A DNA stretch of 64,000 nt from Candidatus Doudnabacteria bacterium (GTDB lineage: Bacteria; Patescibacteriota; Doudnabacteria; UBA920), in NCBI GenBank assembly GCA_963768175.1, contig CAVYGQ010000001.1, positions 100,481 through 164,480 of the forward strand. Direction: 5' to 3'. Below, one piece after another: positions 1 to 64,000 of the stretch; positions within the stretch are counted from its first letter, which is position 1, and each line of letters opens with the position of its first letter. The notes beneath the pieces were generated by a model that made no database searches, had not been told where the DNA came from, and saw nothing but the letters and a program-made list of their open reading frames with translations. The translations under genes and the position numbers were made by a program.

Positions 1-1
1 T

Positions 2-1294
2 AACCACTCGTCTTTGCATTTAATGGGGATGGTCAGTCCGGGCGGCGTACATAGTTTTGACGAACATCTATACGCTTTGCTTTCAATGGCCGCGGACTTG
101 GGCCAAAAAAAAGTCTACATACACATGTTTACCGATGGGCGGGATACCGACCAAAAAATCGCCACAGAGACTTTAAAAGTGTTTTATGAAAGAATTGGCC
201 GTGCCGGCGTGGGCAAAATTGCTACTGTTACCGGACGTTTTTACGCCATGGACAGAGGCGGGCATTTTGGCCAGACGTTGATGACTTATCAGGCCTTGGT
301 GGAAGGCAAAGGCGATATTGCCCATTCGGCCGAGGAAGCGATAAAAAACAGTTATAAGGCGCAAATTTTTGATGAAATGATAAAGCCTACGGTTATTGTT
401 GACGAAGAAAACCAGCCGGTGGGCAAGATTTCCGATAATGATTCCGTGATTTTTATAAATTTCCGTTCCGACAGGGCGCTTCAGCTGTCACAGGTTTTTA
501 TCCAGCCCGAAATTCTGCCCGAGGAGATGCGCCCAAAACCATTGCAGAATTTATTTTTTGCCACCATGACCGAGTACGCTCCGGATTTGCCGGCAAAGGC
601 CGCTTTTGGGCCGGTAAGCCTGAAAAATAATCTGGCCGAAGTTATCTCCGACCGCGGTTTAAGCCAGTTCCATATTGCCGAGAGCGAAAAATACGCCCAC
701 GTTACGGCCTTTTTCAATTGCCGCAAGACCGAAAAATATCCGGGCGAGGAACGGGAAATTGTCACCAGCCCGGAAAATAACGCCCGTAATTATGTTGATC
801 ATCCGGAAATGTCTGCGGAAACATTGACCGATATTTTAACGCAGAAAATATTATCCACCGAGACGAATTTTTTTGTGGCCAATTTTGCCAACACCGACAT
901 GGTGGGGCACACCGGAAATTTACAGGCTGGGATTGAAGCCGTGGAGTTTATTGACGGATGCTTAAAGAAAATTATGGATGCGTGCTTAATGAGTGATTCC
1001 GCGCTGATAATTACGGCCGACCACGGCAACTGTGAGCAAATGATAAACACCAAAACCGGCGATATAGATAAAGACCATACCACCAATCCGGTGCCCTTTT
1101 TGCTGGTGGCTAATGAATTTAAGTTCTCCAAACCTTCAGGCCATGATTATTCTTTTTTGGCCGCGCGCGTGCCTGCCGGCGTAATTTCCGACGTCGCACC
1201 CACGATTTTAGAGCTTTTTGGCCTCCCTAAGCCCGTGGAGATGACGGGGGTTAGTTTGTTTACCGAAATAGACGTCGTGCCGAGGAAGAAATAA
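2..1294 (+). CDS. gpmI: 2,3-bisphosphoglycerate-independent phosphoglycerate mutase (iPGM), 5'-truncated by window start
   Basis: The reading frame is open from base 2, so the N-terminus lies upstream of the window. The translation contains the GGVHSF motif, a metalloenzyme core (TDGRD, ADHGN) and a C-terminal alkaline-phosphatase-like domain typical of iPGM. Confidence 0.88.
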   Translation, partial: NHSSLHLMGMVSPGGVHSFDEHLYALLSMAADLGQKKVYIHMFTDGRDTDQKIATETLKVFYERIGRAGVGKIATVTGRFYAMDRGGHFGQTLMTYQALVEGKGDIAHSAEEAIKNSYKAQIFDEMIKPTVIVDEENQPVGKISDNDSVIFINFRSDRALQLSQVFIQPEILPEEMRPKPLQNLFFATMTEYAPDLPAKAAFGPVSLKNNLAEVISDRGLSQFHIAESEKYAHVTAFFNCRKTEKYPGEEREIVTSPENNARNYVDHPEMSAETLTDILTQKILSTETNFFVANFANTDMVGHTGNLQAGIEAVEFIDGCLKKIMDACLMSDSALIITADHGNCEQMINTKTGDIDKDHTTNPVPFLLVANEFKFSKPSGHDYSFLAARVPAGVISDVAPTILELFGLPKPVEMTGVSLFTEIDVVPRKK

Positions 1295-1427
1295 GATTGA
1301 CAAAAATTTGTTAAAATTTGTTTGCTTCCAGTATGGTCGGCTAAGGGACTGGCTTTTTTTATCCAGCACCTTTTTAAGGTGTTTGGATTTATTTGGCTGA
1401 AAAATGCTAGAATGAAGTTATCCTTTA

Positions 1428-1513
1428 TTCGGCGTCATCCTGAGCGGAGCGAAGGATCTCTTTCTAGGTTGAGATTCTTCGGTCGGATGCTACTGCTTCA
1501 GAATGACGCCGAA
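1428..1513. repeat. Palindromic hairpin element, family 1 (core GGCGTCATCCTGAGCGGAGCGAAGGATCTC and its reverse complement)
   Basis: An inverted repeat, ttcggcgtcatcctgagcggagcgaagg ... cttcagaatgacgccgaa, lies just upstream of recJ. Related copies occur at 3160-3247, 8594-8698, 29472-29542, 30770-30870, 30958-30995 and 32128-32172. Confidence 0.8.
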
Positions 1514-1524
1514 AAACCATAATT

Positions 1525-3408
1525 ATGCCTAAAATTTGGAAAGTAAAAACCAAAATTCCCGATGACATCGCGCAAAATTTATCGGAGTATCCGGAACTTT
1601 TGCGGCAGCTGTTTTTTAATCGTGGATTGACGGGAAAAGACCAAATTCAGGATTTTTTGGAGCCAAAATACGAAAATCTATACAGCCCGTTTTTGTTTAA
1701 AGATATGGAAAAGGCGGTGGAGCGGATTTGGCAGGCAATTGACCGGAGTGAAAAAATTTGTATTTATGGCGACTATGATGCCGACGCGATTACTGCCAAC
1801 GCGGTGCTGGCGCAGACGTTTAAATATTTAGGCGTTGAGATTTTATCGTACATCCCTGACAGGTTTACCGAAGGATACGGCATTAATATCGATGCTCTGT
1901 TAAAGATAAAGGATGAAGGATCAAAGATAATCATAACCGTTGATTGCGGCACTAATTCCGCTGACGCGGCAGAGTTTTGCAAAAAAAATAATATCGATCT
2001 AATTATTACCGACCATCATGAAATCATCGGAGAGGTTCCTGATGCTTACGCGCTGATAAATCCCAAAAATCCCGATGACAATTATCTATACCGCGATATT
2101 ACGGGAGTCGGGGTGGCATTTAAGCTGGCTTGCGGGATTTTATCAAAACGTGAAAAAATTATCGCGCGTTTTGAACCCTCACCCCTAGCCCCTCTCCCAA
2201 AGGGGGAGGGGAAGCCCGGAGTTGTGGGATGGGAAAAGTGGCTGCTTGATTTGGTGGCCATCGGCACGGTGGCGGATTGCCACAGCCTACTGGGGGAGAA
2301 TCGGATATTAGTAAAGTATGGTTTAAAAGTTTTGGCCAAGACGAAGTGGATTGGTTTACGCGCGTTGATGGAATCCGCGGGTTTGGCAGAGGTGTCCCCT
2401 CTGCAGCAGAGGGGACACCTCTGCCCGTTGAAGCCGCTTGATACCTATACCCTAGGCTTTATCATCGCGCCGAGATTAAACGCGGCGGGCAGGCTGGAGC
2501 ATGCCGGCATTGCTTTGGATCTATTGCTGGAAACCGATGCCAATCGCGCAAACGAAAAAGCCCGCAAACTGGAAGCCATAAATACGCGCCGGCAGGGGCT
2601 GACTGCGGAGGTGTTAAGCGAGGCCAAGGAAAAGGTCTTATTGCTTAAGGAAAGAAAAGTTTTGGCACTTGTAGGTGAAGGTTGGCCCAAAGGCGTAATG
2701 GGCCTGGTCGCCGGTAAATTGGCCGAGGAATTTTATAAGCCTACGATTGTGTTGGAAAAAACGGAGAATTTATGCACTGGTTCGGCCAGAACCGCCGGCA
2801 AGTTTGATATTTTGGAGGCTTTAAAGTTTTCTTCCGAGCATTTGTCCAAATTTGGCGGCCATAAACAGGCCGCTGGTTTGAGTTTAGAGGCCAATAAATT
2901 TGACCTTTTTTACCAGAAACTATTGGAATATGCCGAGGTAAAAATTGCGCCGGAATCGGCACAAAAAGCCCTTGAGCTGGAAGCAAAACTTGAGGGTCAT
3001 GACCTAATACCTAACACCTATAACCTAATATCTAAACTCCAGCCATTCGGCGTGGACAATCCCACTCCAAAATTTTTAGTTTCCAATCTTGAAGTTTCAT
3101 CAATCCGCATGGTCGGCAAGCAAACCCAGCATTTGCAGGTGAGATTTATATTGCCTTTTCGGCGTCATTCTGACCCTGAGCGGAGCGAAGGGGAAGAATC
3201 TCAATCAAAAGGAGAGATCCTTCGCTCCGCTCAGGATGACGCCGGGGTGAGTGGCAGGGAAATCGCCGGTATTATGTTTAATGCGCCGGATTTTGCCAAA
3301 ACTTTGAAAATCGGCGATACTGTAGATGTCGCGGCAGAGTTAATTGAGGACGGGTGGAACGGGAAGAGGGAAGTGAAGTTGCGCATCGTAGACCTAAAAA
3401 TTATCTAA
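1525..3408 (+). CDS. recJ: Single-stranded-DNA-specific exonuclease RecJ (DHH/DHHA1), with three in-frame palindromic insertions
   Basis: The DHH motifs (ICIYGDYDADAITA, IITDHH) and a DHHA1 region with an OB-fold C-terminus are present. Extra peptide segments are encoded by palindromes at 2189-2211, 2387-2423 and 3160-3247. Confidence 0.9.
   Translation: MPKIWKVKTKIPDDIAQNLSEYPELLRQLFFNRGLTGKDQIQDFLEPKYENLYSPFLFKDMEKAVERIWQAIDRSEKICIYGDYDADAITANAVLAQTFKYLGVEILSYIPDRFTEGYGINIDALLKIKDEGSKIIITVDCGTNSADAAEFCKKNNIDLIITDHHEIIGEVPDAYALINPKNPDDNYLYRDITGVGVAFKLACGILSKREKIIARFEPSPLAPLPKGEGKPGVVGWEKWLLDLVAIGTVADCHSLLGENRILVKYGLKVLAKTKWIGLRALMESAGLAEVSPLQQRGHLCPLKPLDTYTLGFIIAPRLNAAGRLEHAGIALDLLLETDANRANEKARKLEAINTRRQGLTAEVLSEAKEKVLLLKERKVLALVGEGWPKGVMGLVAGKLAEEFYKPTIVLEKTENLCTGSARTAGKFDILEALKFSSEHLSKFGGHKQAAGLSLEANKFDLFYQKLLEYAEVKIAPESAQKALELEAKLEGHDLIPNTYNLISKLQPFGVDNPTPKFLVSNLEVSSIRMVGKQTQHLQVRFILPFRRHSDPERSEGEESQSKGEILRSAQDDAGVSGREIAGIMFNAPDFAKTLKIGDTVDVAAELIEDGWNGKREVKLRIVDLKII
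3160..3247. repeat. Family-1 palindromic element inserted in-frame in recJ
   Basis: ggcgtcattctgaccctgagcggagcgaagg ... ccttcgctccgctcaggatgacgcc encodes FRRHSDPERSEGEESQSKGEILRSAQDDAG without interrupting the ORF. Confidence 0.8.
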
Positions 3409-3483
3409 ACATCTAAACATATAAACATTTAAGCATTCAGTAGTTGCTTATATGTTTGCATGTTTAAATGTTAATATGTTTAT

Positions 3484-3885
3484 ATGAAACTTATCATCAA
3501 CACCGACGGCGGGGCGCGCGGTAATCCCGGGCCGGCGGGGATTGGCGTTGTAATTGCCGATGGCGTTGGGCATATCATCAGCCGCCACAAAAAATATATC
3601 GGCGAAGCGACCAATAACGTAGCGGAATATAAGGCCTTGATTTTGGCGTTAAAGGAAGCGCACAAGCTCAAAACTGATCAACTGTTGGTAAATATGGATA
3701 GCGAACTAATAGTCCGGCAAATGCAGGGCAGGTATAAAATAAAAGAGCTGTCGCTCAAGCTTTTGGCGGCGGAAGCGTTAAAACTCATCAGCCAATTTAA
3801 AAACGTGATTTTCCATCACGTCCCCAGAGAACAAAATAAGGAAGCGGATAAACTGGTAAACGAGGCGATAGATAAAGTTATCTAA
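3484..3885 (+). CDS. rnhA: RNase H family protein (type 1 RNase H-like)
   Basis: The translation carries the DGGARGNPGPAGIG..EATNNVAEYKALILAL pattern of the RNase HI fold with DEDD catalytic residues. Its size (133 aa) is consistent. Confidence 0.7.
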   Translation: MKLIINTDGGARGNPGPAGIGVVIADGVGHIISRHKKYIGEATNNVAEYKALILALKEAHKLKTDQLLVNMDSELIVRQMQGRYKIKELSLKLLAAEALKLISQFKNVIFHHVPREQNKEADKLVNEAIDKVI

Positions 3886-5182
3886 TCACCAAACTTTTTA
3901 ACTCGCCGTTGTCCAAAAGCAAAACGTTTTGGCCGGCGGAGTCTATATAAAACTTTTTTACATCAGTCCCTTGGTAAAGCTGGTACTGGTTTTGGTTATC
4001 GCGCGTGTCCAGTTCTATGGCCATAAGCTTTTCGCCTTGGAAATAGAAAGCGTTGCCGATGGAATTTAAAATTTTAGGGTTGGTCAAAGTTTCGCTGCTG
4101 CGCGTGACAAAGTTTAAATTTTCGCCTAACGGGTCATAATAATCCAATTCGCCGGAATGAATTACGGATAAAAGGGAATCGCTGGGGTTAAAACTGAAGC
4201 CGGAAATATTGTCAGCAAGCTGCTGCATGCCGGAACTTACTGAGTAAAGCTTCGTATCTGCCAGCAGAAAAATTTCTTTTTCAAAAGTTACAAACAATAC
4301 GCCAAAGTTAAAGGCAGGCAGGGTATCGGCCAAGTCCTGGCTTACGGAAAAGGGCGCCTGGCTTACGAAGAGAGCGTAATTTTGGCCTTTTTGCTGGACA
4401 AAATACAGCGCTCCACCCTCGGGGGAAAAAGTTTTGACCCCGGAAAATAGGACAATTTTGGTTTTGGTTGCCGGGTTTATTGAATATAAAACATTGTTGC
4501 TTAAGGCGTAAAGCCCTCCGTCATCCCCGAATTGCAACTCAGGCAGTGTGCCAAATAGACTGCTTATGTCGTAAATTTCTCCCACGTTTTGGTTGAAAAT
4601 CAGCAAAACCGGGGAAGAGGTAGCGGCTTGGGAATTAGTAAGGGCAAAAATTTTTCCGGCTCCATCCTCGGCTAAAATTTTGTTTACGTTTTTTGGCAGG
4701 CTATAGGTTTGCGCGGCATCGGGATTATCTAAAACGGAAGTTACTAAGCCGCCTTTGGTCAAATAAATAAAATTTTTATCGTGGCTGTAAAAGTCCAAAA
4801 CTCCCTGGACCAGATTTTGAACCGAAGGATTTTTTAAAAATAAATAAATGTTGCCGAAAGAGGGGTTGGCCCAAGTTACCTGCCCGGCTTCAATAGTCAG
4901 CCTTTTGGTCCAATCTGAGTAGCCGGGTTTTTTTAAGCTGACCGTGTAACTGCCGGGCAAAAGGAAGGTCAGGTCCCCCTGGCTTTGGCGTTTTTGTTGG
5001 CCGTCCAAAAAGATCGCCGCGTCTTGGGGGTTGCTGCGCACCGCTAAAATTCCGGTCTGAACAAAACTCTTGCTGTCAAAATCAAAGCCGACGCCTTTTA
5101 CGTAAAGCACAATTATCGGAGCGGCTATGAGGAAAAAAATAAAACCTATAGCGATAATAAAATAACGGCTTTTTCTGGTCAT
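3878..5182 (-). CDS. Membrane-anchored PEGA-domain protein with beta-rich extracellular region
   Basis: It has an N-terminal TM helix and a PEGA-like segment (ILAVRSNPQDAAIFLDGQ...PGSYTVSLKKPGYSDW). No catalytic motifs were seen. Confidence 0.5.
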   Translation of the reverse strand: MTRKSRYFIIAIGFIFFLIAAPIIVLYVKGVGFDFDSKSFVQTGILAVRSNPQDAAIFLDGQQKRQSQGDLTFLLPGSYTVSLKKPGYSDWTKRLTIEAGQVTWANPSFGNIYLFLKNPSVQNLVQGVLDFYSHDKNFIYLTKGGLVTSVLDNPDAAQTYSLPKNVNKILAEDGAGKIFALTNSQAATSSPVLLIFNQNVGEIYDISSLFGTLPELQFGDDGGLYALSNNVLYSINPATKTKIVLFSGVKTFSPEGGALYFVQQKGQNYALFVSQAPFSVSQDLADTLPAFNFGVLFVTFEKEIFLLADTKLYSVSSGMQQLADNISGFSFNPSDSLLSVIHSGELDYYDPLGENLNFVTRSSETLTNPKILNSIGNAFYFQGEKLMAIELDTRDNQNQYQLYQGTDVKKFYIDSAGQNVLLLDNGELKSLVIR

Positions 5183-5252
5183 GGTTACTATATTTTAGCG
5201 TAATTTTGCCGTTGTTACAATTGGTTAGGTTTGGTATAATAAGAGCTGTTTG

Positions 5253-5352
5253 TATAATCCGAATTATCCGAATACTGCAATCCAAATGACCCGAATGGGG
5301 GAACGGATAGATTTGGGGCATTCGGATATTAATTCGGGGTATTAGGATTATA
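5253..5352. repeat. ~100-bp inverted-repeat (MITE-like) element, copy A, immediately upstream of mreB
   Basis: tataatccgaattatccgaatactgcaatccaaatgacccgaat ... cattcggatattaattcggggtattaggattatat. The same arms occur at 11212-11658 and 13926-14022. Confidence 0.8.
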
Positions 5353-5357
5353 TTTCC

Positions 5358-6365
5358 ATGTTTGAAACGAAAATCGGCATAGATTTGGGCACGGCCAATA
5401 CTTTGGTTTACGTGCCCAAGCGGGGGATTATTATTAACGAGCCAACCGTGGTTGCCATTTCTTTGGAGGACAACCGTATTTTGGCAGTGGGGCAGGAAGC
5501 TAAGGAAATGCTCGGCCGCACTCCGGAGACGATTGTCGCCTCGCGCCCCATGAAAGACGGCGTAATTGCCGACTACCGCGTAACCGAAGCTATGCTCCGC
5601 TATTTTATCAATAAGGCTTTGGGCAACATCAGGTTTTTTAGGCCCGAGGTTATGATTTCCGTTCCGGGAGGGATTACTTCTACGGAAAGAAGGGCGGTTG
5701 TGGATGCGGCGCTCGCGGCCGGCGCCAAGGCGGCCTACGTGATAAAGGAAACCGTGGCCGCGGCTATTGGCGCGGGGATTCCCATAGCCGAAGCCAGGGG
5801 CAATTTGGTCATTGATGTCGGCGGCGGTACTACGGACGTGGCGGTATTATCTTTGGGCGGAATAGTTAATTCCACTTCCGTGCGCGTGGCCGGCAACCGG
5901 CTGGACCAGGCCATAGTGGATTTTGTCAGGAGAAAACACAGCTTGGCCATTGGTGACCGCACGGCCGAGGAAATTAAAATTACCATCGGCAGCGCCGTAA
6001 TTCTAAATGAAGAAGAACTTATGGAAGTTAAGGGCCGCGATATGATTTCCGGCTTGCCTAAAACCGTTACGGTTGCCTCTAACGAGGTGGTTCAGGCCAT
6101 TACCGAGGATCTTTTGGAAATTGCCAAGGCGGTAAAAACCGTGCTTCAGGATACCCCGCCGGAACTGGCTTCGGATATTATAGACAAAGGCATGGTTTTA
6201 ACGGGCGGAACGGCACTGTTGCGCAATATAGATCATTTTATTTCCCAGAGCGTGGGCGTTCCCTGTTTTGTGGCCGAAGATCCGCTTTTGTCCGTAGCCA
6301 AAGGTACGGGCGTGGCTTTGGATAACCTTGATAGTTATAAAAAGAGCATTTTAAGCGCGAAATAG
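5358..6365 (+). CDS. mreB: Rod shape-determining protein MreB (actin-like ATPase)
   Basis: The N-terminus IGIDLGTANTLVYV, the phosphate-binding motifs and the 335-aa length are typical of MreB. Confidence 0.95.
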   Translation: MFETKIGIDLGTANTLVYVPKRGIIINEPTVVAISLEDNRILAVGQEAKEMLGRTPETIVASRPMKDGVIADYRVTEAMLRYFINKALGNIRFFRPEVMISVPGGITSTERRAVVDAALAAGAKAAYVIKETVAAAIGAGIPIAEARGNLVIDVGGGTTDVAVLSLGGIVNSTSVRVAGNRLDQAIVDFVRRKHSLAIGDRTAEEIKITIGSAVILNEEELMEVKGRDMISGLPKTVTVASNEVVQAITEDLLEIAKAVKTVLQDTPPELASDIIDKGMVLTGGTALLRNIDHFISQSVGVPCFVAEDPLLSVAKGTGVALDNLDSYKKSILSAK

Positions 6366-6444
6366 GATTTTTTTGTAATTTGATTAAAATTTAAAATTAT
6401 CCTATAATAAAAACAAATCAATTTAAAATCCGAAACAAAAATAT

Positions 6445-6915
6445 ATGGCAAGGAAATCTTTGTATCTATTTTTGGCCGCTCTTTTAGGGACGCTTTTGTT
6501 TTTGATTGCCCATCAGGTAGTGTATTTTATTTACATTTACATGCTTAGCGCGGGGCTTGTAACCACCGGTATGAGCTATGTGGAATTTTTGGCCATTGAA
6601 TACTTTACCCTGACTATTACCCTTTTGCTCGGCGCGTGGTATGGTATTTGGCTGGGCCTTTATTGGTACGAAAAAGTTTATGAAGAAAAAAGCCATAAGG
6701 GTTTTGTGCACCATGTGGCGGTTAACTATTTTCCCGGCCCCAAACCTAAAGCTCCGGAAAGCCAAATGGCCCAAGTCAAGGAGCGTCTGGAGGAAAATTT
6801 GTGGCGACTGGAAGATTTGGCCAAAAGTGAAGCAAGTTTGCCGCCCATGGTTGAGCCGGAGCCAATTAAGTGTAGGGTTGTGCGTAAGCGCGCGCCAAAG
6901 AAGTTACAACAGTAG
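6445..6915 (+). CDS. Hypothetical membrane protein
   Basis: Several TM helices are followed by a charged C-terminus. No recognisable motifs were found. Confidence 0.4.
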   Translation: MARKSLYLFLAALLGTLLFLIAHQVVYFIYIYMLSAGLVTTGMSYVEFLAIEYFTLTITLLLGAWYGIWLGLYWYEKVYEEKSHKGFVHHVAVNYFPGPKPKAPESQMAQVKERLEENLWRLEDLAKSEASLPPMVEPEPIKCRVVRKRAPKKLQQ

Positions 6916-7089
6916 GCTTACGCGTTAGACAAATAATAGTGTTCGACCTTGTGGAGAACCTATTATTTGTCATAATTCCTTAAGCTTTTTTAGAAAAATA
7001 TCTTCTCCACAAGGTCGAAGGATATTTTTCTAACGATAGTTTCGTGAAATGCGTGAGTGCCGTTTAGTTTCAAATAATTTGATGTCTCC

Positions 7090-7470
7090 ATGACCCCCAA
7101 AAAATTCTTGTTGCTACTTTTTGTACAATGGCTGGTTTTGGCTTTGCTCAAAGCCTGGTTTTTTAACAGCCAAATTTTTTCCAATCCCGGCTTCCAGCAA
7201 ACTATTTATTGGATTTTAACGGCAGCAATTACAGCGGCTTTAATAAGGCGTTTTGAACATATAAACTTTTTGGAAGCATTTTTCGTGATTATCGCCTGGA
7301 CTTTGCTGGATTTGCTCTTAGATCTTATTGTGCTCAGTCCCTATACCGGCGTATCTATTTATTCCGCTCCGGAATATTGGTGGGGCATTGTTGTTATGGT
7401 TACATCTATTTTGCTTTTTCATAAAAAGCGCCATATTAAAGTCCGGCACGATTTGCGAGCGCATCATTAG
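7090..7470 (+). CDS. Hypothetical membrane protein
   Basis: The ORF encodes four predicted TM helices. Confidence 0.4.
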   Translation: MTPKKFLLLLFVQWLVLALLKAWFFNSQIFSNPGFQQTIYWILTAAITAALIRRFEHINFLEAFFVIIAWTLLDLLLDLIVLSPYTGVSIYSAPEYWWGIVVMVTSILLFHKKRHIKVRHDLRAHH

Positions 7471-7479
7471 AGTTGAAAG

Positions 7480-7857
7480 ATGAATATAAGAACGGCTCTT
7501 CCCAAAGATTTCGAAAGAATCAAGGTATTGATTGCCAGACATCCTAAACAGCTTATTCAGATTAACCTGCCAAAGCCGAAGGATTTTTTTGTGGCGGAAA
7601 AGGACGGTGAAATAATCGCCTGTTGCGCTTTGGAGGTATATTCCAAAAGAATGGCGGAGATTCGTAGCTTGGTGGTGGACCAGCGTTATTGGAGGCAGGG
7701 GATTGCCTCTAAGTTAATTAAGGAGTGTTTAAAAAAAGCTAAAAAATTTAAGGTTTACGAGGTACTTGGCGTGACCGGCTCGGTGTTGTTGTTTGAAAAC
7801 CAGGGCTTTAAAATGTTTAATAACGAGAAATACGCGCTGTTGAAAATCATGAAGTAG
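7480..7857 (+). CDS. GNAT family N-acetyltransferase
   Basis: An acetyl-CoA binding motif, VVDQRYWRQGIASKLI (Q/RxxGxG/A), is present. Confidence 0.7.
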   Translation: MNIRTALPKDFERIKVLIARHPKQLIQINLPKPKDFFVAEKDGEIIACCALEVYSKRMAEIRSLVVDQRYWRQGIASKLIKECLKKAKKFKVYEVLGVTGSVLLFENQGFKMFNNEKYALLKIMK

Positions 7858-8068
7858 GTGTGCGCGAACGAGAACCAGATATCTAACGACGGAGAATATC
7901 CGTTGTTTTTTGTTGTTCACACCCCAAAGCTTTAGCGAAGGGGTGTGAACAACTTTAGTTGCAAAAAGGTTCACCCAGCGCTAATTTACGCTGGTTTATT
8001 ATTGATGCTGGTTTAAAATTAAGCGATTGACTTTAAGACTGTTTATGAGTATATTTAAATTAGTGCTG

Positions 8069-8090
8069 GGTGAACGAGCGTATACTATAT
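8069..8090 (+). promoter_or_regulatory. Candidate LexA operator (SOS box) in the dinB promoter
   Basis: GGTGAACGAGCGTATACTATAT matches GGTGAACGTTCGTATATTGTAT upstream of lexA (35562-35585) at 20 of 22 positions. It overlaps a TATACT -10-like hexamer. Confidence 0.45.
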
Positions 8091-8245
8091 CAATATAAAC
8101 ACTAAATCCTAAAAACTAAAAACTAAACAAATTATAAATTCTAAAATATAAAGTACAAACTGCTCCGTTTAAGGTTTCTGTTTAAAAATTTATGATTTAT
8201 GGTTTGTTTAGAGTTTAGAAATTAGATTTTAGATTTTTTGAATTT

Positions 8246-9643
8246 ATGCAATCCGTCATTATGCATCTGGACATGAATAGCTATTTTGCCTCTGTAGAAC
8301 AGCAGGATAATTTAGCCTGGCGTGGAAAGCCTGTGGGGGTATGCGAACATTTGGGAGGCATTATTATTGCGGCTTCGGTAGAGGCTAAGCGTTGGGGCAT
8401 TAAAACCGGCACGCCCGTCTGGGAAGCCCGCAAGCTTTACCCCAAAATTATCATTAGCCCCACGCATCCGGACCGTTACCGTTTTTTTAACCGCTCTATG
8501 GTTAAGGTTGTGTCCGATTACACTTCCGCCGTGGAGGTTTACAGCATAGACGAGGTTTTTGCGGATTTGACCAAGGCTTGCAATGTCCGTCTCTGCCGGC
8601 GTCATTCCGAGCGAGTGCATCCGAGCGAGGAATCTCTTATTAGGCTAAGTGTAAGAGATCCCTTGTCCTCGGATGCACTCGGACTCAGGATGACGCCTGG
8701 GGAGAGCATGGCCGACCCTTTTGAAGAAGCTGTAAACATCGCTAAGGAAATCAAGCGGCGGTTTAAGGCCGAAGTGGGAGACTGGCTAAGGTGCAGCATC
8801 GGCATCGCCGAAAATAAATTGCTGGCCAAAATCGGTTCGGATTTTAAAAAACCCGATGGACTAGTGGTTATAACCGACAAGGGGCATCCTTGTGCAGCAC
8901 AAGGATGCCCCTTGTGGCTTTCTAAAGACGATATATACGATCGTCTGCGTCTTACCGACATCCCCGGTATTGGCCGGCGCCAAGAGAATAATTTAAACCA
9001 ACTTGGCATTAAGACGCTTAAAGAATTACGTGATTTTCCCAAAAGCCATTTAGTTGCCAGGTTCGGCAACATTATGGGCCATCATTTGTATAATATCGGG
9101 CAATTGCAGGGAACTTGGAAAGCTCCCGTCCATCAGGAACAAGAAATTAAGTCCATGGGCCATATGTATACTTTGCCGCAGGAGTTCCGCCGGCCGGAAT
9201 TTTTTATGCCCGTTCTCTATAAATTATGCGAGATGGTCGGCCGGCGCCTGCGCAGGAAGAGTTTAATGGGCAACCTTATTTACTTTTATTGTCACGATAA
9301 AGATTATCAGGGATTCGGCAAAAGCGTTAAGCTTGGATATTTTGTGCAGGACGGCAGGGAAATATTTTTGGTTGCCGCGGATATATACGCGGATCTGTTA
9401 CGCGGATCTAAACGCGGAGCGTTGGGGGTAAAGCTCATCGGCGTTACCGTGGCAGGCCTTCGGCCTTATGTCCATCAGCTTAGTTTGTTTGGTGATGTTG
9501 AGCGGCGGCTTAAGGCGACAAAGGCCCTGGACAAGATTAACGACAAATACGGGGAATTTACCATTTTGCGCGCGCAAATGCTGCCGGCCGGCAAAGCCTT
9601 TGCCGATTCCATAGGTTTTGGCAGGGTAAAGGAGCTTGGGTAG
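8246..9643 (+). CDS. dinB: DNA polymerase IV (Y-family, DinB) with two in-frame palindromic insertions
   Basis: The translation shows HLDMNSYFASVE, the finger/palm motifs and a little-finger domain. Insertions are encoded at 8594-8698 (family 1) and 8879-8915 (a perfect palindrome). Confidence 0.9.
   Translation: MQSVIMHLDMNSYFASVEQQDNLAWRGKPVGVCEHLGGIIIAASVEAKRWGIKTGTPVWEARKLYPKIIISPTHPDRYRFFNRSMVKVVSDYTSAVEVYSIDEVFADLTKACNVRLCRRHSERVHPSEESLIRLSVRDPLSSDALGLRMTPGESMADPFEEAVNIAKEIKRRFKAEVGDWLRCSIGIAENKLLAKIGSDFKKPDGLVVITDKGHPCAAQGCPLWLSKDDIYDRLRLTDIPGIGRRQENNLNQLGIKTLKELRDFPKSHLVARFGNIMGHHLYNIGQLQGTWKAPVHQEQEIKSMGHMYTLPQEFRRPEFFMPVLYKLCEMVGRRLRRKSLMGNLIYFYCHDKDYQGFGKSVKLGYFVQDGREIFLVAADIYADLLRGSKRGALGVKLIGVTVAGLRPYVHQLSLFGDVERRLKATKALDKINDKYGEFTILRAQMLPAGKAFADSIGFGRVKELG
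8594..8698. repeat. Family-1 palindromic element inserted in-frame in dinB
   Basis: ggcgtcattccgagcgagtgcatccgagcgagg ... cctcggatgcactcggactcaggatgacgcc encodes CRRHSERVHPSEESLIRLSVRDPLSSDALGLRMTPG. Confidence 0.8.
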
Positions 9644-9792
9644 AAAAGACAAGGACTGTCCTTTTGCAGGTAATGCCAAGTTTTAAGGACAGTCCTTGCG
9701 GAAAATATGGAAGTTCGCCGGGGCTGATTTTGACAAACACCAAAATAAATAATATACTAATTCAAGCATAGAATTAACTGAAATTTTAAAAT

Positions 9793-10593
9793 ATGGTTAA
9801 CTTAGATAATCCCATCCCATCTGATAACGAATCTCGGCCCGGCAAAAATTTAAATTATCCAGCCAAGATTATAGGCGCGTCAATAATAATCGGCGCGGTT
9901 ATGATTTCCGGCAGCTTATATTACGGTTTTAAAGAGCTGTATAAGCATTTGGATTACCTGATTCAGACGCCGGCTACCCAGGTTCAACCCGCCGCAGCCC
10001 CTTCTGCCACAGCGCCGTCGGTCGCAGCCCCAACCGCGGCTCCCACCACTGGCGCCGTTAACATTACTTTAAAACCCAATACTCCTTATTTGGGCGCCAG
10101 CAACGCCAATGTTACCGTGGTTGAATACGCGGACTATGAGTGTCCGTTTTGCGAGCAATTTTTTAAGAATGTTTTACCCGAGTTAAAAGCAAAATACATA
10201 GATACCGGCAAAATTAAGTTTTTCTACCAGGATTTCGCTTTTTTGGGCCCGGATTCCAACACCACAGCGGAAGCCTCCCATTGCGCCGAAGACCAAAATA
10301 AATTTTGGCAGTACCACGATTATCTTTTTAGCAACCAAGGGGCGGAAGGCAGCGGCTGGGCTACGTCAGATCACCAAAAACAATTTGCCGTGGCAATTGG
10401 TTTAAACACGGCGCAGTTTAACCAGTGCCTGGACAGCGGCAAATATAAGCAGGAAGTGCTGGATGAAACCTCCGCCGGCAAAAGTTACGGGGTCAGCGGT
10501 ACTCCCACGCTCTTTGTCAACGGTACGGCCATTGTAGGAGCTCAGCCTGCCACTGCCTTTGAAAAGGCCATTGACGCGGCGCTGAATAAATAA
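9793..10593 (+). CDS. DsbA-family thiol:disulfide oxidoreductase, membrane-anchored
   Basis: It has an N-terminal TM helix, an Ala/Pro-rich linker and a thioredoxin fold with a CPFC active site. Confidence 0.75.
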   Translation: MVNLDNPIPSDNESRPGKNLNYPAKIIGASIIIGAVMISGSLYYGFKELYKHLDYLIQTPATQVQPAAAPSATAPSVAAPTAAPTTGAVNITLKPNTPYLGASNANVTVVEYADYECPFCEQFFKNVLPELKAKYIDTGKIKFFYQDFAFLGPDSNTTAEASHCAEDQNKFWQYHDYLFSNQGAEGSGWATSDHQKQFAVAIGLNTAQFNQCLDSGKYKQEVLDETSAGKSYGVSGTPTLFVNGTAIVGAQPATAFEKAIDAALNK

Positions 10594-10945
10594 TTTTTTA
10601 CAGCACTTAAGCGGCGCATCTAATTGTGTCCTACCTTGTTAATAAAAGTATTAAAGATTATTACTTCAATCCCGACTGAACCGGAAGGACAGATATAAAC
10701 AACCAACCTAGAAAATGGCATTGCCGTTAAAAAATCATTGCGTCGCGCAATGGTTTTTCTAATAGCACGCCCGTTTGTCGGACATTCATATCCGTACGCG
10801 CAGTAACGGCAATAAATCGGGGCTAGGATTTTAAGCATTTGGCCCTTTGAGCTTTTTTATTTTTTATGTTATAATTTTATTAATAAATTAATATATATAA
10901 AAATCATTATTCCCGTGTAAGTCGGGAAAAAGGAGAAATAAAAAT

Positions 10946-11209
10946 ATGTCCGATCAGGAAGAGTATGGTAAAATGCTTACCGATTTAATCCAAAAGCAAA
11001 TGGTGGTGCTTGGTCCAAACATTGCTTTGGACAAAGCCCGTAAGGTTGCCGGATTAAAAGTCTCTGACGACGGGGTCGTTTTGGAGGTGACGGGGGATCC
11101 GAAACTGGTTTTAAAAGGCGTAGCCAACGAATATATGATGCTTTCCGGGCAGATTGTCCAAATGACCTTAAATTCGCTTTTGGAAAAATATCCGCAAATG
11201 AAAATGTAA
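10946..11209 (+). CDS. Hypothetical small protein
   Basis: It is preceded by an AGGAG-like RBS (aaaggagaaataaaaat atg). No motifs were recognised. Confidence 0.35.
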   Translation: MSDQEEYGKMLTDLIQKQMVVLGPNIALDKARKVAGLKVSDDGVVLEVTGDPKLVLKGVANEYMMLSGQIVQMTLNSLLEKYPQMKM

Positions 11210-11211
11210 AA

Positions 11212-11658
11212 TATAATCCGAATTATCCAAATACTGCAATCCAAATGACCCGAATTGTGGAAAAAGATTTATCCTACAAGATAACCGGTTTGTGTTTTAA
11301 AGTTCATAAAAAGTTAGGGAGATTTGCTAGTGAAAGACAGTATTGTGATGAATTTGAAAATTATCTAATAAAGGAAAATCTTCCATATGAAAGAGAGTTC
11401 GTAATCAAAAAGTTGTTACCTGATTCACCCGCAGGGAACAGGGTTGATTTTTTTGTTAAAGGGAAAGTTATTATAGACTTTAAAGCCAAACCTTTTATTA
11501 CCAAAGAAGATTATTTTCAGATGCAACGTTATTTGCAGGCAGCAAACCAGGAGTTGGGATTAATAATAAACTTTCGGGCTTATCGATTAACACCCAAGCG
11601 GATATTGAACAGCGGTTATTCGGGTCATTCGGATATTAATTCGGGTAATTAGGATTAT
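11212..11658. mobile_element. MITE-like inverted-repeat element, copy B, carrying a GxxExxY ORF between its arms
   Basis: The left arm at 11212-11256 and right arm at 11618-11658 are homologous to the arms of copies A and C. The ~360-bp interior is occupied by ORF 11245-11652. Confidence 0.6.
11245..11652 (+). CDS. GxxExxY family protein (PD-(D/E)XK-like fold)
   Basis: The GLCFKVHKKLG..E..Y..E.E... pattern is characteristic of the GxxExxY family, and the size (135 aa) fits. Confidence 0.65.
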   Translation: MTRIVEKDLSYKITGLCFKVHKKLGRFASERQYCDEFENYLIKENLPYEREFVIKKLLPDSPAGNRVDFFVKGKVIIDFKAKPFITKEDYFQMQRYLQAANQELGLIINFRAYRLTPKRILNSGYSGHSDINSGN

Positions 11659-13340
11659 TGTTTGAAACAAAAATGATTGTTAATATCCTCCTCATAATAG
11701 ATTTTCTAATGCTGGCGGTTGTTGTCAGCGCTTATATTTACGCCTCACTGCGCGAGCGCAAATATTTGCGCAAAGAAGCGGGGCAGTCACTGGAGCTGCA
11801 GCAAAAAGTTTATCAGGCCGAAGTTTTAAAAGAAATCAGTGAACGTATCGGTTACTCCTTGGACACCAATAAAATTGTGGATATTATTACCAGCTCGTTG
11901 GGCAACCTGCTGGATTACGACGCCGTCTCTTATATGGTTTTGGAAGAAGGCGGCAGGCCCGTGTTTAAATGCCACGTGCAAAATACCGTTAACCATCAAT
12001 TCATAGAAGACGTTAAGCAGAAAATGCTTATGTCCTACGAGGCCATTTTGGACAGCAAAATCCAAAGCAGCGATATGGATGAAAGCATTACCGGTAATAT
12101 TTTGGATGATAACCTAAAAGTTAAAGTGGAATCTTTTTTTAATTTGCCGGTGGTAATTTCCCAAAAATTAGTGGGGCTGATAAACGTGGCTTCCAAAGAG
12201 CGCGGCCGTTTTGGCGAAGAACAAGCGTCTATTTTATACGCCATTACCAACCAGGCGGCTACGGCTGTTTCCAAGCTCCAGGCAGTGCTGCAGAGCGAAA
12301 AAGGCAAACTGGAGGCGGTAATTTATTCTTTGGCCGACGGAGTCATAACTGTAGATTTAAACTACCATCTGGTTGTTTATAACCCGGTGATTAGGGATAT
12401 ACTGGGCATTGCCCAAGGCAAGCCCGTAACCATGTACGATATTGTCGATGGTTTGGCTGGTAAGGTTGATTTAAGGACTAAAATTGAGCAGGCCGTGGCC
12501 GAAGGCAAGGACATAACCTTGCCCGAAGTTATTTTAAGAGATAAAGCTTTGGAGTTGACCATTGCGCCGGTTAAAGACAGCCAGGGGGAGATTATCGCGG
12601 CCAGCGTCGTTTTTCATGACATTACCACGGAAAAGACTTTGGAAAAAACCAGGCAGGAATTTACGGCTATGATGGTGCATGAGCTGCGTGCTCCGCTAAC
12701 GGCTGTCCGTTGGTCTTCGGAATCCATGATCAAAAATTTAAGCCTGGCCTCCGGAGTTGGCCAGGCCAAAATTAAAGACACCATGCTGACCATTGAAACT
12801 GCTTCTAACAACATGCTGGAGCTGGTCAACGACCTTTTGGATGTGGCCAAAATTGAATCCGGAAAGTTTGAACTGAATCTTCAAGAGTATGATTTGGTAG
12901 AGGTTATTAACGATCAGGCCAAAGTTTTCAGGCCACAGGCGGAAATAAAGCATTTGGCGATTAATGTTATTACCCCGCCAAAGTATATGTTAAAATTTGA
13001 CCGCGTCAGGGTTGGCCAGGTGCTGGGCAATCTAATGAGCAACGCCATTAAGTATACCGACAGCGGGCAAATTGATATTAACCTTAACATCAATGCCGAA
13101 GAAAAAATGGCCACGGTTTCCATAAAAGATACCGGCATCGGCGTATCCCGTGAAGACCTGGCGGACCTGTTCAGCAAATTTAAACAGCTAAAAACCGGCG
13201 ACCGGAGCCGCAAAGGCACGGGCCTTGGGCTGGTGGTGAGCAAGGGGATTGTGGAAGCGCACGGTGGGAAAATTTGGGCCGAGTTTGCCGGGGAAAATTT
13301 GGGATCAACCTTTTCTTTTTCTTTGCCTTTGGATAAGTAG
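11658..13340 (+). CDS. Sensor histidine kinase (TM, GAF/PAS-like, HisKA, HATPase_c)
   Basis: The H-box MMVHELRAPLTAV is present, with N, G1 and G2 boxes (GNLMSNAIKYT, DTGIGV, GTGLGL). Confidence 0.85.
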   Translation: MFETKMIVNILLIIDFLMLAVVVSAYIYASLRERKYLRKEAGQSLELQQKVYQAEVLKEISERIGYSLDTNKIVDIITSSLGNLLDYDAVSYMVLEEGGRPVFKCHVQNTVNHQFIEDVKQKMLMSYEAILDSKIQSSDMDESITGNILDDNLKVKVESFFNLPVVISQKLVGLINVASKERGRFGEEQASILYAITNQAATAVSKLQAVLQSEKGKLEAVIYSLADGVITVDLNYHLVVYNPVIRDILGIAQGKPVTMYDIVDGLAGKVDLRTKIEQAVAEGKDITLPEVILRDKALELTIAPVKDSQGEIIAASVVFHDITTEKTLEKTRQEFTAMMVHELRAPLTAVRWSSESMIKNLSLASGVGQAKIKDTMLTIETASNNMLELVNDLLDVAKIESGKFELNLQEYDLVEVINDQAKVFRPQAEIKHLAINVITPPKYMLKFDRVRVGQVLGNLMSNAIKYTDSGQIDINLNINAEEKMATVSIKDTGIGVSREDLADLFSKFKQLKTGDRSRKGTGLGLVVSKGIVEAHGGKIWAEFAGENLGSTFSFSLPLDK

Positions 13341-13541
13341 GTATCGTCATTGCGAGGAGTTAGACGACGAAGCAATCTTTTTTTGGAAAGGTAAAGATTG
13401 CCGCGCAATTTAGGACAAAGCCCCTAAATTGCTCGCAATGACAGGAACGATATTGCCGTTATCGGTTTTCTAAATATTGTGGTATAATAAGGTATCAATA
13501 AATCCCTTCAAATAAGGGTTTAAAATTATTAAATAAAAACT

Positions 13542-13925
13542 ATGACAAAAATTTTATTGGCAGAAGACGACAAGCTTATTTCCAATTCGCTTTGCGATGC
13601 TCTTAAAACCGCAGGATTTGAGCCTGCTGTGGCTTATGACGGCGAAGAGGCTGTGGCTAAGGTCAAGGAAGCCTTGCCTGATTTAATACTTTTGGATATT
13701 ATGATGCCTAAACTAGACGGTATTTCCGTGCTTTGGGAGCTTAAAGCCAATCCTGCCACGGCTAAAATCCCAGTGGTAGTGCTTACCAACATCGGCGATG
13801 TGGAAACTATCAGTAAAATTGTGGAAGCCGGAGCTGTGGATTACTTGCTTAAGTCGGACCAGTCGGTAGATGATATTATCCAAAAAGTAAAAGACGTTTT
13901 AGCAAGGAACGTAAAATTAGCGTAA
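13542..13925 (+). CDS. Response regulator, receiver domain only (CheY-like)
   Basis: The translation has EDD, a phospho-acceptor Asp in LILLDIMMP and the conserved T and K residues. There is no output domain. Confidence 0.85.
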   Translation: MTKILLAEDDKLISNSLCDALKTAGFEPAVAYDGEEAVAKVKEALPDLILLDIMMPKLDGISVLWELKANPATAKIPVVVLTNIGDVETISKIVEAGAVDYLLKSDQSVDDIIQKVKDVLARNVKLA

Positions 13926-14022
13926 ATATAATCCGAATTATCCAAATGGGAACAATCCAAATGCTCCGAAAAGTAGAGCATTTGGGGCATTCGGATATTG
14001 ATTCGGGGAATTAGGATTATAT
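13926..14022. repeat. MITE-like inverted-repeat element, copy C
   Basis: tataatccgaattatccaaatgggaacaatccaaatgctccgaaaagtagagcatttggggcattcggatattgattcggggaattaggattatat. Confidence 0.8.
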
Positions 14023-14025
14023 TAA

Positions 14026-14444
14026 TGAAAATTATTTTACAAGACAGCAACCTTTACATCCTGCGTTTTGATAAAGGAGAGGAAGTTTTGGAAGGTATAA
14101 AAAAGTTTATGGGAGAGCAGGCTGTTTCGGCCTGCGCTTTTTTTGGCATTGGCGCTTGCTCCGTCGTTGAATTGGGGTATTTTAATATTCATATTAAGGA
14201 TTACCGGAAAAAACCTTTTACGGAAGAGCTAGAGATTTTATCTTTTAGCGGCAACGGAGGGTTAAGCAACGGTGAGCTGGTAATCCACAGCCATGGATTG
14301 TTTGGCAGGACGGATTTTACCAGCGTTGGCGGGCACGTTTTTAAGCTGATTGCTTCGATTACCTGCGAGATTTTTTTAATAGTATTAAATGGCGCTTTAG
14401 AACGCAAATTTGAAACTGATCTAAATTTAAATCTATTGGTTTAG
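14026..14444 (+). CDS. PPC/DUF296-domain protein (PD1-like DNA-binding fold family)
   Basis: The pattern EILSFSGNGGLSNGELVIHSHGLFG....VGGHVFK matches the DUF296 core. The likely start is the ATG at 14026, since the listed ORF start lies inside repeat copy C. Confidence 0.55.
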
Positions 14445-14453
14445 TGTTTCTAA

Positions 14454-14956
14454 ATGCCAAAAATAGGCAAGGAATTTTTTGTTATCGCCCATAACATCCG
14501 TTCCCTTTATAACGTCGGCTCAATTTTCCGTACAGCCGACGCTTTTGGAGTCCGCAAGATTTATTTGACCGGCTACACCGGCACGCCGGCAAACCCTGTC
14601 CATAAAAAGAAAATCGGCAAAGTGGCGCTTGGGGCAGAGGAGTGGGTGAGTTGGGAGTATTTCAAATCCGCTCAAGCGGTTATTCGCGTCCTCAAAAAGC
14701 GAAAGTTCACCATCGTCGGTTTGGAAAACAACGTCCCCCCTCTTATTTTAAGAGGGGCCAGGGGGTGATATTATTACCAAAATTCAAGCCCAAATTCCCG
14801 CTAGTCTTAATTTTGGGCGAGGAAGTTTCCGGAATTAACCACGCCTTGATAAAATCCTGCGATCGACTGATTGAAATACCGATGTCGGGCAAAAAAGAAA
14901 GCCTGAACGTTTCCGTGGCTTTTGGCATCGCGGCATACCAGATATCAAAAAAATAA
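14454..14956 (+). pseudogene. SpoU/TrmH-family RNA 2'-O-methyltransferase interrupted by a frameshift at a palindromic insertion
   Basis: The N-terminal half runs in frame 0 to a stop at 14766-14768. The C-terminal half (LVLILGEEVSGINHAL..IPMSGKKESLNVSVAFGIA) continues in the +2 frame. The junction lies in ccccccTCTTATTTTAAGAggggcc, flanked by C6 and G5 homopolymers. Confidence 0.65.
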
Positions 14957-15097
14957 TAAGATTAAGATATACTTGGTTATCGTTGGAAATTTGCAAAAAA
15001 TTGTAAAATTATGGTTTAATAATAAAAAATAGAAAAACAAGCGGTATTTTTCTAAACTACTGTGGATACAGGTTGGGTAAAGTTATAAAAATATTTT

Positions 15098-15128
15098 GAT
15101 ATCCCTTATTTAAGGGATATTTTTATTG
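15098..15128 (+). terminator. Rho-independent terminator-like hairpin
   Basis: gatatcccttatttaagggatatttttatt has a stem followed by a T-run. Confidence 0.5.
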
Positions 15129-15197
15129 TTTGGCGAGGTTTTATGAGCTTTGACTTATGGGGTTTTGTGGTATATAATATATGAGCAATGGTAAAAA

Positions 15198-15222
15198 GTG
15201 GATAAAGGTGGGGGTAAGTGGG
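15198..15222 (+). promoter_or_regulatory. Candidate MraZ operator: three GTGG(G) direct repeats with exact 10-bp phasing
   Basis: GTGGataaagGTGGgggtaaGTGGG lies ~100 bp upstream of mraZ, downstream of a TGgTATATAAT extended -10. MraZ is known to bind tandem GTGGG repeats in the mra promoter. Confidence 0.5.
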
Positions 15223-15324
15223 TATTTCTGTGTATAACTAAATCATAAAACATAAAACATTGAGCAAAAAGCATAGGACAAAATCAGTACTACCAAATGC
15301 TTCATGTTGTATGTCGTATGTTAA

Positions 15325-15765
15325 ATGATTTATATGTTTATCGGCGAATATCAGGCAAGCATAGACGACAAAGGCAGAATCTCCATTCCGGCCAAGTTTC
15401 GCCCGAGTTTGAAATCAAAAATAGTAGTTACCAGGGGTTTAGATAATTCATTGTTTTTGTATAGCATGGACGAATGGAAAAAGCTCGCGACCAAGTTGGC
15501 TAGTCTCCCAATTTCTACCGCTAACACGCGCGCTTTTTCCAGGCTCATGCTGGCAGGCGCCATGGATTGCGACATAGATAAGCAGGGCAGGATAATCTTG
15601 CCGGCTTATCTAAAGGCATTTGCCAAAATCGGCAAAAAAGTTATTGTGGCCGGTTTGTATAACCGCATAGAAATTTGGAGTGAGGAGCTGTGGGTCGCCT
15701 ATAAAGCGCAGACCGAAGCGGCGTCAAATCAGATTGCGGAACAGTTGGGGAGCTTAGGGGTTTAA
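15325..15765 (+). CDS. mraZ: Transcriptional regulator MraZ
   Basis: A duplicated SpoVT/AbrB-like fold with the DxxxR motifs (DDKGRISIP, DKQGRIILP) is present. Confidence 0.9.
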   Translation: MIYMFIGEYQASIDDKGRISIPAKFRPSLKSKIVVTRGLDNSLFLYSMDEWKKLATKLASLPISTANTRAFSRLMLAGAMDCDIDKQGRIILPAYLKAFAKIGKKVIVAGLYNRIEIWSEELWVAYKAQTEAASNQIAEQLGSLGV

Positions 15766-15901
15766 TAAATCCGAAGCACGAAATCCGAAATTCGAAACAA
15801 ATCCTAATATTTAAATTCAAATGTTTTAAACCCAAAGTTTTGAATTTCTGATTTTAAAATTTAGATATTGTTTCGGATTTCGATATTCGGATTTCGAATT
15901 T

Positions 15902-16840
15902 ATGACACCATATGAACACATTCCGGTTTTACTTAATGAGGTTTTGGAATATTTGGACCCTCGTTCCGGTCAAAATATTATCGACGCGACTTTGGGAGGC
16001 GGAGGGTATAGCCGGCAAATTTTAGACAGCATCGGATCGCGGGGAAGATTGTTATCTATTGATTTGGATGGGGACGCGATAAAATTTGCCGAAAATCAAA
16101 AATCAAAAATCAAAAATCAAAATTGGATTTTGGTTCAAGGAAATTTCGCGCACATTAATAAGATCGTAAAGAATCACAAGTTTCCGGCGCCCGACGGAAT
16201 TGTCGCCGACCTCGGGCTGTCTACGTATGAGCTTCAGCATCGCGGTATTAGTTTTCAGGCAAACCAGCCTTTGGATATGCGTTTTGATCTGTCACAGCCG
16301 CTGGACGCGAAATTTATTTTAAATAATTACAACCAAAAAAATTTACAAAAAATATTCAGCGAGTATGGGGAGGAAAAGTTTAGCAGGCAAATAGCGAGAA
16401 AGATTACAGATTACAGATTACAGATTAAAGAAATCAAATACACAAACGATCTTTATCAAATTATTGTAGAGGCGCTGCCCAAGCCGGTTAAACATAGGGT
16501 CGACGACAGCGCACGCAGGATTTTTCAGGCTTTAAGGATAGAAGTCAATCATGAGCTGGAGAATTTGAGGGAATTTTTACCAAAAGCCTTTGACTTACTG
16601 GCTCCGGGCGGCAGGCTGGTTGTGGTGTCTTTCCACTCTTTGGAAGACCGGATTGTTAAGCAATTTTTTACGGGACTGGCAAAAGGCTGTATTTGCCCGC
16701 CGGAATTTCCCCAATGCCTGTGCGGCAAAAATCCTAAAGGCAAAATTTTAACCAAAAAGCCCATCAGTGCTAATTCGCACGAATTAGCACTCAACCCAAA
16801 AAGCAAGCCCGCAAAATTGAGAGCGATAATTAAATTATGA
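15902..16840 (+). CDS. rsmH: 16S rRNA (cytosine1402-N4)-methyltransferase RsmH, with in-frame tandem-repeat insertions
   Basis: The translation has the HIPVLL start and the SAM motifs (DATLGGGGYS, VADLGLS). An in-frame AAAATC x4-5 repeat lies at 16093-16125 and a GATTACA x3.7 repeat at 16402-16427. Confidence 0.9.
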   Translation: MTPYEHIPVLLNEVLEYLDPRSGQNIIDATLGGGGYSRQILDSIGSRGRLLSIDLDGDAIKFAENQKSKIKNQNWILVQGNFAHINKIVKNHKFPAPDGIVADLGLSTYELQHRGISFQANQPLDMRFDLSQPLDAKFILNNYNQKNLQKIFSEYGEEKFSRQIARKITDYRLQIKEIKYTNDLYQIIVEALPKPVKHRVDDSARRIFQALRIEVNHELENLREFLPKAFDLLAPGGRLVVVSFHSLEDRIVKQFFTGLAKGCICPPEFPQCLCGKNPKGKILTKKPISANSHELALNPKSKPAKLRAIIKL

Positions 16841-17016
16841 GATACTGATATACGGATGCATTCGGATAATACCGATAATGCGGATATGGCGAAGCAGTAT
16901 TATCCGTTTCATCAGTATCAATCAGCATATCGGCATCAAATCTATGAAAATCAAAATCAAATCCGGCAAAAGCCAGAAATATAAAATCAAAATAAAGAAA
17001 CTAAAATAAAACAACC

Positions 17017-17412
17017 ATGTTAAAAGCTTTAGCTTTAGATAATTTTTGGTCGTCTCTTCCAAGGCGTAAAATTTCCGGCATACATACAATCAAGAAAACC
17101 GAAAGCCGCTACAGCATTTTTAGGTTTTGGTTTTCAATTTCCCTAATTGTTGTAAACGTTTTTTTGCTGATGAGTTATATTTATGGCGTTAATCAGTTCG
17201 CCAATACCGGATACCAGATTGCCGTTTTACAAAAACAGTTAACTAATCTAAACGACAGTAATAAAGCCATTACCTTGCAGGTTTCCGAAGCTTCATCCAT
17301 GGTGCAAATCCAAAATGACTTTTTAAGCGCTAATTTTGTTCCTGCCGGAACGCCAAAGTTTTTGCGGGTTTCGCAGGTTGCGGAAAGACAGTTTTTTGGG
17401 GGTGGTAATTAG
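17017..17412 (+). CDS. ftsL: FtsL-like cell-division protein (septum formation initiator)
   Basis: It lies between rsmH and ftsI and has a single TM helix followed by a coiled-coil (AVLQKQLTNLNDSNKAITLQ). Confidence 0.55.
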   Translation: MLKALALDNFWSSLPRRKISGIHTIKKTESRYSIFRFWFSISLIVVNVFLLMSYIYGVNQFANTGYQIAVLQKQLTNLNDSNKAITLQVSEASSMVQIQNDFLSANFVPAGTPKFLRVSQVAERQFFGGGN

Positions 17413-17564
17413 TTGTTAGTTTTAGGGGCCAGCGTTGTAGAAATTAATTTGTTGTAAGTTATAAAGACCAGTGTAGTCGTAAGGAATAAGTTGTAAAGTT
17501 CTTAAAACATATACTTATTACCACACTGGTTTCTACAACTTATAACCTATAACCGCCCCCAATC

Positions 17565-19298
17565 ATGGTCCGCAAAATAGTCCAAAGTTCTTTCAACCGC
17601 AGAAGCAGTTTTTTAACTGCTTTTTTATTGCTGTGTTTTGCCGCCATTGTCTGCAGGCTGTTTTATCTGGAAGTAATCCACGGCGCCCAGGCCAGGCAGG
17701 AAGCCGACTTGCAGCACAGCATCTATCAGAAATTATTTCCCAGCCGCGGGGAAATTAAGCTGGCTGATAAATTTTCCGGGCAGACCGTTCCGGTGGCCAC
17801 CAATACTAAGAGTTATTTGGTTTACGCCGTGCCAAGCGATATTTTAAACGCCAACTTAACCGCTAACAGCCTCGCGTTCGTGCTGGGGCTTGATCCCAAA
17901 GAGATTTTGGCAAAAATTACCGCAACCGACAAAAAATACGTGCCGTTAAAAAAACAGCTTACGGATACGGAGCAGCAAAAAATTAAAGATTTGGCTTTGC
18001 CGGGAATTTATTTTGACTCCGAAGACACGCGCGTCTATCCGCAGAATAATTTGTTAAGCCAGACTTTGGGCTTTGTGGGCTTCAACGCGGCGGGGCAAAA
18101 GGCCGGCCTGTATGGGCTGGAAAGATATTTTGACAAAGACTTGGCCGGCACGCCGGGAGAACTGGTGGCCGAAAAAGATCCCTCGGGAGCGCAAATTTTT
18201 GGCGCGACCATGAATGTTACGCCTGCGCAGGACGGTGTAGACTTAATTTTGACCGTGGACAAGACTATCCAGTTTCAGGTTCAAAGCGTACTGCAGACAA
18301 TGGTTACCAAAAATGGCGCCGACAGCGGCGATGTAATAGTCATGAACCCCAAAACCGGCGCGATTTTGGCCATTGCCAGCTATCCGGATTTTGACCCGAA
18401 TAACTATGGAAAAGTTACGGATCCTTCGGTGTTCAACAACCAGGCCGTGACCGGCACCTATGAGCCCGGTTCCACCTTTAAAGCCATTACTCTGGCCGCG
18501 GCTTTGGATGAAGGGAAAATTACTCCGGATACGACTTATACCGACACCGGCAAGGTTTCGGTGGATAATTATGTAATTAAAAATGCCGAACCGGGCGCGC
18601 GCGGCGTCCAGAGTATGACCCAGGTTTTGGATTGGTCTTTAAATACGGGGGCGATTTTCGCGGAAAATCAGCTAGGCAATCCGGACTTTTTAAAATACGT
18701 GCAAAACTTCGGTTTCGGCAAACTTACCGGAATTGAACTGCCGGAAGCCAAGGGCGACATAAGCGGGCTTAACGGTAACATCGCGGTCAATTATGACACC
18801 GTAAGTTTCGGCCAGGGGATTTTGGTAACTCCTCTGCAAATGCTCCAGGCTTACGGCGCTTTGGCCAACGGCGGGAAAATGATGAGGCCATATATTGTGC
18901 AGTCAAAAATTTATCCCGACGGGACGATAAAAAATACCCAACCGCAGGCGGCCGGACAGGTTGTCTCCCAGCAGACCGCCGCTACCATAGACGCCATGCT
19001 GGTGGACGTGGTGGAAAACGGTTATGGGAAAGAGGCTAAAGTTCCGGGTTATTATATAGCGGGAAAAACAGGAACGGCGCAGGTGGCGCAAAACGGCAAA
19101 TACATAATTAACGACAACATCGGCTCATTCATCGGTTTTGCGCCGGTGGAAAATCCGCAGTTCGTAATGCTAATAAGGGTTGACCATCCGCGCAACGCCA
19201 GCTTTGCCGAAAGCACAACCGTACCGCCCTGGGGGCAGCTGGCGCAGTTTATTTTAAATTATATGCAAATCCCGCCGACAAGGGCGGCGGGGAAATGA
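17565..19298 (+). CDS. ftsI: Peptidoglycan D,D-transpeptidase FtsI / PBP (class B)
   Basis: An N-terminal TM helix and PBP dimerisation domain are followed by a transpeptidase domain with STFK, SxN (SLN) and KTGT motifs. Confidence 0.9.
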   Translation: MVRKIVQSSFNRRSSFLTAFLLLCFAAIVCRLFYLEVIHGAQARQEADLQHSIYQKLFPSRGEIKLADKFSGQTVPVATNTKSYLVYAVPSDILNANLTANSLAFVLGLDPKEILAKITATDKKYVPLKKQLTDTEQQKIKDLALPGIYFDSEDTRVYPQNNLLSQTLGFVGFNAAGQKAGLYGLERYFDKDLAGTPGELVAEKDPSGAQIFGATMNVTPAQDGVDLILTVDKTIQFQVQSVLQTMVTKNGADSGDVIVMNPKTGAILAIASYPDFDPNNYGKVTDPSVFNNQAVTGTYEPGSTFKAITLAAALDEGKITPDTTYTDTGKVSVDNYVIKNAEPGARGVQSMTQVLDWSLNTGAIFAENQLGNPDFLKYVQNFGFGKLTGIELPEAKGDISGLNGNIAVNYDTVSFGQGILVTPLQMLQAYGALANGGKMMRPYIVQSKIYPDGTIKNTQPQAAGQVVSQQTAATIDAMLVDVVENGYGKEAKVPGYYIAGKTGTAQVAQNGKYIINDNIGSFIGFAPVENPQFVMLIRVDHPRNASFAESTTVPPWGQLAQFILNYMQIPPTRAAGK

Positions 19299-19329
19299 TT
19301 TTGAAATAATAATGCTTGTTATTTTAAAA

Positions 19330-19360
19330 TCATCCCCGCGAAAGCGGGGATCTTTATTTA
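19330..19360 (+). terminator. Rho-independent terminator after ftsI
   Basis: The hairpin catccccgcgaaagcggggatc is followed by tttattt. Confidence 0.7.
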
Positions 19361-19413
19361 AGAATAAGATTCCGGATATTTTTGGTATCAATGCAAAAAT
19401 TCCGGAATGACAT

Positions 19414-19791
19414 TTACTGTCCCAGTTCCTGAATTTGCTGGGGGGTGATTTTTTCAATTTGGCTCATATTCGCCCCGGTGCCGGCAAACAACAATTTCAT
19501 GCCAACGGCATACAGCAAAATGGATACGGCGGTTAAGGTTACGCACATCCAGGCAACATCACGCGCGTCGTCTTCGTCGCTGAAAAAATATTTCAGCGCG
19601 AACAGCAGGCCAAAAGGCGGCACTCCGATGGAAATCAAATATGCCCATTTTTTCCATTTGCCGGGGACTTTATTTTTGTCTTCATTCTGCAGCGCGTTTA
19701 ACATCAGCATCCCCACGTCCACATTGGGGTTGTCTTTGGCAACGCTTTGGTATAAATCTACTTTTTTTTCAAGATCTTTGTCCGGATCCAT
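19414..19791 (-). CDS. Hypothetical membrane protein
   Basis: Two TM helices follow a charged N-terminus. The overlapping plus-strand ORF at 19445-19795 looks low-complexity and is likely spurious. Confidence 0.4.
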   Translation of the reverse strand: MDPDKDLEKKVDLYQSVAKDNPNVDVGMLMLNALQNEDKNKVPGKWKKWAYLISIGVPPFGLLFALKYFFSDEDDARDVAWMCVTLTAVSILLYAVGMKLLFAGTGANMSQIEKITPQQIQELGQ

Positions 19792-19907
19792 ATAGTTTAA
19801 TTATACCATTTTTTAATAAAACTAAAAAACCGTCCTTTTGGGCAGTTTGGCTGGCCTTATTTGACTTAATCGGAGCTGAAATAGCTAGACTTATAAATAT
19901 TCCTTAA

Positions 19908-20537
19908 TTACTGGCAATTTTCATTTTTACTATGGGACACGACTTTTGCAAGGTCAGTTAAACCAATAAAAAATCCAGAATCAGATTTTTGAGAGCTAGC
20001 AATATAATTTTGGATTTCAGGATTTTTGCTCGTAATTCCAATAAAATAGGAAAATGAATCGCACAAATCTGGCTCGCTTAATAAACCCTCATCGTATGAA
20101 CTCTCAACAGTATCAAATTCTCCAAGATAATTATCAAGTTGTGCGTCTGTATACTGCCCGTGATTTTCTGTTAGTATGGGTTGCTTGCTCTCAATAGCGT
20201 CAATAATTTTTGTATTTGTATTATTGAAAAAAGCAGAATTTAAAGCGATGTTGTTCTCTGAAGCAGTTTGTTTTTTTGCATCATCAATAAGAACATAGGT
20301 CATAATAACTAGAATGACTGTAAAAGTCACTAAAGCCCAAGTAAGATACAAAAGCCTTTTTGAATATTTATCGCTACTGTTACTAAAATTTATTATATTG
20401 GTATTCAGTTCTTTTATGCCACCTCCAAGATTCCGCAATTCTATTACTGTCGTTTTCATCCTATCGTTAGTTGTTGCGGCTAAATCACGGTCTATACCGT
20501 TACCAGTTTTTATTTCTTTAAATTCATCTTCTCCCAT
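19908..20537 (-). CDS. Hypothetical single-pass membrane protein (island cargo)
   Basis: A ~60-aa cytoplasmic N-terminus and one TM helix precede an Asn/Ser-rich extracytoplasmic domain. The gene is AT-rich and is the last gene of a three-gene minus-strand operon. Confidence 0.45.
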   Translation of the reverse strand: MGEDEFKEIKTGNGIDRDLAATTNDRMKTTVIELRNLGGGIKELNTNIINFSNSSDKYSKRLLYLTWALVTFTVILVIMTYVLIDDAKKQTASENNIALNSAFFNNTNTKIIDAIESKQPILTENHGQYTDAQLDNYLGEFDTVESSYDEGLLSEPDLCDSFSYFIGITSKNPEIQNYIASSQKSDSGFFIGLTDLAKVVSHSKNENCQ

Positions 20538-20561
20538 AAATAAATTTAAAATTCAGGATAG

Positions 20562-21026
20562 CTATTTTTTCTTTAAAATTATCTCCGCCAAAATTTTAGA
20601 ATCCTCTTTTTTTAATTTCAGCTTTCCGTCTGGTTTTGTTTCTCCCTGATTACCCATTTGAGATTGGGAGGCAGTCCAAATACTTATCTCTGACAGACCA
20701 AATGTGCCTAGCAACGCTCCAGTTTTCACATTGACATTTTGGACTTTATCAAACGGCATTATTTTACTGCTCTTGGCTACGACGCCGCTGTTTATTGTTA
20801 TTTTGTCATCATCAAAAACAAAAGTTATAGCGTGATTTTCAATCATTAAAATAATAAAAATTGGTAGCACTAGAATAATAAAAAAGCCCCAAAAAATACC
20901 CCAAAAACTGGAATTAGGAATAAAGGAAAAAATCAGGGCAAATATCAAGGCCATTATTACCAGAGTAGTAAACTGATACCACTTTAAAATTTTAGGCAAA
21001 TGATTCAATTCATTTTTATTGAGCAT
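20562..21026 (-). CDS. Membrane protein with bacterial PH domain (DUF304/YdbS-like)
   Basis: Two N-terminal TM helices are followed by a PH-like segment (ITFVFDDDKITINSGVVAKSSKIMPFDKVQNVNVKTGALLGTFG). Confidence 0.5.
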   Translation of the reverse strand: MLNKNELNHLPKILKWYQFTTLVIMALIFALIFSFIPNSSFWGIFWGFFIILVLPIFIILMIENHAITFVFDDDKITINSGVVAKSSKIMPFDKVQNVNVKTGALLGTFGLSEISIWTASQSQMGNQGETKPDGKLKLKKEDSKILAEIILKKK

Positions 21027-21085
21027 TAGTTTGTGGACTTAATTTTAATTACAAATTCCGCTTATATTACACACCTTTTAAAAAT

Positions 21086-21706
21086 TTATGCGAACTGTTG
21101 CAACTGTCCTAAAATGGCCTGTTCCAGCTGAACAGTATCATAATGGCGTTGAGGCTTGATGTGTAAAATATTTAACTCTGAGGCTCTCAAAGCCCCGTCT
21201 AAAAAATCATCTCTTAATTTTCTATTGAAATAATTATGGGTATAATCATCCAGTTCAATAACCAAAAGTGGCGACAAATAAACTTTGTCAAAGATTACAA
21301 AATCTACTGTCTTTTTGTTTATCCTGTTAAAGTTGCTGTAAGTGGAATTTGTGCCGTATCTTTCCAGTCCGCCTTGGACTTCAATGATTCGGGATAAGGC
21401 AACCTGTGGCATAATAAAATACCTGTCCTTGATTATTTCCTGTAGCACTCCGAAAAACTTGTATTCGGTTTGGGTCATCAGGTATCGCTTTTTTCTGAAT
21501 GGATAAATTTTATCGTCTTTTTTTACTTCCTGAATTTTTGTATTGCCAGCATTACTAGGCGGTAAAGGTATCTCGGAATAATTTTGCTTTGAGCTTTTTA
21601 TGATGTAACTGGCAAGAATGATTATGATTATTAAACCAAATAAAAAATCCATAAATTTGCTTTTAGAAACACAAAGCCCCGGTCCAGCCGGGCTTTTACA
21701 CCCCAT
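21086..21706 (-). CDS. DUF2726-domain protein (NERD/restriction-endonuclease-like fold), membrane-anchored
   Basis: An N-terminal TM helix precedes the DUF2726 signature (TVDFVIFDKVYLSPLLVIELDDYTH ... RDDFLDGAL...LNILHIK). Confidence 0.55.
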   Translation of the reverse strand: MGCKSPAGPGLCVSKSKFMDFLFGLIIIIILASYIIKSSKQNYSEIPLPPSNAGNTKIQEVKKDDKIYPFRKKRYLMTQTEYKFFGVLQEIIKDRYFIMPQVALSRIIEVQGGLERYGTNSTYSNFNRINKKTVDFVIFDKVYLSPLLVIELDDYTHNYFNRKLRDDFLDGALRASELNILHIKPQRHYDTVQLEQAILGQLQQFA

Positions 21707-22000
21707 ACCCCTTTCGGGATATGACCATAAGACAGTAGCTGAACGCGGGGTTCAGTATGTCTTATGGTTTTACAGCCGTGCCTGATTAAAGGTTTAGGCC
21801 ATTCAGTTGTGATTAAATTATACCAAACTTGACAACAATTTTAAAGGGGTGTATGGTGGAGTTAGTTCATTAAAAAGTTAATAATTAAACGTAAGTTTTA
21901 TTTCTCCTCCCTCGGAGTAAGACAGGGGCTATGCCGTTTTGAACACAAAAACGGTGTGGCGTTTTGACCGCTTGTCTCAGCCATTAGAGGCCTTACAAAA

Positions 22001-22207
22001 GTGTTTGTGGGGTTTAATATGTCTGGGTTCAGTAATGAGCTAAAACAGCGTTTAATTGATTATTTTCAAACGAAATACGGACAAAAACTAACCTCAGAAC
22101 AAGCTGAGGCTTTTTTATTGTCCCTTGCGAATCTGTATTCGCTGGTGGTAGAGCGGCGGGCGGGCCCGCAGGGCCAGCCCGACCGCCGCTCTACCTGTAT
22201 TACTTGA
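22001..22207 (+). CDS. Small hypothetical protein upstream of the recombinase (possible accessory or directionality factor)
   Basis: The 68-aa ORF ends in a GC-rich hairpin (gagcggcgggcgggcccgcagggccagcccgaccgccgctc). No motifs were recognised. Confidence 0.25.
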   Translation: MFVGFNMSGFSNELKQRLIDYFQTKYGQKLTSEQAEAFLLSLANLYSLVVERRAGPQGQPDRRSTCIT

Positions 22208-22322
22208 ATTAAGCTACACATAAGGGGATTTAATAATTACATAATTAATTTTAAGTTCTGTCAAAATAATTTGTATTTTTCTTTTGGTTAGATATATAAT
22301 CAAGCTAATTAAAAAATCAAAT

Positions 22323-23792
22323 ATGAAATATATAATCTACACCCGTAAATCATCCGAGGCCTCTGACCGCCAAGTCCTGTCCATTGAATCGCAGGAAAAT
22401 GAGTTATTGGCTTTGGCTGATAGGAATGGGGCTAAGGTTGGTAAAATATTCCGTGAGAGTATGTCAGCCAAACAGCCAGGCCGTCCTGAATTTGAAAAAT
22501 TAATAAAACTGATTGAACAAAATCCCTGCTCTGTGCTATTCGTCTGGAAACTTGACCGCCTCGCTCGTAACCCCGTTGATGAGGGTAAAATTAAGTGGCT
22601 CCTGCAAAACAAGACCATAGCCCAAATTATTACGCCTGACAGAATTTATAATCCCAATGACAATGCCTTAATCGCTTCTGTGGAATTTGGAATGGCTAAT
22701 CAGTATATTCGTGATTTATCGTCCAATGTAAAACGAGGCAATAGGACTAAACTTCAAAAAGGTGAAATGCCTGGTGCGGCTCCTATCGGCTACTTGGATA
22801 ATCCCTTAACCAAATTAAAAACTATTGACGCTCTAAAAGCTCCACTGATAAAACAAGCATTTGAACTTTATGCGACTGGGGCATACAGCTTAAAAACAGT
22901 TGGTAAAATGATTGAGACTTCAGGCCTTAGAAGTAAACTCGGCAATCCTCTAAAAAAAGCCATACTGCACCATATGTTTACAAATCCTTTTTACTACGGA
23001 GCCATTAGGCATAATGGAGAAATATATCAAGGAGTTCACGAGCCAATTATTTCCAAAACATTATTTGATACAGTGCAATATGTCTTAAGCGGTAAAACCC
23101 GCCCTAAAAAACAAAAACACTTCTTCCCTGTTAGAGGCTATATGCTCTGTCATTCCTGCGGCTGTCTGCTTACTGCCACAACTAAAAAAGGCCATTCATA
23201 TTATTATTGCACTAATGGCAAAGGCAACTGCCAACAACACAAAAAATATTTAAGAGATAAAGCCGTGGACAAACTCGTGGCTAAAACCTTAAACGAAATT
23301 AAATTTGATACCTCAATGATTGAAATGGCTTATCTCGCTTACAAGGAAAAAATCCTAAATGGCAACGATAATTCTCAAACTAGAAAATCTGAACTCTCCT
23401 TACAGCTCAAATCTGAACAGGACAAGCTCTCTAATCTCGCCAAGGTTATTTCCTCTAAGCCGACACTCGCTAACTCCCTAGAGGCTGAAATTTTATCTCT
23501 AGAGGTAAAGATTAAATCCATTGAGCAACAGATTAAGCAAACTGACAAACAGACCCTCCAGGAGCAATTATTTACTTTGGAACAAACAAAAAAGGCCTTT
23601 TTACAGGCCAGTTCCGCATCTTTTGACTATTTGGATAGCGATGATTACCAAAAATTTGAACTGCTAAAAAATTTACTTTGGAACCTCAAGGTAGAAAATC
23701 AGAAAGTCCAACAATATCAGTTCAAAAGTTATTATCAACTTATGGCTGAAAGCCCTAAAAACCTTCAAATTTCTGGTTGGCTGGGGTGGTAG
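22323..23792 (+). CDS. Large serine recombinase (resolvase/invertase catalytic domain, recombinase domain, zinc ribbon)
   Basis: The N-terminus YIIYTRKSSEASDRQVLSIESQ carries the catalytic Ser, with a Cys cluster (CHSCGC...C) and a C-terminal coiled-coil. The likely start is the ATG at 22323. The 3' end overlaps a tRNA-Gln-derived repeat. Confidence 0.85.
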   Translation: MKYIIYTRKSSEASDRQVLSIESQENELLALADRNGAKVGKIFRESMSAKQPGRPEFEKLIKLIEQNPCSVLFVWKLDRLARNPVDEGKIKWLLQNKTIAQIITPDRIYNPNDNALIASVEFGMANQYIRDLSSNVKRGNRTKLQKGEMPGAAPIGYLDNPLTKLKTIDALKAPLIKQAFELYATGAYSLKTVGKMIETSGLRSKLGNPLKKAILHHMFTNPFYYGAIRHNGEIYQGVHEPIISKTLFDTVQYVLSGKTRPKKQKHFFPVRGYMLCHSCGCLLTATTKKGHSYYYCTNGKGNCQQHKKYLRDKAVDKLVAKTLNEIKFDTSMIEMAYLAYKEKILNGNDNSQTRKSELSLQLKSEQDKLSNLAKVISSKPTLANSLEAEILSLEVKIKSIEQQIKQTDKQTLQEQLFTLEQTKKAFLQASSASFDYLDSDDYQKFELLKNLLWNLKVENQKVQQYQFKSYYQLMAESPKNLQISGWLGW

Positions 23793-23803
23793 GATTCGAA
23801 CCT
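23778..23803 (-). repeat. Partial copy of the tRNA-Gln 3' end (candidate att-site direct repeat)
   Basis: tggctggggtggTaggattcgaacct matches the 3' 26 nt of tRNA-Gln at 26228-26253 with one mismatch. Confidence 0.6.
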
Positions 23804-23931
23804 TATTAGGTCTAGAACCAAACCCTTTTAATTATGGCCATAAATGTCCTTTAATATAAGTTGGGGCAATTTAGTTTCCAAAAGTATAAAGTGCTATACT
23901 ATAATTAAATAGATTATTATAGTATATAACT

Positions 23932-24639
23932 ATGGGGAAATATCCAAAAATTAAATTTATTATTGATTTTAAAGAAGACAAAAAAAATGCGCTGAGATTT
24001 TTAGGAGATACTAATGAATGGAAAAAGGAGCGTTTTTTTCCGTCTGAGTTACAATATGTTCTACAGAATAAATTAGCACAGAAAGAAAAACAAAGGATTG
24101 TTAATAACTTTGTTAAACAGTATTTTTTAAAAAATGAGTTTGAAATTAAAATTGGGGTAAGAGCAATTGCAAATGAATGGATGTCGATTGGAAGGTATTT
24201 TTTTGATCTAGTTGACAAGCTATTTTACGACCACCCTTGGCCAAAAGGAAACTACGTGGGATATGCAAGTATTTTTAATATGTTTCCTAGAGATATTGAG
24301 AAAAAAACCTTTTCATTTCCATATCGGAAGGAAGATGTCAGTTGGGCAATAAAAGTGATAGCCCATGAAATGTTACACTTTATTTTTTTTGACTATTTAA
24401 ATAAAGTGTATAGGTATACTCAAAATACCCAAATAAAAAATAAAAATTCAAACTTCATTTGGCAATTATCAGAGGCTCTAAACAATATAATAGAAAATTC
24501 GCGATCATACCGTAAGGTCATACCAATAAAAAAATTGAGCAAGCCATATCCAGGAAACGAAAAAATTTATAAAAAACTACTGGCCCAATGGAATAAAAAA
24601 AACGATATAAAAAAGTTATTGGATAGCGCTTTAGGGTAA
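23932..24639 (+). CDS. Hypothetical protein with an HExxH motif (possible zinc-dependent hydrolase)
   Basis: It has an IAHEMLH motif and an AT-rich composition. No other similarity was recognised. Confidence 0.45.
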   Translation: MGKYPKIKFIIDFKEDKKNALRFLGDTNEWKKERFFPSELQYVLQNKLAQKEKQRIVNNFVKQYFLKNEFEIKIGVRAIANEWMSIGRYFFDLVDKLFYDHPWPKGNYVGYASIFNMFPRDIEKKTFSFPYRKEDVSWAIKVIAHEMLHFIFFDYLNKVYRYTQNTQIKNKNSNFIWQLSEALNNIIENSRSYRKVIPIKKLSKPYPGNEKIYKKLLAQWNKKNDIKKLLDSALG

Positions 24640-24796
24640 ATAAAACGGAGCCCCAATCTTGGAAGAGAGGGGCTCCGCTACGATAGCGGCAGGAACGAGT
24701 CCTTGCCTAGGCGCAGTCGTAACCGCTGTTGACAGGTACCCCAAATTCTAGACACTTAGTCTGAGGTATAATAAGGCTAGAAAGGAATCTAACTTT

Positions 24797-25063
24797 ATGC
24801 CCAAAGGCAAATACAAAGTCAGTCCGGAAGTTAAAACTCAAATTCTAAAACGAATTAAGGAAGAAGGTGTCAGCGTCACCCAGGCGGCCGAGGAGCACGG
24901 CCTGTCCACCCAAACCATTTACGGCTGGATAGCCAAAGGGGTTACAGCTCCGCCGTCCGTGCTTGAACTCTCCCGCCTGAAGCGGGAAAATCAAACCCTC
25001 CACGAGATTATCGGCCGGCTGACAGTCAAACTGTCATTGGCGGAAAAAAAGGACATTGGTTGA
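24797..25063 (+). CDS. IS3 transposase OrfA (HTH plus leucine zipper)
   Basis: An HTH (VSVTQAAEEHGLSTQTIYGW) and a heptad-Leu C-terminus are present. The gene ends inside an A7G run at 25044-25051. Confidence 0.85.
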   Translation: MPKGKYKVSPEVKTQILKRIKEEGVSVTQAAEEHGLSTQTIYGWIAKGVTAPPSVLELSRLKRENQTLHEIIGRLTVKLSLAEKKDIG

Positions 25064-25895
25064 AGACCTGTCCGCCGCTATGCACCTTGAAAATCCGACT
25101 AAGACCGAGTTGGCCAGGAGCTTGGGAGTCAGCAGAGCCAGTCTGTATTACGAACCTACCCTGCCGCAAAAAGACTGGCTCCTTAAAATCCGCATTGAAC
25201 AAACCCTGCATGACCACCCCAGCTACGGCCACAAACGGCTGGCTCCGGCGCTACATGTTAACAAGAAAAGAATCCGGCGCACCATGAGGCTGTTTGGTAT
25301 TAAGCCTTACCGCAGGACAGGCAGAAAGCTAAGAAAAGCAAGGGATTTGGGACAAATTTCCGCTCCTTACCAAAACTGGCTGATGCTGATTCCGTTTCCA
25401 GAAGAGCCGGGAATTGTCTGGGTCAGTGACTTTACCTACATATCATTCCACGGCCGGTTTGTTTACCTGGCGACGATAATAGATTTATTCACCAGGGAGG
25501 TTGTCGGCTGGTCAGTCTGGACCGCGCATAGCAGCCAGCTAGTTCTACTGGCTTTAATTGACGCACTGGAAAAACATCCGGCGGCCAAATATCTCCATTC
25601 CGACCAGGGGCAAGAATACAAATCCCGAACCTACTGTAGGCTGGCCGAACAGGCCGGTATTACAATTTCCATGAGCCACAAATCATCACCGTGGGAGAAC
25701 GGCTACCAAGAATCCTTTTATGGCAAGCTCAAGACTGACTTAGGTGATCCGGGGAGGTTTAAGACCTTGGGAGAGCTAACGGCCGAAATTTACCTCCTCA
25801 TCTACAGCTACAACCACGACAGAATCCATACATCATTAAAAATGCCGCCGTCAGCATTTGCCGACCGGCAGCGGAATCAAGTATCATTAACTTAA
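25023..25895 (+). CDS. IS3 transposase OrfB (DDE integrase core), frame open from 25023 and overlapping orfA by 41 nt
   Basis: An rve-type DDE core is present (WVSDFTYI ... HSDQGQEY ... with a downstream E). It lies in the +1 frame relative to orfA. Confidence 0.85.
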   Translation, partial: QSNCHWRKKRTLVEDLSAAMHLENPTKTELARSLGVSRASLYYEPTLPQKDWLLKIRIEQTLHDHPSYGHKRLAPALHVNKKRIRRTMRLFGIKPYRRTGRKLRKARDLGQISAPYQNWLMLIPFPEEPGIVWVSDFTYISFHGRFVYLATIIDLFTREVVGWSVWTAHSSQLVLLALIDALEKHPAAKYLHSDQGQEYKSRTYCRLAEQAGITISMSHKSSPWENGYQESFYGKLKTDLGDPGRFKTLGELTAEIYLLIYSYNHDRIHTSLKMPPSAFADRQRNQVSLT

Positions 25896-26141
25896 CCTTA
25901 AAAAACCGCAGAGAAGGTGCCTAAAGAAATGGGTACCTTACAGGGGAAATTTCTTTCAGCTCTGTATAAAATTTAGCTATTAAAAGACAAAAAAGTGTAC
26001 CTGGAATGAAGTAGGACTTCGAACCAAGATAAACAATAGTTTAGACAAAAATAAGAGCATGGACTAAAATTCATGCTCTTATTTTCTATAAGTTCTTGTC
26101 CTTTAACTTAGGGTTGGTAGGTCTGTAGGAACCAAAATTTC

Positions 26142-26205
26142 TGGCTGCCCGGGTTGGATTCGGACCAACGCATGGAGGCTCCAAAGGCCCCCTTGCCCCG
26201 CACCA
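26142..26205 (-). other. Degenerate tRNA-Gln-like remnant (pseudo-tRNA)
   Basis: tggctgcccgggttggattcggaccaacgcatggaggctccaaaggccc... parallels the tRNA-Gln 3' two-thirds, including the CTTTGGAG anticodon region. The acceptor stem cannot pair and the length is only ~64 nt. Confidence 0.4.
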
Positions 26206-26227
26206 ATTTTTAACAAATTTATTCTCT

Positions 26228-26302
26228 TTGGCTGGGGTGGCAGGATTCGAACCTGCGAATGGCGCCTCCAAAGGGCGCTGCCTTACCACTTGGCGACACC
26301 CC
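26228..26302 (-). tRNA. tRNA-Gln (anticodon UUG)
   Basis: The minus strand reads UGGGGUGUCGCCAAGUGGUAAGGCAGCGCCCUUUGGAGGCGCCAUUCGCAGGUUCGAAUCCUGCCACCCCAGCCA. It folds as a cloverleaf with U1-A72, a 7-nt anticodon loop CUUUGGA and an encoded CCA. It is close to E. coli tRNA-Gln. Confidence 0.9.
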
Positions 26303-26439
26303 AAAATAAGACAACTAAGGTATATTATAAAATAAATTCGGGAAAAAAGAAAGCCCAACCTTGAGTATGGGGAGCTTGCGGAATTTGCGTTTGACAGCCA
26401 AAATGTGCTATAATTTCTTTAGGATTAATCCCTAAATTT

Positions 26440-26700
26440 ATGTCCAATGTAACCCTTGAGGGCATTGCCGCCCTTCTTAAGGTAGAGCTCGATCCAATCA
26501 GAGAAACCCTCGTTGAGCATACTAAAATTTTAACTGAGCATACTAAAATTCTTTCTATGCACACGGCGGCCCTTGACCAATTGCTCACAGAAAAAAAGAA
26601 CAGAGACGACAACAAAACGGTTGGTGATGGCCGCCTTGATTACCTCGAAAAATGGGCAAAGCAAGTCAGCCAGAAATTTGGAATTGAGTTTAAACCATAG
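26440..26700 (+). CDS. Hypothetical small protein (coiled-coil-like)
   Basis: It contains a repeated EHTKIL heptad-like segment. A TTGACA / TGtGcTATAAT promoter-like sequence lies upstream at 26391-26418. Confidence 0.3.
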   Translation: MSNVTLEGIAALLKVELDPIRETLVEHTKILTEHTKILSMHTAALDQLLTEKKNRDDNKTVGDGRLDYLEKWAKQVSQKFGIEFKP

Positions 26701-26784
26701 GCCGTCCAATATTTTTACAATCCGCCAACCGGCGGATTTAATTTTGCCATTTTTGCTTTGGGTTGGTAAGATTAAGGTAGGTAT

Positions 26785-27909
26785 ATGCCAAAACATCAAA
26801 AGGAAAAGGAAATAATTACCAATTTACTGGCGTTTGCCGATATAGTGCCGGGAGGCAGCCGGCCGTGGGATATTGCTGTGCATAATGACGCTTTATATGG
26901 CCGGGTGCTAAGCCAAGGCAGTCTTGGTTTGGGCGAAAGTTATATGGAAGGCTGGTGGGATTGCCCGGAGCTTGACCAGTTTTTTCACAAGCTGATGGCC
27001 GCGGATTTGAACCACAAAATCAAATATACTTTCAGCCTGGCTGCGCATTATTTAAAAAACCGTTTTTTTAACCTGCAAAAGAAAAAGTCCGCCTTTGAAC
27101 TTAAACATTATGACATCGGCAACAAATTGTTTTCCAAAATGCTGGATAAGCGCATGACCTATACTTGCGGCTATTGGGACAAGGCGGCGGATTTGGACGC
27201 GGCGCAGGAAGCGAAATTGGAATTGGTCTGCCGCAAAGTGGGGCTAAAACCGGGAATGAAAGTTTTGGACATCGGCTGCGGCTGGGGCAGTTTTATGAAA
27301 TACGCCGCGCAACATTACGGCGTCAGCTGTGTGGGCATTACCATTTCCCAGGCCCAGGTGGATTTGGGTCGGCAAATGTGCCAAGGATTGCCCGTTGAAT
27401 TTTATTTGCAGGATTATCGCGACCTAAAAGGGCGATACGACGCCGTAGTTTCTTTGGGTATGTTTGAGCACGTGGGCTATAAAAATTACCGGACATACAT
27501 GGAAATAGCCCGTGGCTGTTTAAAGGAAGGAGGCCTGTTTTTGCTCCATACTATTGGCAGTAACACTTCTGACCCGGCCGATACCTCCGACCCCTGGATT
27601 AGAAAATACATATTCACCAAAGGCGCTTTGCCTTCGGTTAAACAAATCGCCAAAGCCGCGGAAAATTTATTTATTCTGGAAGACTGGCACAGCTTCGGCG
27701 CGGATTACGACAAAACCTTAATGGCCTGGTTTAATAATTTCCAGTCAGCCTGGTTGGAGCTGAAACAAAGCTACGGCGATATTTTTTTCCGGATGTGGAA
27801 ATATTATTTGCTGTCTTGCGCCGGAGCTTTCCGCAGCCGCTCTATCCAGTTATGGCAAATCGTGTTTTCCAAAACCGGCATGCCGGGAGGGTATAAATCT
27901 ATTCGGTGA
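26785..27909 (+). CDS. cfa: Cyclopropane-fatty-acyl-phospholipid synthase family SAM-dependent methyltransferase
   Basis: The SAM motif VLDIGCGWGS is present and the overall architecture is CFA-synthase-like. Confidence 0.8.
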   Translation: MPKHQKEKEIITNLLAFADIVPGGSRPWDIAVHNDALYGRVLSQGSLGLGESYMEGWWDCPELDQFFHKLMAADLNHKIKYTFSLAAHYLKNRFFNLQKKKSAFELKHYDIGNKLFSKMLDKRMTYTCGYWDKAADLDAAQEAKLELVCRKVGLKPGMKVLDIGCGWGSFMKYAAQHYGVSCVGITISQAQVDLGRQMCQGLPVEFYLQDYRDLKGRYDAVVSLGMFEHVGYKNYRTYMEIARGCLKEGGLFLLHTIGSNTSDPADTSDPWIRKYIFTKGALPSVKQIAKAAENLFILEDWHSFGADYDKTLMAWFNNFQSAWLELKQSYGDIFFRMWKYYLLSCAGAFRSRSIQLWQIVFSKTGMPGGYKSIR

Positions 27910-27994
27910 TTGTTAATTAACGTTGAGATGGGCACCTTCTCGTAGCGAGAAGGTGCCCATATTTTAAGTATAAAAGATGTTATAATTAAGCTGT

Positions 27995-28573
27995 ATGAAA
28001 AGATTTCGGAAAATCGTAAAATATCTTTTATATATTATCGTAAGCTTTTTGCTGGTAGATTTGGCTGTGGTCGTTTTTTTTAGCGTTTATCGGCCGCCGC
28101 TACAAAAAGCAGATGCAATTATTATTTTAGGCTCGGCCATAAATACACCTTCCTTATATAACCGTACGATGGACGGGTTAAAATTGTATAATCAGGGCAA
28201 AGCCGCCGTAATGGTGCTTTCCGGCGGCGTGGATTATCCAAGGTCCATGCCGGAAGCGGACTATATGGAAAAAGTGATTTTGCAAAACGCTTCCAGCCCG
28301 CTGCCGAATTTAATTTTGGAGCCGAACTCCAACTCCACTTACCAAAATATTGTGAATTCCAAAGCCTTAATCCCGAATGCCAAAAGCATTATTGTGGTCA
28401 GCGACAGTTTCCATTTGGCCCGCGCCGTTTTGATGGCCGAGCGCGAAGGTTTTAGCCCGGTTTACTGGAGCTCGCCCGATCCGGTTTATTACAACAAAAC
28501 CGAACTGGCTTTTTACTATTTGCGCGAAGTTTTTGCAATGATAGATTATATTCCGAAGTTCATTTTTGGATGA
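27995..28573 (+). CDS. DUF218 (YdcF/SanA/ElyC-like) membrane-anchored protein
   Basis: An N-terminal TM helix is followed by AIIILGSA...VLSGG...IIVVSDSFHLARAV, typical of DUF218. Confidence 0.65.
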   Translation: MKRFRKIVKYLLYIIVSFLLVDLAVVVFFSVYRPPLQKADAIIILGSAINTPSLYNRTMDGLKLYNQGKAAVMVLSGGVDYPRSMPEADYMEKVILQNASSPLPNLILEPNSNSTYQNIVNSKALIPNAKSIIVVSDSFHLARAVLMAEREGFSPVYWSSPDPVYYNKTELAFYYLREVFAMIDYIPKFIFG

Positions 28574-28656
28574 ATTTTGCCCTTGACACTGCACCTTTTT
28601 GCTTGTAAGATGATTGGTCTTGCATAACCTGCAAGCGGAAAGAGGAGGATGTAAAC

Positions 28657-29124
28657 GTGAGAGCTTTCTTAGTATTCTTGACATTGTTGGCCCCGACGAT
28701 GGCCAGCGCCCAGCAGGTGGACAAGATTCTGTTCTTCGGTCCGGGGTTTTCTTCGTCCTTGGCGAACGGTGCCAAAAGCGTCTCTGCCATCGGCGGAGCC
28801 AAGCTGGTCATCCACCTTGGCACCGGCGGCTGGTTCTCGCAGCTGTCCTGCTCCGCGAGTTTCGTGGAGCCGCAGATGACGGGAGCCAAGTCGTATTGGT
28901 CCATGCGACCGTCTGTCACTTTGGGTTACCGGTTCCGCAGCGGGAAAAGCCGATTCTCGGTTTTTGACGGGTTCGGCGAAACCCGCAACAAGGTTGGCGA
29001 TTTCCTGCCGACAGCAGTCGGCGGGGTGATTGTCAATCTCAAGGGTCGTTGGGGCGACCTCACTGACGTGAGCAGGAATGCTCAGTCGTGGGGGTTTTCC
29101 ACAACACTCGGCTACCGTTTTTAG
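28657..29124 (+). CDS. GC-rich signal-peptide protein resembling a small outer-membrane beta-barrel (C-terminal ...LGYRF)
   Basis: The gene is ~58-60% GC against a ~42% background. It has a signal peptide (MRAFLVFLTLLAPTMASAQQ), alternating hydrophobic beta-strand patterns and an aromatic C-terminal Phe. Confidence 0.45.
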   Translation: MRAFLVFLTLLAPTMASAQQVDKILFFGPGFSSSLANGAKSVSAIGGAKLVIHLGTGGWFSQLSCSASFVEPQMTGAKSYWSMRPSVTLGYRFRSGKSRFSVFDGFGETRNKVGDFLPTAVGGVIVNLKGRWGDLTDVSRNAQSWGFSTTLGYRF

Positions 29125-29225
29125 GAGGCCACTTTTATGTGGTACTCCGATGCATGAGGCGCGCGGATGCGACAATCCGCGCGTTTCAATCTTAAATTTG
29201 ACGGATTTTGGGGGGTTTGGTATAA

Positions 29226-29476
29226 TATCAGCAATTAAACCCCCACACCAATTTGATATAAATTTGTTAAGGGTTTAGCAAAATCCTCCAACCATTTCAA
29301 AATGAATTGGTGTGGGGGTAAACCAAAGACAGTTGGCCTCCGACTGAAACGTCGGAGTTAATTATCATCGCAAGATGATTGCCCACCGAGGAAGTGTAGC
29401 GCGCCCATTCATGGGCTGCAGCCGATAAATCGGCGCGCTACATCACACTCGGGTAAGCCCGAGTATTTTTGTTCGG
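29226..29476 (+). ncRNA. Candidate structured sRNA (promoter, five consecutive hairpins, intrinsic terminator); class unknown
   Basis: A TGGTATAAT -10 at 29217-29225 is followed by stems aaacccccacaccaatt/aattggtgtgggggtaaacc, ctccgac/gtcggag, atcatc-gcaa-gatgat and gtagcgcgcc/ggcgcgctac. The final stem cactcgggtaagcccgagtg is followed by atttttg. Confidence 0.3.
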
Positions 29477-29542
29477 CGTCATCCTGAACGAAGTGAAGGA
29501 TCTCATTAAAGAGATTCCTCGCTGCGCTCGGAATGACGCCGG
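29472..29542. repeat. Family-1 palindromic element in the rplJ leader region
   Basis: ttcggcgtcatcctgaacgaagtgaaggatctc ... gagattcctcgctgcgctcggaatgacgccgg. Confidence 0.8.
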
Positions 29543-29728
29543 TGAGAGTTGACGGATATTTATTGGTTCACCCTGTTAAATAATTCGCCAAAGGCGAATT
29601 GCCGCGAAGCGGCATTTAACAGGGACACCCTGTTAAATAATTTTTTAGTAAAAAATTACTGCGTAGCAGTATTTAACAGGGTAAAGGTCGATACTAGGCA
29701 CTTAGCACTTAGCACTAATAACTAACTT

Positions 29729-30244
29729 ATGCCAAAAGCTAAATCACAAAAGATTGAAGATCTTAAAGAACTTACGGCCAAACTTAAAGAGGCCAAAGGC
29801 GTGGTCTTTTCCGATTACCGCGGCACAACCGTAAAAGACATGGACATTTTCCGCAAAACCCTGCGCAAGGAAAAAGTCTTTTGCAAAGTCTACAAATTGA
29901 CTTTGGTTAAAAGGGCCATGAAAGATGCCGGCTTAGACGGAGAAATCGCCGACTATAAGACGCCGGTAATACTTTCGGTCTCCAGCGACGACGAAACCAC
30001 CCCCGCCCGTTTGGTCAAAAACTTGTCCAAAGACTTAAAGACTATTTCGGTTTTGGAAGGCATTGTGGACAACAAATTGGTCAACAAGGCGCAAGTTTTG
30101 GCTCTAGCCGACTTGCCGAGCAAAAACCAGCTGCGCGCGCAAATCATCGCCACCATCAATGCGCCGGTTACGGGATTTGTCAATGTTTTGGTTGGCAATA
30201 TCAGAGGCTTGATAAACGTGCTCAACGCAGTCGTAACTAAATAA
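29729..30244 (+). CDS. rplJ: 50S ribosomal protein L10
   Basis: The N-terminus KSQKIEDLKELTAKLKEAKGVVFSDYRGTTVKDM is typical of L10. Confidence 0.9.
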   Translation: MPKAKSQKIEDLKELTAKLKEAKGVVFSDYRGTTVKDMDIFRKTLRKEKVFCKVYKLTLVKRAMKDAGLDGEIADYKTPVILSVSSDDETTPARLVKNLSKDLKTISVLEGIVDNKLVNKAQVLALADLPSKNQLRAQIIATINAPVTGFVNVLVGNIRGLINVLNAVVTK

Positions 30245-30332
30245 TCATTTAAACATCAAAACATTTAAACATATAAACACGAGGCAGACGCTTAAATGCT
30301 TATATGATTAAATGTTTAAATGAAAGGAATAT

Positions 30333-30744
30333 TATGTCAGATGACAAACAAACGATAGAAGTTCCCGCAAAGTTTAAAGCTTTGGTGGAACAAATTGAAA
30401 AGCTTTCCGTTTTGGAGCTTTCAGAATTAGTTAAAGTTTTAGAAGGCAAGTTCGGCGTTTCGGCCGCCGCTCCCGCCATGATGACCCCGGCATTCGCCGG
30501 GGCAAGTGGGCCAGCTGCTGCTGCCGAGGAAAAGACCGAATTCAATGTGGAATTGACCGAAACCGGCGCGAGCAAAATTAATGTCATTAAAGTTGTCCGC
30601 GAAGTTACCGGCGTAGGGCTAAAGGAAGCCAAAGACTTAGTAGACGGCGCTCCTAAAATTGTCAAAGAAAATATGCCAAAAGCCGAAGCGGAAGCATTAA
30701 AGAAAAAGCTGGAAGACGCCGGCGCTAAAGTGACATTAAAATAA
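30333..30744 (+). CDS. rplL: 50S ribosomal protein L7/L12
   Basis: The translation has an Ala-rich hinge and a conserved C-terminal domain ([28 protein letters not shown]...). The ATG at 30333 is the preferred start. Confidence 0.92.
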
Positions 30745-30769
30745 TTTTTATTGCTATAAAATTATTTTA

Positions 30770-30870
30770 ATGTCATCTCGAGCGAGTGCATCCGAGCGAA
30801 GGATCCATTCTTTGATAATATAGCATTATTATTTCAAAGTCATCCCGAGGGCTTTAGCCCGAGGGATCTC
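30770..30870. repeat. Family-1-related palindromic elements (two units) downstream of rplL
   Basis: gtcatctcgagcgagtgcatccgagcgaaggatc and gtcatcccgagggctttagcccgagggatc are each hairpin-forming. A further unit lies at 30958-30995. Confidence 0.7.
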
Positions 30871-30902
30871 TTCTAAGATAATATCGATTAAAATTAAATA
30901 TT

Positions 30903-30936
30903 TAAAACCGCCCCCGTTGCAAGGGGACGGTTTTTA
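30903..30936 (+). terminator. Rho-independent terminator of the rplJL operon
   Basis: aaaaccgcccccgttgcaaggggacggttttt is a GC stem followed by a T-run. Confidence 0.8.
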
Positions 30937-31005
30937 ACTTAAAATGTATTATAAATAGATCCCTCGTCGCTTTGCTACTCGGGATGGCAGCTATAATGTA
31001 AATTT

Positions 31006-32094
31006 ATGTTTGTCAATTTTTGGCAACAATTAAATAAGCCCATTTTTTGCCTGGCGCCCATGGAAGGCGTTACGGACGTGGCTTTTAGGGAAATGTTTGC
31101 GAGATATAGCGGGAATGGTTCCCCCTCATCCGGTCCGCCTACTGGCGGGCCACCTTCTCCCTCAGGGAGAAGGTGTAATGAATTTGTTCTTTTTACGGAG
31201 TTCATTAACGTGGACGGATTAACGCATCCCGAAGGCCGGAAAAAATTGGAAATTGATTTAAAATATACGGGAAATCAGCGGCCGATAGTCGCCCAGTTGT
31301 GGGGCAGATCGCCGTTAAAATTTGAAGAAGCGGCCAAGATTATCGCTTCTTTAGGTTTTGACGGCATAGATATAAATATGGGCTGTCCGCAGGACAAAGA
31401 AATTAAAATCGGTGCCTGCGCCTCCCTTATTAAGGAACCCCAATTGGCCATGGAAATCATCAAGTTTACAAAAAAAGGGGCGGGAGATTTGCCGGTATCG
31501 GTCAAAACGCGTTTGGGATACAGCGAAAACATTATTGGCACGTGGCTCAGGCATTTGTTATCAGCTGGGCCCGCGGCCATAACTGTGCACGGCCGCACCA
31601 AGCAGGAAAAGTCCAAAGTTCTGGCCGACTGGGGGGCTATCGGTGAGGCGGTAGTAATTCGCGATGAGATGTTCCCTCAAAACCCTCACCCTTCACCCTC
31701 TCCCAGAGGGAGAGGGAAAGAAGTTGGCCTGCGGCCGCTAATAATCGGCAACGGCGACATTAAATCGCGGCAAGAGGGTTTACAGCGCGTTAAAGAGTCC
31801 GGAGTTGACGGGGTTATGGTAGGCAGGGGAGCGTTTGGCAATCCGTGGTTCTTTAGATTGGATAGTTATCAGCCAAATATAAAAGAGCGCCTGTCCGTTA
31901 TGCTGGAGCACGCCGAATTGTTTAACGATATTTTGGGCGGCCAAAAATCTTTCTTTATTATGCGCAAGCACTTTAAAGCCTACTGCTCAGGTTTCAACGG
32001 CGCCCATGAACTCCGCGCCAAACTTTTAAGTGCCAAAGATTTGGAAGAAACTAGATTGATAGTCAGCGAATACTTAAACTCCGCCCCGGTATAA
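31006..32094 (+). CDS. dus: tRNA-dihydrouridine synthase (Dus family) with two in-frame palindromic insertions
   Basis: The LAPMEGVTDVAFR start and a TIM-barrel FMN-binding core are present. Insertions encode GSPSSGPPTGGPPSPSGRR (palindrome ccttctccctcagggagaagg at 31163-31183) and PHPSPSPRGRGKE (ccctctcccagagggagaggg at 31695-31715). Confidence 0.85.
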   Translation: MFVNFWQQLNKPIFCLAPMEGVTDVAFREMFARYSGNGSPSSGPPTGGPPSPSGRRCNEFVLFTEFINVDGLTHPEGRKKLEIDLKYTGNQRPIVAQLWGRSPLKFEEAAKIIASLGFDGIDINMGCPQDKEIKIGACASLIKEPQLAMEIIKFTKKGAGDLPVSVKTRLGYSENIIGTWLRHLLSAGPAAITVHGRTKQEKSKVLADWGAIGEAVVIRDEMFPQNPHPSPSPRGRGKEVGLRPLIIGNGDIKSRQEGLQRVKESGVDGVMVGRGAFGNPWFFRLDSYQPNIKERLSVMLEHAELFNDILGGQKSFFIMRKHFKAYCSGFNGAHELRAKLLSAKDLEETRLIVSEYLNSAPV

Positions 32095-32127
32095 ACAAGG
32101 GCGGTTTTAAAAATATTTTTGCGGGTT

Positions 32128-32172
32128 GCGAAAGGAAAGATCCCTCGCTTCGCTCGGGATGACTTTTCTATA
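32128..32172. repeat. Family-1 palindromic element half (gaaagatccctcgcttcgctcgggatgac)
   Basis: It is the reverse-complement version of the family-1 core. Confidence 0.7.
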
Positions 32173-32178
32173 AATAAA

Positions 32179-34218
32179 TTATGGTAAAGTCACTTTGAGC
32201 AAGCCCCCGTCGTTTAGCACGTAAATCGTTTTATTTTTTTCGTCAACCTGGAAATCTTTTAGGCCGGTAAAGCTATCGGAAAGCAGGGTGTTCATTAGAT
32301 TGCCGCTTTTGTCAAAAATTAAAATACGGTTGTTGCCCGGATCCAAAATATAAAGATATTTAAAATCTTTTTGGGTATAAATTTTGCTGTTGCCGGAAAG
32401 CGGGACGGGCAGATTTTGCAAAGCAAAATCGGTTAGCCGGCCGCTTAAAAATTTATTTACGCCGCTTTGGGTTAGCACGTAAATTCCGGTGTCAATGGTT
32501 ATATCCGCCGCCTGGCTTATGCTTGGGTCCGAGGCCGCCACCACGGGTTTGGAAAAAGCGGTTTTGCCGGGCAAAAAGCTGACTATCCGCGCGGTTTTTT
32601 TGTCGGCAACATAAACCCTGCTGTTGGTAGGATACGCCGCTATACCGCCAAAATCGTCCTTGCCCGGCACATTTTGCGCAAACCCTGTGCCCAAAATAAG
32701 GCCTTTGGAAAAATCCCAAATATATAAATTACTGCCGTCGTAAACGCAGGCCTGGGTGCCGCTTAAGTAAATGCCGGACACAGCGTTTAGGCTTAAATTA
32801 AGGGAGCCGTCGTGGATTTGCCCGGTGCTTTTTTGATAGCTAATAATGGCGGAATTTACCTGCGTGGCAACAAAATCCGGCAGTTTGATTAAAGTGTCGC
32901 CCGCCCCCAAACTGCCCAAATTAGTAACCTGGGGTTTAAAGATTTTTTCCATTTGGATTTCTATGTCGTTTTCCTGGGCAACCAATTTGTTGTAAAGGGC
33001 TTTATTCGTGGTGTTTACGGTATTGGCTTTGGGCAGCTTGCTTTTAGCCTGTTGCAAGAAGTTTGAAGCCGAAGTGTCGTCTTTGTATAAAAGCGAGGAC
33101 TGGGCGTTTGACAAAAGCGTCTGGATTTGGGAAAGCTGGGCGGCGGCTTGGCTTTGGGCAGTGCGAACTTTTTTTAAATGGATGGCAATACCGATGTTGG
33201 CAATCACGGCAATAAATAAAATTATTGCGGAAGCCAAAAAAAACTTTTTTGTTGAGCTTAATTGTTTAAAGTTTTCCAGGTTGGCGGTCGTGCGGACAGT
33301 TCTTGCTTGAGCTTTGGTAAATTGCCAAAAACCTTTGCTCTTGGCTAAAAAATTTTTTGTGTTTCCGGAAAAATTTTTTAGTTTTTGGCTGAAAGAAATA
33401 CCGGGCAGGCTGACTTTGGGCACGCGCGTCGGGGCGCTGCCCGGGGCAAAAGCGCTTTTAATGTAGTTAAAAATTTTACCGAATAAACTGGACTGCCCAC
33501 CGGGGGTTTCCACTACGTAATTTTCTAAATCCATTTCCTCTTCCGGAGTTTCGCCTTCCGGAACCTGTAGGTTCAACAAAGTGCCGAAACTGATTTGTGG
33601 TTCCGCATTTTCTTTCAGCAATTGGATAACGGTTTGTGTGGCCGTTAAAAAGTCCGTGTTGCCGAAAACATTCAGCAGGCGGTCCATGGAAACGTAATTG
33701 AACAGCTGGGCCGTGGAAAGCAAAATTAAATCGCCAAGGCGAATCTTGCCTACGGCGAAATTTTCAAAAGTTTTAAGCGGGTGGCTTTTTGACTGGGAGC
33801 ACGAAATGTCGGTGAGTTCGCCGCTTCGTAAAAGGTAGGCCGAAACCTTGCCGCAACTGGCCACGCTTAACTCCTGGCCTTCCTTAACCCCGATAATGCA
33901 GTTTAATTTATCTATCCATTGTGTTTGACCCACGGCGGCCAGCTTGCCGAGCTCTTCGTTGATTTGGCTTACGGCGTTTTCAAAATTGTTTTCTAACGCC
34001 ACTGTCCTGCGGTAACTGCGTTTTAAGGTGGAGGCGATTGCCAGGCAGATTCTTTCACAGGCTTCTTCGGCTGCCGGGTTAAGCAGCGGCAGCTCCGCTA
34101 CCAAATATAGCTCCGCTAAGCCCACCGGTGCTTTTTCCGCCATCACATAAACATAAGTCTGGGAAGATTTATTGTTGCCTAATTGGATTTTAGCGATTTG
34201 TGATTCTAATGCTTCCAT
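32179..34218 (-). CDS. Hypothetical single-pass membrane protein with C-terminal extracellular beta-propeller-like (NHL-like) repeats
   Basis: It has an N-terminal ~330-aa cytoplasmic domain, a TM helix (FFLASAIILFIAVIANIGIAI) and a C-terminus with repeated ...YV.D..N.RI..F... strands. Confidence 0.45.
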   Translation of the reverse strand: MEALESQIAKIQLGNNKSSQTYVYVMAEKAPVGLAELYLVAELPLLNPAAEEACERICLAIASTLKRSYRRTVALENNFENAVSQINEELGKLAAVGQTQWIDKLNCIIGVKEGQELSVASCGKVSAYLLRSGELTDISCSQSKSHPLKTFENFAVGKIRLGDLILLSTAQLFNYVSMDRLLNVFGNTDFLTATQTVIQLLKENAEPQISFGTLLNLQVPEGETPEEEMDLENYVVETPGGQSSLFGKIFNYIKSAFAPGSAPTRVPKVSLPGISFSQKLKNFSGNTKNFLAKSKGFWQFTKAQARTVRTTANLENFKQLSSTKKFFLASAIILFIAVIANIGIAIHLKKVRTAQSQAAAQLSQIQTLLSNAQSSLLYKDDTSASNFLQQAKSKLPKANTVNTTNKALYNKLVAQENDIEIQMEKIFKPQVTNLGSLGAGDTLIKLPDFVATQVNSAIISYQKSTGQIHDGSLNLSLNAVSGIYLSGTQACVYDGSNLYIWDFSKGLILGTGFAQNVPGKDDFGGIAAYPTNSRVYVADKKTARIVSFLPGKTAFSKPVVAASDPSISQAADITIDTGIYVLTQSGVNKFLSGRLTDFALQNLPVPLSGNSKIYTQKDFKYLYILDPGNNRILIFDKSGNLMNTLLSDSFTGLKDFQVDEKNKTIYVLNDGGLLKVTLP

Positions 34219-34405
34219 GAAAAAGTTGGCGGATTTAAGTTTTAAGATTTAAGCCAACCCAAAACTCGGGCTTTAATCTTTAATCCTAAATCATTAATCT
34301 GCCTATAATTATACAACATTTTTTGTCAAATTCAAAACCCAAATATGGATAATCTTTATAAGTATGCTATAATTGGAATAATGACATGAATTAAAAGAAT
34401 TAAAT

Positions 34406-34471
34406 GATTGACAAGATTAGACATAGATAATTCTTGTCAATCTTGGTCAATTATGTCATTCTTGTCAATCC
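34406..34471 (+). promoter_or_regulatory. Operator-like cluster: three copies of an 11-bp site (GATTGACAAGA, then TTCTTGTCAATC twice)
   Basis: An inverted copy lies at 34406-34416 and direct copies at 34431-34442 and 34459-34470. The cluster overlaps TTGACA and TAGATAAT promoter-like hexamers upstream of ORF 34476. Confidence 0.45.
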
Positions 34472-34475
34472 TACT

Positions 34476-35057
34476 ATGCTCGAAGAAATAATAGATTCCA
34501 AGGTAAATTCCGGTGTTTTAAGTTTTTTCCTGGCTATGCCCGAAAGGAGTTTTTCGGTCCTGGAGGTTTCCAGAAGGCTGGGTATTCCATATTTAAAGGC
34601 CGCACACAACTTGGCCAAATTAGCCGGCGTTGGTCTGTTAATAGTTTTTACCAAAAAGACCAAAAAGTATTATTACATTAATCCGCATTACAAGCTTCTT
34701 CCGGAAATAAAAAATTTTTGGGCAAAAAACGGGCAAAAGGGCAAAGACGAATTATTTTTGGCCATAAGAAGTCTGGGCGATGTCCGTGCCGCGTTTTTAA
34801 GCGGCATTTTTACCGGCTATTCCAATTTGCCGGTGGACGTTTTGCTGGTGGGCAAAATCAATTTGTGGAAACTTTCCGATTTCCTTAAAGCCGCAGAAAA
34901 AATGATGGGCCAGGAAATCAATTACAGCATAATGACCGTGGAAGAATTTTTACAACGCCGCGATACTTTTGATAAATTTATTAAAGACGTTTTTGACTAT
35001 CGGCATTTGGCAGTGGTCGACACGTTGCGCAAAAAATCCCCTAAAAGCGCAAAGTAA
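34476..35057 (+). CDS. Hypothetical protein with N-terminal winged-helix DNA-binding domain
   Basis: A MarR/ArsR-like wHTH (SVLEVSRRLGIPYLKAAHNLAKLAGVGLL) is present. The ATG at 34476 is preferred over the listed TTG start at 34434, which lies inside the repeat cluster. Confidence 0.45.
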   Translation: MLEEIIDSKVNSGVLSFFLAMPERSFSVLEVSRRLGIPYLKAAHNLAKLAGVGLLIVFTKKTKKYYYINPHYKLLPEIKNFWAKNGQKGKDELFLAIRSLGDVRAAFLSGIFTGYSNLPVDVLLVGKINLWKLSDFLKAAEKMMGQEINYSIMTVEEFLQRRDTFDKFIKDVFDYRHLAVVDTLRKKSPKSAK

Positions 35058-35081
35058 TCAAAATATGTTATAATTTAGTAT

Positions 35082-35324
35082 ATGTCTATAGCCGATATTC
35101 AAAGTTTATACCTGCAATTTTTAAGTAACTTTCCGGTGACTTTGCGCCCGCTAATTTCTATCGGCGTCGCTATATTAATAGTCTATTCCATTTTTAAGGT
35201 CATTAAAAAAGATTGGATTTTCCTTATCGCTTTGGTTATCCTCTTGCCGGCCAGCCAGCCCATTCTGCAAAGCGTCTGGCAGGGGATTGTGGCCTTTATT
35301 AAGTTTTTGTTGAATACAAAATAA
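35082..35324 (+). CDS. Small two-TM membrane protein
   Basis: Only the hydrophobic profile supports this call. Confidence 0.3.
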   Translation: MSIADIQSLYLQFLSNFPVTLRPLISIGVAILIVYSIFKVIKKDWIFLIALVILLPASQPILQSVWQGIVAFIKFLLNTK

Positions 35325-35552
35325 CAATAACAACAACTATAACTATAACAAACCCAAGATGAGCAAGTTATAGTTATTTTTATTTTATTGTTATAGTTAA
35401 ACTTGTGGATAACTTTAAGGTAAACGTTAGTTTACCCCGTACCAAATTTGGTGGATAACCAAATTTGGTGTTTTTTTATAATTATCAAAAAAAATCAAAA
35501 TGTCCAATAAAATAAGCATTTGATGCGGGGTTTACCTTGTTTTTATTGGTAT

Positions 35553-35585
35553 TTGACACTTGGTGAACGTTCGTATATTGTATAT
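35553..35585 (+). promoter_or_regulatory. lexA promoter (TTGACA -35) with candidate SOS box GGTGAACGTTCGTATATTGTAT
   Basis: TTGACA lies at 35553-35558. The motif shared with the dinB promoter contains the palindromic core GAACGTTC. Confidence 0.5.
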
Positions 35586-35609
35586 ATGTGAGCATTAACG
35601 AACAACAAT

Positions 35610-36227
35610 ATGGAAAAAGATATCACCCAGCGCCAAAAAGAGTTATTAAGCTTTATTACAAAACAGATTCGCGACCATGCTTTGCCTCCAAGCATATCAG
35701 AAATGGCCACTTATTTAAAAGTAAAGTCCAAGAACGGGGTTGCCAAACTTTTAAATGCGCTTGAGGCACAAGGTTATATTCGGACTAGCGGCAAGGCCCG
35801 CGGTATTGAAGTGTTAAATTCTTTGGGGGAAAGTTTGCAAAAGGGCTTGGTGGCGGTGCCGCTGCTCGGCAACATTCAGGCCGGAACCCCGCACTTGGCG
35901 GAAGAAAACATTGAGGAATGGATAAATTTGCCGCAAACCTTAATTAAAAGCCGAAGGGACGTGTTTTTGCTAAAAGTCAGGGGCGACAGCATGATAAACG
36001 CCGGAATTTTTGAAGGAGATTTGGTTATAGTCCGGCCAACCCATGACGTAAGAAATAACGACATTGTAGTGGCTCTGCTCCACGATGAAGCCACGGTCAA
36101 GCGGTTTATCCAAATAAAAAACCGGGCCTATTTGAAAGCCGAAAACCCGGACTACAAAAATATTTACCCCAAAGAAGAATGGATAGTCCAGGGCAAGGTG
36201 GTGGGGGTGATAAGAAATTTAGAGTAG
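35610..36227 (+). CDS. lexA: LexA repressor (S24 peptidase)
   Basis: An N-terminal wHTH is followed by the cleavage-site region and GDSMINAGIFEGDLVIV, with a Ser/Lys dyad. Confidence 0.92.
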   Translation: MEKDITQRQKELLSFITKQIRDHALPPSISEMATYLKVKSKNGVAKLLNALEAQGYIRTSGKARGIEVLNSLGESLQKGLVAVPLLGNIQAGTPHLAEENIEEWINLPQTLIKSRRDVFLLKVRGDSMINAGIFEGDLVIVRPTHDVRNNDIVVALLHDEATVKRFIQIKNRAYLKAENPDYKNIYPKEEWIVQGKVVGVIRNLE

Positions 36228-36263
36228 GTGGGTAGCTTGTAGGGATGTAGCTTAAAAAGATTT

Positions 36264-36617
36264 ATGCAAACTTATAAAGATCTTATTGTTTGGAAGAAGT
36301 CCATGGAATTGGTTGTCGTTGTTTACAAACTTACCGATTTTTATCCGGCCTCTGAACAATATGGTTTGACTTCTCAATCACGCCGATGCTCAGTTTCCAT
36401 ACCTTCAAATATAGCTGAGGGTAAACGGCGCGGGACTATTAAGGAATTCAGACATTTTTTGTTAATTTCTTATGGCTCCGGAGCCGAATTAGAAACTCAA
36501 ATTGAGATCGCAAAACGGTTATCGTGGGGGCAAAAATTAGATTTTACAAAAGTGGATAGGCTGTTAGAAGAAGTTATGAAGATTTTAAACAAAATGATTA
36601 ATAACTTACAAGGTTGA
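36264..36617 (+). CDS. Four-helix-bundle protein (TIGR02436-like, the '23S rRNA intervening sequence protein' family)
   Basis: YKLTDFYPASEQYGLTSQ.RR...SIPSNIAEG...EF..FL.IS.GS..ELETQ matches the family pattern. Confidence 0.7.
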   Translation: MQTYKDLIVWKKSMELVVVVYKLTDFYPASEQYGLTSQSRRCSVSIPSNIAEGKRRGTIKEFRHFLLISYGSGAELETQIEIAKRLSWGQKLDFTKVDRLLEEVMKILNKMINNLQG

Positions 36618-36868
36618 AGTTACGCATTGCAGGTTCCCCTACATTCTTACTAACCTACAAGCTACTTGCTAAGCTTATGTCCGAGCTCCAGAAACAAAAA
36701 TTAAATATCCTTGCCCAGTTACGCGGGCTTTGCGCGCATTGTTCCTGTGGTTCCTCCCACCCGCATCGCTGCCCGGTGCAGGAAATTTCCGCGCGTATCT
36801 CTTCCTTGCGCGGCGTACCGTTGATTGTGAACAACGAATTCAAAGGCGTGTTTTTTTCAAAAATTTAA

Positions 36869-37304
36869 AGGTTAAATAAACACCCTCAGCAGAGACGGTC
36901 TTCCGGTAAGCTGGAAGACCGCTCTGCGAGGGCGCCCTGCGCCAAGAGGGGTTAACACCGGAGGGGCTGGCGCAGGATTTTTTGGGGGGAAGAGGCCTGA
37001 GGAGGCACTACAGTTTGGCCTCAACCCCCTGCTGCCTAAGGAACTTTTGACACCTCTCCAGAGCACGAGAGAGGAGAGGGCTTAGGAGGTTACCTCCCGG
37101 AATCTAAAGTATCCGGGAATGTCCCTGGGGGCAGCGAGCTTATGATTCCGTCCTATAATGAATTTTTGAGCCGGCGGGAGCCCACAGGCGTGGGTCTCGG
37201 AGGAGAAGGATCCCCCGCCGGCTGTCCCGAAGTATGTAAATATATTATAGGATTTTCTGTAAAGAAAGCAAGACTAAAAACACCCCAAATAATTGGGGTG
37301 TTTT
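36869..37304 (+). ncRNA. GC-rich, highly structured non-coding region ending in a bidirectional terminator; candidate ncRNA of unknown class
   Basis: The region is ~55-60% GC with nested stems (cagagacggtcttccggtaagctggaagaccgctctg; gccggcggg...cccgccggc). No plausible ORF is present. The terminator caccccaaataattggggtg lies at 37281-37300 with flanking A/T runs. Confidence 0.3.
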
Positions 37305-37379
37305 TTGGTAGCGCTACAGGGAATCGGACCCTGATTTGTTGGCTGAGAACCAACCGTCCTAACCATTAGACGATAGCGC
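37305..37379 (-). tRNA. tRNA-Glu (anticodon CUC)
   Basis: The minus strand reads GGCGCUAUCGUCUAAUGGUUAGGACGGUUGGUUCUCAGCCAACAAAUCAGGGUCCGAUUCCCUGUAGCGCUACCA. It folds as a cloverleaf with anticodon loop UUCUCAG and an encoded CCA. Confidence 0.85.
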
Positions 37380-37619
37380 CATAATTGTATCAAATAATTC
37401 TTGCCTAGCTTTATAATAATGTTTAAGGTGGTATTCTCTTTTTCGTGCTTCCGTTAAGGTAGGGCATTCTTCAGTATAGACAATTTTAAAAGGTCTGTAT
37501 GGTTTGGTTGATTTGACCTTACCGTTGTTATGGTATCGCAATCTTTGTTCTTTATCTTCTGTACATCCGATGTACTTCCAATTTTGCTTTAAGCTTTGTA
37601 ATACATATATCCAAGCCAT
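37359..37619 (-). CDS. GIY-YIG nuclease superfamily protein (small, stand-alone)
   Basis: WIYVLQS...WKYIGCTEDKEQRLRYHNNG...FKIVYTEE..T.TEARKREYHLKH matches GIY-YIG motifs. The last 7 codons overlap the 5' 21 nt of tRNA-Glu. Confidence 0.7.
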   Translation of the reverse strand: MAWIYVLQSLKQNWKYIGCTEDKEQRLRYHNNGKVKSTKPYRPFKIVYTEECPTLTEARKREYHLKHYYKARQELFDTIMALSSNG

Positions 37620-37672
37620 AAAATCGATTTAATCATAGACCGTTTCCGCCGAAGGCGGACCCGCCTCCGGCG

Positions 37673-37694
37673 GGCTAACCATTAGACGATAGCG
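37673..37694 (-). repeat. Duplicate of the first 22 nt of tRNA-Glu (ggcgctatcgtctaatggttag), a direct repeat flanking the GIY-YIG gene
   Basis: It is an exact copy of 37358-37379 and lies ~290 bp upstream of the tRNA on the minus strand. It is followed by the hairpins cccgccggaggcggg and ccgccttcggcgg. Confidence 0.7.
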
Positions 37695-37928
37695 CCTCGT
37701 CGCGCTTTACTTCGCGCTTTCGTTCCGACTTCGATCGGAACTTTCGCGCTTCGTAAAGTGCTCCTCTTCCCCAAAAATCCGTGCTCGTCCCGACTAGTCG
37801 GGACTGCGCTCCTGATTTTTGGGGACCCCTTTATTAGGGGGTCTGTGATATTCTATCAAATTTTGAGAATTTAGCCAAGTGTGGCATAATTAAATAAAGC
37901 ATGTAACATAAAACATGTAGCATTTTGC

Positions 37929-39149
37929 ATGACACAAAAACAGATATTAAAATTCCCAGAAGGTTTTTTGTGGGGAGCGGCTTCAAGCGCTTATCAGACC
38001 GAAGGCAATAACACCAACACTGATTGGTGGGCATGGGAACATTCGCCCCGCCGGGAAGACCAGCTATTGGCGGAACGCAAAAACCTTATCGATTACCAAA
38101 GCGGGCTGGCTACGGATTTTTGGCATCGTTATGACGAAGACTTTGCTTTAGCACAGCAATTAAATCACAATGCCACGCGTTTTAGCGTTGAATGGTCGCG
38201 GATTGAACCAGTAGAAGGGAGGTTTGATGAACAGGTTTTGGACCATTATGAAAAAATGCTTCAGTCGGCCAAATTCCACGGTTTAAAAGTATTTTTGACC
38301 ATCCACCATTATACTTCGCCGGTTTGGTTTATGGAGCGCGGTGGTTTTACCAAACGTGGCAATTTGTTCCATTTTTTGCGCTACGCGCAAAAAGTCGCGG
38401 AGCGATTCCATGAATACGTGGATTTCTGGGTGACTATTAACGAACCCGGGCTTTACGCTGGGCAAAGCTATTGGCTCGGCGTCCATCCGCCGCAAGTTAA
38501 GAATTTCCGCCTGGCTTGGAAAGTCGCCGACAACATGATATTGGCCCACAACCAGCTTAGCCAGTTTCTCCGCACAAATTTTTCCCAACCAGTAAGCCTT
38601 GCTTTTAACCTGTGCGACTTTCAGCCGGCCGGATTTTTGGGCGGACTGGCTACGGATTTGGCCGATTACGTTGTTAACGAATATATTATCCGGCGGACAA
38701 TTGACGCCTGTGATTATATTGGCGTGAATTATTATTTTCATCACCACATCGGTATTTTTGGCATCCGCAAGCATAGCCACAGCCAGCATGACAACACCGA
38801 CCGCGGCTGGGGCATCCATCCAGACGGCATTGAACGGGTGCTTTTAGGATTAAAAAAGTTTCGCAAGCCGATTTACATTATTGAAAACGGAGTTGCGGAC
38901 GCTAAAGATGAAAAGCGGGAGCAATTTATTAAGGATCATCTGTTTTACGTATACAGCGCCATCCAAAAAGGCGCGGACGTGCGCAGTTATTTGTACTGGT
39001 CACTGACCGATAATTTTGAGTGGGAAGAAGGCTTCTGGCCCAGGTTCGGGCTTATAGAAATCGAGCGGGAAAATCTGCTTCGGCGCAAAGTGCGCTTTAG
39101 CGCCTTAAAGTATGCGGAAATATGCAAAACTAATACTTTAGAGTATTAG
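37929..39149 (+). CDS. Glycoside hydrolase family 1 beta-glucosidase
   Basis: The GH1 signatures are present: FLWGAASSAYQTEGN, the acid/base TINEP and the nucleophile I(I)ENG. Confidence 0.9.
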   Translation: MTQKQILKFPEGFLWGAASSAYQTEGNNTNTDWWAWEHSPRREDQLLAERKNLIDYQSGLATDFWHRYDEDFALAQQLNHNATRFSVEWSRIEPVEGRFDEQVLDHYEKMLQSAKFHGLKVFLTIHHYTSPVWFMERGGFTKRGNLFHFLRYAQKVAERFHEYVDFWVTINEPGLYAGQSYWLGVHPPQVKNFRLAWKVADNMILAHNQLSQFLRTNFSQPVSLAFNLCDFQPAGFLGGLATDLADYVVNEYIIRRTIDACDYIGVNYYFHHHIGIFGIRKHSHSQHDNTDRGWGIHPDGIERVLLGLKKFRKPIYIIENGVADAKDEKREQFIKDHLFYVYSAIQKGADVRSYLYWSLTDNFEWEEGFWPRFGLIEIERENLLRRKVRFSALKYAEICKTNTLEY

Positions 39150-39151
39150 TT

Positions 39152-39240
39152 TTTCTACTAAATACTAAAGTAACTAAATACGAAAGTGAGCAAAAGAAGG
39201 TTTAGTATTTCGCCCCCTTCGTATTTAGTAGAAAAAAAGA
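39152..39240. terminator. Long hairpin (bidirectional terminator-like) after the GH1 gene
   Basis: tttctactaaatac ... gtatttagtagaaaaaaa is an extended stem with flanking T/A runs. Confidence 0.4.
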
Positions 39241-40125
39241 ATGATAACCCTTCTAACAATCTTCCAATATCTAATCCAGGCGGTTGTAGATTTAATGGAT
39301 AAATTTTTGATTACCGCTCGGAGGGTGGAACCGGTAAAGTATACTTTTTATACCGTGGTAACGGGGTTAGTTATTTTGGTTATTTGGCCCTGGAATTACT
39401 ATTCTCTGCCGGCGCATTTTATTTTTTTGTGCTTGCTTTCGGGCGCCGTATTTTCTTTGGCGATGTATGTGTTTTTTAAAGCGCTTGCCCAAGGCGAAGT
39501 CTCCCGTGTGGTGCCGTTTGTATTCGGTCTCGTGCCAGTTTTTGACATTTTAATATCGGTAGTAACAGGCAGGGACGTATTGCGTCCCAATGAAGTAGCG
39601 GCGATGTTTTTGCTCATACCTGGCGCTTTATTAGTTTCCCACCAAAAAGCCGGCGGGTGGGGCAGCCACGCGGCGCTAAAGACTTTAGCCGCGTTTTTGA
39701 TGAGTTGTAATTACGCTCTTTGGCAATATGCCGCCCAAAAAGGCCCGGTGCTTAATAATTTGATGTGGAACCGTCTGGGTGCAGCTTTGGTTTTGTTTGT
39801 TTTGCTGATTTTGCCTAGTTTTAGGCATAAGGTTTTTTCTGTCGATGAAGTAAGAAGTAAATCTGGAACATCGGTTATATTTTTATTTAAACAATTGCTG
39901 GGCGGCCTGAATTTTGTATTTTTTAGTTTTTTGCTGGTCTTGGGCAAAATTGCCATTGTTAACGGCTTGCAGGGTTTCCGCTACGTATTTTTGTTGTTTT
40001 TCAGCCTGTTTTTGACTAAGAGACGGCGTTACTTGATATCGGAAAATCATAATAGTCAAATCCTAACCCAAAAGAGTTTTGGAATAGTTTTGATTTTTAT
40101 CGGTACGATTTTGCTATTTATGTAA
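39241..40125 (+). CDS. Polytopic membrane protein, DMT/EamA-like transporter
   Basis: It has ~10 TM helices arranged as two similar halves. Confidence 0.45.
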   Translation: MITLLTIFQYLIQAVVDLMDKFLITARRVEPVKYTFYTVVTGLVILVIWPWNYYSLPAHFIFLCLLSGAVFSLAMYVFFKALAQGEVSRVVPFVFGLVPVFDILISVVTGRDVLRPNEVAAMFLLIPGALLVSHQKAGGWGSHAALKTLAAFLMSCNYALWQYAAQKGPVLNNLMWNRLGAALVLFVLLILPSFRHKVFSVDEVRSKSGTSVIFLFKQLLGGLNFVFFSFLLVLGKIAIVNGLQGFRYVFLLFFSLFLTKRRRYLISENHNSQILTQKSFGIVLIFIGTILLFM

Positions 40126-40132
40126 ACTGCCT

Positions 40133-41122
40133 ATGCCGAAGAAAATTTTTATTGCTTTAATTGTGGTTATCATGGCCGTTTGGCTGGTGACTCTAAATGC
40201 CGGGCCAAAGGCCAAAACCATCCGTTATGGCGTGACTTTTAGCGTACCATACGCGCAGGGCCTTGGGATAGACTGGAAAGCGGCTTACTCCAGTGTAGTA
40301 ACCGATCTTAACGTAAAATTAATTCGCATTCCGGTTTATTGGGATGAAGTGGAAAATACACGTGACCAATATAATTGGGGCGACATAGATTATATGTTAA
40401 GTCTGGCTGAGCAAAATCATGTGCAGGTTATTTTGGTTGTCGGCAAAAGACTTCCGCGCTGGCCGGAATGCCACGAACCTTCGTGGGCTTCCAAATTGTC
40501 AAGCGCCGACGAACAAAACGCTCAGCTGTCTTATATGGAAACAGTAGTGCAAAAATATGAAGGCAATAGCGCCGTAACAACCTGGCAAGTGGAAAATGAG
40601 CCATTTTTGTCTTCTTTCGGCCTATGTCCGCCTTTGGACGTAAGTTTTTTTGATAAAGAAATCGCTTTGGTAAAAAGTTTGGACCCAGCCAGGCCGGTGT
40701 TGATTACCGACAGCGGCGAGCTTAACTGGTGGGTTTACGCCTCCGCCCGCGGAGACGAATTCGGCACTACCTACTACCGCTATGTTTATTCCGACGTGCT
40801 ACACCGCTACTGGACAAATTTTTATTTTTTTTCGTGGTTTTATCGTTTTAAGGCCGGTATGTTAAGATTAATGCATCCTGGGAAACCTGTTATAATATCC
40901 GAGCTTGAGGCCGAGCCTTGGACTACGGCCGGTATTCCTGACACCCCCATTGATCAGCAGTTTAAGACAATGAGCATGTATAATTTTAATACTATAATAG
41001 CCCACGCCTCCGGAACCGGATTTTCACCGCAGTACCTGTGGGGCGTGGAATGGTGGTATTGGATGAAGCAGCACGGGCATCCGGAGTTTTGGGAAAGAGC
41101 AAAACAACTTTTTGATCAGTAA
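40133..41122 (+). CDS. Membrane-anchored glycoside hydrolase, GH5-like (cellulase superfamily)
   Basis: An N-terminal TM helix is followed by a catalytic acid/base TWQVENEP (NEP motif) and a candidate nucleophile in IISELEAEPW, consistent with a TIM-barrel clan GH-A fold. Confidence 0.55.
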   Translation: MPKKIFIALIVVIMAVWLVTLNAGPKAKTIRYGVTFSVPYAQGLGIDWKAAYSSVVTDLNVKLIRIPVYWDEVENTRDQYNWGDIDYMLSLAEQNHVQVILVVGKRLPRWPECHEPSWASKLSSADEQNAQLSYMETVVQKYEGNSAVTTWQVENEPFLSSFGLCPPLDVSFFDKEIALVKSLDPARPVLITDSGELNWWVYASARGDEFGTTYYRYVYSDVLHRYWTNFYFFSWFYRFKAGMLRLMHPGKPVIISELEAEPWTTAGIPDTPIDQQFKTMSMYNFNTIIAHASGTGFSPQYLWGVEWWYWMKQHGHPEFWERAKQLFDQ

Positions 41123-41234
41123 TTAGTTTTAGGGTATGGCGGCCAGTGTAGTTATAAGGTGCTGGGTGTAAGGTATCCACTTTAAACTTACAACTAAAGA
41201 CCAAACCGGCTTCTAAAACTAACAACATACAACT

Positions 41235-42026
41235 ATGAATAAAATTATAGGAATTGACATTGGAGGGACAAAAATTACCGGTATTGTGTTTGACCCGTCT
41301 CGCTCTCGGCTCGCCGAGGCGGGCGGAAAAAAAGTTTTAAAAGAGTTGACTATCGTGACGCCAAAAACAGCCGCCGATTTTGCCTACAGCTTAAAACACC
41401 TTGTTGGTTTTTTATCGGCGGGACGTAAAATCCACGCTGTCGGCGTCGGCATGGCTGGGGTAATAGACACTAAGCGGAAGATCGCGGTTTATTCACCGAA
41501 TATTAAATGTATTAATAACTTTAATTTTAAGAAGTTGTTTGGCCGGCGGTTTAAGATTGAGGTTGCCAACGATGCCAAGTGTTTTGCTTTAGCGGAGGCC
41601 AGGTTAGGCCAAGGAAAAAATTACAACAGCGTTGTAGGAGTAATTTTAGGTACCGGCGTAGGTAGTGGTTTTGTTTTAGGCGGAAAAGTTTATACCGGAG
41701 AGCATTATGGAGCCGGGGAAGTAGGTCGGATGCTTTATGATGGCAGGCATACTTTTGAAAGCTTGTATCAAAAAGCCCGTGATTCCTATAATAACAAACA
41801 GTTATCGCAAATAGTAGGCGTCTTGCTGTGGGATTTTTGCCGCATGCTTGATCCGAATATTATTGTTTTGGGCGGGGGAGTCGCAACCGATAGAAAACGT
41901 AAATTCGTGGAAGAGGCTAAAACAATTTGTGCTGGTATGTTTTCATCTTACAGAATAAAGCCGCGCATAGCGGTTTCCAAATTAAAAAATGCGGGTGCTT
42001 TGGGCGCCGCGCTGTTGGTCGAATAA
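41235..42026 (+). CDS. ROK-family sugar kinase (glucokinase)
   Basis: The IGIDIGGTKI ATP motif and the overall ROK glucokinase pattern are present. Confidence 0.8.
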   Translation: MNKIIGIDIGGTKITGIVFDPSRSRLAEAGGKKVLKELTIVTPKTAADFAYSLKHLVGFLSAGRKIHAVGVGMAGVIDTKRKIAVYSPNIKCINNFNFKKLFGRRFKIEVANDAKCFALAEARLGQGKNYNSVVGVILGTGVGSGFVLGGKVYTGEHYGAGEVGRMLYDGRHTFESLYQKARDSYNNKQLSQIVGVLLWDFCRMLDPNIIVLGGGVATDRKRKFVEEAKTICAGMFSSYRIKPRIAVSKLKNAGALGAALLVE

Positions 42027-42033
42027 AAAAATT

Positions 42034-42168
42034 ATGGTTACAAACAAAAAGAAGTTTTTTTTACTCTTGGGACTGTTAACTTTACTGGCCGCGGCTTGCG
42101 CTAAAATTCAGTTGCAGCAGACGGTTCCGACTTCGCCAAAGGAATCTTACGAACAATTGCCGCAGTAG
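42034..42168 (+). CDS. Small putative lipoprotein (44 aa)
   Basis: MVTNKKKFFLLLGLLTLLAAACAK... has a signal peptide with a lipobox-like LAAC. It is below the ORF-track length cut-off. Confidence 0.3.
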   Translation: MVTNKKKFFLLLGLLTLLAAACAKIQLQQTVPTSPKESYEQLPQ

Positions 42169-42186
42169 GTTTGGGTTTTACGCTTT

Positions 42187-42981
42187 TTAGTTTGCCTCTT
42201 TCCCTTCGTCCTCGCCTTCTTTACTATTAATATTCTCTTGACTAGCGGGCTCTTGCGTTATAGATTTCGCGGTTTCGGTTTGCGCCGGCGCGGCTTCGGC
42301 AGGAGATTGGGGGCTTGATTCAAAAGTTAATGCTTGCTGGTTTAGACCTGGAGTTTGGGGAAGCTTAATTTGCTCCACTAATTTTGAAAATTCCGGCAGC
42401 TGGTTAACCGAAGCCAAACCCAAATGCATCAAAAATTCCGTTGTGGTTTGGTATAGGAAGCTCCGGGCATCGGCCGGGTTGCTGATTTTTTCTACTAGGC
42501 CGCGCATGAGCAAATGGCGCAGGCTGTATTGGGAGTTTACGCCTCTAATGGCTTCTATTTCTCCTTTGGAAATTGGCTGGCGGTAGGCGACTATGGCCAA
42601 AACTTCCACCGTGGCATCGGTTAGTTTTTCGCGGAGTTCGGCGTTTAGGAAATTTTTTACTTGTGTTGAGCAAGTGCTGTTGGTGGAAAGCTGGTATTCA
42701 CCATTATTTTTTAAAAGTATAATTCCGGAATCTTTTTTTTCTTCGGCCAAAGCTTCCAGCGCCATTTTAACGTCAGCTTCTTCCAATTCCAAAATCTTGG
42801 CAAAATCTTTAGCCTTAAAAGGTTTGCTTGCCACAAACAGTAAGGCCTCTAAAGTTTTCTTTACCCAGTTAGCGGACAACTTTGAAGGTTTTTCTTTCGA
42901 AACTTGTTTGGTAGTCGCCGTAAGCCCATCTTTCGTTTGATCACCCGTTCCGCTAATGAGGTTTAACTGTTCCTGTTCCAT
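42187..42981 (-). CDS. scpB: Segregation and condensation protein B (ScpB) with disordered terminal extensions
   Basis: Tandem winged-helix motifs are present (LEALLFVASKPF ... GEIEAIRGVNSQYSLRHLLMRGLVE). Confidence 0.85.
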   Translation of the reverse strand: MEQEQLNLISGTGDQTKDGLTATTKQVSKEKPSKLSANWVKKTLEALLFVASKPFKAKDFAKILELEEADVKMALEALAEEKKDSGIILLKNNGEYQLSTNSTCSTQVKNFLNAELREKLTDATVEVLAIVAYRQPISKGEIEAIRGVNSQYSLRHLLMRGLVEKISNPADARSFLYQTTTEFLMHLGLASVNQLPEFSKLVEQIKLPQTPGLNQQALTFESSPQSPAEAAPAQTETAKSITQEPASQENINSKEGEDEGKEAN

Positions 42982-43202
42982 AAAATGAATAATCCGATAA
43001 TTATTAAAATGCCTGCATATAATAAAATTGTCGGTTTGCGGCCTAAAAAGTTGCTTAAGCTTTTTTTATCCTGAAGCGGCGGTTTTATCCAGTCATGAGC
43101 CAGCAGCCAGCCTAGCGTGTGGTTGTAAATATCGTCTATGGCCAAAGAGCCGTAACAGACTCCGGCTAAAAGAAATATTAATCCAATAAGCGTCTTATCC
43201 AT
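42963..43202 (-). CDS. Small two-TM membrane protein
   Basis: Only hydrophobicity supports this. It overlaps the scpA start and scpB end by a few codons, consistent with an operon. Confidence 0.3.
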   Translation of the reverse strand: MDKTLIGLIFLLAGVCYGSLAIDDIYNHTLGWLLAHDWIKPPLQDKKSLSNFLGRKPTILLYAGILIIIGLFILWNRNS

Positions 43203-43917
43203 TGTTTGTGGTTTCCTGATTATACTTTTTTATTACCACATCCGCGAACAGCGCTTCCTGGTCGGCCACAAAAATTTTTTGCTTTATCAGCTCCAAAAGG
43301 GCTAAAAAAGTCACAATTATTTCACCCCTGTTTTTTGCGGTCGCGATTAAATCGCTGAGCTTGGTTTCTATTTTGGTGCTTAAAAAGTTCCTTAAATGGT
43401 CAATCTTTTCTTGAATAGAAATGGCTTCCTTAAGTTTGGCTTTGGGCAGGTTGTCCAGTTCTTTTAAGCCTTTCAAAACGGTTAAAATTGCCGCGTAAAG
43501 TTCTTTGGTGCTTATGTTGGGGTCGGGATAAAAATTAACCCTTTGTTCAAAGGTTATTGAACGTAAAAATCCTTGCCGTCTTTTATTGTCTAACTTTTTA
43601 AGGTATTTTGCGGCTTCTTTAAACTGTTTGTATAAAATCAGCTTGGCCTCCAAATCAAACCCGGCGTCTTCTTCTTCCGGCTCCAGCTCCAGCGTGGGCA
43701 AAATGGCTTTGGATTTTATAACCAAAAGTTTGGCGGCAATAGCTAGGTAATCTGCCAACACCGTCGGGTCAATTTTTTCCAAATGCTTGAGGTATTGCAA
43801 AAACTGCTCGGTAACTTCGGCCAGGGCGATTGTCGTAATATCCAATTGCCGCTGCTCAATAAGCGAGAGCAGCAAATCCAGCGGTCCTTCAAATTGTTTA
43901 ACTTTTGTTTGTAACAT
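43195..43917 (-). CDS. scpA: Segregation and condensation protein A (ScpA, kleisin)
   Basis: The FEGPLDLLLSLIEQRQLDI N-terminal motif is present. Confidence 0.85.
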   Translation of the reverse strand: MLQTKVKQFEGPLDLLLSLIEQRQLDITTIALAEVTEQFLQYLKHLEKIDPTVLADYLAIAAKLLVIKSKAILPTLELEPEEEDAGFDLEAKLILYKQFKEAAKYLKKLDNKRRQGFLRSITFEQRVNFYPDPNISTKELYAAILTVLKGLKELDNLPKAKLKEAISIQEKIDHLRNFLSTKIETKLSDLIATAKNRGEIIVTFLALLELIKQKIFVADQEALFADVVIKKYNQETTNNG

Positions 43918-43929
43918 CAGGCAGACAAA

Positions 43930-43969
43930 CCAGTGGGAAAGTTGTACAAATGTACAACTTTCCCACTGG
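43930..43969. terminator. Perfect 40-bp palindrome (ccagtgggaaagttgtacaaatgtacaactttcccactgg) between the ybaK-like gene and scpA
   Basis: A 17-bp perfect stem sits between tandem minus-strand genes. Confidence 0.5.
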
Positions 43970-43973
43970 CGGA

Positions 43974-44528
43974 TTATTTTTTATTTTTTGAAAAGTTACC
44001 CAAGACTGGTTTAACAAGTTTTTCAAAATCCTTGAGCGCGATTTCCACGCTGTCGGTGTAAGTGCCGGCGCTTGCAACCATTTTCTTGGCTCGCGACATG
44101 CCTTTGTCCAGTAACGTCTGAAGATTATATTCGGAGCCAAACGGGTGCAACAAGCCGACTTTGGTTTTTAGGTATACGGTGATATCTTTTTCCGAAGCCA
44201 TCGATACCTTTTTGGCCTTAAGCGCTTTTTTGATGCCGGAAAAGTCCACGTATTTGCCAGCGGGCAATACAATTAACACGAGATCAGAGGACAGTCCTTT
44301 TTTTAAGGGACTGTCCTCTTTCCATCCGTCAACCTTAACCAAAACCACTTTCGCTATTTCGTTAAGTTTCTTTTTAGTCGTTTGCGCGGCATCGTGTGCT
44401 GTATAAACCACCTTATGGCTTAAAGTTTTATATTTAACCTTGGCTTTGTCTAAAAGTTTGGTAACTTTGGTTTCCAGCTTTTTTACTTGCTTTTCAATGG
44501 TTGGTTTTTTTGATGCTTTTTTCTTCAT
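43974..44528 (-). CDS. YbaK/ProX-like aminoacyl-tRNA deacylase domain protein with a Lys-rich N-terminal extension
   Basis: A YbaK-like core (HKVVYTAHDAAQ ... LVLIVLPAGKYVDF..IKKAL ...) is present. An in-frame palindromic insertion lies at 44288-44319 (gaggacagtcctttttttaagggactgtcctc). Confidence 0.55.
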   Translation of the reverse strand: MKKKASKKPTIEKQVKKLETKVTKLLDKAKVKYKTLSHKVVYTAHDAAQTTKKKLNEIAKVVLVKVDGWKEDSPLKKGLSSDLVLIVLPAGKYVDFSGIKKALKAKKVSMASEKDITVYLKTKVGLLHPFGSEYNLQTLLDKGMSRAKKMVASAGTYTDSVEIALKDFEKLVKPVLGNFSKNKK

Positions 44529-44794
44529 AGGCTTTGAGCTTTTTTCTTATTCTTTACAAAGAAAATAATAATTAAAGCAACAATCAGATATACCACAACT
44601 GGCAAAAAAGCATTATTGAAAATATATTGTGCTTTAGAACAAAGACTTATTGTTATTTGCCTGTAAAAAATATCATGTGCGCAAAAAAATATTGCTTTTC
44701 CGCTACCGGGGTCGATAACACCCGAGCTTGGAGTTAAATACGGTAGCAGGATAATTAAAAAGCCCGCTGACAATCCGATAATTGTTTTTTTCAT
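44525..44794 (-). CDS. Hypothetical small membrane protein
   Basis: It has N- and C-terminal TM helices. Confidence 0.3.
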   Translation of the reverse strand: MKKTIIGLSAGFLIILLPYLTPSSGVIDPGSGKAIFFCAHDIFYRQITISLCSKAQYIFNNAFLPVVVYLIVALIIIFFVKNKKKAQSL

Positions 44795-44937
44795 AGGTTT
44801 TTTGTTATTTTTTAAAAGAAAAAACTTTTAATTTTACTGAGCTTTGTGTCCCGGATTTTTTTGCGGCTCATGATAATCATCAACGCAAAAAATTTCGGGA
44901 TGGGACTTGAAGATTCAGCGACAAATCAGTGTACTAA

Positions 44938-46788
44938 TCAGCGACCATTCGGCGGTTTTTTCGGCAAATCCAATTTAATATGCAATTCTTTCAGCTGCTT
45001 TTCTTCCACAGCGCTCGGAGCGCCCATCATTACGTCTTCGGCCGAGCCGTTTTTGGGGAAAGCAACGACTTCGCGGATGTTGGGCTCGTTTTCAAGCATC
45101 ATCAGTATCCTGTCTATTCCGGGCGCAAAACCGCCGTGCGGCGGCGCGCCGTATTCAAAGGCGCGGATCATGCCGCCGAATTTTTGGTCCACGGTTTCTT
45201 TGCTGTAGCCGCAAATCTCGAAGGCTTTATACATAATTTCCGGCTTGTAGTTGCGGATGGCGCCGGAAGAGAGCTCAAGCCCGTTACCAATAATATCGTA
45301 TTGATAAGCCCGTATCTCGTCGGGTTTCTGTGTTTCCAAAGCTTTCAGCCCGCCCTGCGGCATGCTAAACGGGTTATGCATAAAGTCCCAGCGTTTTTCC
45401 AAAGTGTTGTATTCAAACATCGGGAAATCGGTAATCCAGGCCCACGCAACCACGCTGGGATCTTTGAATCCAAAAATATCTCCCAGCTTGTCTCGGAGTT
45501 TGCCTAGTACTTTGTTCACGATAACTTTTTGATCGGCGCCAAAAAAGATTATGTCTCCGGTAGCGGCGCCGGTTTTGTCGATGATGGATTTTATTTCCTC
45601 AGGAGATAGGAATTTAAGGATGGGAGATTTAAGATATTTTTCAACCTCTCCCTCGGTCCCTCCCCAAGTCTTGGGGAGGGAAGACCCATTTGGTTGGTCT
45701 GCGACCACAATATACGCTAATCCGCCCGCGCCTTCTTTTTTTACCATTTCGGTTAATTCGTCAATTTGGGAGCGCGCTAGCTCGGCGCCGCCCTGGCAAC
45801 AAATGGCTTTTACCACGCCGCCGTTTTTTATGGCGTTGCCAAAAACGCTGAATTGCGTATTCTTTAAATCTTCGGACAAATCCACCAATTTCATTTCAAA
45901 ACGCAGGTCGGGTTTGTCGGAGCCGTACAAACCCATAACCTCAAGGAAGGGAAGGCGCGGAAAAGGTTTCCGCGCGCACTTTTTCCCGGCGAATTTTTCC
46001 GTCAGCTCCACAAATAACGGTTCCATTTCCTGAAAGACAATTTCATCTCGATCCGCAAAAGCTATTTCTAAATCTAATTGATAAAATTCGCCGGGGCTTC
46101 TGTCCGCTCGCGGATCTTCGTCGCGAAAGCACGGGGCAATTTGGTAATACTTGGGCACTCCGCCTATCATCAGTAATTGTTTAAATTGTTGCGGCGCCTG
46201 CGGCAACGCGTAAAATTTTCCGGGGTGCAGGCGGGACGGCACCAAAAAGTCGCGCGCGCCTTCAGGACTGCTGGAAGTTAAAATCGGCGTAGCCACCTCA
46301 ATAAAACCATGAGCCGTCATGTAGCGGTGGATGGTTTGAATCATCTCGTGCCGCTTTTTTAGCATCGCTTGCATTTTTTCGCGGCGCAAATCCAAAAAGC
46401 GGTACTTGAGGCGCAAGTCTTCGTTAATTTCCTGTTCCTCGCCGTGGCCGTGCGCTACGGGGAAAGGCAAAGGTTTGGAAGTGTTGAGGATGGTAATTGA
46501 TGAAGTTAAAATTTCCACGCCGCCGGTCGGTATATTTTCGTTTTTGGTTTCGGCGCTTCTTTCAATAATTTTGCCTTCAGCCTTAATTACAAACTCGTCG
46601 CGGCATTTGTCGGCCGCGGCAAAAGCTTCTTTGGCTTCCGGATGAACGGCAAGCTGGACAAGGCCGGTGTGGTCGCGCAAATCAATAAAAATAACGCCCC
46701 CGTGGTCGCGCCGGGAGTTTACCCAGCCCGAGACCGAGGCGTTTTGCCCGATTTTTTCGGGCGTTTCTGCGGATAGTGTTCGTTGCAT
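44938..46788 (-). CDS. aspS: Aspartyl-tRNA synthetase
   Basis: An OB-fold N-terminus (GWVNSRRDHGGVIFIDLRDHTG) and class II motifs 1-3 (FRDEDPRADR..., GGGIDR) are present. An in-frame palindromic insertion lies at 45658-45680 (ccctccccaagtcttggggaggg). Confidence 0.95.
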   Translation of the reverse strand: MQRTLSAETPEKIGQNASVSGWVNSRRDHGGVIFIDLRDHTGLVQLAVHPEAKEAFAAADKCRDEFVIKAEGKIIERSAETKNENIPTGGVEILTSSITILNTSKPLPFPVAHGHGEEQEINEDLRLKYRFLDLRREKMQAMLKKRHEMIQTIHRYMTAHGFIEVATPILTSSSPEGARDFLVPSRLHPGKFYALPQAPQQFKQLLMIGGVPKYYQIAPCFRDEDPRADRSPGEFYQLDLEIAFADRDEIVFQEMEPLFVELTEKFAGKKCARKPFPRLPFLEVMGLYGSDKPDLRFEMKLVDLSEDLKNTQFSVFGNAIKNGGVVKAICCQGGAELARSQIDELTEMVKKEGAGGLAYIVVADQPNGSSLPKTWGGTEGEVEKYLKSPILKFLSPEEIKSIIDKTGAATGDIIFFGADQKVIVNKVLGKLRDKLGDIFGFKDPSVVAWAWITDFPMFEYNTLEKRWDFMHNPFSMPQGGLKALETQKPDEIRAYQYDIIGNGLELSSGAIRNYKPEIMYKAFEICGYSKETVDQKFGGMIRAFEYGAPPHGGFAPGIDRILMMLENEPNIREVVAFPKNGSAEDVMMGAPSAVEEKQLKELHIKLDLPKKPPNGR

Positions 46789-46949
46789 ATATTTTGACCG
46801 TAATTGCGATAAACAGTCGCCACGGCAGTTAAAAATGAATACAAAAGTATTTTACAATAAAATCGTAAATATGGCAAAAATAATTAAAGCTACAGGGGAC
46901 ACTTCTTCCAGAAGTGTCCCCTGTAGCGGTTGATCAGTTTTTGACAAAA

Positions 46950-47385
46950 ACAGAGAGAGGGTTAGAATAAATTTAACCAATCCAAAGGGACAGGAGCCAA
47001 ACTGTGTCCTTCGGGGCACTCAATAGGCTGAAAGGCCTTATCAGTTTGGTTTAAAAGGGAGGGAATGGCCATATGACTGTGACCAATTCCGTCATGAAGA
47101 ACGGCTAAGAAGATAAGTTGTCACCCCACGGACGCGATCGTGGGGACAAAATCGCCTAAGGATCCGGCTAACGGACTGGAGACCAAAGGTGCCCGGGAGA
47201 TAGCCTGCCTATTTGCCGTGGGTAAGGTTTGTACCGGGCAGCAATCATAAGCTTGGCTGCGGGCGCAGCCACTCCTTCGGCGAAGTTTTTAGGAGAATTC
47301 AGGGTAGCACAAGCTACCAAGGAATAGCGATATTCCGCCCCACTTGATGCCGGCAAGTGGGGTTCGTTTTTGTCTTTTTACAAAA
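46950..47385 (+). ncRNA. Structured ~430-nt non-coding region with an intrinsic terminator; candidate ncRNA (RNase P RNA-sized, class unconfirmed)
   Basis: It has multiple stems (ctgtgtccttcggggcac; caccccacggacgcgatcgtggggac; ggctgcgggcgcagcc). The terminator gccccacttgatgccggcaagtggggttcgtttttgtcttttt lies at 47337-47380. It sits in a 750-bp divergent intergenic gap between aspS and the exonuclease gene. Confidence 0.3.
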
Positions 47386-47540
47386 AATTTTCTATACTAT
47401 ATGAGTAAAAATCAATTAAAAGGTATGATTGGATTTCCCCTCTTAAAATAAGAGGGGATTAAGGGGTGATATTTATCATCGGCGATATCCCCTCCTAGCC
47501 TCCCCTTATACTAAGGGGAGGGAAATCGCAGGAAACCAAA

Positions 47541-48123
47541 ATGGCTTTAAAAAAAATCATACTTGATTTAGAGACACAAAAATCTTTCCAAGATGTCGGG
47601 GGGCGGGGGAAGAACCATTTGCTAAAAGTCAGCGTGTGCGTAATTTACGATTACGCCACAAATAAATATACGGCTTACGAGGAGCACGAGCTGGGCAAAC
47701 TCGCGCCGGTTTTGCAGACGGCCGACCAGATTATCGGTTATAACATAAAAGATTTTGACTTTGAAGTCTTAAGGCCTTATTTGAATTTTAATATCCACGA
47801 AGTGCCGTATTTGGATTTGTTGGAAGAAATAGAAAAAGTTTTGCAGCATCGCATAAAGTTAGAAGTCAGTCGCCCAGGGTACACTGGGCAGCGGTAAATC
47901 CGGCACTGGGCTGGAGGCACTTTTGTATTATAAGAACGGTCGTATGGATTTGCTGAAGAAATATTGTCTGGACGACGTAAAAATTACCAAGCAAATTTAC
48001 GATTACGCGCTAAAAAACCAAAAAGTTTTGTATAAAGATTTTTTTAAGACCAAAGAGATACCGTTAAAGATTGCGGAAGCCGTGCCGAGGGTTGGGGTAA
48101 AACATCAAGCGTCTTTATTTTAA
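47541..48123 (+). pseudogene. Predicted 3'-5' exonuclease (RNase H-like fold, YprB/PolB-exo-like) carrying a +1 frameshift near 47862-47866
   Basis: The N-terminal part has exo motif I (IILDLETQ) and motif II (GYNIKDFDFEVL). The C-terminal part (…TLGSGKSGTGLEALLYYKNGRMDLLKKYCLDDVKIT, the motif III region) continues in the +1 frame from 47863. The ORF track shows two pieces, 47541-47897 and 47923-48123. Confidence 0.55.
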
Positions 48124-49013
48124 TGACAAAAACGACGGAAATGACAAAATTGACAAAAATAAGAATCATGCTTTATTTTTGCTCATTTTTGCTCATTTTT
48201 TTAATTTTTGTCATTTTATTCGGTTTTGTTTTTCCGGAGCGCGTTATCCTTCCCCAGTATTTCCATCTAGGACCGCTAATTATCCGTTATTACGGCGTTA
48301 TAATAGCCCTTGCCGCCGTTAGTGGCTTTTACTTGGCGATAAAAAGAGCGCCGCAATTTGGCCTTGAGCAAAAACGTGCCGAGGATATTTTGTTTTGGGT
48401 AGTTTTAGGAGGTTACGTTGGCGCGCGGTTGTACCATGTATTATCATCAATCGGTTATTATTCGCAAAACCCCACAGGTATTTTTAAAGTCTGGAACGGC
48501 GGTCTGTCCATTTACGGCGCCGTCCTCGGTGGCATTTTAAGTCTGTGGGTTTTAAAAAGATTGTACACCGTGCACTGGCCACTGCTTGCTCTTTTGGACT
48601 GGCTCGCGCCTTGCGTCTTAGTTGGGCAAATCATCGGCCGCTTTGGCAACCTGTTTAATTACGAAGCTTTTGGCTATCCGACCAATTTGCCTTGGAAAAT
48701 GTTTGTGCCCGAAATATTCCGCCCAATCCAGTACGCGTCGGCGGCATTTTTCCACCCATGGTTTTTGTACGAGGCTTTAGGCAATATCATTATCTTAGTT
48801 TTTTTGCTTAAAATTTTTAAACCCAAAGCCGCCGGAGAGGTTGTTTTTATGTACCTTTTATTGTATAATAGTTTAAGATTTGCTTTGGAATTTTTGAGAA
48901 TAGACAGCACTTTTATAGGTTGGGCGAGGCTAAACGCGAGTGTAAGTCTGTTTTTGATATCGGTATCTTTGGGTGGGTTATTTTATGTCAGAAAACGTGT
49001 TAAAACATCATAA
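48123..49013 (+). CDS. lgt: Prolipoprotein diacylglyceryl transferase
   Basis: It is polytopic and has the Lgt signature G(Q)IIGRFGNLFNYEAFG, with a conserved Y..H region. Confidence 0.85.
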   Translation: MTKTTEMTKLTKIRIMLYFCSFLLIFLIFVILFGFVFPERVILPQYFHLGPLIIRYYGVIIALAAVSGFYLAIKRAPQFGLEQKRAEDILFWVVLGGYVGARLYHVLSSIGYYSQNPTGIFKVWNGGLSIYGAVLGGILSLWVLKRLYTVHWPLLALLDWLAPCVLVGQIIGRFGNLFNYEAFGYPTNLPWKMFVPEIFRPIQYASAAFFHPWFLYEALGNIIILVFLLKIFKPKAAGEVVFMYLLLYNSLRFALEFLRIDSTFIGWARLNASVSLFLISVSLGGLFYVRKRVKTS

Positions 49014-49740
49014 GCTAATTTCTATCTGCATTGGACTGATGTTTTTGTTGGTTGTCCAGAATTTTTCCCAGCCTATGCCGGTTTTCAGATTTTTATTGCC
49101 CGCCGTTTTATTTTACGTAGGTTTAGTGGCAGCTTATAACCGCTGGTATTTGAAGCAGATTGGGAAATATAATTTTTGGGCGCTGCTCTTGCCCGAGCTT
49201 TTAATGGCCGCGGGGTTTGGCGCTTTTTTGGTTATCCATTCACAAAATTTGCGCGGTTTATTTTTAACTGCGACCGTTGTTTTTATAGCTTTTGCTGAAA
49301 TTATTTTAGGCAATATGTCGGAAAATTTAATGCTGAACCAAACCTTGATTATTGCCTTTGGCCTGTTTTTAAGTTTTTTCGGTGCTTATTATTACACCCC
49401 AAGTTTTCAGCCGATGTATTTAATCGGCGTGTTTTTAGGCGGCGGGATTTTGGCCAGGGTTTTTTATGAATCGGTCCCGCAGCCGGAAAAAACCAAATTA
49501 ATTGGCGCTATGGTTATTGGGCTGTTTTGCGCGGAATTATTTTGGGTTTTAAACTTTTTACAGTTTCATTTTAGCGTTTTAAGTTTAATTTTGTTTAATA
49601 TTTTTTATTTCTGTTTGGTTTTAAATTACTACCATCTGTTTCATAACTTGAATTTTAAAAAAGTCCAGTTTCATTTATTGCTGATTGCTTTTTGCAGCAT
49701 ATTGGTTGTAATGGAAACACCTTGGGCCATCCGTCCTTAA
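48973..49740 (+). CDS. Hypothetical polytopic membrane protein
   Basis: It has ~7 TM helices and overlaps the 3' end of lgt in another frame. Confidence 0.4.
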   Translation: MGYFMSENVLKHHKLISICIGLMFLLVVQNFSQPMPVFRFLLPAVLFYVGLVAAYNRWYLKQIGKYNFWALLLPELLMAAGFGAFLVIHSQNLRGLFLTATVVFIAFAEIILGNMSENLMLNQTLIIAFGLFLSFFGAYYYTPSFQPMYLIGVFLGGGILARVFYESVPQPEKTKLIGAMVIGLFCAELFWVLNFLQFHFSVLSLILFNIFYFCLVLNYYHLFHNLNFKKVQFHLLLIAFCSILVVMETPWAIRP

Positions 49741-49746
49741 AATTAT

Positions 49747-50811
49747 ATGTCAAAAAAACAAGCAATAGGAATAGTTATAGTTGCGGTTTTAATAGGCTGG
49801 ATTTTTAACGTTTTTGCCGGGCGTTTTTTAATGGCTAGAGTTTCCACTTGGCCGCTTTTAAATAAGTGGAAAATTTTAAGCCCGCAGGCGCCGATTGTCA
49901 TTAATAACCATGAGACGGTGCGCGTTAGCGACAGCGGCGATATTGCCGCGGCCGCGGACGACGTTAAATCAAAAATTAGCAGCGTGGCGCAGGTTTTCGG
50001 CAGCTCCGTGATTTTTTCCGGTACCGCGGTAAATTTGACTTCTGACGGAAGCTTTGTCACCGCCCCCGGAAGTTTTAAAAGCAAGTCCATAGGGGCTTAT
50101 TATGTTGTTTTAAACGACGGCACTTTTGGCAAAGTTAGCCAGCAAACAACTGATCCGGCGACTTCTTTGATATTTTTTAAAGCGGAGTTAAGCGGGGTGC
50201 CGGCGGCTAACCTGGCAGTTTCCGGCGACATTAAAGTCGGAGATAAAGTTTTATTCGCGCAAGACTCCCTGCAAAAATTTGACATTAAAGCGATTGCGGC
50301 TTCTGTCACCCAGGGGCAAAATGACGTCGAGGGGCAGATTTTTCAAACCGATTTTCCCAGCCGTTCTTTCGCTGCTTCAGCGGATACCACTTTGGCGCCC
50401 GGAGAAGCGGTGGTTGATACCAGCGGAAACATAGCGGGCGTTTGGAACGGCAGCGCCATAGTTTCTTCCGATGTGCTAAAACAGGCTATCGCTGTGTATT
50501 TTAACAACCCGCAAAACATTATTCGCCCAAGTTTTGGTTTTAGTTACTCCATAATTACGCAAAGCGACAGCAAATTAATTAGTTTGCCCGAAGGGGCTAT
50601 GGTAAAAGAGGAGGATGCCAATTCGCCTGCCCGTTTGGCGGGGCTGCAGGTTAACGATGTAATAACCGCTCTTGGCGGCCAGGCGGTAAGCGAAAGTTCG
50701 CCGTTTGAGCAAATGTTGGAACAATTTAAACCTGGCGATAAAATGGTTTTAACAATAACGCGTAAAAGCCAGACAGTAAATTTAACTTTGACCGTCGGAC
50801 AATTAAAATAA
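49747..50811 (+). CDS. HtrA-like protein: TM anchor, trypsin-like domain (catalytic Ser motif not evident) and C-terminal PDZ domain
   Basis: The PDZ pattern is present (GAMVKEEDANSPARLAGLQVNDVITALGGQAV...GDKMVLTI). The upstream region is beta-rich, and GEAVVDTSGN replaces the canonical GDSGGP. Confidence 0.5.
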   Translation: MSKKQAIGIVIVAVLIGWIFNVFAGRFLMARVSTWPLLNKWKILSPQAPIVINNHETVRVSDSGDIAAAADDVKSKISSVAQVFGSSVIFSGTAVNLTSDGSFVTAPGSFKSKSIGAYYVVLNDGTFGKVSQQTTDPATSLIFFKAELSGVPAANLAVSGDIKVGDKVLFAQDSLQKFDIKAIAASVTQGQNDVEGQIFQTDFPSRSFAASADTTLAPGEAVVDTSGNIAGVWNGSAIVSSDVLKQAIAVYFNNPQNIIRPSFGFSYSIITQSDSKLISLPEGAMVKEEDANSPARLAGLQVNDVITALGGQAVSESSPFEQMLEQFKPGDKMVLTITRKSQTVNLTLTVGQLK

Positions 50812-50967
50812 TAGGATTTACGTGGTCGCCAGTTGAGGACAGCCCTCTGGCACAGTATCGGTAATAATTAAAACGATTTATAAATATCAAGTCATTATTT
50901 ATTTAGTGGCGTTGGCTTGCCAGAGGACTGTCCTCAAGCTCGTTGGCATCAACAATTTACTCAAATG

Positions 50968-51414
50968 GAAATATCAAAATTGGGATTAGAAGAGGCCAAA
51001 AAAGTTAAGACTTACGACCACCGGGGCAAAGAAAACGGTTGGTTGGTGGAACTGTATAAAGATAAGGGAACTGGCAAAAAAACCGAAAGCTACCTTACAG
51101 CGGTTTTGCCCGGGGCCTTTAAGGGTTACCACTTGCATCGCGTACGCGCAGCGCGCTATGTGGCCATAAAGGGTAAAATGAAAATTACTTGCTACGAAAA
51201 CCACGATGGCAAATGGCAGTCTACCGAGTTTATTTTATCGGCTGACAACCCCCAAAGATTGTTCATTCCAAAAAATGTGGCAACCGGTTTGAAAAATATC
51301 GGCAACGAAGAAGCCTGGCTAATAAATTATCCGGACCCGGCCTACGATCCATTATTGGAAGATGAACAGGTGGAATATACGAAGGAGGAATTAGAGCAAG
51401 GGATTATTAAATAA
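50968..51414 (+). CDS. rmlC: RmlC-like cupin (dTDP-4-dehydrorhamnose 3,5-epimerase family)
   Basis: It has a cupin beta-barrel pattern (D.RG...G.......GYHLH......YV.IKGK) and sits directly upstream of rmlB-rmlD-rmlA. The ATG at 50968 is preferred over the listed start at 50917. Confidence 0.6.
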   Translation, partial: EISKLGLEEAKKVKTYDHRGKENGWLVELYKDKGTGKKTESYLTAVLPGAFKGYHLHRVRAARYVAIKGKMKITCYENHDGKWQSTEFILSADNPQRLFIPKNVATGLKNIGNEEAWLINYPDPAYDPLLEDEQVEYTKEELEQGIIK

Positions 51415-51438
51415 ATCCGAAATTTAGAGCGGAGATTT

Positions 51439-52458
51439 ATGAAGATATTAATTACCGGCGGAGCTGGATTTATCGGTTCCAACTTTGCGCATTATTGGAT
51501 AAAGCATTATCCGGACGGCCAAATTGTGGTTCTGGATAAGTTGACTTATGCCGGGAATCTAGAGAATTTATCTGATGTTATCAATCGCATAGAGTTCGTC
51601 AAAGGAGATATTTGCGATGAAGCGGTTGTCGGACGGGTAATGAAAGGCGTGGATGTGGTGGTGCATTTTGCGGCGGAAACTCATGTTGACAGGTCAATCC
51701 AAAATCCTGATGTTTTTGTCCGGACTAATGTTTTAGGCACGCAAGTTTTGCTTGAGGCGGCAAAAAAATATCAGGTAAAAAGATTTCATCACGTCTCCAC
51801 CGACGAAGTTTTCGGTAGCCTGCCGCTGGGCTCAAAAGAAAAGTGGAATGAGCAAACGCCTTACAACCCACGCAGCCCTTACTCGGCCAGTAAAGCCGCA
51901 AGTGACCATTTAGTCCGCGCTTATTATCATACCTACGGCTTGCCGATAACTATCAGCAACTGTGCCAATAACCTTGGCCCTTATATGTTTCCGGAAAAAT
52001 TAATTCCTCTTGCAATTACCAATCTTTTGGAAGGCAAAAAGGTGCCGATTTACAAACCAGGCAACCAAGTCCGCGAATGGCTGTATGTGGAAGACCATTG
52101 CAGCGGCATTGATGCGATTTTGGAAAAAGGGAAAATCGGTGAAACGTATTTTATCGGGCCCGACAATCCCGAGTTTACAAATTTGGAAGTTATCAGGAAA
52201 CTTTTGGTGCTTATGAAAGCGGGCGATGATATGCTGGAAATGGTCAGCGACCGCCCGGGGCACGACCAAAAATATGCGATGGATCATAGTAAAATATCAC
52301 GCGAACTTGGCTGGCGACCAAAGTACGGGCTGGATGATTCTTTAAAAATGCTTGTTGATTGGTATACGAAAAATCAAGACTGGTGGAAAGAGGTTAAAAG
52401 CGGGGAATATCAAAAGTATTACGAACGGCAATATAAAGGGAAAACAAATAACCGATAA
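51439..52458 (+). CDS. rmlB: dTDP-glucose 4,6-dehydratase
   Basis: The motifs ILITGGAGFIGSN and YSASKAASDHLVRAY (YxxxK) and an SDR-extended fold are present. Confidence 0.95.
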   Translation: MKILITGGAGFIGSNFAHYWIKHYPDGQIVVLDKLTYAGNLENLSDVINRIEFVKGDICDEAVVGRVMKGVDVVVHFAAETHVDRSIQNPDVFVRTNVLGTQVLLEAAKKYQVKRFHHVSTDEVFGSLPLGSKEKWNEQTPYNPRSPYSASKAASDHLVRAYYHTYGLPITISNCANNLGPYMFPEKLIPLAITNLLEGKKVPIYKPGNQVREWLYVEDHCSGIDAILEKGKIGETYFIGPDNPEFTNLEVIRKLLVLMKAGDDMLEMVSDRPGHDQKYAMDHSKISRELGWRPKYGLDDSLKMLVDWYTKNQDWWKEVKSGEYQKYYERQYKGKTNNR

Positions 52459-52521
52459 TTGATAATTAATAACTCTGGAAACTGTAAGTAGTTATCGGTT
52501 ATAAATTAATAGTTATAAGTT

Positions 52522-53376
52522 ATGGGCACTATTTTAATTCTAGGGTCGCAAGGCTTGCTAGGCGGGGAGTTTAAAAGGACTTTTTCGCGCGCTTTGGGTT
52601 GGGACAGAAAAGAAATCGATATTAGCGAGGCGGAAAGTTTGGAAAACAAAATTTTAGCGCTTGGGCAAAAGCCCGCCGCCATTATTAATTGCGCGGCATA
52701 TAATAACGTTGACGGCGCGGAAAAAGAAAAAGACAAAGCTTTTTTAATAAATGCCACGGCTGTGGGCAATTTGGCCAAGGTGTGCGGTAAATTGGATATT
52801 TTATTGGTGCATTTTTCGACTAATTACGTGTTTGACGGCGAAAAAGGCGAGTACGCGGAAATCGACCAGCCTAACCCCATATCCGTATATGGGCAGTCTA
52901 AATATGAAGGGGAAAAATTGCTGGAGGCAAACTGCTTGAGATACTATTTGATTCGGACTTCGGTTTTGTTTGGCCAGGAGGCGGAAAGCCCGTATGCGAA
53001 AAAGAGTTTTATAGAAGTTATGTTGGGTTTATCAGAAAAAACTGCTACAATTAAGGCAGTAAATGACGAAACCAACAGCCTGACCTATGCAGCCGATTTG
53101 GCCAAAGCCGTAGAGGATTTAATTGTTAAAAAGTTTTCTTACGGCATTTACCATATAATTAACAGTGGGCAAGCGTCTTGGTATGATTTTGCCAGGGAAA
53201 TTTTTAGCATCAGCGGCAAAAAAATTAATTTGGTTCCGGTAAAGTCTACGGAATTTTTGCGCCAAGCCAAGCGGCCGAAAAAAGCCGTCTTGCTGAATAC
53301 CAAACTGCCGCCGCTTCGGAGCTGGCAGGAAGCGCTGAAAGAATACTTGAATCAGGAATCAAGAAGTATGAATTAG
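52522..53376 (+). CDS. rmlD: dTDP-4-dehydrorhamnose reductase
   Basis: An ILGSQGLLGGE Rossmann motif is present, and the length and YxxxK are consistent with RmlD. Confidence 0.88.
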   Translation: MGTILILGSQGLLGGEFKRTFSRALGWDRKEIDISEAESLENKILALGQKPAAIINCAAYNNVDGAEKEKDKAFLINATAVGNLAKVCGKLDILLVHFSTNYVFDGEKGEYAEIDQPNPISVYGQSKYEGEKLLEANCLRYYLIRTSVLFGQEAESPYAKKSFIEVMLGLSEKTATIKAVNDETNSLTYAADLAKAVEDLIVKKFSYGIYHIINSGQASWYDFAREIFSISGKKINLVPVKSTEFLRQAKRPKKAVLLNTKLPPLRSWQEALKEYLNQESRSMN

Positions 53377-53381
53377 GGTCT

Positions 53382-53440
53382 CCTAATTCCTAATTCCTAA
53401 TTCCTAATTCCTAATTCCTAATTCCTAATTCCTAATTCCT
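53382..53440 (+). repeat. Heptanucleotide microsatellite (CCTAATT)x8 plus a partial unit, ending 5 nt before the rmlA start codon
   Basis: It is a perfect tandem repeat in the rmlD-rmlA intergenic spacer and replaces any recognisable RBS. Confidence 0.9.
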
Positions 53441-53444
53441 TTTC

Positions 53445-54179
53445 ATGAAAGGCATTATTCTCTCCGGCGGCAGCGGCACGCGCCTGCATCCTTTAACCAA
53501 AGTTACCAGTAAACAGCTTTTGCCGGTTTACAATAAACCGATGATTTTGTATCCGCTGGAAACCCTGCTTAAGGCCGGCATCAAAGACATTTTGATAATT
53601 ATCGCGCCGGACCACCCGGGTGACTATATGAAACTGTTGGGCTCAGGCCGCGAGTTTGGCGCCCGTTTTTCTTACGAAATTCAAGATAAGCCGGAAGGCC
53701 TGGCCCAGGCTTTTATTATTGCCGAAGATTATATTGGAAGCGATAACGTTTGCATGATTTTAGGCGACAATATTTTTGAAGACGATTTTTCCAAAACTAT
53801 CAAAAATTTCAAAAAAGGCGGGCACGTTTTTGCCAAAAAGGTGACCGATCCCCAGCGGTTCGGCGTTGTTAAATTCAACGAAAATATGGACGCGGTTAAA
53901 ATTGAAGAAAAGCCCAAGGAGTTTTTGTCCGATTACGCAATTACCGGGCTTTATCTTTACGACAATCGCGTAGTACAAGCGGCAAAATCGGTTAGGCCAT
54001 CGGCGCGGGGCGAATTGGAAATTACGGAATTGCACAACTGGTATTTAAAAAGGAATGAACTGAAAGTAGACATAGTCAAAGGGCAGTGGATAGACGCCGG
54101 CACTTTTGAATCGCTGCACCGCGCCGGCGAGCTTATGCGCCGGAAGGCATTAAATAAACCGACACCAATCCACGAATGA
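53445..54179 (+). CDS. rmlA: Glucose-1-phosphate thymidylyltransferase
   Basis: The motif MKGIILSGGSGTRLHPLT is present, with a short (244 aa) nucleotidyltransferase fold. Confidence 0.9.
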   Translation: MKGIILSGGSGTRLHPLTKVTSKQLLPVYNKPMILYPLETLLKAGIKDILIIIAPDHPGDYMKLLGSGREFGARFSYEIQDKPEGLAQAFIIAEDYIGSDNVCMILGDNIFEDDFSKTIKNFKKGGHVFAKKVTDPQRFGVVKFNENMDAVKIEEKPKEFLSDYAITGLYLYDNRVVQAAKSVRPSARGELEITELHNWYLKRNELKVDIVKGQWIDAGTFESLHRAGELMRRKALNKPTPIHE

Positions 54180-54226
54180 GACACGAATGACGCGAATCCA
54201 AACCTAAATCCGTATTCGTATCATTC

Positions 54227-55210
54227 GTGTGCGATCCGTATATTAGTGTCGCTATTATGACCAATAAAACCCAGAAAATTATCGCCGTCTCCCTTATTGC
54301 CATTGTGGTTTTTGGCGGTTTTGAGGCGCTGATTTATATTTTAAACCTTAATCAGCCGGTAATATATTTGCAGACGGCTCTGTGGATTTTTTTGTATCTG
54401 CTTTTTAATATTGTATTTTTCTTTGACCTGCATTTTAAAACTCCGGGCAGTTGGCAGAGAGCCAAAACCAAGCATCAAAATTTGGCTAAGGGGTTGGGAC
54501 GTTTTATAAAAACCGTTTTTTCCGCGTTCTGGGACCGCTTTGAGCATTTGCGGGAGCTGGAGTATTTAAAGCGATGGATTTATTTTTTACTGTTGCCCGG
54601 GTTTATTTTTTGGGCGTCGGTTTCTTTGTTTTACTCAAACTTCGGTTTCTATAAAAACCAGCAAATTATTGCCTTGTTTTCCGGTGTCGCTTTGGTGGTC
54701 TATTATTCCTATATAAAAGAAATTTTTAACCGCAAAAAAGAAGTTGTTGATAGCGATATTTTTATTGTTTTGTCGGTGATAAAAATTTATACGGCTGGCG
54801 TGCTGTTCGCGGCCAGCATGGCCATGCTAAGGAGCTATTGCCTGCAGCCTTTATATTTTAGCGCTGAGGTTTTTTGCTATACTTTTTTGCTGATTTATCA
54901 GGCGCTTTACCAGCACCGCAAAGCTAACGGTGCCACAACAGCCCAGGCTTTAATTATTTCTCTGGTCATGGCCGTTATTGGCCAGCTGGTTTATGTTTAT
55001 TGGGGATTTAATTATTTCACCGCGGCTGTGTTTTTAACCGCCTGCTATAATTTTTTCTGGGGCGTTTTCCATTACCACTTGGACAGAGCCTTGACCTGGC
55101 GGGCTTTTTTGGAAATCCTGATCATTAGCCTGATAATGGGAGGCATGGTAATTTCCGTGACCAACTTTAACGCCCGGCTTTTGGATAGCTGCCAGTATAG
55201 GGTGTTTTAA
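54227..55210 (+). CDS. Hypothetical polytopic membrane protein downstream of the rml cluster
   Basis: It has ~9 TM helices. A glycan-processing role is possible, but no motif was seen. Confidence 0.35.
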   Translation: MCDPYISVAIMTNKTQKIIAVSLIAIVVFGGFEALIYILNLNQPVIYLQTALWIFLYLLFNIVFFFDLHFKTPGSWQRAKTKHQNLAKGLGRFIKTVFSAFWDRFEHLRELEYLKRWIYFLLLPGFIFWASVSLFYSNFGFYKNQQIIALFSGVALVVYYSYIKEIFNRKKEVVDSDIFIVLSVIKIYTAGVLFAASMAMLRSYCLQPLYFSAEVFCYTFLLIYQALYQHRKANGATTAQALIISLVMAVIGQLVYVYWGFNYFTAAVFLTACYNFFWGVFHYHLDRALTWRAFLEILIISLIMGGMVISVTNFNARLLDSCQYRVF

Positions 55211-55283
55211 ACTGATCATTTAAGATTTTAAAACCCGTGGGTTTACCGCGGGTTTTTTGTTAGTTCTTGTTAATTCGTTTATC

Positions 55284-56339
55284 TTATAGCCAATACATAA
55301 ACGCAATAACGACCAAGGAAATTATCAGGACAATAAGATTGTTGAATTTTTTGTCCAAATGCCCAAGTTTTTTTTGCACGTGTTTTTGGATGTCGGAAAG
55401 CATGAGAAAAAGCAAAATAACCCCGGCAAACAAAACCAAATAGCGGTTGGCTTGGTAACCGGCCAGAGCGGAGCTGTTTAAACTGCCAATAACGGGGAGC
55501 GAAGTTTGAAAGGAGGTGGAAGAAGTCGAAGAGGCGGCAGGCTGAGAAGACACGGAAAAATTGCTTTGCGGGTTGTTTTGCGCAAACTCCTGTCCCGCTC
55601 TGGGTAAAACGGGCTGGGCAAGAGGCGAAGGTGTGGCAGGAGCGGGGGAGGGGGTTTGTGATTGCGCAGTCGTGGTTGCTGGTGCCTGTTGCAAGCCTAA
55701 AGTTTGTGGCTTAGGTGCCGGGGAAACCGGTTTGGGCGTGGCGGCAGGAGTGCTTGCGGGTACGGCAGGCGTTTTAGGTTTTGGAACGGGAGCCAGCGTG
55801 CCAAAAGTGTTGTCTATTACGGAATGGTATTGGCCGGCTGCGCTGTTACCAAAAGCAAGCCCCATGCCCTGATCCCGGAAGCCATCGTTTAAAATGTTGG
55901 CGCGGTGTTCCGGGCTGTTCATCCAGGCGTTTATTAAACTGTCGGTGTCGTAAAATTCTATGGCGATATTTTCGCCAAGCTCCAAATAAGGGGTATAGCC
56001 CGCGGCCACGATTTTATCCCAAATGTAATGGCCGTCGGGATCCACATGGGCAAAGTAGTGCCTGGCCTGCATGTCATCGCATTTGCTTTGCGCCGCCCAG
56101 GTCAGTTTGTTGTTGGTGTTTAATGTCGTTAAATCCCTTAGGGAACGTTGCTGGTTTACGGCGTTAAGAATATTGCCTGTGGTTAAATCCGAAGCTTGAG
56201 AAATCCCGTTTTGGGGGATTACCAGGGCAATAAAAACCTTTACGGCTAAAAAGGCAAGCAATAAAAGTCCAAGGGTATTGGGTTTTAGTAATCCTTGGTA
56301 ATTATCCGAATTTTGCTTAGGTAAGGGCTTTTCTGCCAT
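55284..56339 (-). CDS. CAP/SCP (PR-1-like) domain protein with Pro/Thr/Ala-rich linker and C-terminal TM anchor
   Basis: It has an N-terminal TM/signal and a CAP core (QQRSLRDL...HYFAHVDPDGH...NAWMNSPEHRANIL). The low-complexity linker is PAVPASTPAATPKPV. Confidence 0.75.
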   Translation of the reverse strand: MAEKPLPKQNSDNYQGLLKPNTLGLLLLAFLAVKVFIALVIPQNGISQASDLTTGNILNAVNQQRSLRDLTTLNTNNKLTWAAQSKCDDMQARHYFAHVDPDGHYIWDKIVAAGYTPYLELGENIAIEFYDTDSLINAWMNSPEHRANILNDGFRDQGMGLAFGNSAAGQYHSVIDNTFGTLAPVPKPKTPAVPASTPAATPKPVSPAPKPQTLGLQQAPATTTAQSQTPSPAPATPSPLAQPVLPRAGQEFAQNNPQSNFSVSSQPAASSTSSTSFQTSLPVIGSLNSSALAGYQANRYLVLFAGVILLFLMLSDIQKHVQKKLGHLDKKFNNLIVLIISLVVIAFMYWL

Positions 56340-56436
56340 AAAAAGAGGTTATGATATTCCTATTTTACCACGTAATTAACAACTTGACAAATTTTAACTT
56401 TTATGCTAGTATGCTATGTTGATATAAATTCCATAT

Positions 56437-57756
56437 ATGACCCAAGATTCTTCAATCAAAAAATATCCCCATACAACCGCTGAAGTGGCGCAAATGTTAG
56501 GTATGCACCCGACCGGCCAGAATTTGCCCATGGGCAGTTTTGCTGTTTCCGATTTGCCGGTGGCAGACTTGCCGGTGGCCGAGGATGTTGTCTCCGGCCA
56601 AAAGCAGGCGGAGCCGGCAGCTTACGCGCCTGAGTTATCCGAAAATATGGGCAATGAAAAAGCCGCTTTACCTGACGAAAGCGAACTTGAGTCAATTCAG
56701 GAAAGGGCGGCTGACCAGCCTGTTTATGTTAAAGTGGGCAAAGCGCTTTTGCCTTACGCCGCTATTTTTTTGATCGGGATATTCTTGTATTATTTCTTTT
56801 TTACCAAAGTGGATTTTACCACGGTGTTTAAATTTTCTCCCAAAGCCGCCACCCCGCAAATAACGGAAATTCAGAAATTGGAACAACAGGACGCGGCTTC
56901 ATACCAAAGTTGGGTTGCCAGTTACTATTATGATGTCAGCGACCCCAACATTTTAGACCCCGAAGCCGACAATTCCGGCAACGGCTTATCTAATTTTCAA
57001 AAGTACCTTTTGAATTTAAACCCCAAATCTTACGATACTTTGGGCTTGGGGCAAGCCGACAGCCAGAGTATTGCCATGGGCATTAATCCGCTTACAGGCG
57101 GCCCTGAAACGGATGCCCAAAAAGCCATTGTCAGCAAATATATAGACATGGAAGTGGTGATGAACCGCTTGACCTTGTCTAATATGCAAAACCCTCCGGA
57201 AGTGGCCGGAGCCAATACCTCTGACGGCAACTCCGCGGAAAGCCAAAAGTTTTCCATCAGGGGCGGGACGTCCGCAAACCAGATTAACAGCAGCCAGGTG
57301 GACATTAATACCGGCGTGCCCGGTCTTTTGGAAATTCCCGATTTAAAAATAAAGGTCCCGATTATTTGGAGCACGGATCCTAAAAATTTCGACAATGATT
57401 TACAAATTGGCGTAGTCCATTATCCGAGCACGGCTTTGCCCGGGGAAATCGGCACCGCATACATAGCCGGCCACAGCAGCAATTATGTTTGGGCCAAAGG
57501 CAGTTATAACCAGATTTTTTCCAAGTTAGGGGATTTGGCCCTTAATACCTCGTTCAAAATTACGGTTACGCAACAAAGCGGCAAAACCGCGGTGCTTGAT
57601 TATGTTGTCACCAAAATCCAGCAATACAGCCCCACCGATCAGGCGCAATTTGAGAGCTCGGATAAATCCGTTGTCGCCCTTTCCACCTGCTGGCCGGTTG
57701 GCAGCACGGCAAAAAGATTGGTTGTGTTTGGACAGCTGACGCAAGTAGTAAAATAA
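56437..57756 (+). CDS. Sortase-family transpeptidase with long N-terminal extension
   Basis: A TM helix is followed by the sortase His (YIAGHSSNY), the catalytic Cys (VVALSTCWP) and the Arg (KRLVVFG). Confidence 0.75.
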   Translation: MTQDSSIKKYPHTTAEVAQMLGMHPTGQNLPMGSFAVSDLPVADLPVAEDVVSGQKQAEPAAYAPELSENMGNEKAALPDESELESIQERAADQPVYVKVGKALLPYAAIFLIGIFLYYFFFTKVDFTTVFKFSPKAATPQITEIQKLEQQDAASYQSWVASYYYDVSDPNILDPEADNSGNGLSNFQKYLLNLNPKSYDTLGLGQADSQSIAMGINPLTGGPETDAQKAIVSKYIDMEVVMNRLTLSNMQNPPEVAGANTSDGNSAESQKFSIRGGTSANQINSSQVDINTGVPGLLEIPDLKIKVPIIWSTDPKNFDNDLQIGVVHYPSTALPGEIGTAYIAGHSSNYVWAKGSYNQIFSKLGDLALNTSFKITVTQQSGKTAVLDYVVTKIQQYSPTDQAQFESSDKSVVALSTCWPVGSTAKRLVVFGQLTQVVK

Positions 57757-57913
57757 TCTTAAATTTTACTGAGTAGACAGTGCCTATCATCGCAGTAATT
57801 TACGATGGTAGGCGTTACTCTACTCGGGCTTCGGCCGCGAGTTGCATCCCGATTTGTAAATCGGGGTGAAGTTCGGCCGATGTGCCGAGATTACAGTTCG
57901 GATCGGAGGATCC

Positions 57914-58702
57914 ATGAAAATCGCTCGTTTGAATGTAGGCCAGATTTTGGCTGTGACTATGGCAGTGCTTTTGGCACTCGCCGGCGTCCAGCCCGTTGTC
58001 GCTGCCGAACCGGCCGCGGCTTCTGATCCGGCAACCCTGACTAGGGAACGGGTCAACAAGGTCGGCCGCGGACGTTACGTAGCGGCTGATGATTTCCGGG
58101 TTAACTCGACCATAAGTTTCTCGCAGCCGGACTACAAGTTCGAGAGCCGGCTGCCGCAGGGCTTCGGTCGCGCTACCGCTAAGCATCTGGGCGTCGCTGG
58201 GAAGAGGTTCTGGAATGAGTATCCTGGCATCGGTGCGGCGCTAGTCGTAATGGCACCGGAAACGGTCCTCATTTACGACACGGTCTCCCGTGTTGCGCTG
58301 TATGTAACCGGTTGCCATCGGGAAGGGAAGAAAGGCGGACTCAACCGTATTAAGGAAGAGAATCCTCCACAACCCGAACTAACTTCCGTACCTTCTGTGG
58401 TTCCTCCCACAGAACTGAAAGGAGAACTGAAGGGTTCGCAGCCGACCCCAACTCCTACGCCTACACCGGTGCCAACGCCGATGTTGCGTGTCGACCACAA
58501 CACGACGAACGTGCACGTTGATAACAGCACGCGCATCGTCAACGTGACCGAACACAAGGCGAAATGCGGCCGAGGCTGCAAGGTAGCGATATTCATCGCC
58601 ATCGGCGCGGCCGGAGCTGCCGGAGCTGCTCTCGCGATCGGGCACAAAGGTGGCACTACCACTTGTGCCTCCTGCACAGGAGGCCCAGGACCCAGGCCAT
58701 AA
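57914..58702 (+). CDS. GC-rich secreted/anchored protein (signal peptide, PT-repeat linker, C-terminal hydrophobic segment)
   Basis: The gene is ~60% GC. It has a signal peptide (MKIARLNVGQILAVTMAVLLALAGVQPVVAAEP), a PTPTPTPTPVPTP linker and a C-terminal VAIFIAIGAAGAAGAALAIG segment. Confidence 0.45.
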   Translation: MKIARLNVGQILAVTMAVLLALAGVQPVVAAEPAAASDPATLTRERVNKVGRGRYVAADDFRVNSTISFSQPDYKFESRLPQGFGRATAKHLGVAGKRFWNEYPGIGAALVVMAPETVLIYDTVSRVALYVTGCHREGKKGGLNRIKEENPPQPELTSVPSVVPPTELKGELKGSQPTPTPTPTPVPTPMLRVDHNTTNVHVDNSTRIVNVTEHKAKCGRGCKVAIFIAIGAAGAAGAALAIGHKGGTTTCASCTGGPGPRP

Positions 58703-58823
58703 GGACCCAACGAGCACACTGGAAGGGGGTCGTCGCTTGCGACTACCCCCTCATCCTCTCCTCAATTTTTATATACTTTCAACTTTTTCGCTTATTTAAA
58801 AGGTAAATTATTTGGCTTAGGTC

Positions 58824-58852
58824 TTGACAAAACGTCAATTTGATACTATAAT
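58824..58852 (+). promoter_or_regulatory. Canonical sigma70-like promoter of the giant surface protein gene
   Basis: TTGACA (58824-58829), a 17-bp spacer, then TATAAT (58847-58852). The gene starts ~70 bp downstream. Confidence 0.65.
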
Positions 58853-58919
58853 GTGAAGTTATTAAAATTAATCATGGATTTAAGTTTGAGATAGTTTAAT
58901 AACATTTTAAGTAAATGAT

Positions 58920-61900
58920 ATGAGCATCAAAACATTCTCTAAATTTAGTATGGGCTTAAAGGTCATCGCTATTTTAGGTATTACCTCTATGGCTGTTTTG
59001 GCGTTAGTCCCTAGGGAGGCTGGCGTTTTGCTGGCAGATAATAATGCTAATTGCACTACTTCCACCACGCCGACGTTTAACCCGTATCCGGTTTCAAATA
59101 ATCCCGGTAACTGTCAGGACTACCCGTTCATCGCTTCCAAAGTAATACACAGCGATGGTTCGCAAACCGGTTTTAGTACTGGTTCAATACAAGCCCAACC
59201 CGGTGATAAAGTTGAAGTCCAATTATACATAGATAACGGAGCCGCTTTAGGTTCTCCTGCTCTAACAAATATTCAATTAACAACCAGTGCCGTTCTAAGC
59301 GCAGGTTCTTCCCATTCCGTTTCGGCTTCCGTTACAGCCAGCAATGCCAATAACTCTTTAAGCGGTAGCTTAAACATTTTAACCCCAAACAGTTCCACTT
59401 TGCAGGTTGATCCTTTAACCGGGCAATGGTACCAGCAAACTACCTCCATGGGCAATTTGGGCAATATTGTTAACACTACGACCCATTTGCCCGACCAGGC
59501 CGCTTGTTTCCCTTATGTCCGATTTATTAATATGGTTTTTGATGTTGTCGGGCAACAGGTAACCCAATCCGTTACCTTAACCGCCACGCCAAACCCTGTT
59601 TGTATTGGAGCTTTAACTACCTATTCAATAACTTCTACTGTAAATGGCCCGATTGTTTGGACCTCAACTTTTAACGGCCAACCGACCGGTGAGAACAATT
59701 CTTATCCCGGACAGAATTTAACCCCGCAAAACGGAGTGTATGTTTGGAGCGCCGTGGGTGATTATTGGGGCGATCATTTCCACAGCGGCAATCCCTTGGC
59801 CGATGTCGGTACTTGGACTAAAACGGCGACCATTAATGGCGTGCAGAGCAATACCGTAACTTTTCAGGTTAAGGATTGTACGCCCCCCGTACAAAAATCC
59901 GCCAGCATCACCGCCACTTTAGGCAGCGCCAATAAAGCTCAGTGTTTATATAACGGCAATGTGACTTGGCAGAGCAGTGGTTATGATGCCGTGGCGGTTT
60001 ACGTCCAATCGGTTGGCGCCAACGACTATTCGCTGGTGGCTGCCAACCTTCAGGGCAGTACCAATATTCCCTGGTTCATTCCGGGCAGAAATTACGAGTT
60101 TACCCTTTGGACGGTCAGTGTTTCCAACGGCGTATACACCAAAGTAAGCCAGATTGCCGATCCGGCGATTGTCAACGTGCCTGCTTTGGATTGTACCGTG
60201 CCGGTGACTTTAACCTGCAGTGCTTCTCCTATTTTAGCCAATATCAACGATCCAGTAACTTTTGGTGCTTTAGGCGGTTCCGGTCCATACTCTTGGACTA
60301 ATGGCGAAAATCCCGCCACTGGTAGTGGCCAGAGTTTTACCACCAGTTTTTCTTCAGCCGGTAACAAAACCGTGACTGTCCACAGCCAAGACGGCCAGAT
60401 TGCCTATTGCAGTGTGACTATAAAACAGCCGGTTCAGAAACCCGCGACTTTAAATTGTGCTACCCCGACCATCCAAGCCAATATTGATGATACCGTAACC
60501 TTTGGTGCTAATGGCGGCACCGCTCCTTATTCCTGGAGTAATGGTGGCAATCCTTCCAACGGTAGCGGCCAGAATTTTTCTACCAAGTTTTCTTCTTCCG
60601 GCAACAAAACGGTTACCGTCTCTAGTTCCGACGGTCAGACTGCCTATTGCAGTGTGACTATAAATCCGCCCCCCGTAAACAAATCCGCCAGCATCACCGC
60701 CACTTTAGGCAGCGCCAATAAAGCTCAGTGTTTATATAACGGCAATGTGACTTGGCAGAGCAGTGGTTATGATGCCGTGGCGGTTTACGTCCAATCGGTT
60801 GGCGCCAACGACTATTCGCTGGTGGCTGCCAACCTTCAGGGCAGTACCAATATTCCCTGGTTCATTCCGGGCAGAAATTACGAGTTTACCCTTTGGACGG
60901 TCAGTGTTTCCAACGGCGTATACACCAAAGTAAGCCAGATTGCCGATCCGGCGATTGTCAACGTGCCTGCTTTGGATTGTACCGTGCCGGTGACTTTAAC
61001 CTGCAGTGCTTCCCCTAATCCGGTTGACATTAACAATCCGGTTATCTTTACCGCCACTGGCGGCGCCGCTCCTTATAATTGGAGTAACGGCGGCTATCCT
61101 TCCACCGGCAGCGGCCAGAGCTTTTCCACTACTTATTCCACAGCCGGCACCAAGACAGCTACGGTTTCCAGTTCCGACGGCCAGACCGCTAACTGCAGCG
61201 TGGTTGTCAAGCCGACAGTACAGCAAAATGCCCAGTTAACTTTGACTAAACAGGTCAAGAATCTGGGTCCCAGCCAGACCACCCTTTATGATAAAAGCGT
61301 GCTGGCCGAGCAAGGCGATGCCGTCCGCTATCTAATAACCGTAACCAATATCAGCTCCGTAACCGCCAACAATGTTTCAGTGACGGATACTCAAGGATCA
61401 AGTGCCGGTAATGTTACGACTTCCGGGTCAAACGGCAGTGCTGTTCCAATTTCTGGCAGCTTACAAAACGGTTTAAACTTCGGCTCTTTAGCCGCCGGAA
61501 GTTCGGTTTATATTACCTATACTTTACCGGTAAATGTCAACAGCGGCAGCATTGACAATACGGCAACGGTCAGCGCTTCCAATGCCAACAGTGCCAGCGA
61601 TTCGGCCGTTGTTACTATTACAGCAATTCCTATTTGCCAGGCCGACAGCAATTTTGCCTTAAACGCTTCTACTCCGGTCAAAAACGGCTCAAGCTATTCG
61701 GTTACTTTAACTTGGTCTTCCACAGGGAATAATCAAATTAAAATCACCCAAATTAATCCGGGCGCCGGTTATGAAAATACTATAGCCATCGGCAGTTCGA
61801 GTGGCAGTCAAACTATTAACGGCCTACTTCCGGGCAGCACTTACATCTTTAAGATGTATGATGTTTCTTGCAGCCAATTTTTAACCTCCGTCCAGGTTGT

Positions 61901-63338
61901 TACTCCTTCTAATCCGGGTCAGCTGACTTGTTCTGTTCAAAGTTCAACCATCAATTCGGGCTCTGCGGCTAACTTTACCGCCCAGGGCGGCATGGCTCCT
62001 TATAACTGGAGCGGTGATGGCAGTCCGTCAAGCGGAAGCGGTTCTTCTTATAATCCGGTTTACACCAACACTACTACGTCTTCCATAAATCACAGTGTTT
62101 CGGTTACAAGTTCCGACGGCCAGACCGCTAACTGCAGCGTGGTTGTTAACGGCCAGCAGCAAAATAACGGTAACATCAATAATAATTGCGTCAACAATTC
62201 CTGCAACGACACGACTAATAATACGGATAACTCTGTCAATAACAGCAATAATCCAATCACAACCAACACCGACAATTCCATTAATAATAGCTATAATAAC
62301 ACCAGCTCAATAAATGACAGCTACAACAATTATACCTATAACAACACGGTATATATTAGCAGCAACGGCAATGTGGTGCCGGCTAATCAGTTCAGCCAGC
62401 TCTCTATAACCAAAAGCGTCAGGGATGTTTATAACAATTATAACAGTTACAACAACTATTATAACGGAAGCTTCAGCAACAGCGTCAGCGCCAATAACGG
62501 CGATACCGTGCAGTTCCAAATTGTGGTCAGTAACAGCGGCTCGGCGACCGCCAACAACGTGCGCGTTACCGACATCCTGCCTTCGGGATTGAATTTGGTT
62601 TACGGCAGCGTAACGGTTAACGGGAGCCAGGCTTCCGACAACAATCTTTCCAACGGCATGTATTTGGGCAGCTTAAGCTCCAGCCAGTCGGAAACCATAA
62701 CCTTTTCGGCTACGGTTTCGGGATACGGCTCTTCCAGTAGCATCCAAAATACGGCTACAGCCAGTTCAGATAATGCCGGTTCGGTTCAGGCCAGCGCTTG
62801 GGTATTTGTTAACGGCAACGGCAATGTTTTGGGCGGCAACGTTAATTTAACCTACAGCAAGAGCGCGCTTAACAACACCAAAAATCAAGACGCCACCGCG
62901 GTAGCCGCATCCAGGGAAGACTTTATTACCTACACTTTGACCGCTTCCAACAGCGGCAACACGCCAGCTACCAATTTCATTATTACCGATGATTTATCCC
63001 AGGTTTTGCCTTATGCCGACATGACAGACTTCGGCGGCGGCAGCCTAAACGGCAATGTGATTACTTTCCCCGGGATAACCGTGCCGGCCAACGGTAGCGT
63101 CACCAGGAGCTTTGAGGTTAGGGTTAAGTATTCGCTCTCTAGTAATTTAAGCTATGTTATGACTAACACTTACGGCAATACCGTGACCATTAGGATTAAC
63201 ACCCCGCAAGTCTTAGGCGCCTTTACCGCTCCCAAGACCGGCGCGGACACCAATGCCTTTGTCTTTGCCGGAATCTTAACGTCCGGACTTGCGATCTACA
63301 AAAAGAAAAATTTGCTGATGAAATTGATATTTAATTAA
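58920..63338 (+). CDS. Giant (1472 aa) repeat-rich cell-surface protein with candidate sortase sorting signal
   Basis: The N-terminus has a signal/TM segment. Several ~90-aa Ig-like modules are present (TFGA.GG.APYSW.NG.NP..GSGQ.F.T.FSS.G.KTVTV.S.DGQ.A.CSV.), with three DUF11-like domains and an Asn-rich low-complexity tract. The C-terminus reads TAPKTG, then a hydrophobic stretch, then KKKN. Confidence 0.8.
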   Translation: MSIKTFSKFSMGLKVIAILGITSMAVLALVPREAGVLLADNNANCTTSTTPTFNPYPVSNNPGNCQDYPFIASKVIHSDGSQTGFSTGSIQAQPGDKVEVQLYIDNGAALGSPALTNIQLTTSAVLSAGSSHSVSASVTASNANNSLSGSLNILTPNSSTLQVDPLTGQWYQQTTSMGNLGNIVNTTTHLPDQAACFPYVRFINMVFDVVGQQVTQSVTLTATPNPVCIGALTTYSITSTVNGPIVWTSTFNGQPTGENNSYPGQNLTPQNGVYVWSAVGDYWGDHFHSGNPLADVGTWTKTATINGVQSNTVTFQVKDCTPPVQKSASITATLGSANKAQCLYNGNVTWQSSGYDAVAVYVQSVGANDYSLVAANLQGSTNIPWFIPGRNYEFTLWTVSVSNGVYTKVSQIADPAIVNVPALDCTVPVTLTCSASPILANINDPVTFGALGGSGPYSWTNGENPATGSGQSFTTSFSSAGNKTVTVHSQDGQIAYCSVTIKQPVQKPATLNCATPTIQANIDDTVTFGANGGTAPYSWSNGGNPSNGSGQNFSTKFSSSGNKTVTVSSSDGQTAYCSVTINPPPVNKSASITATLGSANKAQCLYNGNVTWQSSGYDAVAVYVQSVGANDYSLVAANLQGSTNIPWFIPGRNYEFTLWTVSVSNGVYTKVSQIADPAIVNVPALDCTVPVTLTCSASPNPVDINNPVIFTATGGAAPYNWSNGGYPSTGSGQSFSTTYSTAGTKTATVSSSDGQTANCSVVVKPTVQQNAQLTLTKQVKNLGPSQTTLYDKSVLAEQGDAVRYLITVTNISSVTANNVSVTDTQGSSAGNVTTSGSNGSAVPISGSLQNGLNFGSLAAGSSVYITYTLPVNVNSGSIDNTATVSASNANSASDSAVVTITAIPICQADSNFALNASTPVKNGSSYSVTLTWSSTGNNQIKITQINPGAGYENTIAIGSSSGSQTINGLLPGSTYIFKMYDVSCSQFLTSVQVVTPSNPGQLTCSVQSSTINSGSAANFTAQGGMAPYNWSGDGSPSSGSGSSYNPVYTNTTTSSINHSVSVTSSDGQTANCSVVVNGQQQNNGNINNNCVNNSCNDTTNNTDNSVNNSNNPITTNTDNSINNSYNNTSSINDSYNNYTYNNTVYISSNGNVVPANQFSQLSITKSVRDVYNNYNSYNNYYNGSFSNSVSANNGDTVQFQIVVSNSGSATANNVRVTDILPSGLNLVYGSVTVNGSQASDNNLSNGMYLGSLSSSQSETITFSATVSGYGSSSSIQNTATASSDNAGSVQASAWVFVNGNGNVLGGNVNLTYSKSALNNTKNQDATAVAASREDFITYTLTASNSGNTPATNFIITDDLSQVLPYADMTDFGGGSLNGNVITFPGITVPANGSVTRSFEVRVKYSLSSNLSYVMTNTYGNTVTIRINTPQVLGAFTAPKTGADTNAFVFAGILTSGLAIYKKKNLLMKLIFN
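59895..60226 (+). repeat. 332-bp internal direct repeat, copy 1 (identical copy at 60681-61012)
   Basis: By eye the two stretches are nucleotide-identical, with a period of 786 bp (262 aa). Confidence 0.85.
60681..61012 (+). repeat. 332-bp internal direct repeat, copy 2
   Basis: See copy 1. Confidence 0.85.
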
Positions 63339-63589
63339 GACGCGAATTTTGCGCGTAAGTAGGGGCGGCCATTGGCCGCCCCTAACTTTGTTTTACTGAT
63401 TATTTCGGGCAGGAATTACATTGTTTGTGGATATGTTACAATAGCTTAGAGTTTTAGCCGTATTTAAGACTACTTGCAATAAAGGATAAAAGTGCTATTA
63501 TAAATTAAACGGCGTAATAATAAACAAAAACAAACAGCCCAAAAGAGCTGTTTTATTTGTAATATTGGAAAAATCAGAAAATCAGATAA

Positions 63590-64000
<411 letters not shown>

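Follow-up and report, generated by a model that had tools for sequence, protein, structure and literature searches.

The locus raises the question of whether a sortase gene and the giant surface-protein gene that follows it form a dedicated enzyme–substrate pair, and whether that pair works through a non-canonical sorting motif. It lies in a 64-kb stretch of DNA (the window) from the ~0.95-Mb genome of a Candidatus Doudnabacteria member (Patescibacteria/CPR). To our knowledge, the only characterised surface structures of CPR/Patescibacteria are type IV pili, recently joined by Pam pili. Sortases are enriched in CPR (PMC6744442), and in the literature that we searched we found no description of CPR sortase substrates or motifs. 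On re-reading, three ORFs occupied exactly the positions given in the initial annotation: 56437..57756 (439 aa), 57866..58702 (278 aa), and 58920..63338 (1472 aa). The sortase/giant pair was compared across 78 related genome loci; sortase residue conservation and profile patterns were taken from 60 orthologues, the conservation profile of the giant protein from 40 orthologues, and a second, independent sample of the motif comprised 70 tails. The best overall explanation, which we consider probable, is a sortase-dependent surface-display system of this genome with the giant protein as its substrate.

The enzyme is encoded by the first of the three ORFs, with the following features.

56384..56412, + strand: predicted promoter-like site 5' of the sortase gene, TTGACA-17-TAGTAT with TG before the -10 (consensus match 10/12)
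56437..57756, + strand: sortase gene, 439 aa (family matches, invariant residues, AF2 model, Foldseek)
56854..57201, + strand: helical ectodomain within the sortase, between the TM helix and the catalytic domain, with an invariant DNSGNGLSNFQKYLLNLNPKSYDTLGLG segment

The identification of this ORF as a sortase was upheld by profiles, residues and modelled fold alike. Its sequence passed Pfam PF04203 (74.2 bits, cutoff 26.6, residues 298–434) and TIGR01076 (44.9 bits, cutoff 39.35), and sortase superfamily profiles matched all 60 orthologues, across which the catalytic triad of H346 (GHSSNY), C418 (LSTCWP) and R427 is invariant. The catalytic domain (residues ~291–439) was modelled by AF2 with pLDDT of about 85–96, and Foldseek comparison with solved sortases (E 2e-11 to 1e-9, probability 1.0) supports an eight-stranded sortase β-barrel. 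This domain is preceded by a disordered cytoplasmic N-terminus (residues 1–95) carrying the conserved motifs KKYP..T.EVAKMLG and LPVA.LPV, a TM helix (residues 96–122), and a conserved helical ectodomain (residues ~140–255) followed by a low-complexity linker. The ectodomain had no counterpart among solved structures. By homology, the enzyme would act as a transpeptidase that cleaves the motif and transfers the product to a cell-wall amine.

Assignment to a sortase class gave a uniform picture, as no class A–F cutoff of the NCBIfam subfamily models was reached by this enzyme and all 60 orthologues showed the same pattern. The scores were 51.2 bits for class C (cutoff 160), 49.9 for class D (165), 51.0 for SrtD (140), 44.5 for class E (160) and 23.2 for class F (166). 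The class A and class B models gave no match at E<=0.01, and class B structures were absent from the top 50 Foldseek matches. Since the best similarities include class C sortases (5k9a, 7d6t, 6ixz, 2w1k; E ~1e-11), the enzyme could be a class C-like polymerase, with the giant protein as a polymerised pilus subunit or tip adhesin. We find this hardly credible: the class C score is far under its cutoff, and structures of classes A and D do equally well. In the AF2 model, the sortase has an N-terminal TM helix but no C-terminal one, the chain stopping right after the last β-strand, and no lid segment was identified. The giant protein contains no YPK pilin motif or E-box, and each locus encodes a single protein with a sorting signal and lacks a second pilin gene.

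The putative substrate is encoded by the third ORF, which contains an internal duplication.

58920..63338, + strand: giant surface protein gene, 1472 aa (domain profiles, conservation across 40 orthologues)
59881..60226, + strand: internal duplication of ~346 nt, copy 1 (300 nt at 99%; ~332 consecutive identical bases)
60667-61012: internal duplication of ~346 nt, copy 2, 786 nt downstream of copy 1

Profile search and sequence reading together recovered the signal peptide, three DUF11 domains, Ig-like modules and Asn-rich tract that had been described for this protein. A conserved signal-peptide-like N-terminus (residues ~1–40) leads into a conserved domain (residues ~41–215) and then into a variable stalk of Cys-bracketed Ig-like modules. 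DUF11-type domains span residues ~775–900, 1188–1285 and 1310–1425, with PF01345 (DUF11; 87 bits) and TIGR01451 (74.5 bits) each above cutoff over three stretches; weaker profile matches were to BiPBP_C, PKD-like and DUF7507. Four ~80-aa modules each end in S(S/Q)DGQ(T/I)A(Y/N)CSV, the Asn-rich tract covers residues ~1080–1180, and Ser, Thr and Asn together make up 36% of the protein. Across the 40 orthologues, the N-terminal ~215 and C-terminal ~330 residues are conserved, the latter at 50–74% identity, and the middle is variable.

Fibrillar adhesins follow a grammar in which a tip at the N-terminus leads into stalk repeats and then a sortase anchor at the C-terminus (PMC8286594). Stalk repeats and an anchor were found in the giant protein; its N-terminal domain matched no known adhesive domain, recognisable relative or solved structure, so that a binding function finds no support by homology. 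As read from sequence, the architecture would be that of a fibrillar adhesin or of an abundant surface fibril. The role as a host adhesin put forward in the initial annotation is plausible from this architecture, and a role as a highly expressed surface coat fits equally well.

The predicted sorting signal occupies the end of the giant gene.

63228..63242, + strand: APKTG codons (residues 1437–1441), predicted sortase cleavage between T and G (TIGR01167 alignment, orthologue invariance)
63243..63335, + strand: rest of the sorting signal, ADTNAFVFAGILTSGLAIY (19 uncharged residues), KKK and NLLMKLIFN (sequence, orthologue alignment)

The C-terminus reads ...VLGAFTAPKTG-ADTNAFVFAGILTSGLAIY-KKK-NLLMKLIFN. 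TAPKTG, the hydrophobic stretch and KKK had been correctly read, but the protein does not end at KKKN as first described: eight more orthologue-conserved residues (LLMKLIFN) follow, and an LxxLIF[TSN] ending recurs among orthologues. The tail runs nine residues past the basic cluster and is longer than typical sorting signals. In isolation, it scored 22.4 bits against the TIGR01167 LPXTG_anchor model (cutoff 15.9), with P-K-T-G aligned on the model's P-x-T-G and KKK on its basic tail, and 19.0 bits against Pfam PF00746 Gram_pos_anchor, just under the cutoff of 20. Such tails always lie at the extreme C-terminus, both in 41 species loci and in 66 representatives among 1.84 billion proteins. Counted from G, the first basic residue follows after 19–21 residues in 40 of the 41 orthologues and after 24 in the divergent L053.

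The motif is retained in orthologues of the giant protein. A, P, T and G are each present in 41 of 41, K is present in 36, and the flanking positions vary; in the independent set, 68 of 70 tails carry APxTG and two carry PPKTG. Compared with the pentapeptide L-P-x-T-G, the only departure is at position 1, which is Ala in every one of the 41 loci and Ala or, in the two exceptions, Pro among the 70 tails. The description of the motif as non-canonical thus holds for this position but not elsewhere, since the tail passes an LPXTG-anchor model. Because C. difficile SrtB cleaves natural SPKTG and PPKTG between T and G (PMC4155245), we regard APKTG as only mildly non-canonical.

The high conservation of the whole C-terminal 330 residues means that invariance of a five-residue motif could reflect general orthology. 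Together with the atypical nine-residue extension after KKK, it would suit a C-terminus that is a mere TM anchor, with APKTG as a conserved linker and the sortase acting elsewhere. Such an arrangement is very improbable in view of how selectively the motif is kept, A, P, T and G being invariant while the flanks and the x position vary, and of the tail's match to a curated LPXTG-anchor model. Divergent loci without upstream synteny argue in the same direction: they keep a smaller protein after the sortase, with YVAPNTG, FVAPKTG or YVPPETG, and these proteins share only [A/P]PxTG, a hydrophobic segment and a basic tail.

The pairing of a sortase with one tail-bearing protein recurs among relatives. 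In 41 of the 78 related loci, exactly one large protein with such a tail (355–2354 aa) is encoded downstream of the sortase on the same strand; the giant ORF is cut by the locus end in four more, and only three divergent loci are without it. The order proposed at the outset, sortase first and giant gene second, is borne out by these 41 loci; as a correction to the initial wording, only a single gene separates the two in the window. The tail protein directly adjoins the sortase in 17 of the 41 loci, and at least one gene intervenes in the other 24. The intervening gene of the window and the neighbour on the far side of the sortase are as follows.

57914..58702, + strand: accessory membrane protein, 262 aa from the likely start at ATG 57914 (open from GTG 57866), with GGAGG 5 nt upstream of the ATG
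55284..56339, - strand: CAP/YkwD-domain membrane protein gene, divergently transcribed, conserved sortase neighbour (CAP domain profiles)

The accessory protein begins with a signal peptide; its variable body includes a PT-rich linker and is followed by a C-terminal TM segment rich in Gly and Ala and by a tail rich in Gly, Pro and Cys that ends in ...GGPGPRP. It had no match in Pfam, NCBIfam or PDB, and phmmer groups it with the intervening genes of nine other loci. The CAP homologue lies directly upstream of the sortase on the opposite strand in 47 loci. It belongs to a neighbourhood of ~10 kb that is collinear in at least 40 genomes and consists of rmlB-rmlD-rmlA, a polytopic, uncharacterised membrane protein, the CAP protein, the sortase and the giant gene.

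Because of this collinearity, adjacency alone overstates the functional coupling of sortase and giant gene, and the enzyme might instead be a general housekeeping sortase with several scattered substrates, which would owe its position to conserved gene order and not to one-to-one pairing. We consider a general sortase unlikely. The 563 kb of DNA flanking the pair in the 41 loci contained no second tail and no LPXTG-like tail, and the 66 tail-bearing representatives are comparable in number to the ~65 species loci with this sortase type. Adjacency of sortase and substrate also persists in the divergent loci that lack upstream synteny. On the other side, the sortase and giant genes are apparently under separate promoters, the window covers 64 kb of ~949 kb, and the single sortase of C. 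difficile serves about eight xPxTG proteins (PMC4155245). Canonical LPXTG proteins, raised in the initial annotation as potentially better substrates, were absent from the window and from the 78 related loci. Within the 64 kb of this ~0.95-Mb genome and the 78 loci, the sequences suggest that the sortase may be dedicated to the giant substrate.

Signals flanking the giant gene bear on its expression.

58824-58852, + strand: sigma-70 consensus promoter of the giant gene, TTGACA-17-TATAAT (12/12, ~68 nt before the ATG)
63360..63384, + strand: intrinsic-terminator-like hairpin directly after the giant gene (11-bp stem, 9 G-C pairs, T-rich tail)

The promoter is exactly as first reported. Within 250 nt upstream of the orthologues, a 12/12 match was present in 21 of 41 loci and an 11/12 match in seven more, so that 28 of 41 species have a perfect or near-perfect consensus, compared with 1.1% of random 250-nt windows. 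Its conservation points to very high constitutive expression of the giant gene, and the protein is probably highly expressed.

Such expression would also suit a protein that is anchored in the same way but forms an abundant structural coat, S-layer-like or fibrillar and possibly rhamnose-glycosylated, rather than a host adhesin. Gram-positive S-layer glycoprotein genes often adjoin rml genes, and surface layers of CPR cells are visible in cryo-EM. That the giant gene belongs to a conserved cluster of envelope genes, together with rmlB, rmlD, rmlA, the polytopic membrane protein and, in other loci, a downstream epimerase-like gene, is in keeping with a coat, as is the high Ser, Thr and Asn content. 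We nevertheless rate the coat as doubtful, although it deserves serious consideration. Neither Pfam nor NCBIfam revealed an SLH or other S-layer domain in the giant protein, no glycosyltransferase was identified adjoining its gene, and the rml linkage may be mere collinearity. Moreover, repeat stalks that vary in length and bear a conserved tip domain are more typically a trait of fibrillar adhesins (PMC8286594).

For the sortase-dependent display of the giant protein, we propose the following course. The gene would be transcribed from its own, seemingly very strong promoter, and the protein would be exported via Sec through its N-terminal signal peptide and held in the membrane by the C-terminal hydrophobic segment and the KKK stop-transfer tail. 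By homology, the membrane-anchored neighbouring sortase (Cys418, His346, Arg427) would then cut APKTG between Thr and Gly to give a thioacyl intermediate. An amino group of a peptidoglycan precursor would resolve this intermediate and leave the giant protein covalently on the cell wall; peptidoglycan machinery, namely a PBP transpeptidase, MreB and MraW, is encoded in the window. A stalk of variable length, made of Ig-like and DUF11 modules bracketed by disulfides, would present the conserved N-terminal domain at its tip.

We judge the APKTG system to be a real lineage-specific variant of the ordinary Gram-positive mechanism because more than 40 related species have the same arrangement. The sortase takes a lineage-specific form, in that Ala replaces Leu in its substrate, no class A–F applies and an extra conserved ectodomain is present. 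A more far-reaching reading has four parts, which we offer only tentatively and only in combination. The enzyme would be the first known member of a sortase class specific to CPR, whose private, natural specificity is for Ala at position 1 (APKTG) and is orthogonal to LPXTG. Its helical ectodomain would be of a kind not seen before, perhaps recognising the conserved PQVLGAF segment that precedes the motif or holding the enzyme in place at the wall, and two conserved linear motifs would mark its long N-terminus on the cytoplasmic side. Finally, it would serve essentially one very highly expressed giant substrate per genome, as the main host-contact surface fibre.

Compared with S. aureus SrtA, the enzyme shares the predicted organisation of a type II membrane cysteine transpeptidase, the His/Cys/Arg triad and the modelled sortase β-barrel. 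The giant protein resembles SrtA substrates (protein A, the MSCRAMM fibrillar adhesins) in its signal peptide, N-terminal tip, repeat stalk and tripartite C-terminal signal, and in a tail that passes TIGR01167. In contrast to SrtA and LPXTG, the orthologues invariably have Ala at position 1 of the motif, and the Doudnabacteria enzyme reaches no class-A model and carries the ~95-aa cytoplasmic N-terminus and ~115-aa conserved ectodomain. Its gene also lies beside that of what seems to be its sole substrate; SrtA, by contrast, has many substrates, and their genes are as a rule not linked to its own.

Specialised motifs are used by S. aureus SrtB-IsdC (NPQTN), Bacillus SrtD (LPNTA) and actinobacterial SrtE (LAXTG). 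As in such dedicated class B, D and E loci, a specialised sortase here lies beside one or a few substrates with a private pentapeptide variant, but the motif is APKTG, the enzyme lineage is another one, and the host is a CPR bacterium rather than a member of the Firmicutes or Actinobacteria. The C. difficile SrtB system has in common an xPKTG motif, including the PPKTG of two tails, and we also count as a likeness that it is a single sortase in a genome without canonical LPXTG proteins. The similarity is confined to the motif, however, as C. difficile SrtB is a class B enzyme with about eight scattered substrates bearing Ser or Pro, not Ala, at position 1, and the enzyme described here had no class B model or top-50 structure match.

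The locus offers a testable pair: one enzyme and one giant protein that looks abundant, with one motif between them, are conserved throughout the candidate phylum. A preference for Ala at position 1, with ligation of APKTG peptides, has so far been described only for F40, an engineered variant of S. aureus SrtA (PMC9126251). Whereas F40 is a laboratory-evolved β6–β7 loop mutant of low activity, APKTG here is apparently the natural motif of a wild-type family, and a natural APKTG-tuned sortase could serve orthogonal protein ligation. Adhesin surveys have relied on the regular expressions LPxTG, LPxTA, NPxTG, LAxTG, NPQTN and LPxGA (PMC8286594), which APKTG proteins would escape. A fragment of one orthologue carries the NCBI name "LPXTG cell wall anchor domain-containing protein".

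The sortase, accessory and giant-protein genes lie on one strand, as the initial annotation had placed them. The features of this region of the window are as follows:

51439-56339, envelope neighbourhood conserved in at least 40 related genomes
54227..55210, 327-aa polytopic membrane protein, after rmlA
56384-56412, promoter-like site before the sortase gene, weaker than the giant-gene promoter
56437..57756, sortase (439 aa)
56956-57048, invariant ectodomain segment DPEADNSGNGLSNFQKYLLNLNPKSYDT (sortase residues ~174-204), within a confidently modelled region
57866..58702, accessory gene, a predicted membrane protein (278 aa)
58824-58852, giant-gene promoter
58920..63338, giant protein (1,472 aa), the predicted sortase substrate
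63360-63384, strong hairpin with a T-rich tail, just past the giant-gene stop codon

The most likely start codon of the accessory gene is ATG 57914, which has GGAGG ahead of it. No RNA elements were identified in the locus by an Rfam scan. Other genes of the window code for a PBP transpeptidase, MreB, MraW, a DsbA-like protein and Lgt, and rmlB/rmlD/rmlA are present as well; with these genes the organism makes a peptidoglycan wall, and a sortase could attach proteins to it.

The C-terminus of the giant protein reads PQVLGAFTAPKTG / ADTNAFVFAGILTSGLAIY / KKK / NLLMKLIFN, with APKTG (within QVLGAFTAPKTGADT) as the motif. It was previously thought to end at KKKN, which is incorrect, as eight further residues follow. 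This tail in isolation passes the NCBI LPXTG_anchor model (22.4 bits, cutoff 15.9), with an alignment running from the Pro of P-K-T-G to KKK, and scores slightly under the cutoff of the Pfam equivalent (19.0 bits, cutoff 20). The motif departs from LPXTG at position 1 only. Across 41 orthologous loci its conservation, which the initial annotation had left to comparison with relatives, is complete at positions 1 (A), 2 (P), 4 (T) and 5 (G), each 41/41, and position 3 is K in 36. The preceding residues are also restricted, with F (35 loci) or Y (4) at position -2 and V (26), I (9) or T (6) at position -1. In 40 of these 41 loci the first basic residue follows the Gly at a distance of 19-21 residues; in the divergent locus L053 the distance is 24. 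When the 55-aa tail was searched exhaustively against 1.84 billion representative proteins, only 66 proteins were retrieved, with all matches at the extreme C-terminus. These proteins, together with short fragments from a word-indexed search (7 found), made up an independent set of 70 tails. A regular expression identified APKTG in 57, APRTG and APTTG in four each, and APATG and APHTG in one each; the other three, which the expression had assigned wrongly, were on reading one APKTG and two PPKTG, giving 68 APxTG and 2 PPKTG.

A scan of species-representative genomes yielded 78 related loci, and all their ORFs were searched with the tail profile. Exactly one match (E<1e-5) was found in 41 loci, in every case encoded on the sortase's strand, downstream of it, and in a protein of 355-2,354 aa; in four further loci the giant ORF runs past the locus end. 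The tail protein was absent only in L055, L056 and L065, whose sortases show 35-36% identity. In divergent sortase loci, small proteins ending in YVAPNTG, FVAPKTG, YVPPETG or RVSPQTG adjoin the enzyme. No second tail was found in 563 kb of flanks of the 41 loci, and the canonical LPXTG proteins that might have better matched this enzyme were found neither in the window nor in the 78 loci.

Gene order is collinear in at least 40 loci, from rmlB, rmlD, rmlA, the 327-aa polytopic membrane protein, a divergent CAP-domain gene and the sortase to the optional accessory gene, the giant gene and an epimerase-like gene. Because the whole region is collinear, the adjacency of sortase and giant gene is weaker evidence than the raw counts. 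A functional linkage is nevertheless supported, since the pair persists where upstream genes are lost, the invariant residues of the motif are precisely the four required for function, and tail-bearing proteins are about as numerous as species. The observation of a sortase with a giant surface protein is confirmed and its interpretation as a pair supported: the dedicated one-enzyme, one-substrate relation is likely, short of proof from 64 kb of a ~949-kb genome. Two of the loci, L004 and L052, both belong to MAG nzgw383, so that the whole CAP-sortase region occurs twice in one genome, either by true duplication or in a mixed bin; their sortases are 54% and 56% identical to the window sortase, and the L052 substrate measures only 566 aa.

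The sortase matched Pfam PF04203 (74.2 bits, cutoff 26.6) and TIGR01076 (44.9 bits, cutoff 39.35), and the proposed catalytic residues H346, C418 (in LSTCWP) and R427 proved invariant in 60 orthologues. At E<=1e-3 we identified 548 homologues, the named ones from Candidatus Doudnabacteria or Patescibacteria. In the AF2 model, residues 1-95 are disordered and residues 96-122 form a TM helix, followed by a confidently predicted helical domain (residues ~140-255), a low-complexity linker and a confidently predicted catalytic barrel. We could not clearly assign the enzyme to one class by either NCBIfam or structure comparison. Its NCBIfam scores were 51 for class C (cutoff 160), 50 for class D (165), 44 for class E (160) and 23 for class F (166), with no match to a class A or B model, and all 60 orthologues likewise scored far below the class cutoffs and gave no class A or B match. 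Solved class C, A and D sortases matched about equally in Foldseek (E 2e-11 to 1e-9, 19-28% identity), and class B structures were absent from the best 50 matches. The ectodomain holds an invariant stretch, DNSGNGLSNFQKYLLNLNPKSYDT, and no PDB neighbour of this ectodomain was identified. By eye, its invariant segment at residues ~174-204 looks like a thrombospondin-type-3 or DxDxDGxxDxxE calcium-binding repeat; in this reading of the sequence, the acidic residues of the repeat would be represented by Asn, Gln, Ser or Lys.

The giant protein contains three DUF11/TIGR01451 repeats, with weaker matches to BiPBP_C, PKD-like and DUF7507, as well as four ~80-aa modules ending in S(S/Q)DGQ(T/I)A(Y/N)CSV and an Asn-rich tract at residues ~1080-1180. 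Comparison with 40 orthologues showed 50-74% identity over the C-terminal ~330 residues and 25-32% over the N-terminal ~215, with a middle region that differs in length and module content. Of the three cysteines conserved in the N-terminal region, two are invariant and the third occurs in at least 90% of sequences; the region also has an AQxGDExxVRIYVHNGA motif. No significant relative of this domain was found in Pfam (E<=10) or in the PDB by sequence or by a 29-sequence profile. In the same 29-sequence alignment, the signal peptides (residues 1-45) share APR as a conserved motif close to where the hydrophobic core ends. An Ala comes ~6-8 residues further on, with Glu or Asp directly after it and, past two more residues, a conserved Cys; this pattern is suggestive of a conserved processing site. 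Several of the protein's 21 cysteines are paired where modules meet, and Cys pairs bracket each ~80-aa Ig-like module (e.g., C433/C497, C513/C577, C695/C759 and C1004/C1072). Together with the DsbA-like thioredoxin gene in the window (9793-10593, + strand), these pairs suggest disulfide-stabilised stalk modules. The gene also contains an internal duplication of ~346 nt (59881-60226 and 60667-61012, 786 nt apart) with ~332 consecutive identical bases, beyond which the sequence is only ~70% alike. Such a duplication is typical of recombining repeat proteins and would reflect either a recent exchange between modules, by recombination or gene conversion, or possibly assembly collapse or expansion. 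We also considered a pilus, and rejected it: neither a pilin motif nor an E-box is present in the giant protein, and the locus has no second pilin.

The consensus promoter proposed for the giant gene, TTGACA-17-TATAAT, matches at 12/12 positions. Within 250 nt upstream of the orthologous giant genes, a 12/12 promoter is present in 21/41 and an 11/12 promoter in seven more, whereas a perfect one occurs in only 1.1% of 250-nt windows drawn at random from these loci. Its context is alike between loci, TTGACAaa...(t)gTATAATtatAGGTTA. In the window (58824-58870) and the equivalents in 28 loci, TTGACAaa is followed by an A-rich spacer, which often has tg or gcg at its end, and the -10 hexamer by TATAATtatAGGTTA; these shared features may be a signature of strong promoters and start sites in this lineage. 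The conserved perfect promoter suggests very high expression. Taken with the nearby rml genes and a Ser/Thr/Asn content of 36%, it makes a role as an abundant surface coat, possibly glycosylated, a serious rival to that of a host adhesin. One role need not preclude the other, and the giant protein may still act as a host adhesin.

At least one gene separates sortase and substrate in 24/41 loci; since it is absent in the other 17, the accessory gene is not essential to the pair. The intervening genes diverge fast, and phmmer links the window copy to nine others. This type I membrane protein family includes the window copy (57914-58702) and those of L008, L012, L017, L020, L024, L028, L031, L036, L040 and others. 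Most members start with a signal peptide and have a Gly/Ala-rich TM segment towards the C-terminus; the Gly/Pro-rich tail that they share ends in ...G.P, often ...GGRP, ...GGKP or ...PRGP, and the tails of the window and L040 copies contain Cys-x-x-Cys. Neither the accessory protein nor the 327-aa polytopic membrane protein matched Pfam, NCBIfam or the PDB. The divergently transcribed CAP/YkwD-domain protein upstream of the sortase has a linker rich in Pro, Thr and Ala, and its TM segment is C-terminal.

By analogy with known systems, the mechanism would be ordinary sortase-mediated wall anchoring. The closest signals to APKTG are the (S/P)PxTG motifs recognised by SrtB of C. difficile. This enzyme cuts between the T and the G of SPKTG and PPKTG, and does not cut LPETG (PMC4155245); SrtB is a class B enzyme, whereas the window sortase is not. 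The only mention of APKTG in connection with sortases in the literature searched is as the substrate favoured by F40, an engineered SrtA variant (PMC9126251). Sortases are enriched in CPR genomes (PMC6744442), and the literature found on sortases of Patescibacteria, CPR, Parcubacteria and Doudnabacteria consists of general statements, with no description of a CPR sortase motif or substrates. Our analysis adds that the pair is conserved across the phylum, with an invariant Ala and a conserved perfect promoter, and that the sortase is unclassifiable and has an unrecognised ectodomain.

Elsewhere in the window, a LOOT RNA (Rfam RF03000; 21690-21800, - strand; 70.3 bits, gathering score 46.4) is located at, and slightly overlaps, the 5' end of a gene with a DUF2726 domain (21086..21706, - strand). 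This gene, a large serine recombinase (22284..23792) and an rve-type integrase (25056..25895) occupy a low-GC stretch (~19900-26300; 0.35-0.37 versus ~0.45 elsewhere) that adjoins tRNA-Gln (26229-26303); the stretch resembles a mobile element that has integrated.

Follow-up and report, generated by a model that had tools for sequence, protein, structure and literature searches.

Our analysis indicates that ORF X, the single long open reading frame of a GC-rich islet at positions 57770-58760 of the window (the whole 64,000-nt stretch of DNA analyzed), is best described as encoding a stalked, adhesin-like surface protein with an undescribed head domain. Judging from its sequence relatives, X belongs to a small, previously uncharacterized family, so far found only on uncultured CPR/Patescibacteria-like contigs; it is a conserved part of a surface module with a sortase and an adhesin, not a one-off import. 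Its two-fold codon boxes are GC-shifted in all 10 loci examined, and the flanking sortase, CLIPPER and housekeeping genes are native in composition. We consider the chances evenly balanced that the whole explanation is a stalked, membrane-anchored surface protein of a CPR-like family whose GC shift arose through a laterally exchanged pool of surface genes.

The islet has a GC content of 0.580, compared with 0.439 for the entire 64 kb window, and the preliminary description was right to single it out on this ground. Among all 991-nt sliding windows (mean 0.439, sd 0.043), the GC peak of 0.581 starts at 57771, next to the start given in the preliminary description, and a fraction of 0.0002 attains that GC value. 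At the islet edges GC drops inside 100-200 nt, to 0.38 on the left and to 0.40 and then 0.25 on the right; the non-coding leader has a GC content of 0.50, compared with an intergenic mean of 0.37, and the islet's 3' end has 0.64. The abruptness of this change is the sole point in favor of an assembly artefact, the false joining of GC-rich contaminant DNA to a genome of low GC. We regard such an artefact as extremely improbable: a separate Logan assembly, of run ERR10755942, reproduces both junctions, aligning with window positions 56694-59924 with one mismatch in 3231 nt, and an unrelated JGI contig has identical gene order. The islet is not a chimera, because the ERR10755942 assembly bridges both of its boundaries at 99.97% identity. 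At the boundaries themselves we found no convincing flanking direct repeats, no integrase, transposase or other mobility gene, and no tRNA, the tRNAs nearest to the islet being at 26229 and 37306.

The open frame of X spans 57866-58702, with a likely start at an ATG that has a GGAGG 4 nt upstream (Table 1); an independent gene call on another assembly (L005) yields an identical 262-aa product. The N-terminus (MKIARLNVGQILAVTMAVLLALAGVQPVVA|AEP) has a basic stretch, a hydrophobic stretch with a hydropathy peak at aa 3-18, and an Ala-X-Ala region. By inspection and hydropathy, these correspond to the basic region, hydrophobic core and small-residue cleavage region of a Sec-exported protein, and comparable N-termini occur in all X homologues. 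Beyond the conserved head domain lies a Pro-rich spacer, which homologues do not conserve and which contains a Pro-Thr (PT) run of 14 residues. The C-terminus reads ...KCGRGCK-VAIFIAIGAAGAAGAALAIG-HKGGTTTCASCTGGPGPRP, and there is no LPXTG-like motif ahead of its hydrophobic segment. X is predicted to be exported and membrane-anchored, not simply secreted, because of this second hydrophobic segment, which the preliminary description did not mention; of the secreted or surface protein proposed in the preliminary description, the surface assignment stands and simple secretion does not.

Table 1. Features of ORF X and its surroundings in the window.
Feature	Position (nt)	Residues of X	Strand	Basis and remarks
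CAP-domain secreted/membrane protein	55284-56339		-	Pfam CAP 3.4e-15; within conserved surface-protein neighborhood
Sortase-family protein, 439 aa	56437-57756		+	Pfam Sortase 1e-20; upstream of X; native composition
Candidate sigma-70-like promoter, TGGACA-17-AATAAT	57729-57757		+	Consensus scan, 10/12 matches, pattern only
Leader hairpin H1	57771-57822		+	First inverted repeat of the preliminary description; sequence and RNA fold
Leader hairpin H2	57823-57889		+	RNA fold; inverted repeat I1, 57838-57875
Small hairpin, GGAUC-GGAG-GAUCC	57900-57913		+	Holds Shine-Dalgarno GGAGG (57905-57909), directly before ATG 57914
ORF X (P0001)	57914-58702	262 aa plus stop	+	ORF list, translation, homologue alignments, hydropathy
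Signal peptide (predicted)	57914-58006	1-~31	+	
Conserved head domain, ~110 aa	58034-58363	41-150	+	Homologue alignments
Pro-rich spacer		151-~190	+	Contains PT run QPTPTPTPTPVPTP at 58439-58480
Hydrophobic Gly/Ala membrane segment (predicted)	58583-58642	~224-243	+	Hydropathy
C-terminal tail		19 aa	+	Cys/Gly/Pro; ends GPGPRP
3' hairpin	58724-58751		+	13-nt arms, 92% complementary, 2-nt loop; inverted repeat I9; z -2.75
Adhesin, 1472 aa	58920-63338		+	Downstream of X; CLIPPER (DUF11), CLIPPER_2, PKD and BiPBP_C-like domains

Searches of sequence collections returned few relatives of X. A word-indexed search of 5.8 billion clusters gave four close homologues, and an exhaustive HMM search with a profile of the domain against 1.84 billion representatives gave 43 matches at E <= 1e-3. 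X matched no Pfam, NCBIfam or PHROGs model and no PDB sequence, and we found no homologues in phage and plasmid collections or in IMG/VR. All 10 contexts examined are uncultured and CPR-like, one of them a Candidatus Doudnabacteria MAG; none is actinobacterial. These small-gene contigs bear DUF5663 and sortase genes, a T4SS-pilin gene and genes for CLIPPER adhesins. In other members this head precedes collagen repeats, a CLIPPER domain or a segment with a weak SpaA-like match, which is the head-stalk-anchor arrangement of adhesins.

An AlphaFold model of full-length X from five sequences reached a pLDDT of only 41, and we then modeled the head domain with 41 sequences. This AF2 model is confident (pLDDT 95, pTM 0.87) and mainly beta. 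Foldseek found no fold match for it in the PDB (best E 0.34, TM 0.24) or among the viral models of BFVD (best E 0.4), and we provisionally regard the predicted fold as novel relative to these two collections. Residues invariant in the head comprise an Arg-Tyr pair, single Leu and Cys residues, and an Asn with, in most members, an Arg after it. A Cys-Gln thioester was considered and dropped, the Gln of the FxQP motif not being invariant. From the gene neighborhood described below, we infer that the head may be a binding module that works beside the sortase-dependent adhesin when the cell surface or a host is contacted; the invariant Cys, Arg-Tyr pair and Asn(-Arg) motif would be just as compatible with an enzyme or with a site of covalent attachment.

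The ORF list and Pfam matches place X between a sortase and a giant adhesin, as had been described. The sortase passes NCBIfam TIGR01076 and matches no class model. The adhesin ends in ...APKTG followed by a hydrophobic stretch and KKK, a non-canonical, sortase-signal-like C-terminus, and has its own 12/12 consensus promoter at 58824-58852. The domain now named CLIPPER, once DUF11, carries isopeptide bonds and forms stalks in fibrillar adhesins (PMC12617251).

This neighborhood recurs with other members of the family. The one syntenic relative that we found, the contig with P0007, has X in the same place: its CAP(-)/sortase/X/CLIPPER order is that of the window, and the P0007 head domain is 72% identical to that of X. 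For the distant member P0013 (~36% identity), a sortase lies immediately upstream on two contigs; P0008 stands two genes after a sortase and is followed by a CLIPPER homologue, and P0012 has a CLIPPER protein downstream. At three further loci (L001-L003), X is followed by a DUF5663 gene and then by homologous giant proteins. Because X has no LPXTG-like signal, it is gene adjacency that suggests a functional link between X and the sortase.

The leader and 3' end of X are highly structured. The candidate promoter, a weak one, sits inside the 3' end of the sortase gene and might begin a transcript a few nucleotides before H1; co-transcription with the sortase is possible too. In H1 an internal loop separates a 7-bp outer stem from an inner stem of ~11-12 bp with a G-U pair on the + strand. 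H2, absent from the preliminary description, is larger, with a long imperfect stem and an apical CCCGAUUU/AAAUCGGG stem. The 160-nt leader (57757-57916) has a minimum free energy of -70 kcal/mol (z -6.4), and 0 of 200 shuffles were as stable. The 3' hairpin is probably the end of the transcript; it has no adjacent U-run, a T-run begins ~15 nt downstream, and a terminator scan made no call. H1 might just as well mark where the sortase transcript ends.

Structures of this kind are widespread in the window: among 33 intergenic regions ordered by excess structure the leader comes 7th, z is <= -6 in 11 of them, and perfect 15-20-bp palindromes stand at many other gene ends. Rfam gave no match at gathering thresholds anywhere in the window; at E <= 10 on 57700-58900, the best score in the leader was 20 bits against a 50-bit threshold (E 0.67), and the tail returned nothing. 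Neither leader nor tail has a further copy within the window or any similarity to the flanks of homologous genes elsewhere. The flanking hairpins are thus ordinary transcript-end or leader structures of the host genome and not marks of the islet, because long hairpins are common in its intergenic regions. The inverted repeats described earlier as bounding the islet are real hairpins; as island boundaries they fail, being generic, unconserved, and accompanied by no direct repeats or mobility genes.

The same observations bear on an integron-type or other hairpin-bounded mobile cassette, with the hairpins as recombination sites. X is a single promoter-proximal ORF of atypical composition with an imperfect hairpin on each side, as such a cassette would be. 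We nevertheless give this reading almost no credence. The 3' hairpin is only 28 nt long, and attC sites are ~55-140 nt; no GTTRRRY/RYYYAAC core sites lie at the stems, no integrase is nearby, and there is no cassette array. That the leader and tail occur only once in the window, and in no relatives, also speaks against it, as do the equally long hairpins after many ordinary genes.

We analyzed how far the composition of X departs from that of its genome. X has the highest GC content of 60 ORFs in the window, with GC1, GC2 and GC3 of 0.62, 0.52 and 0.61 compared with means of 0.48, 0.36 and 0.48. The protein is rich in Ala (12%), Val (10%), Gly (10%), Thr (9%), Pro (9%) and Arg (6%), and about 75% of the GC excess of X is due to amino-acid composition, because the X protein back-translated with window codon usage already has a GC content of 0.553 against a background of 0.450 (observed, 0.588). 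Codon usage is shifted as well. By a leave-one-out synonymous-codon likelihood, none of the 57 ORFs is as atypical as X (z -6.5), a serine recombinase coming next (-4.45), in agreement with the preliminary description, which had called the composition foreign and proposed codon-usage distance as a check. The shift lies in two-fold boxes and in Leu/Arg: relative to background, X uses TTC in 6/6 cases (19%), AAG in 64% (27%), ATC in 55% (21%) and CTC in 24% (5%), and TTA and AGA are absent.

The fraction of GC-ending codons in two-fold boxes sets X apart most clearly. It is 0.625 in X and 0.71 in the ORF (28657-29124) of another islet, at 28560-29180, and in all other ORFs it is at most 0.48 (mean 0.34, sd 0.095); the earlier observation that the two islets have a composition in common is thus confirmed. 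High-expression codon bias was rejected as a cause: the ribosomal protein genes for L10 and L7/L12 show no such preference (0.42 and 0.27), and the ORFs with high GC3 are ordinary housekeeping genes. Plain GC3 is only mildly high in X (z 2.5) and is equaled by five housekeeping ORFs. This measure is misleading because four-fold boxes in this genome already favor C/G, and two-fold boxes favor A/T, and a view of X as nearly native by plain GC3 was reversed by the full codon likelihood and two-fold-box tests.

An atypical, GC-rich, hairpin-flanked ORF with PT repeats had suggested a recent import, as a single islet of ~1 kb, from a high-GC Gram-positive (actinobacterial) donor. The codon usage of X, the most atypical in the window, would fit, as would sharp GC boundaries that take in the non-coding leader and 3' end; PT-rich linkers are also common in actinobacterial secreted proteins. 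We nonetheless judge the import very unlikely. The relatives were found on CPR-like contigs and nothing in their contexts points to Actinobacteria; the gene order is shared by one relative, and adjacency to a sortase extends even to distant members. The boundaries have neither direct repeats nor an integrase or tRNA, the hairpins are of a generic kind that relatives do not conserve, and the PT run, lacking in conservation among homologues, loses its value as a clue to a donor. Typical actinobacterial GC, moreover, is well above X's 58%.

The GC shift of X extends across its family. At the nine other loci, the GC-ending fraction in two-fold boxes of X is 0.43-0.62, above that of the housekeeping, sortase and CLIPPER genes alongside. 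The preliminary description had counted relatives with native composition as evidence against a foreign gene; plain GC3 is indeed near expectation in three of these loci (L011, L014 and L015; z 0.4-1.5), but the two-fold boxes are shifted in 9 of 9. The shift in all nine other loci, together with the retained sortase/adhesin neighborhood, does not fit a one-off recent insertion. Nor is it the unameliorated remnant of a single old transfer, because X homologues have diverged to saturation at four-fold sites (identity 0.16-0.54, with 0.27 expected by chance).

The shift also reaches genes next to X. X stands out most plainly at L012: neighbors there have a GC3 of ~0.20-0.30, X has 0.45 (z 8.6) and the gene after it, encoding an unrelated 174-aa membrane protein, at 0.58 (z 10.6). 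GC-shifted genes for small secreted proteins adjoin X in other loci too and differ from locus to locus; we found no homology among the GC-rich X neighbors from different loci.

All seven X coding regions analyzed fold more stably than versions of themselves with synonymous codons shuffled (z -2.8 to -5.3), compared with a median of -1.7 for 15 control segments (Mann-Whitney p 0.003), with the qualification that the shuffle breaks codon-boundary dinucleotides and that two of the 15 controls are also extreme (z -8.6 and -5.2). The other islet (z -5.3) and the GC-rich neighbor at L012 (z -3.6) likewise overfold. This excess of structure in X mRNAs over shuffles points to a selective cause. RNAalifold on the domain-coding region of eight homologues found no conserved structure (-9.5 kcal/mol, covariation term +0.49).

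These results bear most directly on a reading of X as a long-standing vertical resident whose GC content is kept high by a gene-specific force, either selection for a GC-rich, highly structured and hence long-lived mRNA that has a stem-loop leader at its 5' end and a hairpin at its 3' end, or GC-biased gene conversion at a surface-protein gene that recombines often. Several observations agree with it: conserved synteny with neighbors of native composition, a GC shift in every host despite saturated synonymous sites, a strongly structured leader with the ribosome-binding site in a hairpin, and the overfolding of the coding regions. The conserved position of X beside genes of native composition is explained no less well by long residence than by transfer. 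On the other side, the RNAalifold result and the extreme controls weaken the case for selected mRNA structure, the ribosomal protein genes do not show the codon preference of X, and gene conversion of such size is not known to be established in bacteria. Neither process accounts for the adjacent GC-shifted genes that differ between loci. Overall we think long vertical residence possible, though somewhat unlikely.

The explanation that we prefer, a surface protein of a laterally exchanged gene pool, would run as follows. A Sec-type signal peptide would export the N-terminal beta-rich head of ~110 aa, the Pro/PT-rich spacer would keep the head off the membrane, and the C-terminal Gly/Ala-rich hydrophobic segment with its short cytoplasmic tail would anchor X. 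The head may then act alongside the sortase-dependent CLIPPER/DUF11 fibrillar adhesin in surface or host contact. Most of the GC excess comes from an Ala/Gly/Val/Pro/Thr/Arg-rich protein and the remainder from a preference for GC-ending codons, relative to the host genome, common to all members examined. X and its unrelated small secreted-protein neighbors would form a laterally exchanged, GC-shifted pool of surface genes that replace one another at a conserved CPR locus, with gene flow within the CPR group and not import from Actinobacteria.

Lateral exchange as the cause of the GC shift is what we infer from these loci; no GC-rich donor lineage was found among the 10 contexts, and at none of the 10 loci does X match the two-fold codon usage of its host's housekeeping genes. 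Between lateral replacement and a gene-specific force the data do not decide, and we slightly favor lateral replacement because the neighboring cargo varies between loci. We put forward only tentatively a broader proposal, one we ourselves doubt somewhat: X would be a CPR-specific, sortase-linked adhesin family with a head fold so far absent from solved structures, and X and its neighbors would form a GC-shifted pool distinct from all hosts seen, through either lateral replacement or a gene-specific drive on GC or mRNA structure.

How CPR/Patescibacteria recognize and attach to their hosts is largely unknown, and X offers several leads. One is the conserved module of sortase, X and CLIPPER adhesin, and another is a confidently modeled head domain without known relatives that is open to expression. 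A third is the use of GC-ending two-fold codons in an AT-preferring genome, which also picks out the other islet and several neighboring secreted-protein genes and may help to find surface or host-interaction genes in such genomes. If the GC-shifted pool is real, it would be a compositional signature of host-interaction genes in episymbiotic ultrasmall bacteria; if the shift instead reflects mRNA selection or biased gene conversion, it cautions against equating codon atypicality with horizontal transfer.

The locus resembles the sortase/pilus loci of monoderm bacteria, with their CnaA/CnaB isopeptide adhesins of the SpaA type, in that a sortase adjoins genes for secreted, stalked surface proteins. 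The downstream partner in the window has CLIPPER (DUF11) isopeptide-type stalks, and the X family has a predicted head-stalk-anchor layout. In contrast to those loci, X has no LPXTG-type signal, pilin motif or CnaA/CnaB fold and would rely on its own membrane segment and short tail; the sortase in the window falls outside defined class models, and the adhesin's APKTG is non-canonical. Replacement-type flexible genomic islands that encode surface structures have been described for marine bacteria. The X locus shares with them native flanks and variable, compositionally atypical genes for small surface or secreted proteins, and differs in that the region is only ~1-2 kb, is shifted to higher GC, and retains X itself across loci.

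Two further likenesses concern parts of the gene. Pro/Thr-rich linkers occur in actinobacterial secreted proteins, for example as the PT linkers of cellulases, and the short (PT)n run of X similarly parts an extracellular domain from the rest of the protein; the run in X is 14 residues, unconserved in homologues, and without homology to such proteins. Stem-loops at the 5' end stabilize mRNAs such as those with the E. coli ompA and B. subtilis aprE leaders. The leader of X has no homology to these, and comparable structures are common in its genome; like them, it belongs to a gene whose product is exported, and its very stable hairpins would begin a few nucleotides into the transcript if the predicted start is right.

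Homologues of the target GC-rich surface-protein gene lie beside compositionally shifted genes in other loci, all on uncultured, CPR-like contigs. In L012, the homologue shares a two-gene islet with an unrelated 174-aa membrane protein, immediately downstream of a sortase gene of native composition in a genome of ~35% GC. Third-position GC (GC3) reaches 0.45 in the homologue (z 8.6) and 0.58 in the membrane protein gene (z 10.6), against about 0.20-0.30 in neighbouring genes. Six further GC-shifted genes adjoin homologues in L001, L014, L015, L011 and L004 (two genes). The products of five of the six are small and carry a signal peptide, the exception being the truncated L001 fragment, and we found no homology among the six or between any of them and the target protein.

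By eye, a short Pro/Arg tail ends many members of the target family (P0001, the target itself, and P0008, P0010, P0011, P0020, P0036 and P0043), and also neighbouring CLIPPER (formerly DUF11) or giant proteins (L015 1946-3829; L001 1766-5407). It reads ...GPGPRP, ...NTGRPKF/T, ...APPRP, ...PGAPGPRPL or ...APRPAR, and may be a common C-terminal tag or merely low-complexity sequence.

The other GC-rich islet of the window encodes P0006, which carries a signal peptide and ends in ...LGYRF. GC-ending two-fold codons make up 0.71 of this gene's two-fold boxes, the extreme of the window, and the target gene is similar. The P0006 mRNA folds much more stably than synonymous shuffles (z -5.3). The P0006 family comprises 14 clusters, all of unnamed metagenomic proteins, and gave no match among Pfam, NCBIfam and PHROG models.

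Directly downstream of the target, the adhesin gene (58920-63338) follows a sigma-70 consensus promoter and harbours a long internal direct repeat with near-exact copies (59977-60147 and 60763-60933, spaced ~786 nt apart). The out-of-frame ORFs of the two copies are identical, and a protein block beginning KSASITATLGSANKAQCLYNG... occurs twice. This repeat could lead to assembly ambiguity or to length variation.

Strong folding also occurs elsewhere in the window, where several intergenic stretches reach z -8 to -9.4 against shuffles. The six listed in the table have no Rfam match, and such stretches could possibly be structured RNAs that lack annotation, or else terminator hairpins of unusual length. 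A 1.3-kb segment without ORFs (36618-37928) surrounds a tRNA-Glu. Within coding sequence, a hairpin with 24-nt arms (92% complementary; 8872-8920) lies in a Y-family DNA polymerase ORF (8246-9643). Against synonymous shuffles, that segment of the ORF reaches z -8.6, a larger folding excess than any other control. Immediately past an ORF end, a short tandem heptamer run, (CCTAATT)x4 (53382-53410), makes up an imperfect inverted repeat together with the 29 nt before it.

Features of the window and of loci carrying homologues of the target
Feature	Location	Strand	Details
Two-gene GC-rich islet	L012 6797-8422		Target homologue and membrane protein; also in L013
GC-shifted gene adjoining homologue	L001 3-230		N-terminally truncated fragment; GC 0.67, GC3 0.83
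GC-shifted gene adjoining homologue	L014 2227-3390		GC3 0.71
GC-shifted gene adjoining homologue	L015 140-553		
GC-shifted gene adjoining homologue	L011 1397-2071		
GC-shifted genes adjoining homologue	L004 1976-3019, 4448-5545		
P0006 gene	Window 28657-29124	+	155-aa product
Sigma-70 promoter	Window 58824-58852		TTGACA-17-TATAAT, 12/12 perfect; in 23% GC spacer 5' of adhesin gene
Folding intergenic stretch	Window 36858-37014	-	
Folding intergenic stretch	Window 46829-46985	+	
Folding intergenic stretch	Window 29376-29532	-	
Folding intergenic stretch	Window 22067-22223	-	
Folding intergenic stretch	Window 17413-17564	-	
Folding intergenic stretch	Window 6916-7072	+	
LOOT RNA (Rfam RF03000)	Window 21690-21800	-	70 bits; inside low-GC stretch
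Serine recombinase	Window 22284-23792		Within low-GC stretch
rve-family transposase	Window 25056-25895		Follows serine recombinase; within low-GC stretch
tRNA-Gln	Window 26229-26303		Just past low-GC stretch

The window also holds a low-GC stretch (19908-25895), with ORF GC of 0.30-0.38 and strongly AT-shifted codon usage (GC3 z as low as -6.9). Encoding a recombinase and a transposase, this stretch looks like a true mobile island.

Follow-up and report, generated by a model that had tools for sequence, protein, structure and literature searches.

Periscope Proteins are bacterial surface proteins of variable length, such as SasG/Aap, Rib/alpha C, Sgo_0707 and Esp, in which high DNA identity among the stalk domains leads to intragenic recombination and thereby to length variation (PMC8201768). 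CLIPPER domains are isopeptide-bonded stalk domains of fibrillar adhesins (PMC12617251). In Gracilibacteria (BD1-5), a hypervariable gene contains perfect, microsatellite-like repeats of 9 nt (tripeptide PTD) that vary by slippage, and these repeats disrupted short-read assembly (PMC6851277).

Here we describe a gene for a putative surface protein in a 64-kb stretch of DNA, hereafter the window, from a Candidatus Doudnabacteria bacterium. Patescibacteria are ultra-small, presumably host-dependent, and thought to live attached to other cells; to our knowledge, their attachment proteins are almost unknown.

As in the Periscope Proteins, the gene product is a surface protein with an export signal and a predicted wall anchor, its stalk is made of small beta-sandwich domains, and DNA-identical domain copies are present that would act as a recombination substrate, with units gained or lost in frame; one relative (locus L080) has a perfect tandem array of three copies (3 × 321 nt). 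Unlike the Periscope Proteins, the window gene has no tandem array of identical domains but two separated copies, identical over 332 of 786 nt, and its stalk mixes four module types instead of forming a homogeneous array; its host belongs to an uncultured Patescibacteria lineage and its sorting motif is APKTG. With the CLIPPER (DUF11, PF01345) fibrillar adhesins it shares a long chain that includes a signal peptide, a stalk and a sorting signal at the C-terminus (PMC12617251), whereas the piece repeated here is an Fn3-like module and not a CLIPPER domain. The likeness to Gram-positive LPXTG proteins lies in the N-terminal signal peptide, in the C-terminal order of motif, hydrophobic segment and basic tail, and in a sortase gene two genes upstream that is syntenic across the family; the differences are the motif, (T/I/V)APKTGA, and the sortase, which is long (439 aa) with an extended N-terminal region. 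Finally, the Gracilibacteria gene is likewise a CPR gene for a surface or extracellular protein with perfect repeats and expected length variation (PMC6851277), but the repeat in the window is a whole domain of 332 nt.

Results

Architecture of the surface-protein gene

The features that define the gene are given below in window coordinates.

56437..57756, + strand, sortase gene (Pfam Sortase, E 1e-20), whose enzyme presumably anchors the surface protein
58824..58852, + strand, promoter-like site, perfect TTGACA-17-TATAAT, 68 nt 5' of the ATG (consensus match only)
58920..63338, + strand, surface-protein gene, 1472 aa (ORF and translation)
59898..60194, + strand, A1 module, aa 327-425, predicted beta-sandwich of Fn3-like type, one Cys close to either end
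60201..60446, + strand, B1 module, PKD / BiPBP_C-like
60447..60686, + strand, B2 module
60684..60980, + strand, A2 module, aa 589-687, identical to A1
60987..61232, + strand, B3 module, 63% nucleotide identity to B1 past the exact tract
61632..61928, + strand, A' module, diverged A-type, 26% identical to A1/A2 and 77% to the P0004 ortholog
63228..63335, + strand, C-terminal sorting signal, APKTGADT, a hydrophobic segment and a KKK tail
63360..63384, + strand, terminator-like GC-rich hairpin and then a T run, directly after the stop codon (consensus match only)

The module map was drawn with HMMs built on the surface protein's own modules. From the N-terminus it reads signal peptide, N domain, X, A1, B1, B2, A2, B3, CLIPPER, A' and B4, and after B4 come an Asn-rich linker, two CLIPPER domains and the APKTG sorting signal. 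The N-terminus is a hydrophobic signal-like segment, and the C-terminus reads FTAPKTGADT, then a hydrophobic span and KKK. The conserved N domain (aa 46-204) was modelled as all-beta; a fold search with it returned no significant PDB match and no recognisable adhesive fold. Three domains of the protein exceed the curated cut-offs for CLIPPER/DUF11, with Pfam PF01345 scoring 87 bits (cut-off 24.6) over three stretches and NCBIfam TIGR01451 scoring 74.5 bits (cut-off 24). Modules similar to PKD/BiPBP_C were detected by both Pfam and NCBIfam (BiPBP_C, 46 bits). The LPXTG-anchor model TIGR01167 stays just below its cut-off (15.3 against 15.9 bits), the motif being APKTG and not LPXTG, and A-P-x-T-G-A is invariant in nine family members. 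The C-proximal A' appears, by sequence comparison, to be the stable, orthologous copy of the A type.

Taken at face value, these features suggest that the product is a sortase-anchored, CLIPPER/DUF11-containing, fibrillar-adhesin-like protein. A preliminary description of this DNA had placed the repeats within a surface-protein gene, and the signal peptide, the CLIPPER/DUF11 domains, the APKTG sorting signal and the neighbouring sortase all support that assignment.

A 332-nt tract present twice without a difference

Base-by-base comparison at an offset of 786 showed that 59895-60226 equals 60681-61012, a maximal exact match of 332 nt. The following elements are involved.

59895..60226, + strand, exact repeat copy 1 (332 nt): linker, whole A1, next linker, first 7 codons of B1
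60227..60680, + strand, spacer separating copies 1 and 2: remainder of B1, complete B2, linker
60681..61012, + strand, exact repeat copy 2 (332 nt): linker, whole A2, next linker, first 7 codons of B3

The perfect 332-bp repeats at 59895-61012 thus agree exactly with the preliminary description; the "786 bp apart" given there holds as the start-to-start spacing (786 nt, or 262 codons), and the intervening gap is 454 nt. Both copies are direct repeats in the same reading frame of the ORF 58920-63338 (+), and they encode the same 110 residues. A repeat search returned the same pair as 59881-60180 / 60667-60966 with 99% identity. Similarity also covers the 14 nt before the exact tract (from 59881), apart from two mismatched positions, 59892 and 59894; past the 3' end the identity drops to the level of old paralogs, not to random. 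The repeated tract respects domain boundaries, as it consists of a PPV(Q/N)K-type linker, the A module, a linker and seven B codons (LTCSASP).

There are only two identical copies, which are non-adjacent and have two non-identical B modules between them. Of the 786-nt period, 332 nt (42%) are identical, and the remainder is 63-71% identical or unrelated. The 64-kb window has no repeats of 60 nt or longer other than the 332-nt pair and this gene's diverged B modules. The repeat overlaps no tRNA, no Rfam family and no large ORF on the opposite strand. An exact match of 332 nt cannot arise by chance, and with 0 differences at 332 sites the divergence of the pair is below ~0.9% (95% bound, our own calculation).

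The repeated module is Fn3-like in its predicted fold

An AlphaFold2 model of the A module, computed from an alignment of 18 sequences of modules from the family, had a mean pLDDT of 95.7. Nearly all top matches of this model in a Foldseek search of the PDB were Fn3 domains (TM 0.45-0.64, E about 1e-3 to 6e-3, probability 1.00), and the predicted model is a seven-strand beta-sandwich that can be superposed on Fn3 structures. No Pfam family at all scored above threshold for the A module; among the Fn3 families the best was PF24946 (Fn3_Dep-1_4th), with 17.9 bits against a cut-off of 27. Because the Fn3 Pfam families stay below threshold, we call the A module Fn3-like in its modelled fold alone.

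Age and origin of the second copy

The modules that flank the exact tract are far more diverged than the tract itself. Right after it, B1 and B3 share 63% nucleotide identity and 44% at third codon positions, flanking paralogous modules are in general 63-71% identical, and B3 resembles B1 (63%) no more than it resembles B2 (68%), with third codon positions near saturation. The full identity within 332 nt and the abrupt drop outside it therefore point to one recent copy or conversion event, and not to an old unit. An old duplication of an [A-B] unit is rejected on the same values (B3 63% to B1 against 68% to B2, third positions near saturation). A simple tandem duplication of 786 nt as a single-step origin is also rejected, because the whole period would then be identical and not only 332 nt of it.

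Our reading is that both copies are probably real and that they stem from a single, very recent, intragenic and non-allelic copying event in the variable stalk of this adhesin-like protein. Such an event would be discrete, recent and non-reciprocal. It may have inserted a second A copy between B2 and B3, or gene conversion may have overwritten an older, diverged A2. The event would have ended in short pre-existing similarity, its left end in the PPV(Q/N)K linker and its right end in the start of a B module; ends at these places would therefore keep whole folded domains and the frame. The exact tract reaches within 14 nt of the left homology limit, and this closeness is a mild argument for insertion over conversion, tilting our judgement slightly towards the former. 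The best A-module match elsewhere is 37%, and the ancestral architecture is visible in no relative.

Relatives of the surface protein

The identical protein (P0001) occurs once in a collection of 5.8 billion proteins, on a 949-kb contig, and forms a cluster of one member; the closest relatives after it share the termini only. Among species-representative genomes, the conserved C-terminal domain identified 25 true family loci, all of them in Patescibacteria MAGs and most labelled Candidatus Doudnabacteria. Relatives from this genome scan are at most 77% identical in the C-terminal domain. The neighbourhood is conserved in the order rmlA - orf327 - CAP-domain gene (opposite strand) - sortase - adhesin, and the sortase lies upstream of the surface-protein ortholog at 18 of the 25 related loci. 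It also lies upstream of the surface-protein gene in L079 and L080.

The middle of the protein is rebuilt in each lineage while the termini are conserved; the orthologs have 0-6 A-type modules, and no two architectures in the family coincide. A copies are more alike within a gene than across genomes, both in the window gene (100% vs 37%) and in L004 (89% vs 45%), and also in L001 (80% vs 64%). An exact-match search detected independent intragenic repeats in several relatives.

L004, exact repeat of 263 nt, offset 300, two adjacent A modules
L005, exact repeat of 173 nt, offset 297, A
L007, exact repeat of 119 nt, offset 255, B
L080, exact repeat of 631 nt, that is three perfect tandem copies of 321 nt, offset 321, X

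In addition, L079 has a five-unit array with a period of 789 nt and three-module units that are 72-98% identical. Comparable copying thus seems to recur across the gene family, and the different module array in every ortholog would arise because the same copying process recurs through it.

Four of the 25 relatives' contigs end inside the surface-protein gene, as is to be expected when short-read assemblers meet such repeats. JGI metagenome contigs scanned with an exact 36-mer for the A-module variant of the window gave 0 matches, and a protein-guided metagenome scan for the A variant gave 174 pattern matches, none of which was confirmed. The domain-number variation proposed in the preliminary description was seen across the family, where A modules number 0-6, all architectures differ and other members have exact repeats of their own; no conspecific contig or protein was present in the collections searched, and the differences seen are between species only.

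Discussion

Possible consequences for the length of the stalk

The two copies would be usable for recombination because they are identical. As they stand now, they would serve as substrate for homologous recombination, single-strand annealing or replication slippage, and each of these routes would drop or add an in-frame A-B-B unit of 786 nt, altering the length and composition of the stalk. Deletion would yield N-X-A-B3-..., without one A, B1 and B2, that is with the spacer and one A copy lost; expansion would bring in one further A-B1-B2. Computed sequences show that removal of one 786-nt unit leaves an open frame of 1210 aa and addition of one gives an open frame of 1734 aa. Judged from the sequence, copy-number variation in the window gene is plausible.

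The preliminary description had expected "RecA-dependent" expansion and contraction. The expansion and contraction fit with the in-frame loss or gain, which keeps the ORF open; the naming of RecA is too specific, as RecA-independent deletion is documented (PMC4627823). In Deinococcus, deletion between 438-bp direct repeats occurs at about 6.5e-4 and is RecA-independent (PMC4627823), and for E. coli and B. subtilis both RecA-dependent routes and proximity-dependent RecA-independent routes have been described (PMC4627823, discussion). Slippage during replication, or template switching, would serve just as well here. A scan of the 64-kb window, ~7% of the genome, for RecA Walker motifs gave no match.

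Is the assembled order the true one?

The assembled order X-A-B1-B2-A-B3 is the minimal once-through path of an assembly graph in which A would be a collapsed node and B1-B2 a loop, so by our own reasoning a short-read assembler would give this order whatever the true number of units. The real gene may accordingly be conceived as a perfect tandem array of 786 nt with at least three A-B1-B2 units that was under-assembled. Relatives do have multi-unit arrays (5 × 789 nt in L079 and the perfect 3 × 321 nt in L080), and the contig breaks within the gene at 4 of 25 related loci mark it as a locus that is hard to assemble. However, the 949-kb contig is nearly a whole genome for this group, which points to long-read data or a carefully curated assembly, and both would bridge the 1.1-kb structure, and the sequence itself shows no sign of collapse. 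We consider such hidden units improbable. The caution about collapse in the preliminary description is still valid because the assembled order equals the once-through path irrespective of the number of units, and for annotation the gene length in the assembly should be treated as a minimum until confirmed by long reads. Short-read MAGs of the Doudnabacteria-like group often break or truncate this gene, as in the 4 of 25 relatives that end within it.

The opposite error, in which the second copy is a spurious duplication or a strain chimera and the true gene has one A, seems very unlikely to us. Local mis-joins are possible in repetitive genes of metagenome assemblies, but here the duplication is in frame, its edges fall at linkers and domain starts, and the 1472-aa ORF with its downstream domains is intact; moreover, the junction into B3, a distinct old module, is seamless, and comparable exact whole-module repeats are present in the independent assemblies of L004, L005 and L080. 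Diversity-generating retroelements and other targeted-mutagenesis systems are common in Patescibacteria, and near-identical direct repeats together with a surface protein in a CPR genome would fit loosely with a template/variable repeat pair. The copies in the window, however, are exact, without adenine-specific mismatches, and both are coding in one frame of one gene; the repeated piece encodes a complete mid-protein domain of Fn3-like fold, not a C-terminal C-type-lectin fold, and among the ten neighbouring genes scanned 0 of 10 is a reverse transcriptase and no Rfam element lies there. Exact coding copies and the absence of a reverse transcriptase among the ten neighbours effectively refute the pair as TR/VR of a diversity-generating retroelement, and we assign a negligible chance to this or any other targeted-mutagenesis system.

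Meaning for the Doudnabacteria-like lineage

With a recent copying event as the preferred origin, we regard the feature as real and ordinary: a fibrillar adhesin of Periscope-like kind, from a lineage that has been little studied, in which one domain was recently duplicated. That identical intragenic repeats lead to length variation is a textbook mechanism; the value of the observation is that a known mechanism is extended to a new lineage, and the principle itself is not new.

The sortase and the giant surface protein form a conserved, syntenic pair in which the termini of the surface protein are conserved and the stalk is rebuilt per lineage. Because the pair is conserved and syntenic, with conserved termini and a stalk rebuilt in every lineage, the surface protein is a reasonable candidate for a host-contact protein, and also for a convenient marker of strain-level variation.

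A bolder and rather speculative view, to which we give less credence than to a single copying event, is that the locus in Doudnabacteria-like Patescibacteria is a dedicated, hyper-evolving module-shuffling locus and that stalks differ between cells, tuning host-cell attachment or recognition. If so, whole domains of the Fn3-like, X and PKD-like types would undergo constant copying, conversion and deletion, the 332-nt repeat would show one moment of this process, and the population may hold alleles with 1, 2, 3 or more A-B-B units.

Repeats and assembly of the adhesin gene in relatives

L080, a related locus from a JGI metagenome that lies outside the set of 25 related loci used below, carries the 321-nt X module of the adhesin stalk three times in tandem and perfectly identical (4297-5248 of that locus; gene coordinates 1297-2248), which yields an exact match of 631 nt at an offset of 321. 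This triplet is a true Periscope-type array, as in the variable-length bacterial surface proteins with near-identical stalk domains, and it is found within the same gene family as the adhesin of the window. When the 25 related loci were compared, the contig ended inside the orthologous adhesin gene in four of them (L003, L015, L016 and L018), and interrupted adhesin frames were seen in three others (L007, L014 and L025). The adhesin gene is a systematic weak point of assembly in Patescibacteria MAGs.

The adhesin gene and its neighborhood

Features around the sortase and adhesin genes
51439-54179, dTDP-rhamnose-type sugar nucleotide genes (RmlB-like dehydratase, RmlD-like reductase, RmlA-like transferase), to one side of the sortase and adhesin genes
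57866-58702, + strand, 278-aa ORF with a GTG start, between the sortase and adhesin genes
58824-58852, sigma-70 promoter-like site upstream of the adhesin gene
59055-59531, conserved N-terminal domain of the surface protein (aa 46-204)
63360-63384, GC-rich terminator-like hairpin of 11 bp, directly 3' of the adhesin gene
63650-64000, epimerase-like gene on the opposite side of the sortase and adhesin genes, continuing past the window end

The N-terminal domain contains three invariant Cys residues and was confidently modeled as an all-beta structure (core pLDDT >90), for which a fold search of the PDB gave no significant match (best E 0.013, TM <=0.29). We presume that this domain is the functional tip of the surface protein. 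The promoter-like site agrees with the consensus at 12/12 positions and, like the hairpin, is a sequence match only; with these signals, the adhesin gene looks like its own, strongly expressed transcription unit.

The 278-aa ORF has a GC content of 58% vs 44% for the window, and no homolog of it was found at any of the 25 related loci. Its product has a C-terminal TM segment and a 'C..C.GGPG.PRP' tail, which together resemble the tail of the same-position gene product in L080 (E 0.012). The ORF possibly encodes a partner protein that is anchored in the membrane and evolves rapidly. In relatives, too, RmlA-like and epimerase genes adjoin the adhesin gene, and the rhamnose-type and epimerase gene neighbors suggest that the adhesin may be linked with cell-wall glycopolymer synthesis.

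Other elements in the window

At 63570-63656, in the intergenic region 5' of the epimerase-like ORF, short units of 8-9 nt are repeated in tandem (AAATCAGAT; CAATCCGA, about 5 copies). Elsewhere, the minus strand at 21690-21800 matches the LOOT RNA family (RF03000; 70.3 bits vs a gathering score of 46.4), shortly upstream of ORF 21086-21706, which is on the same strand.
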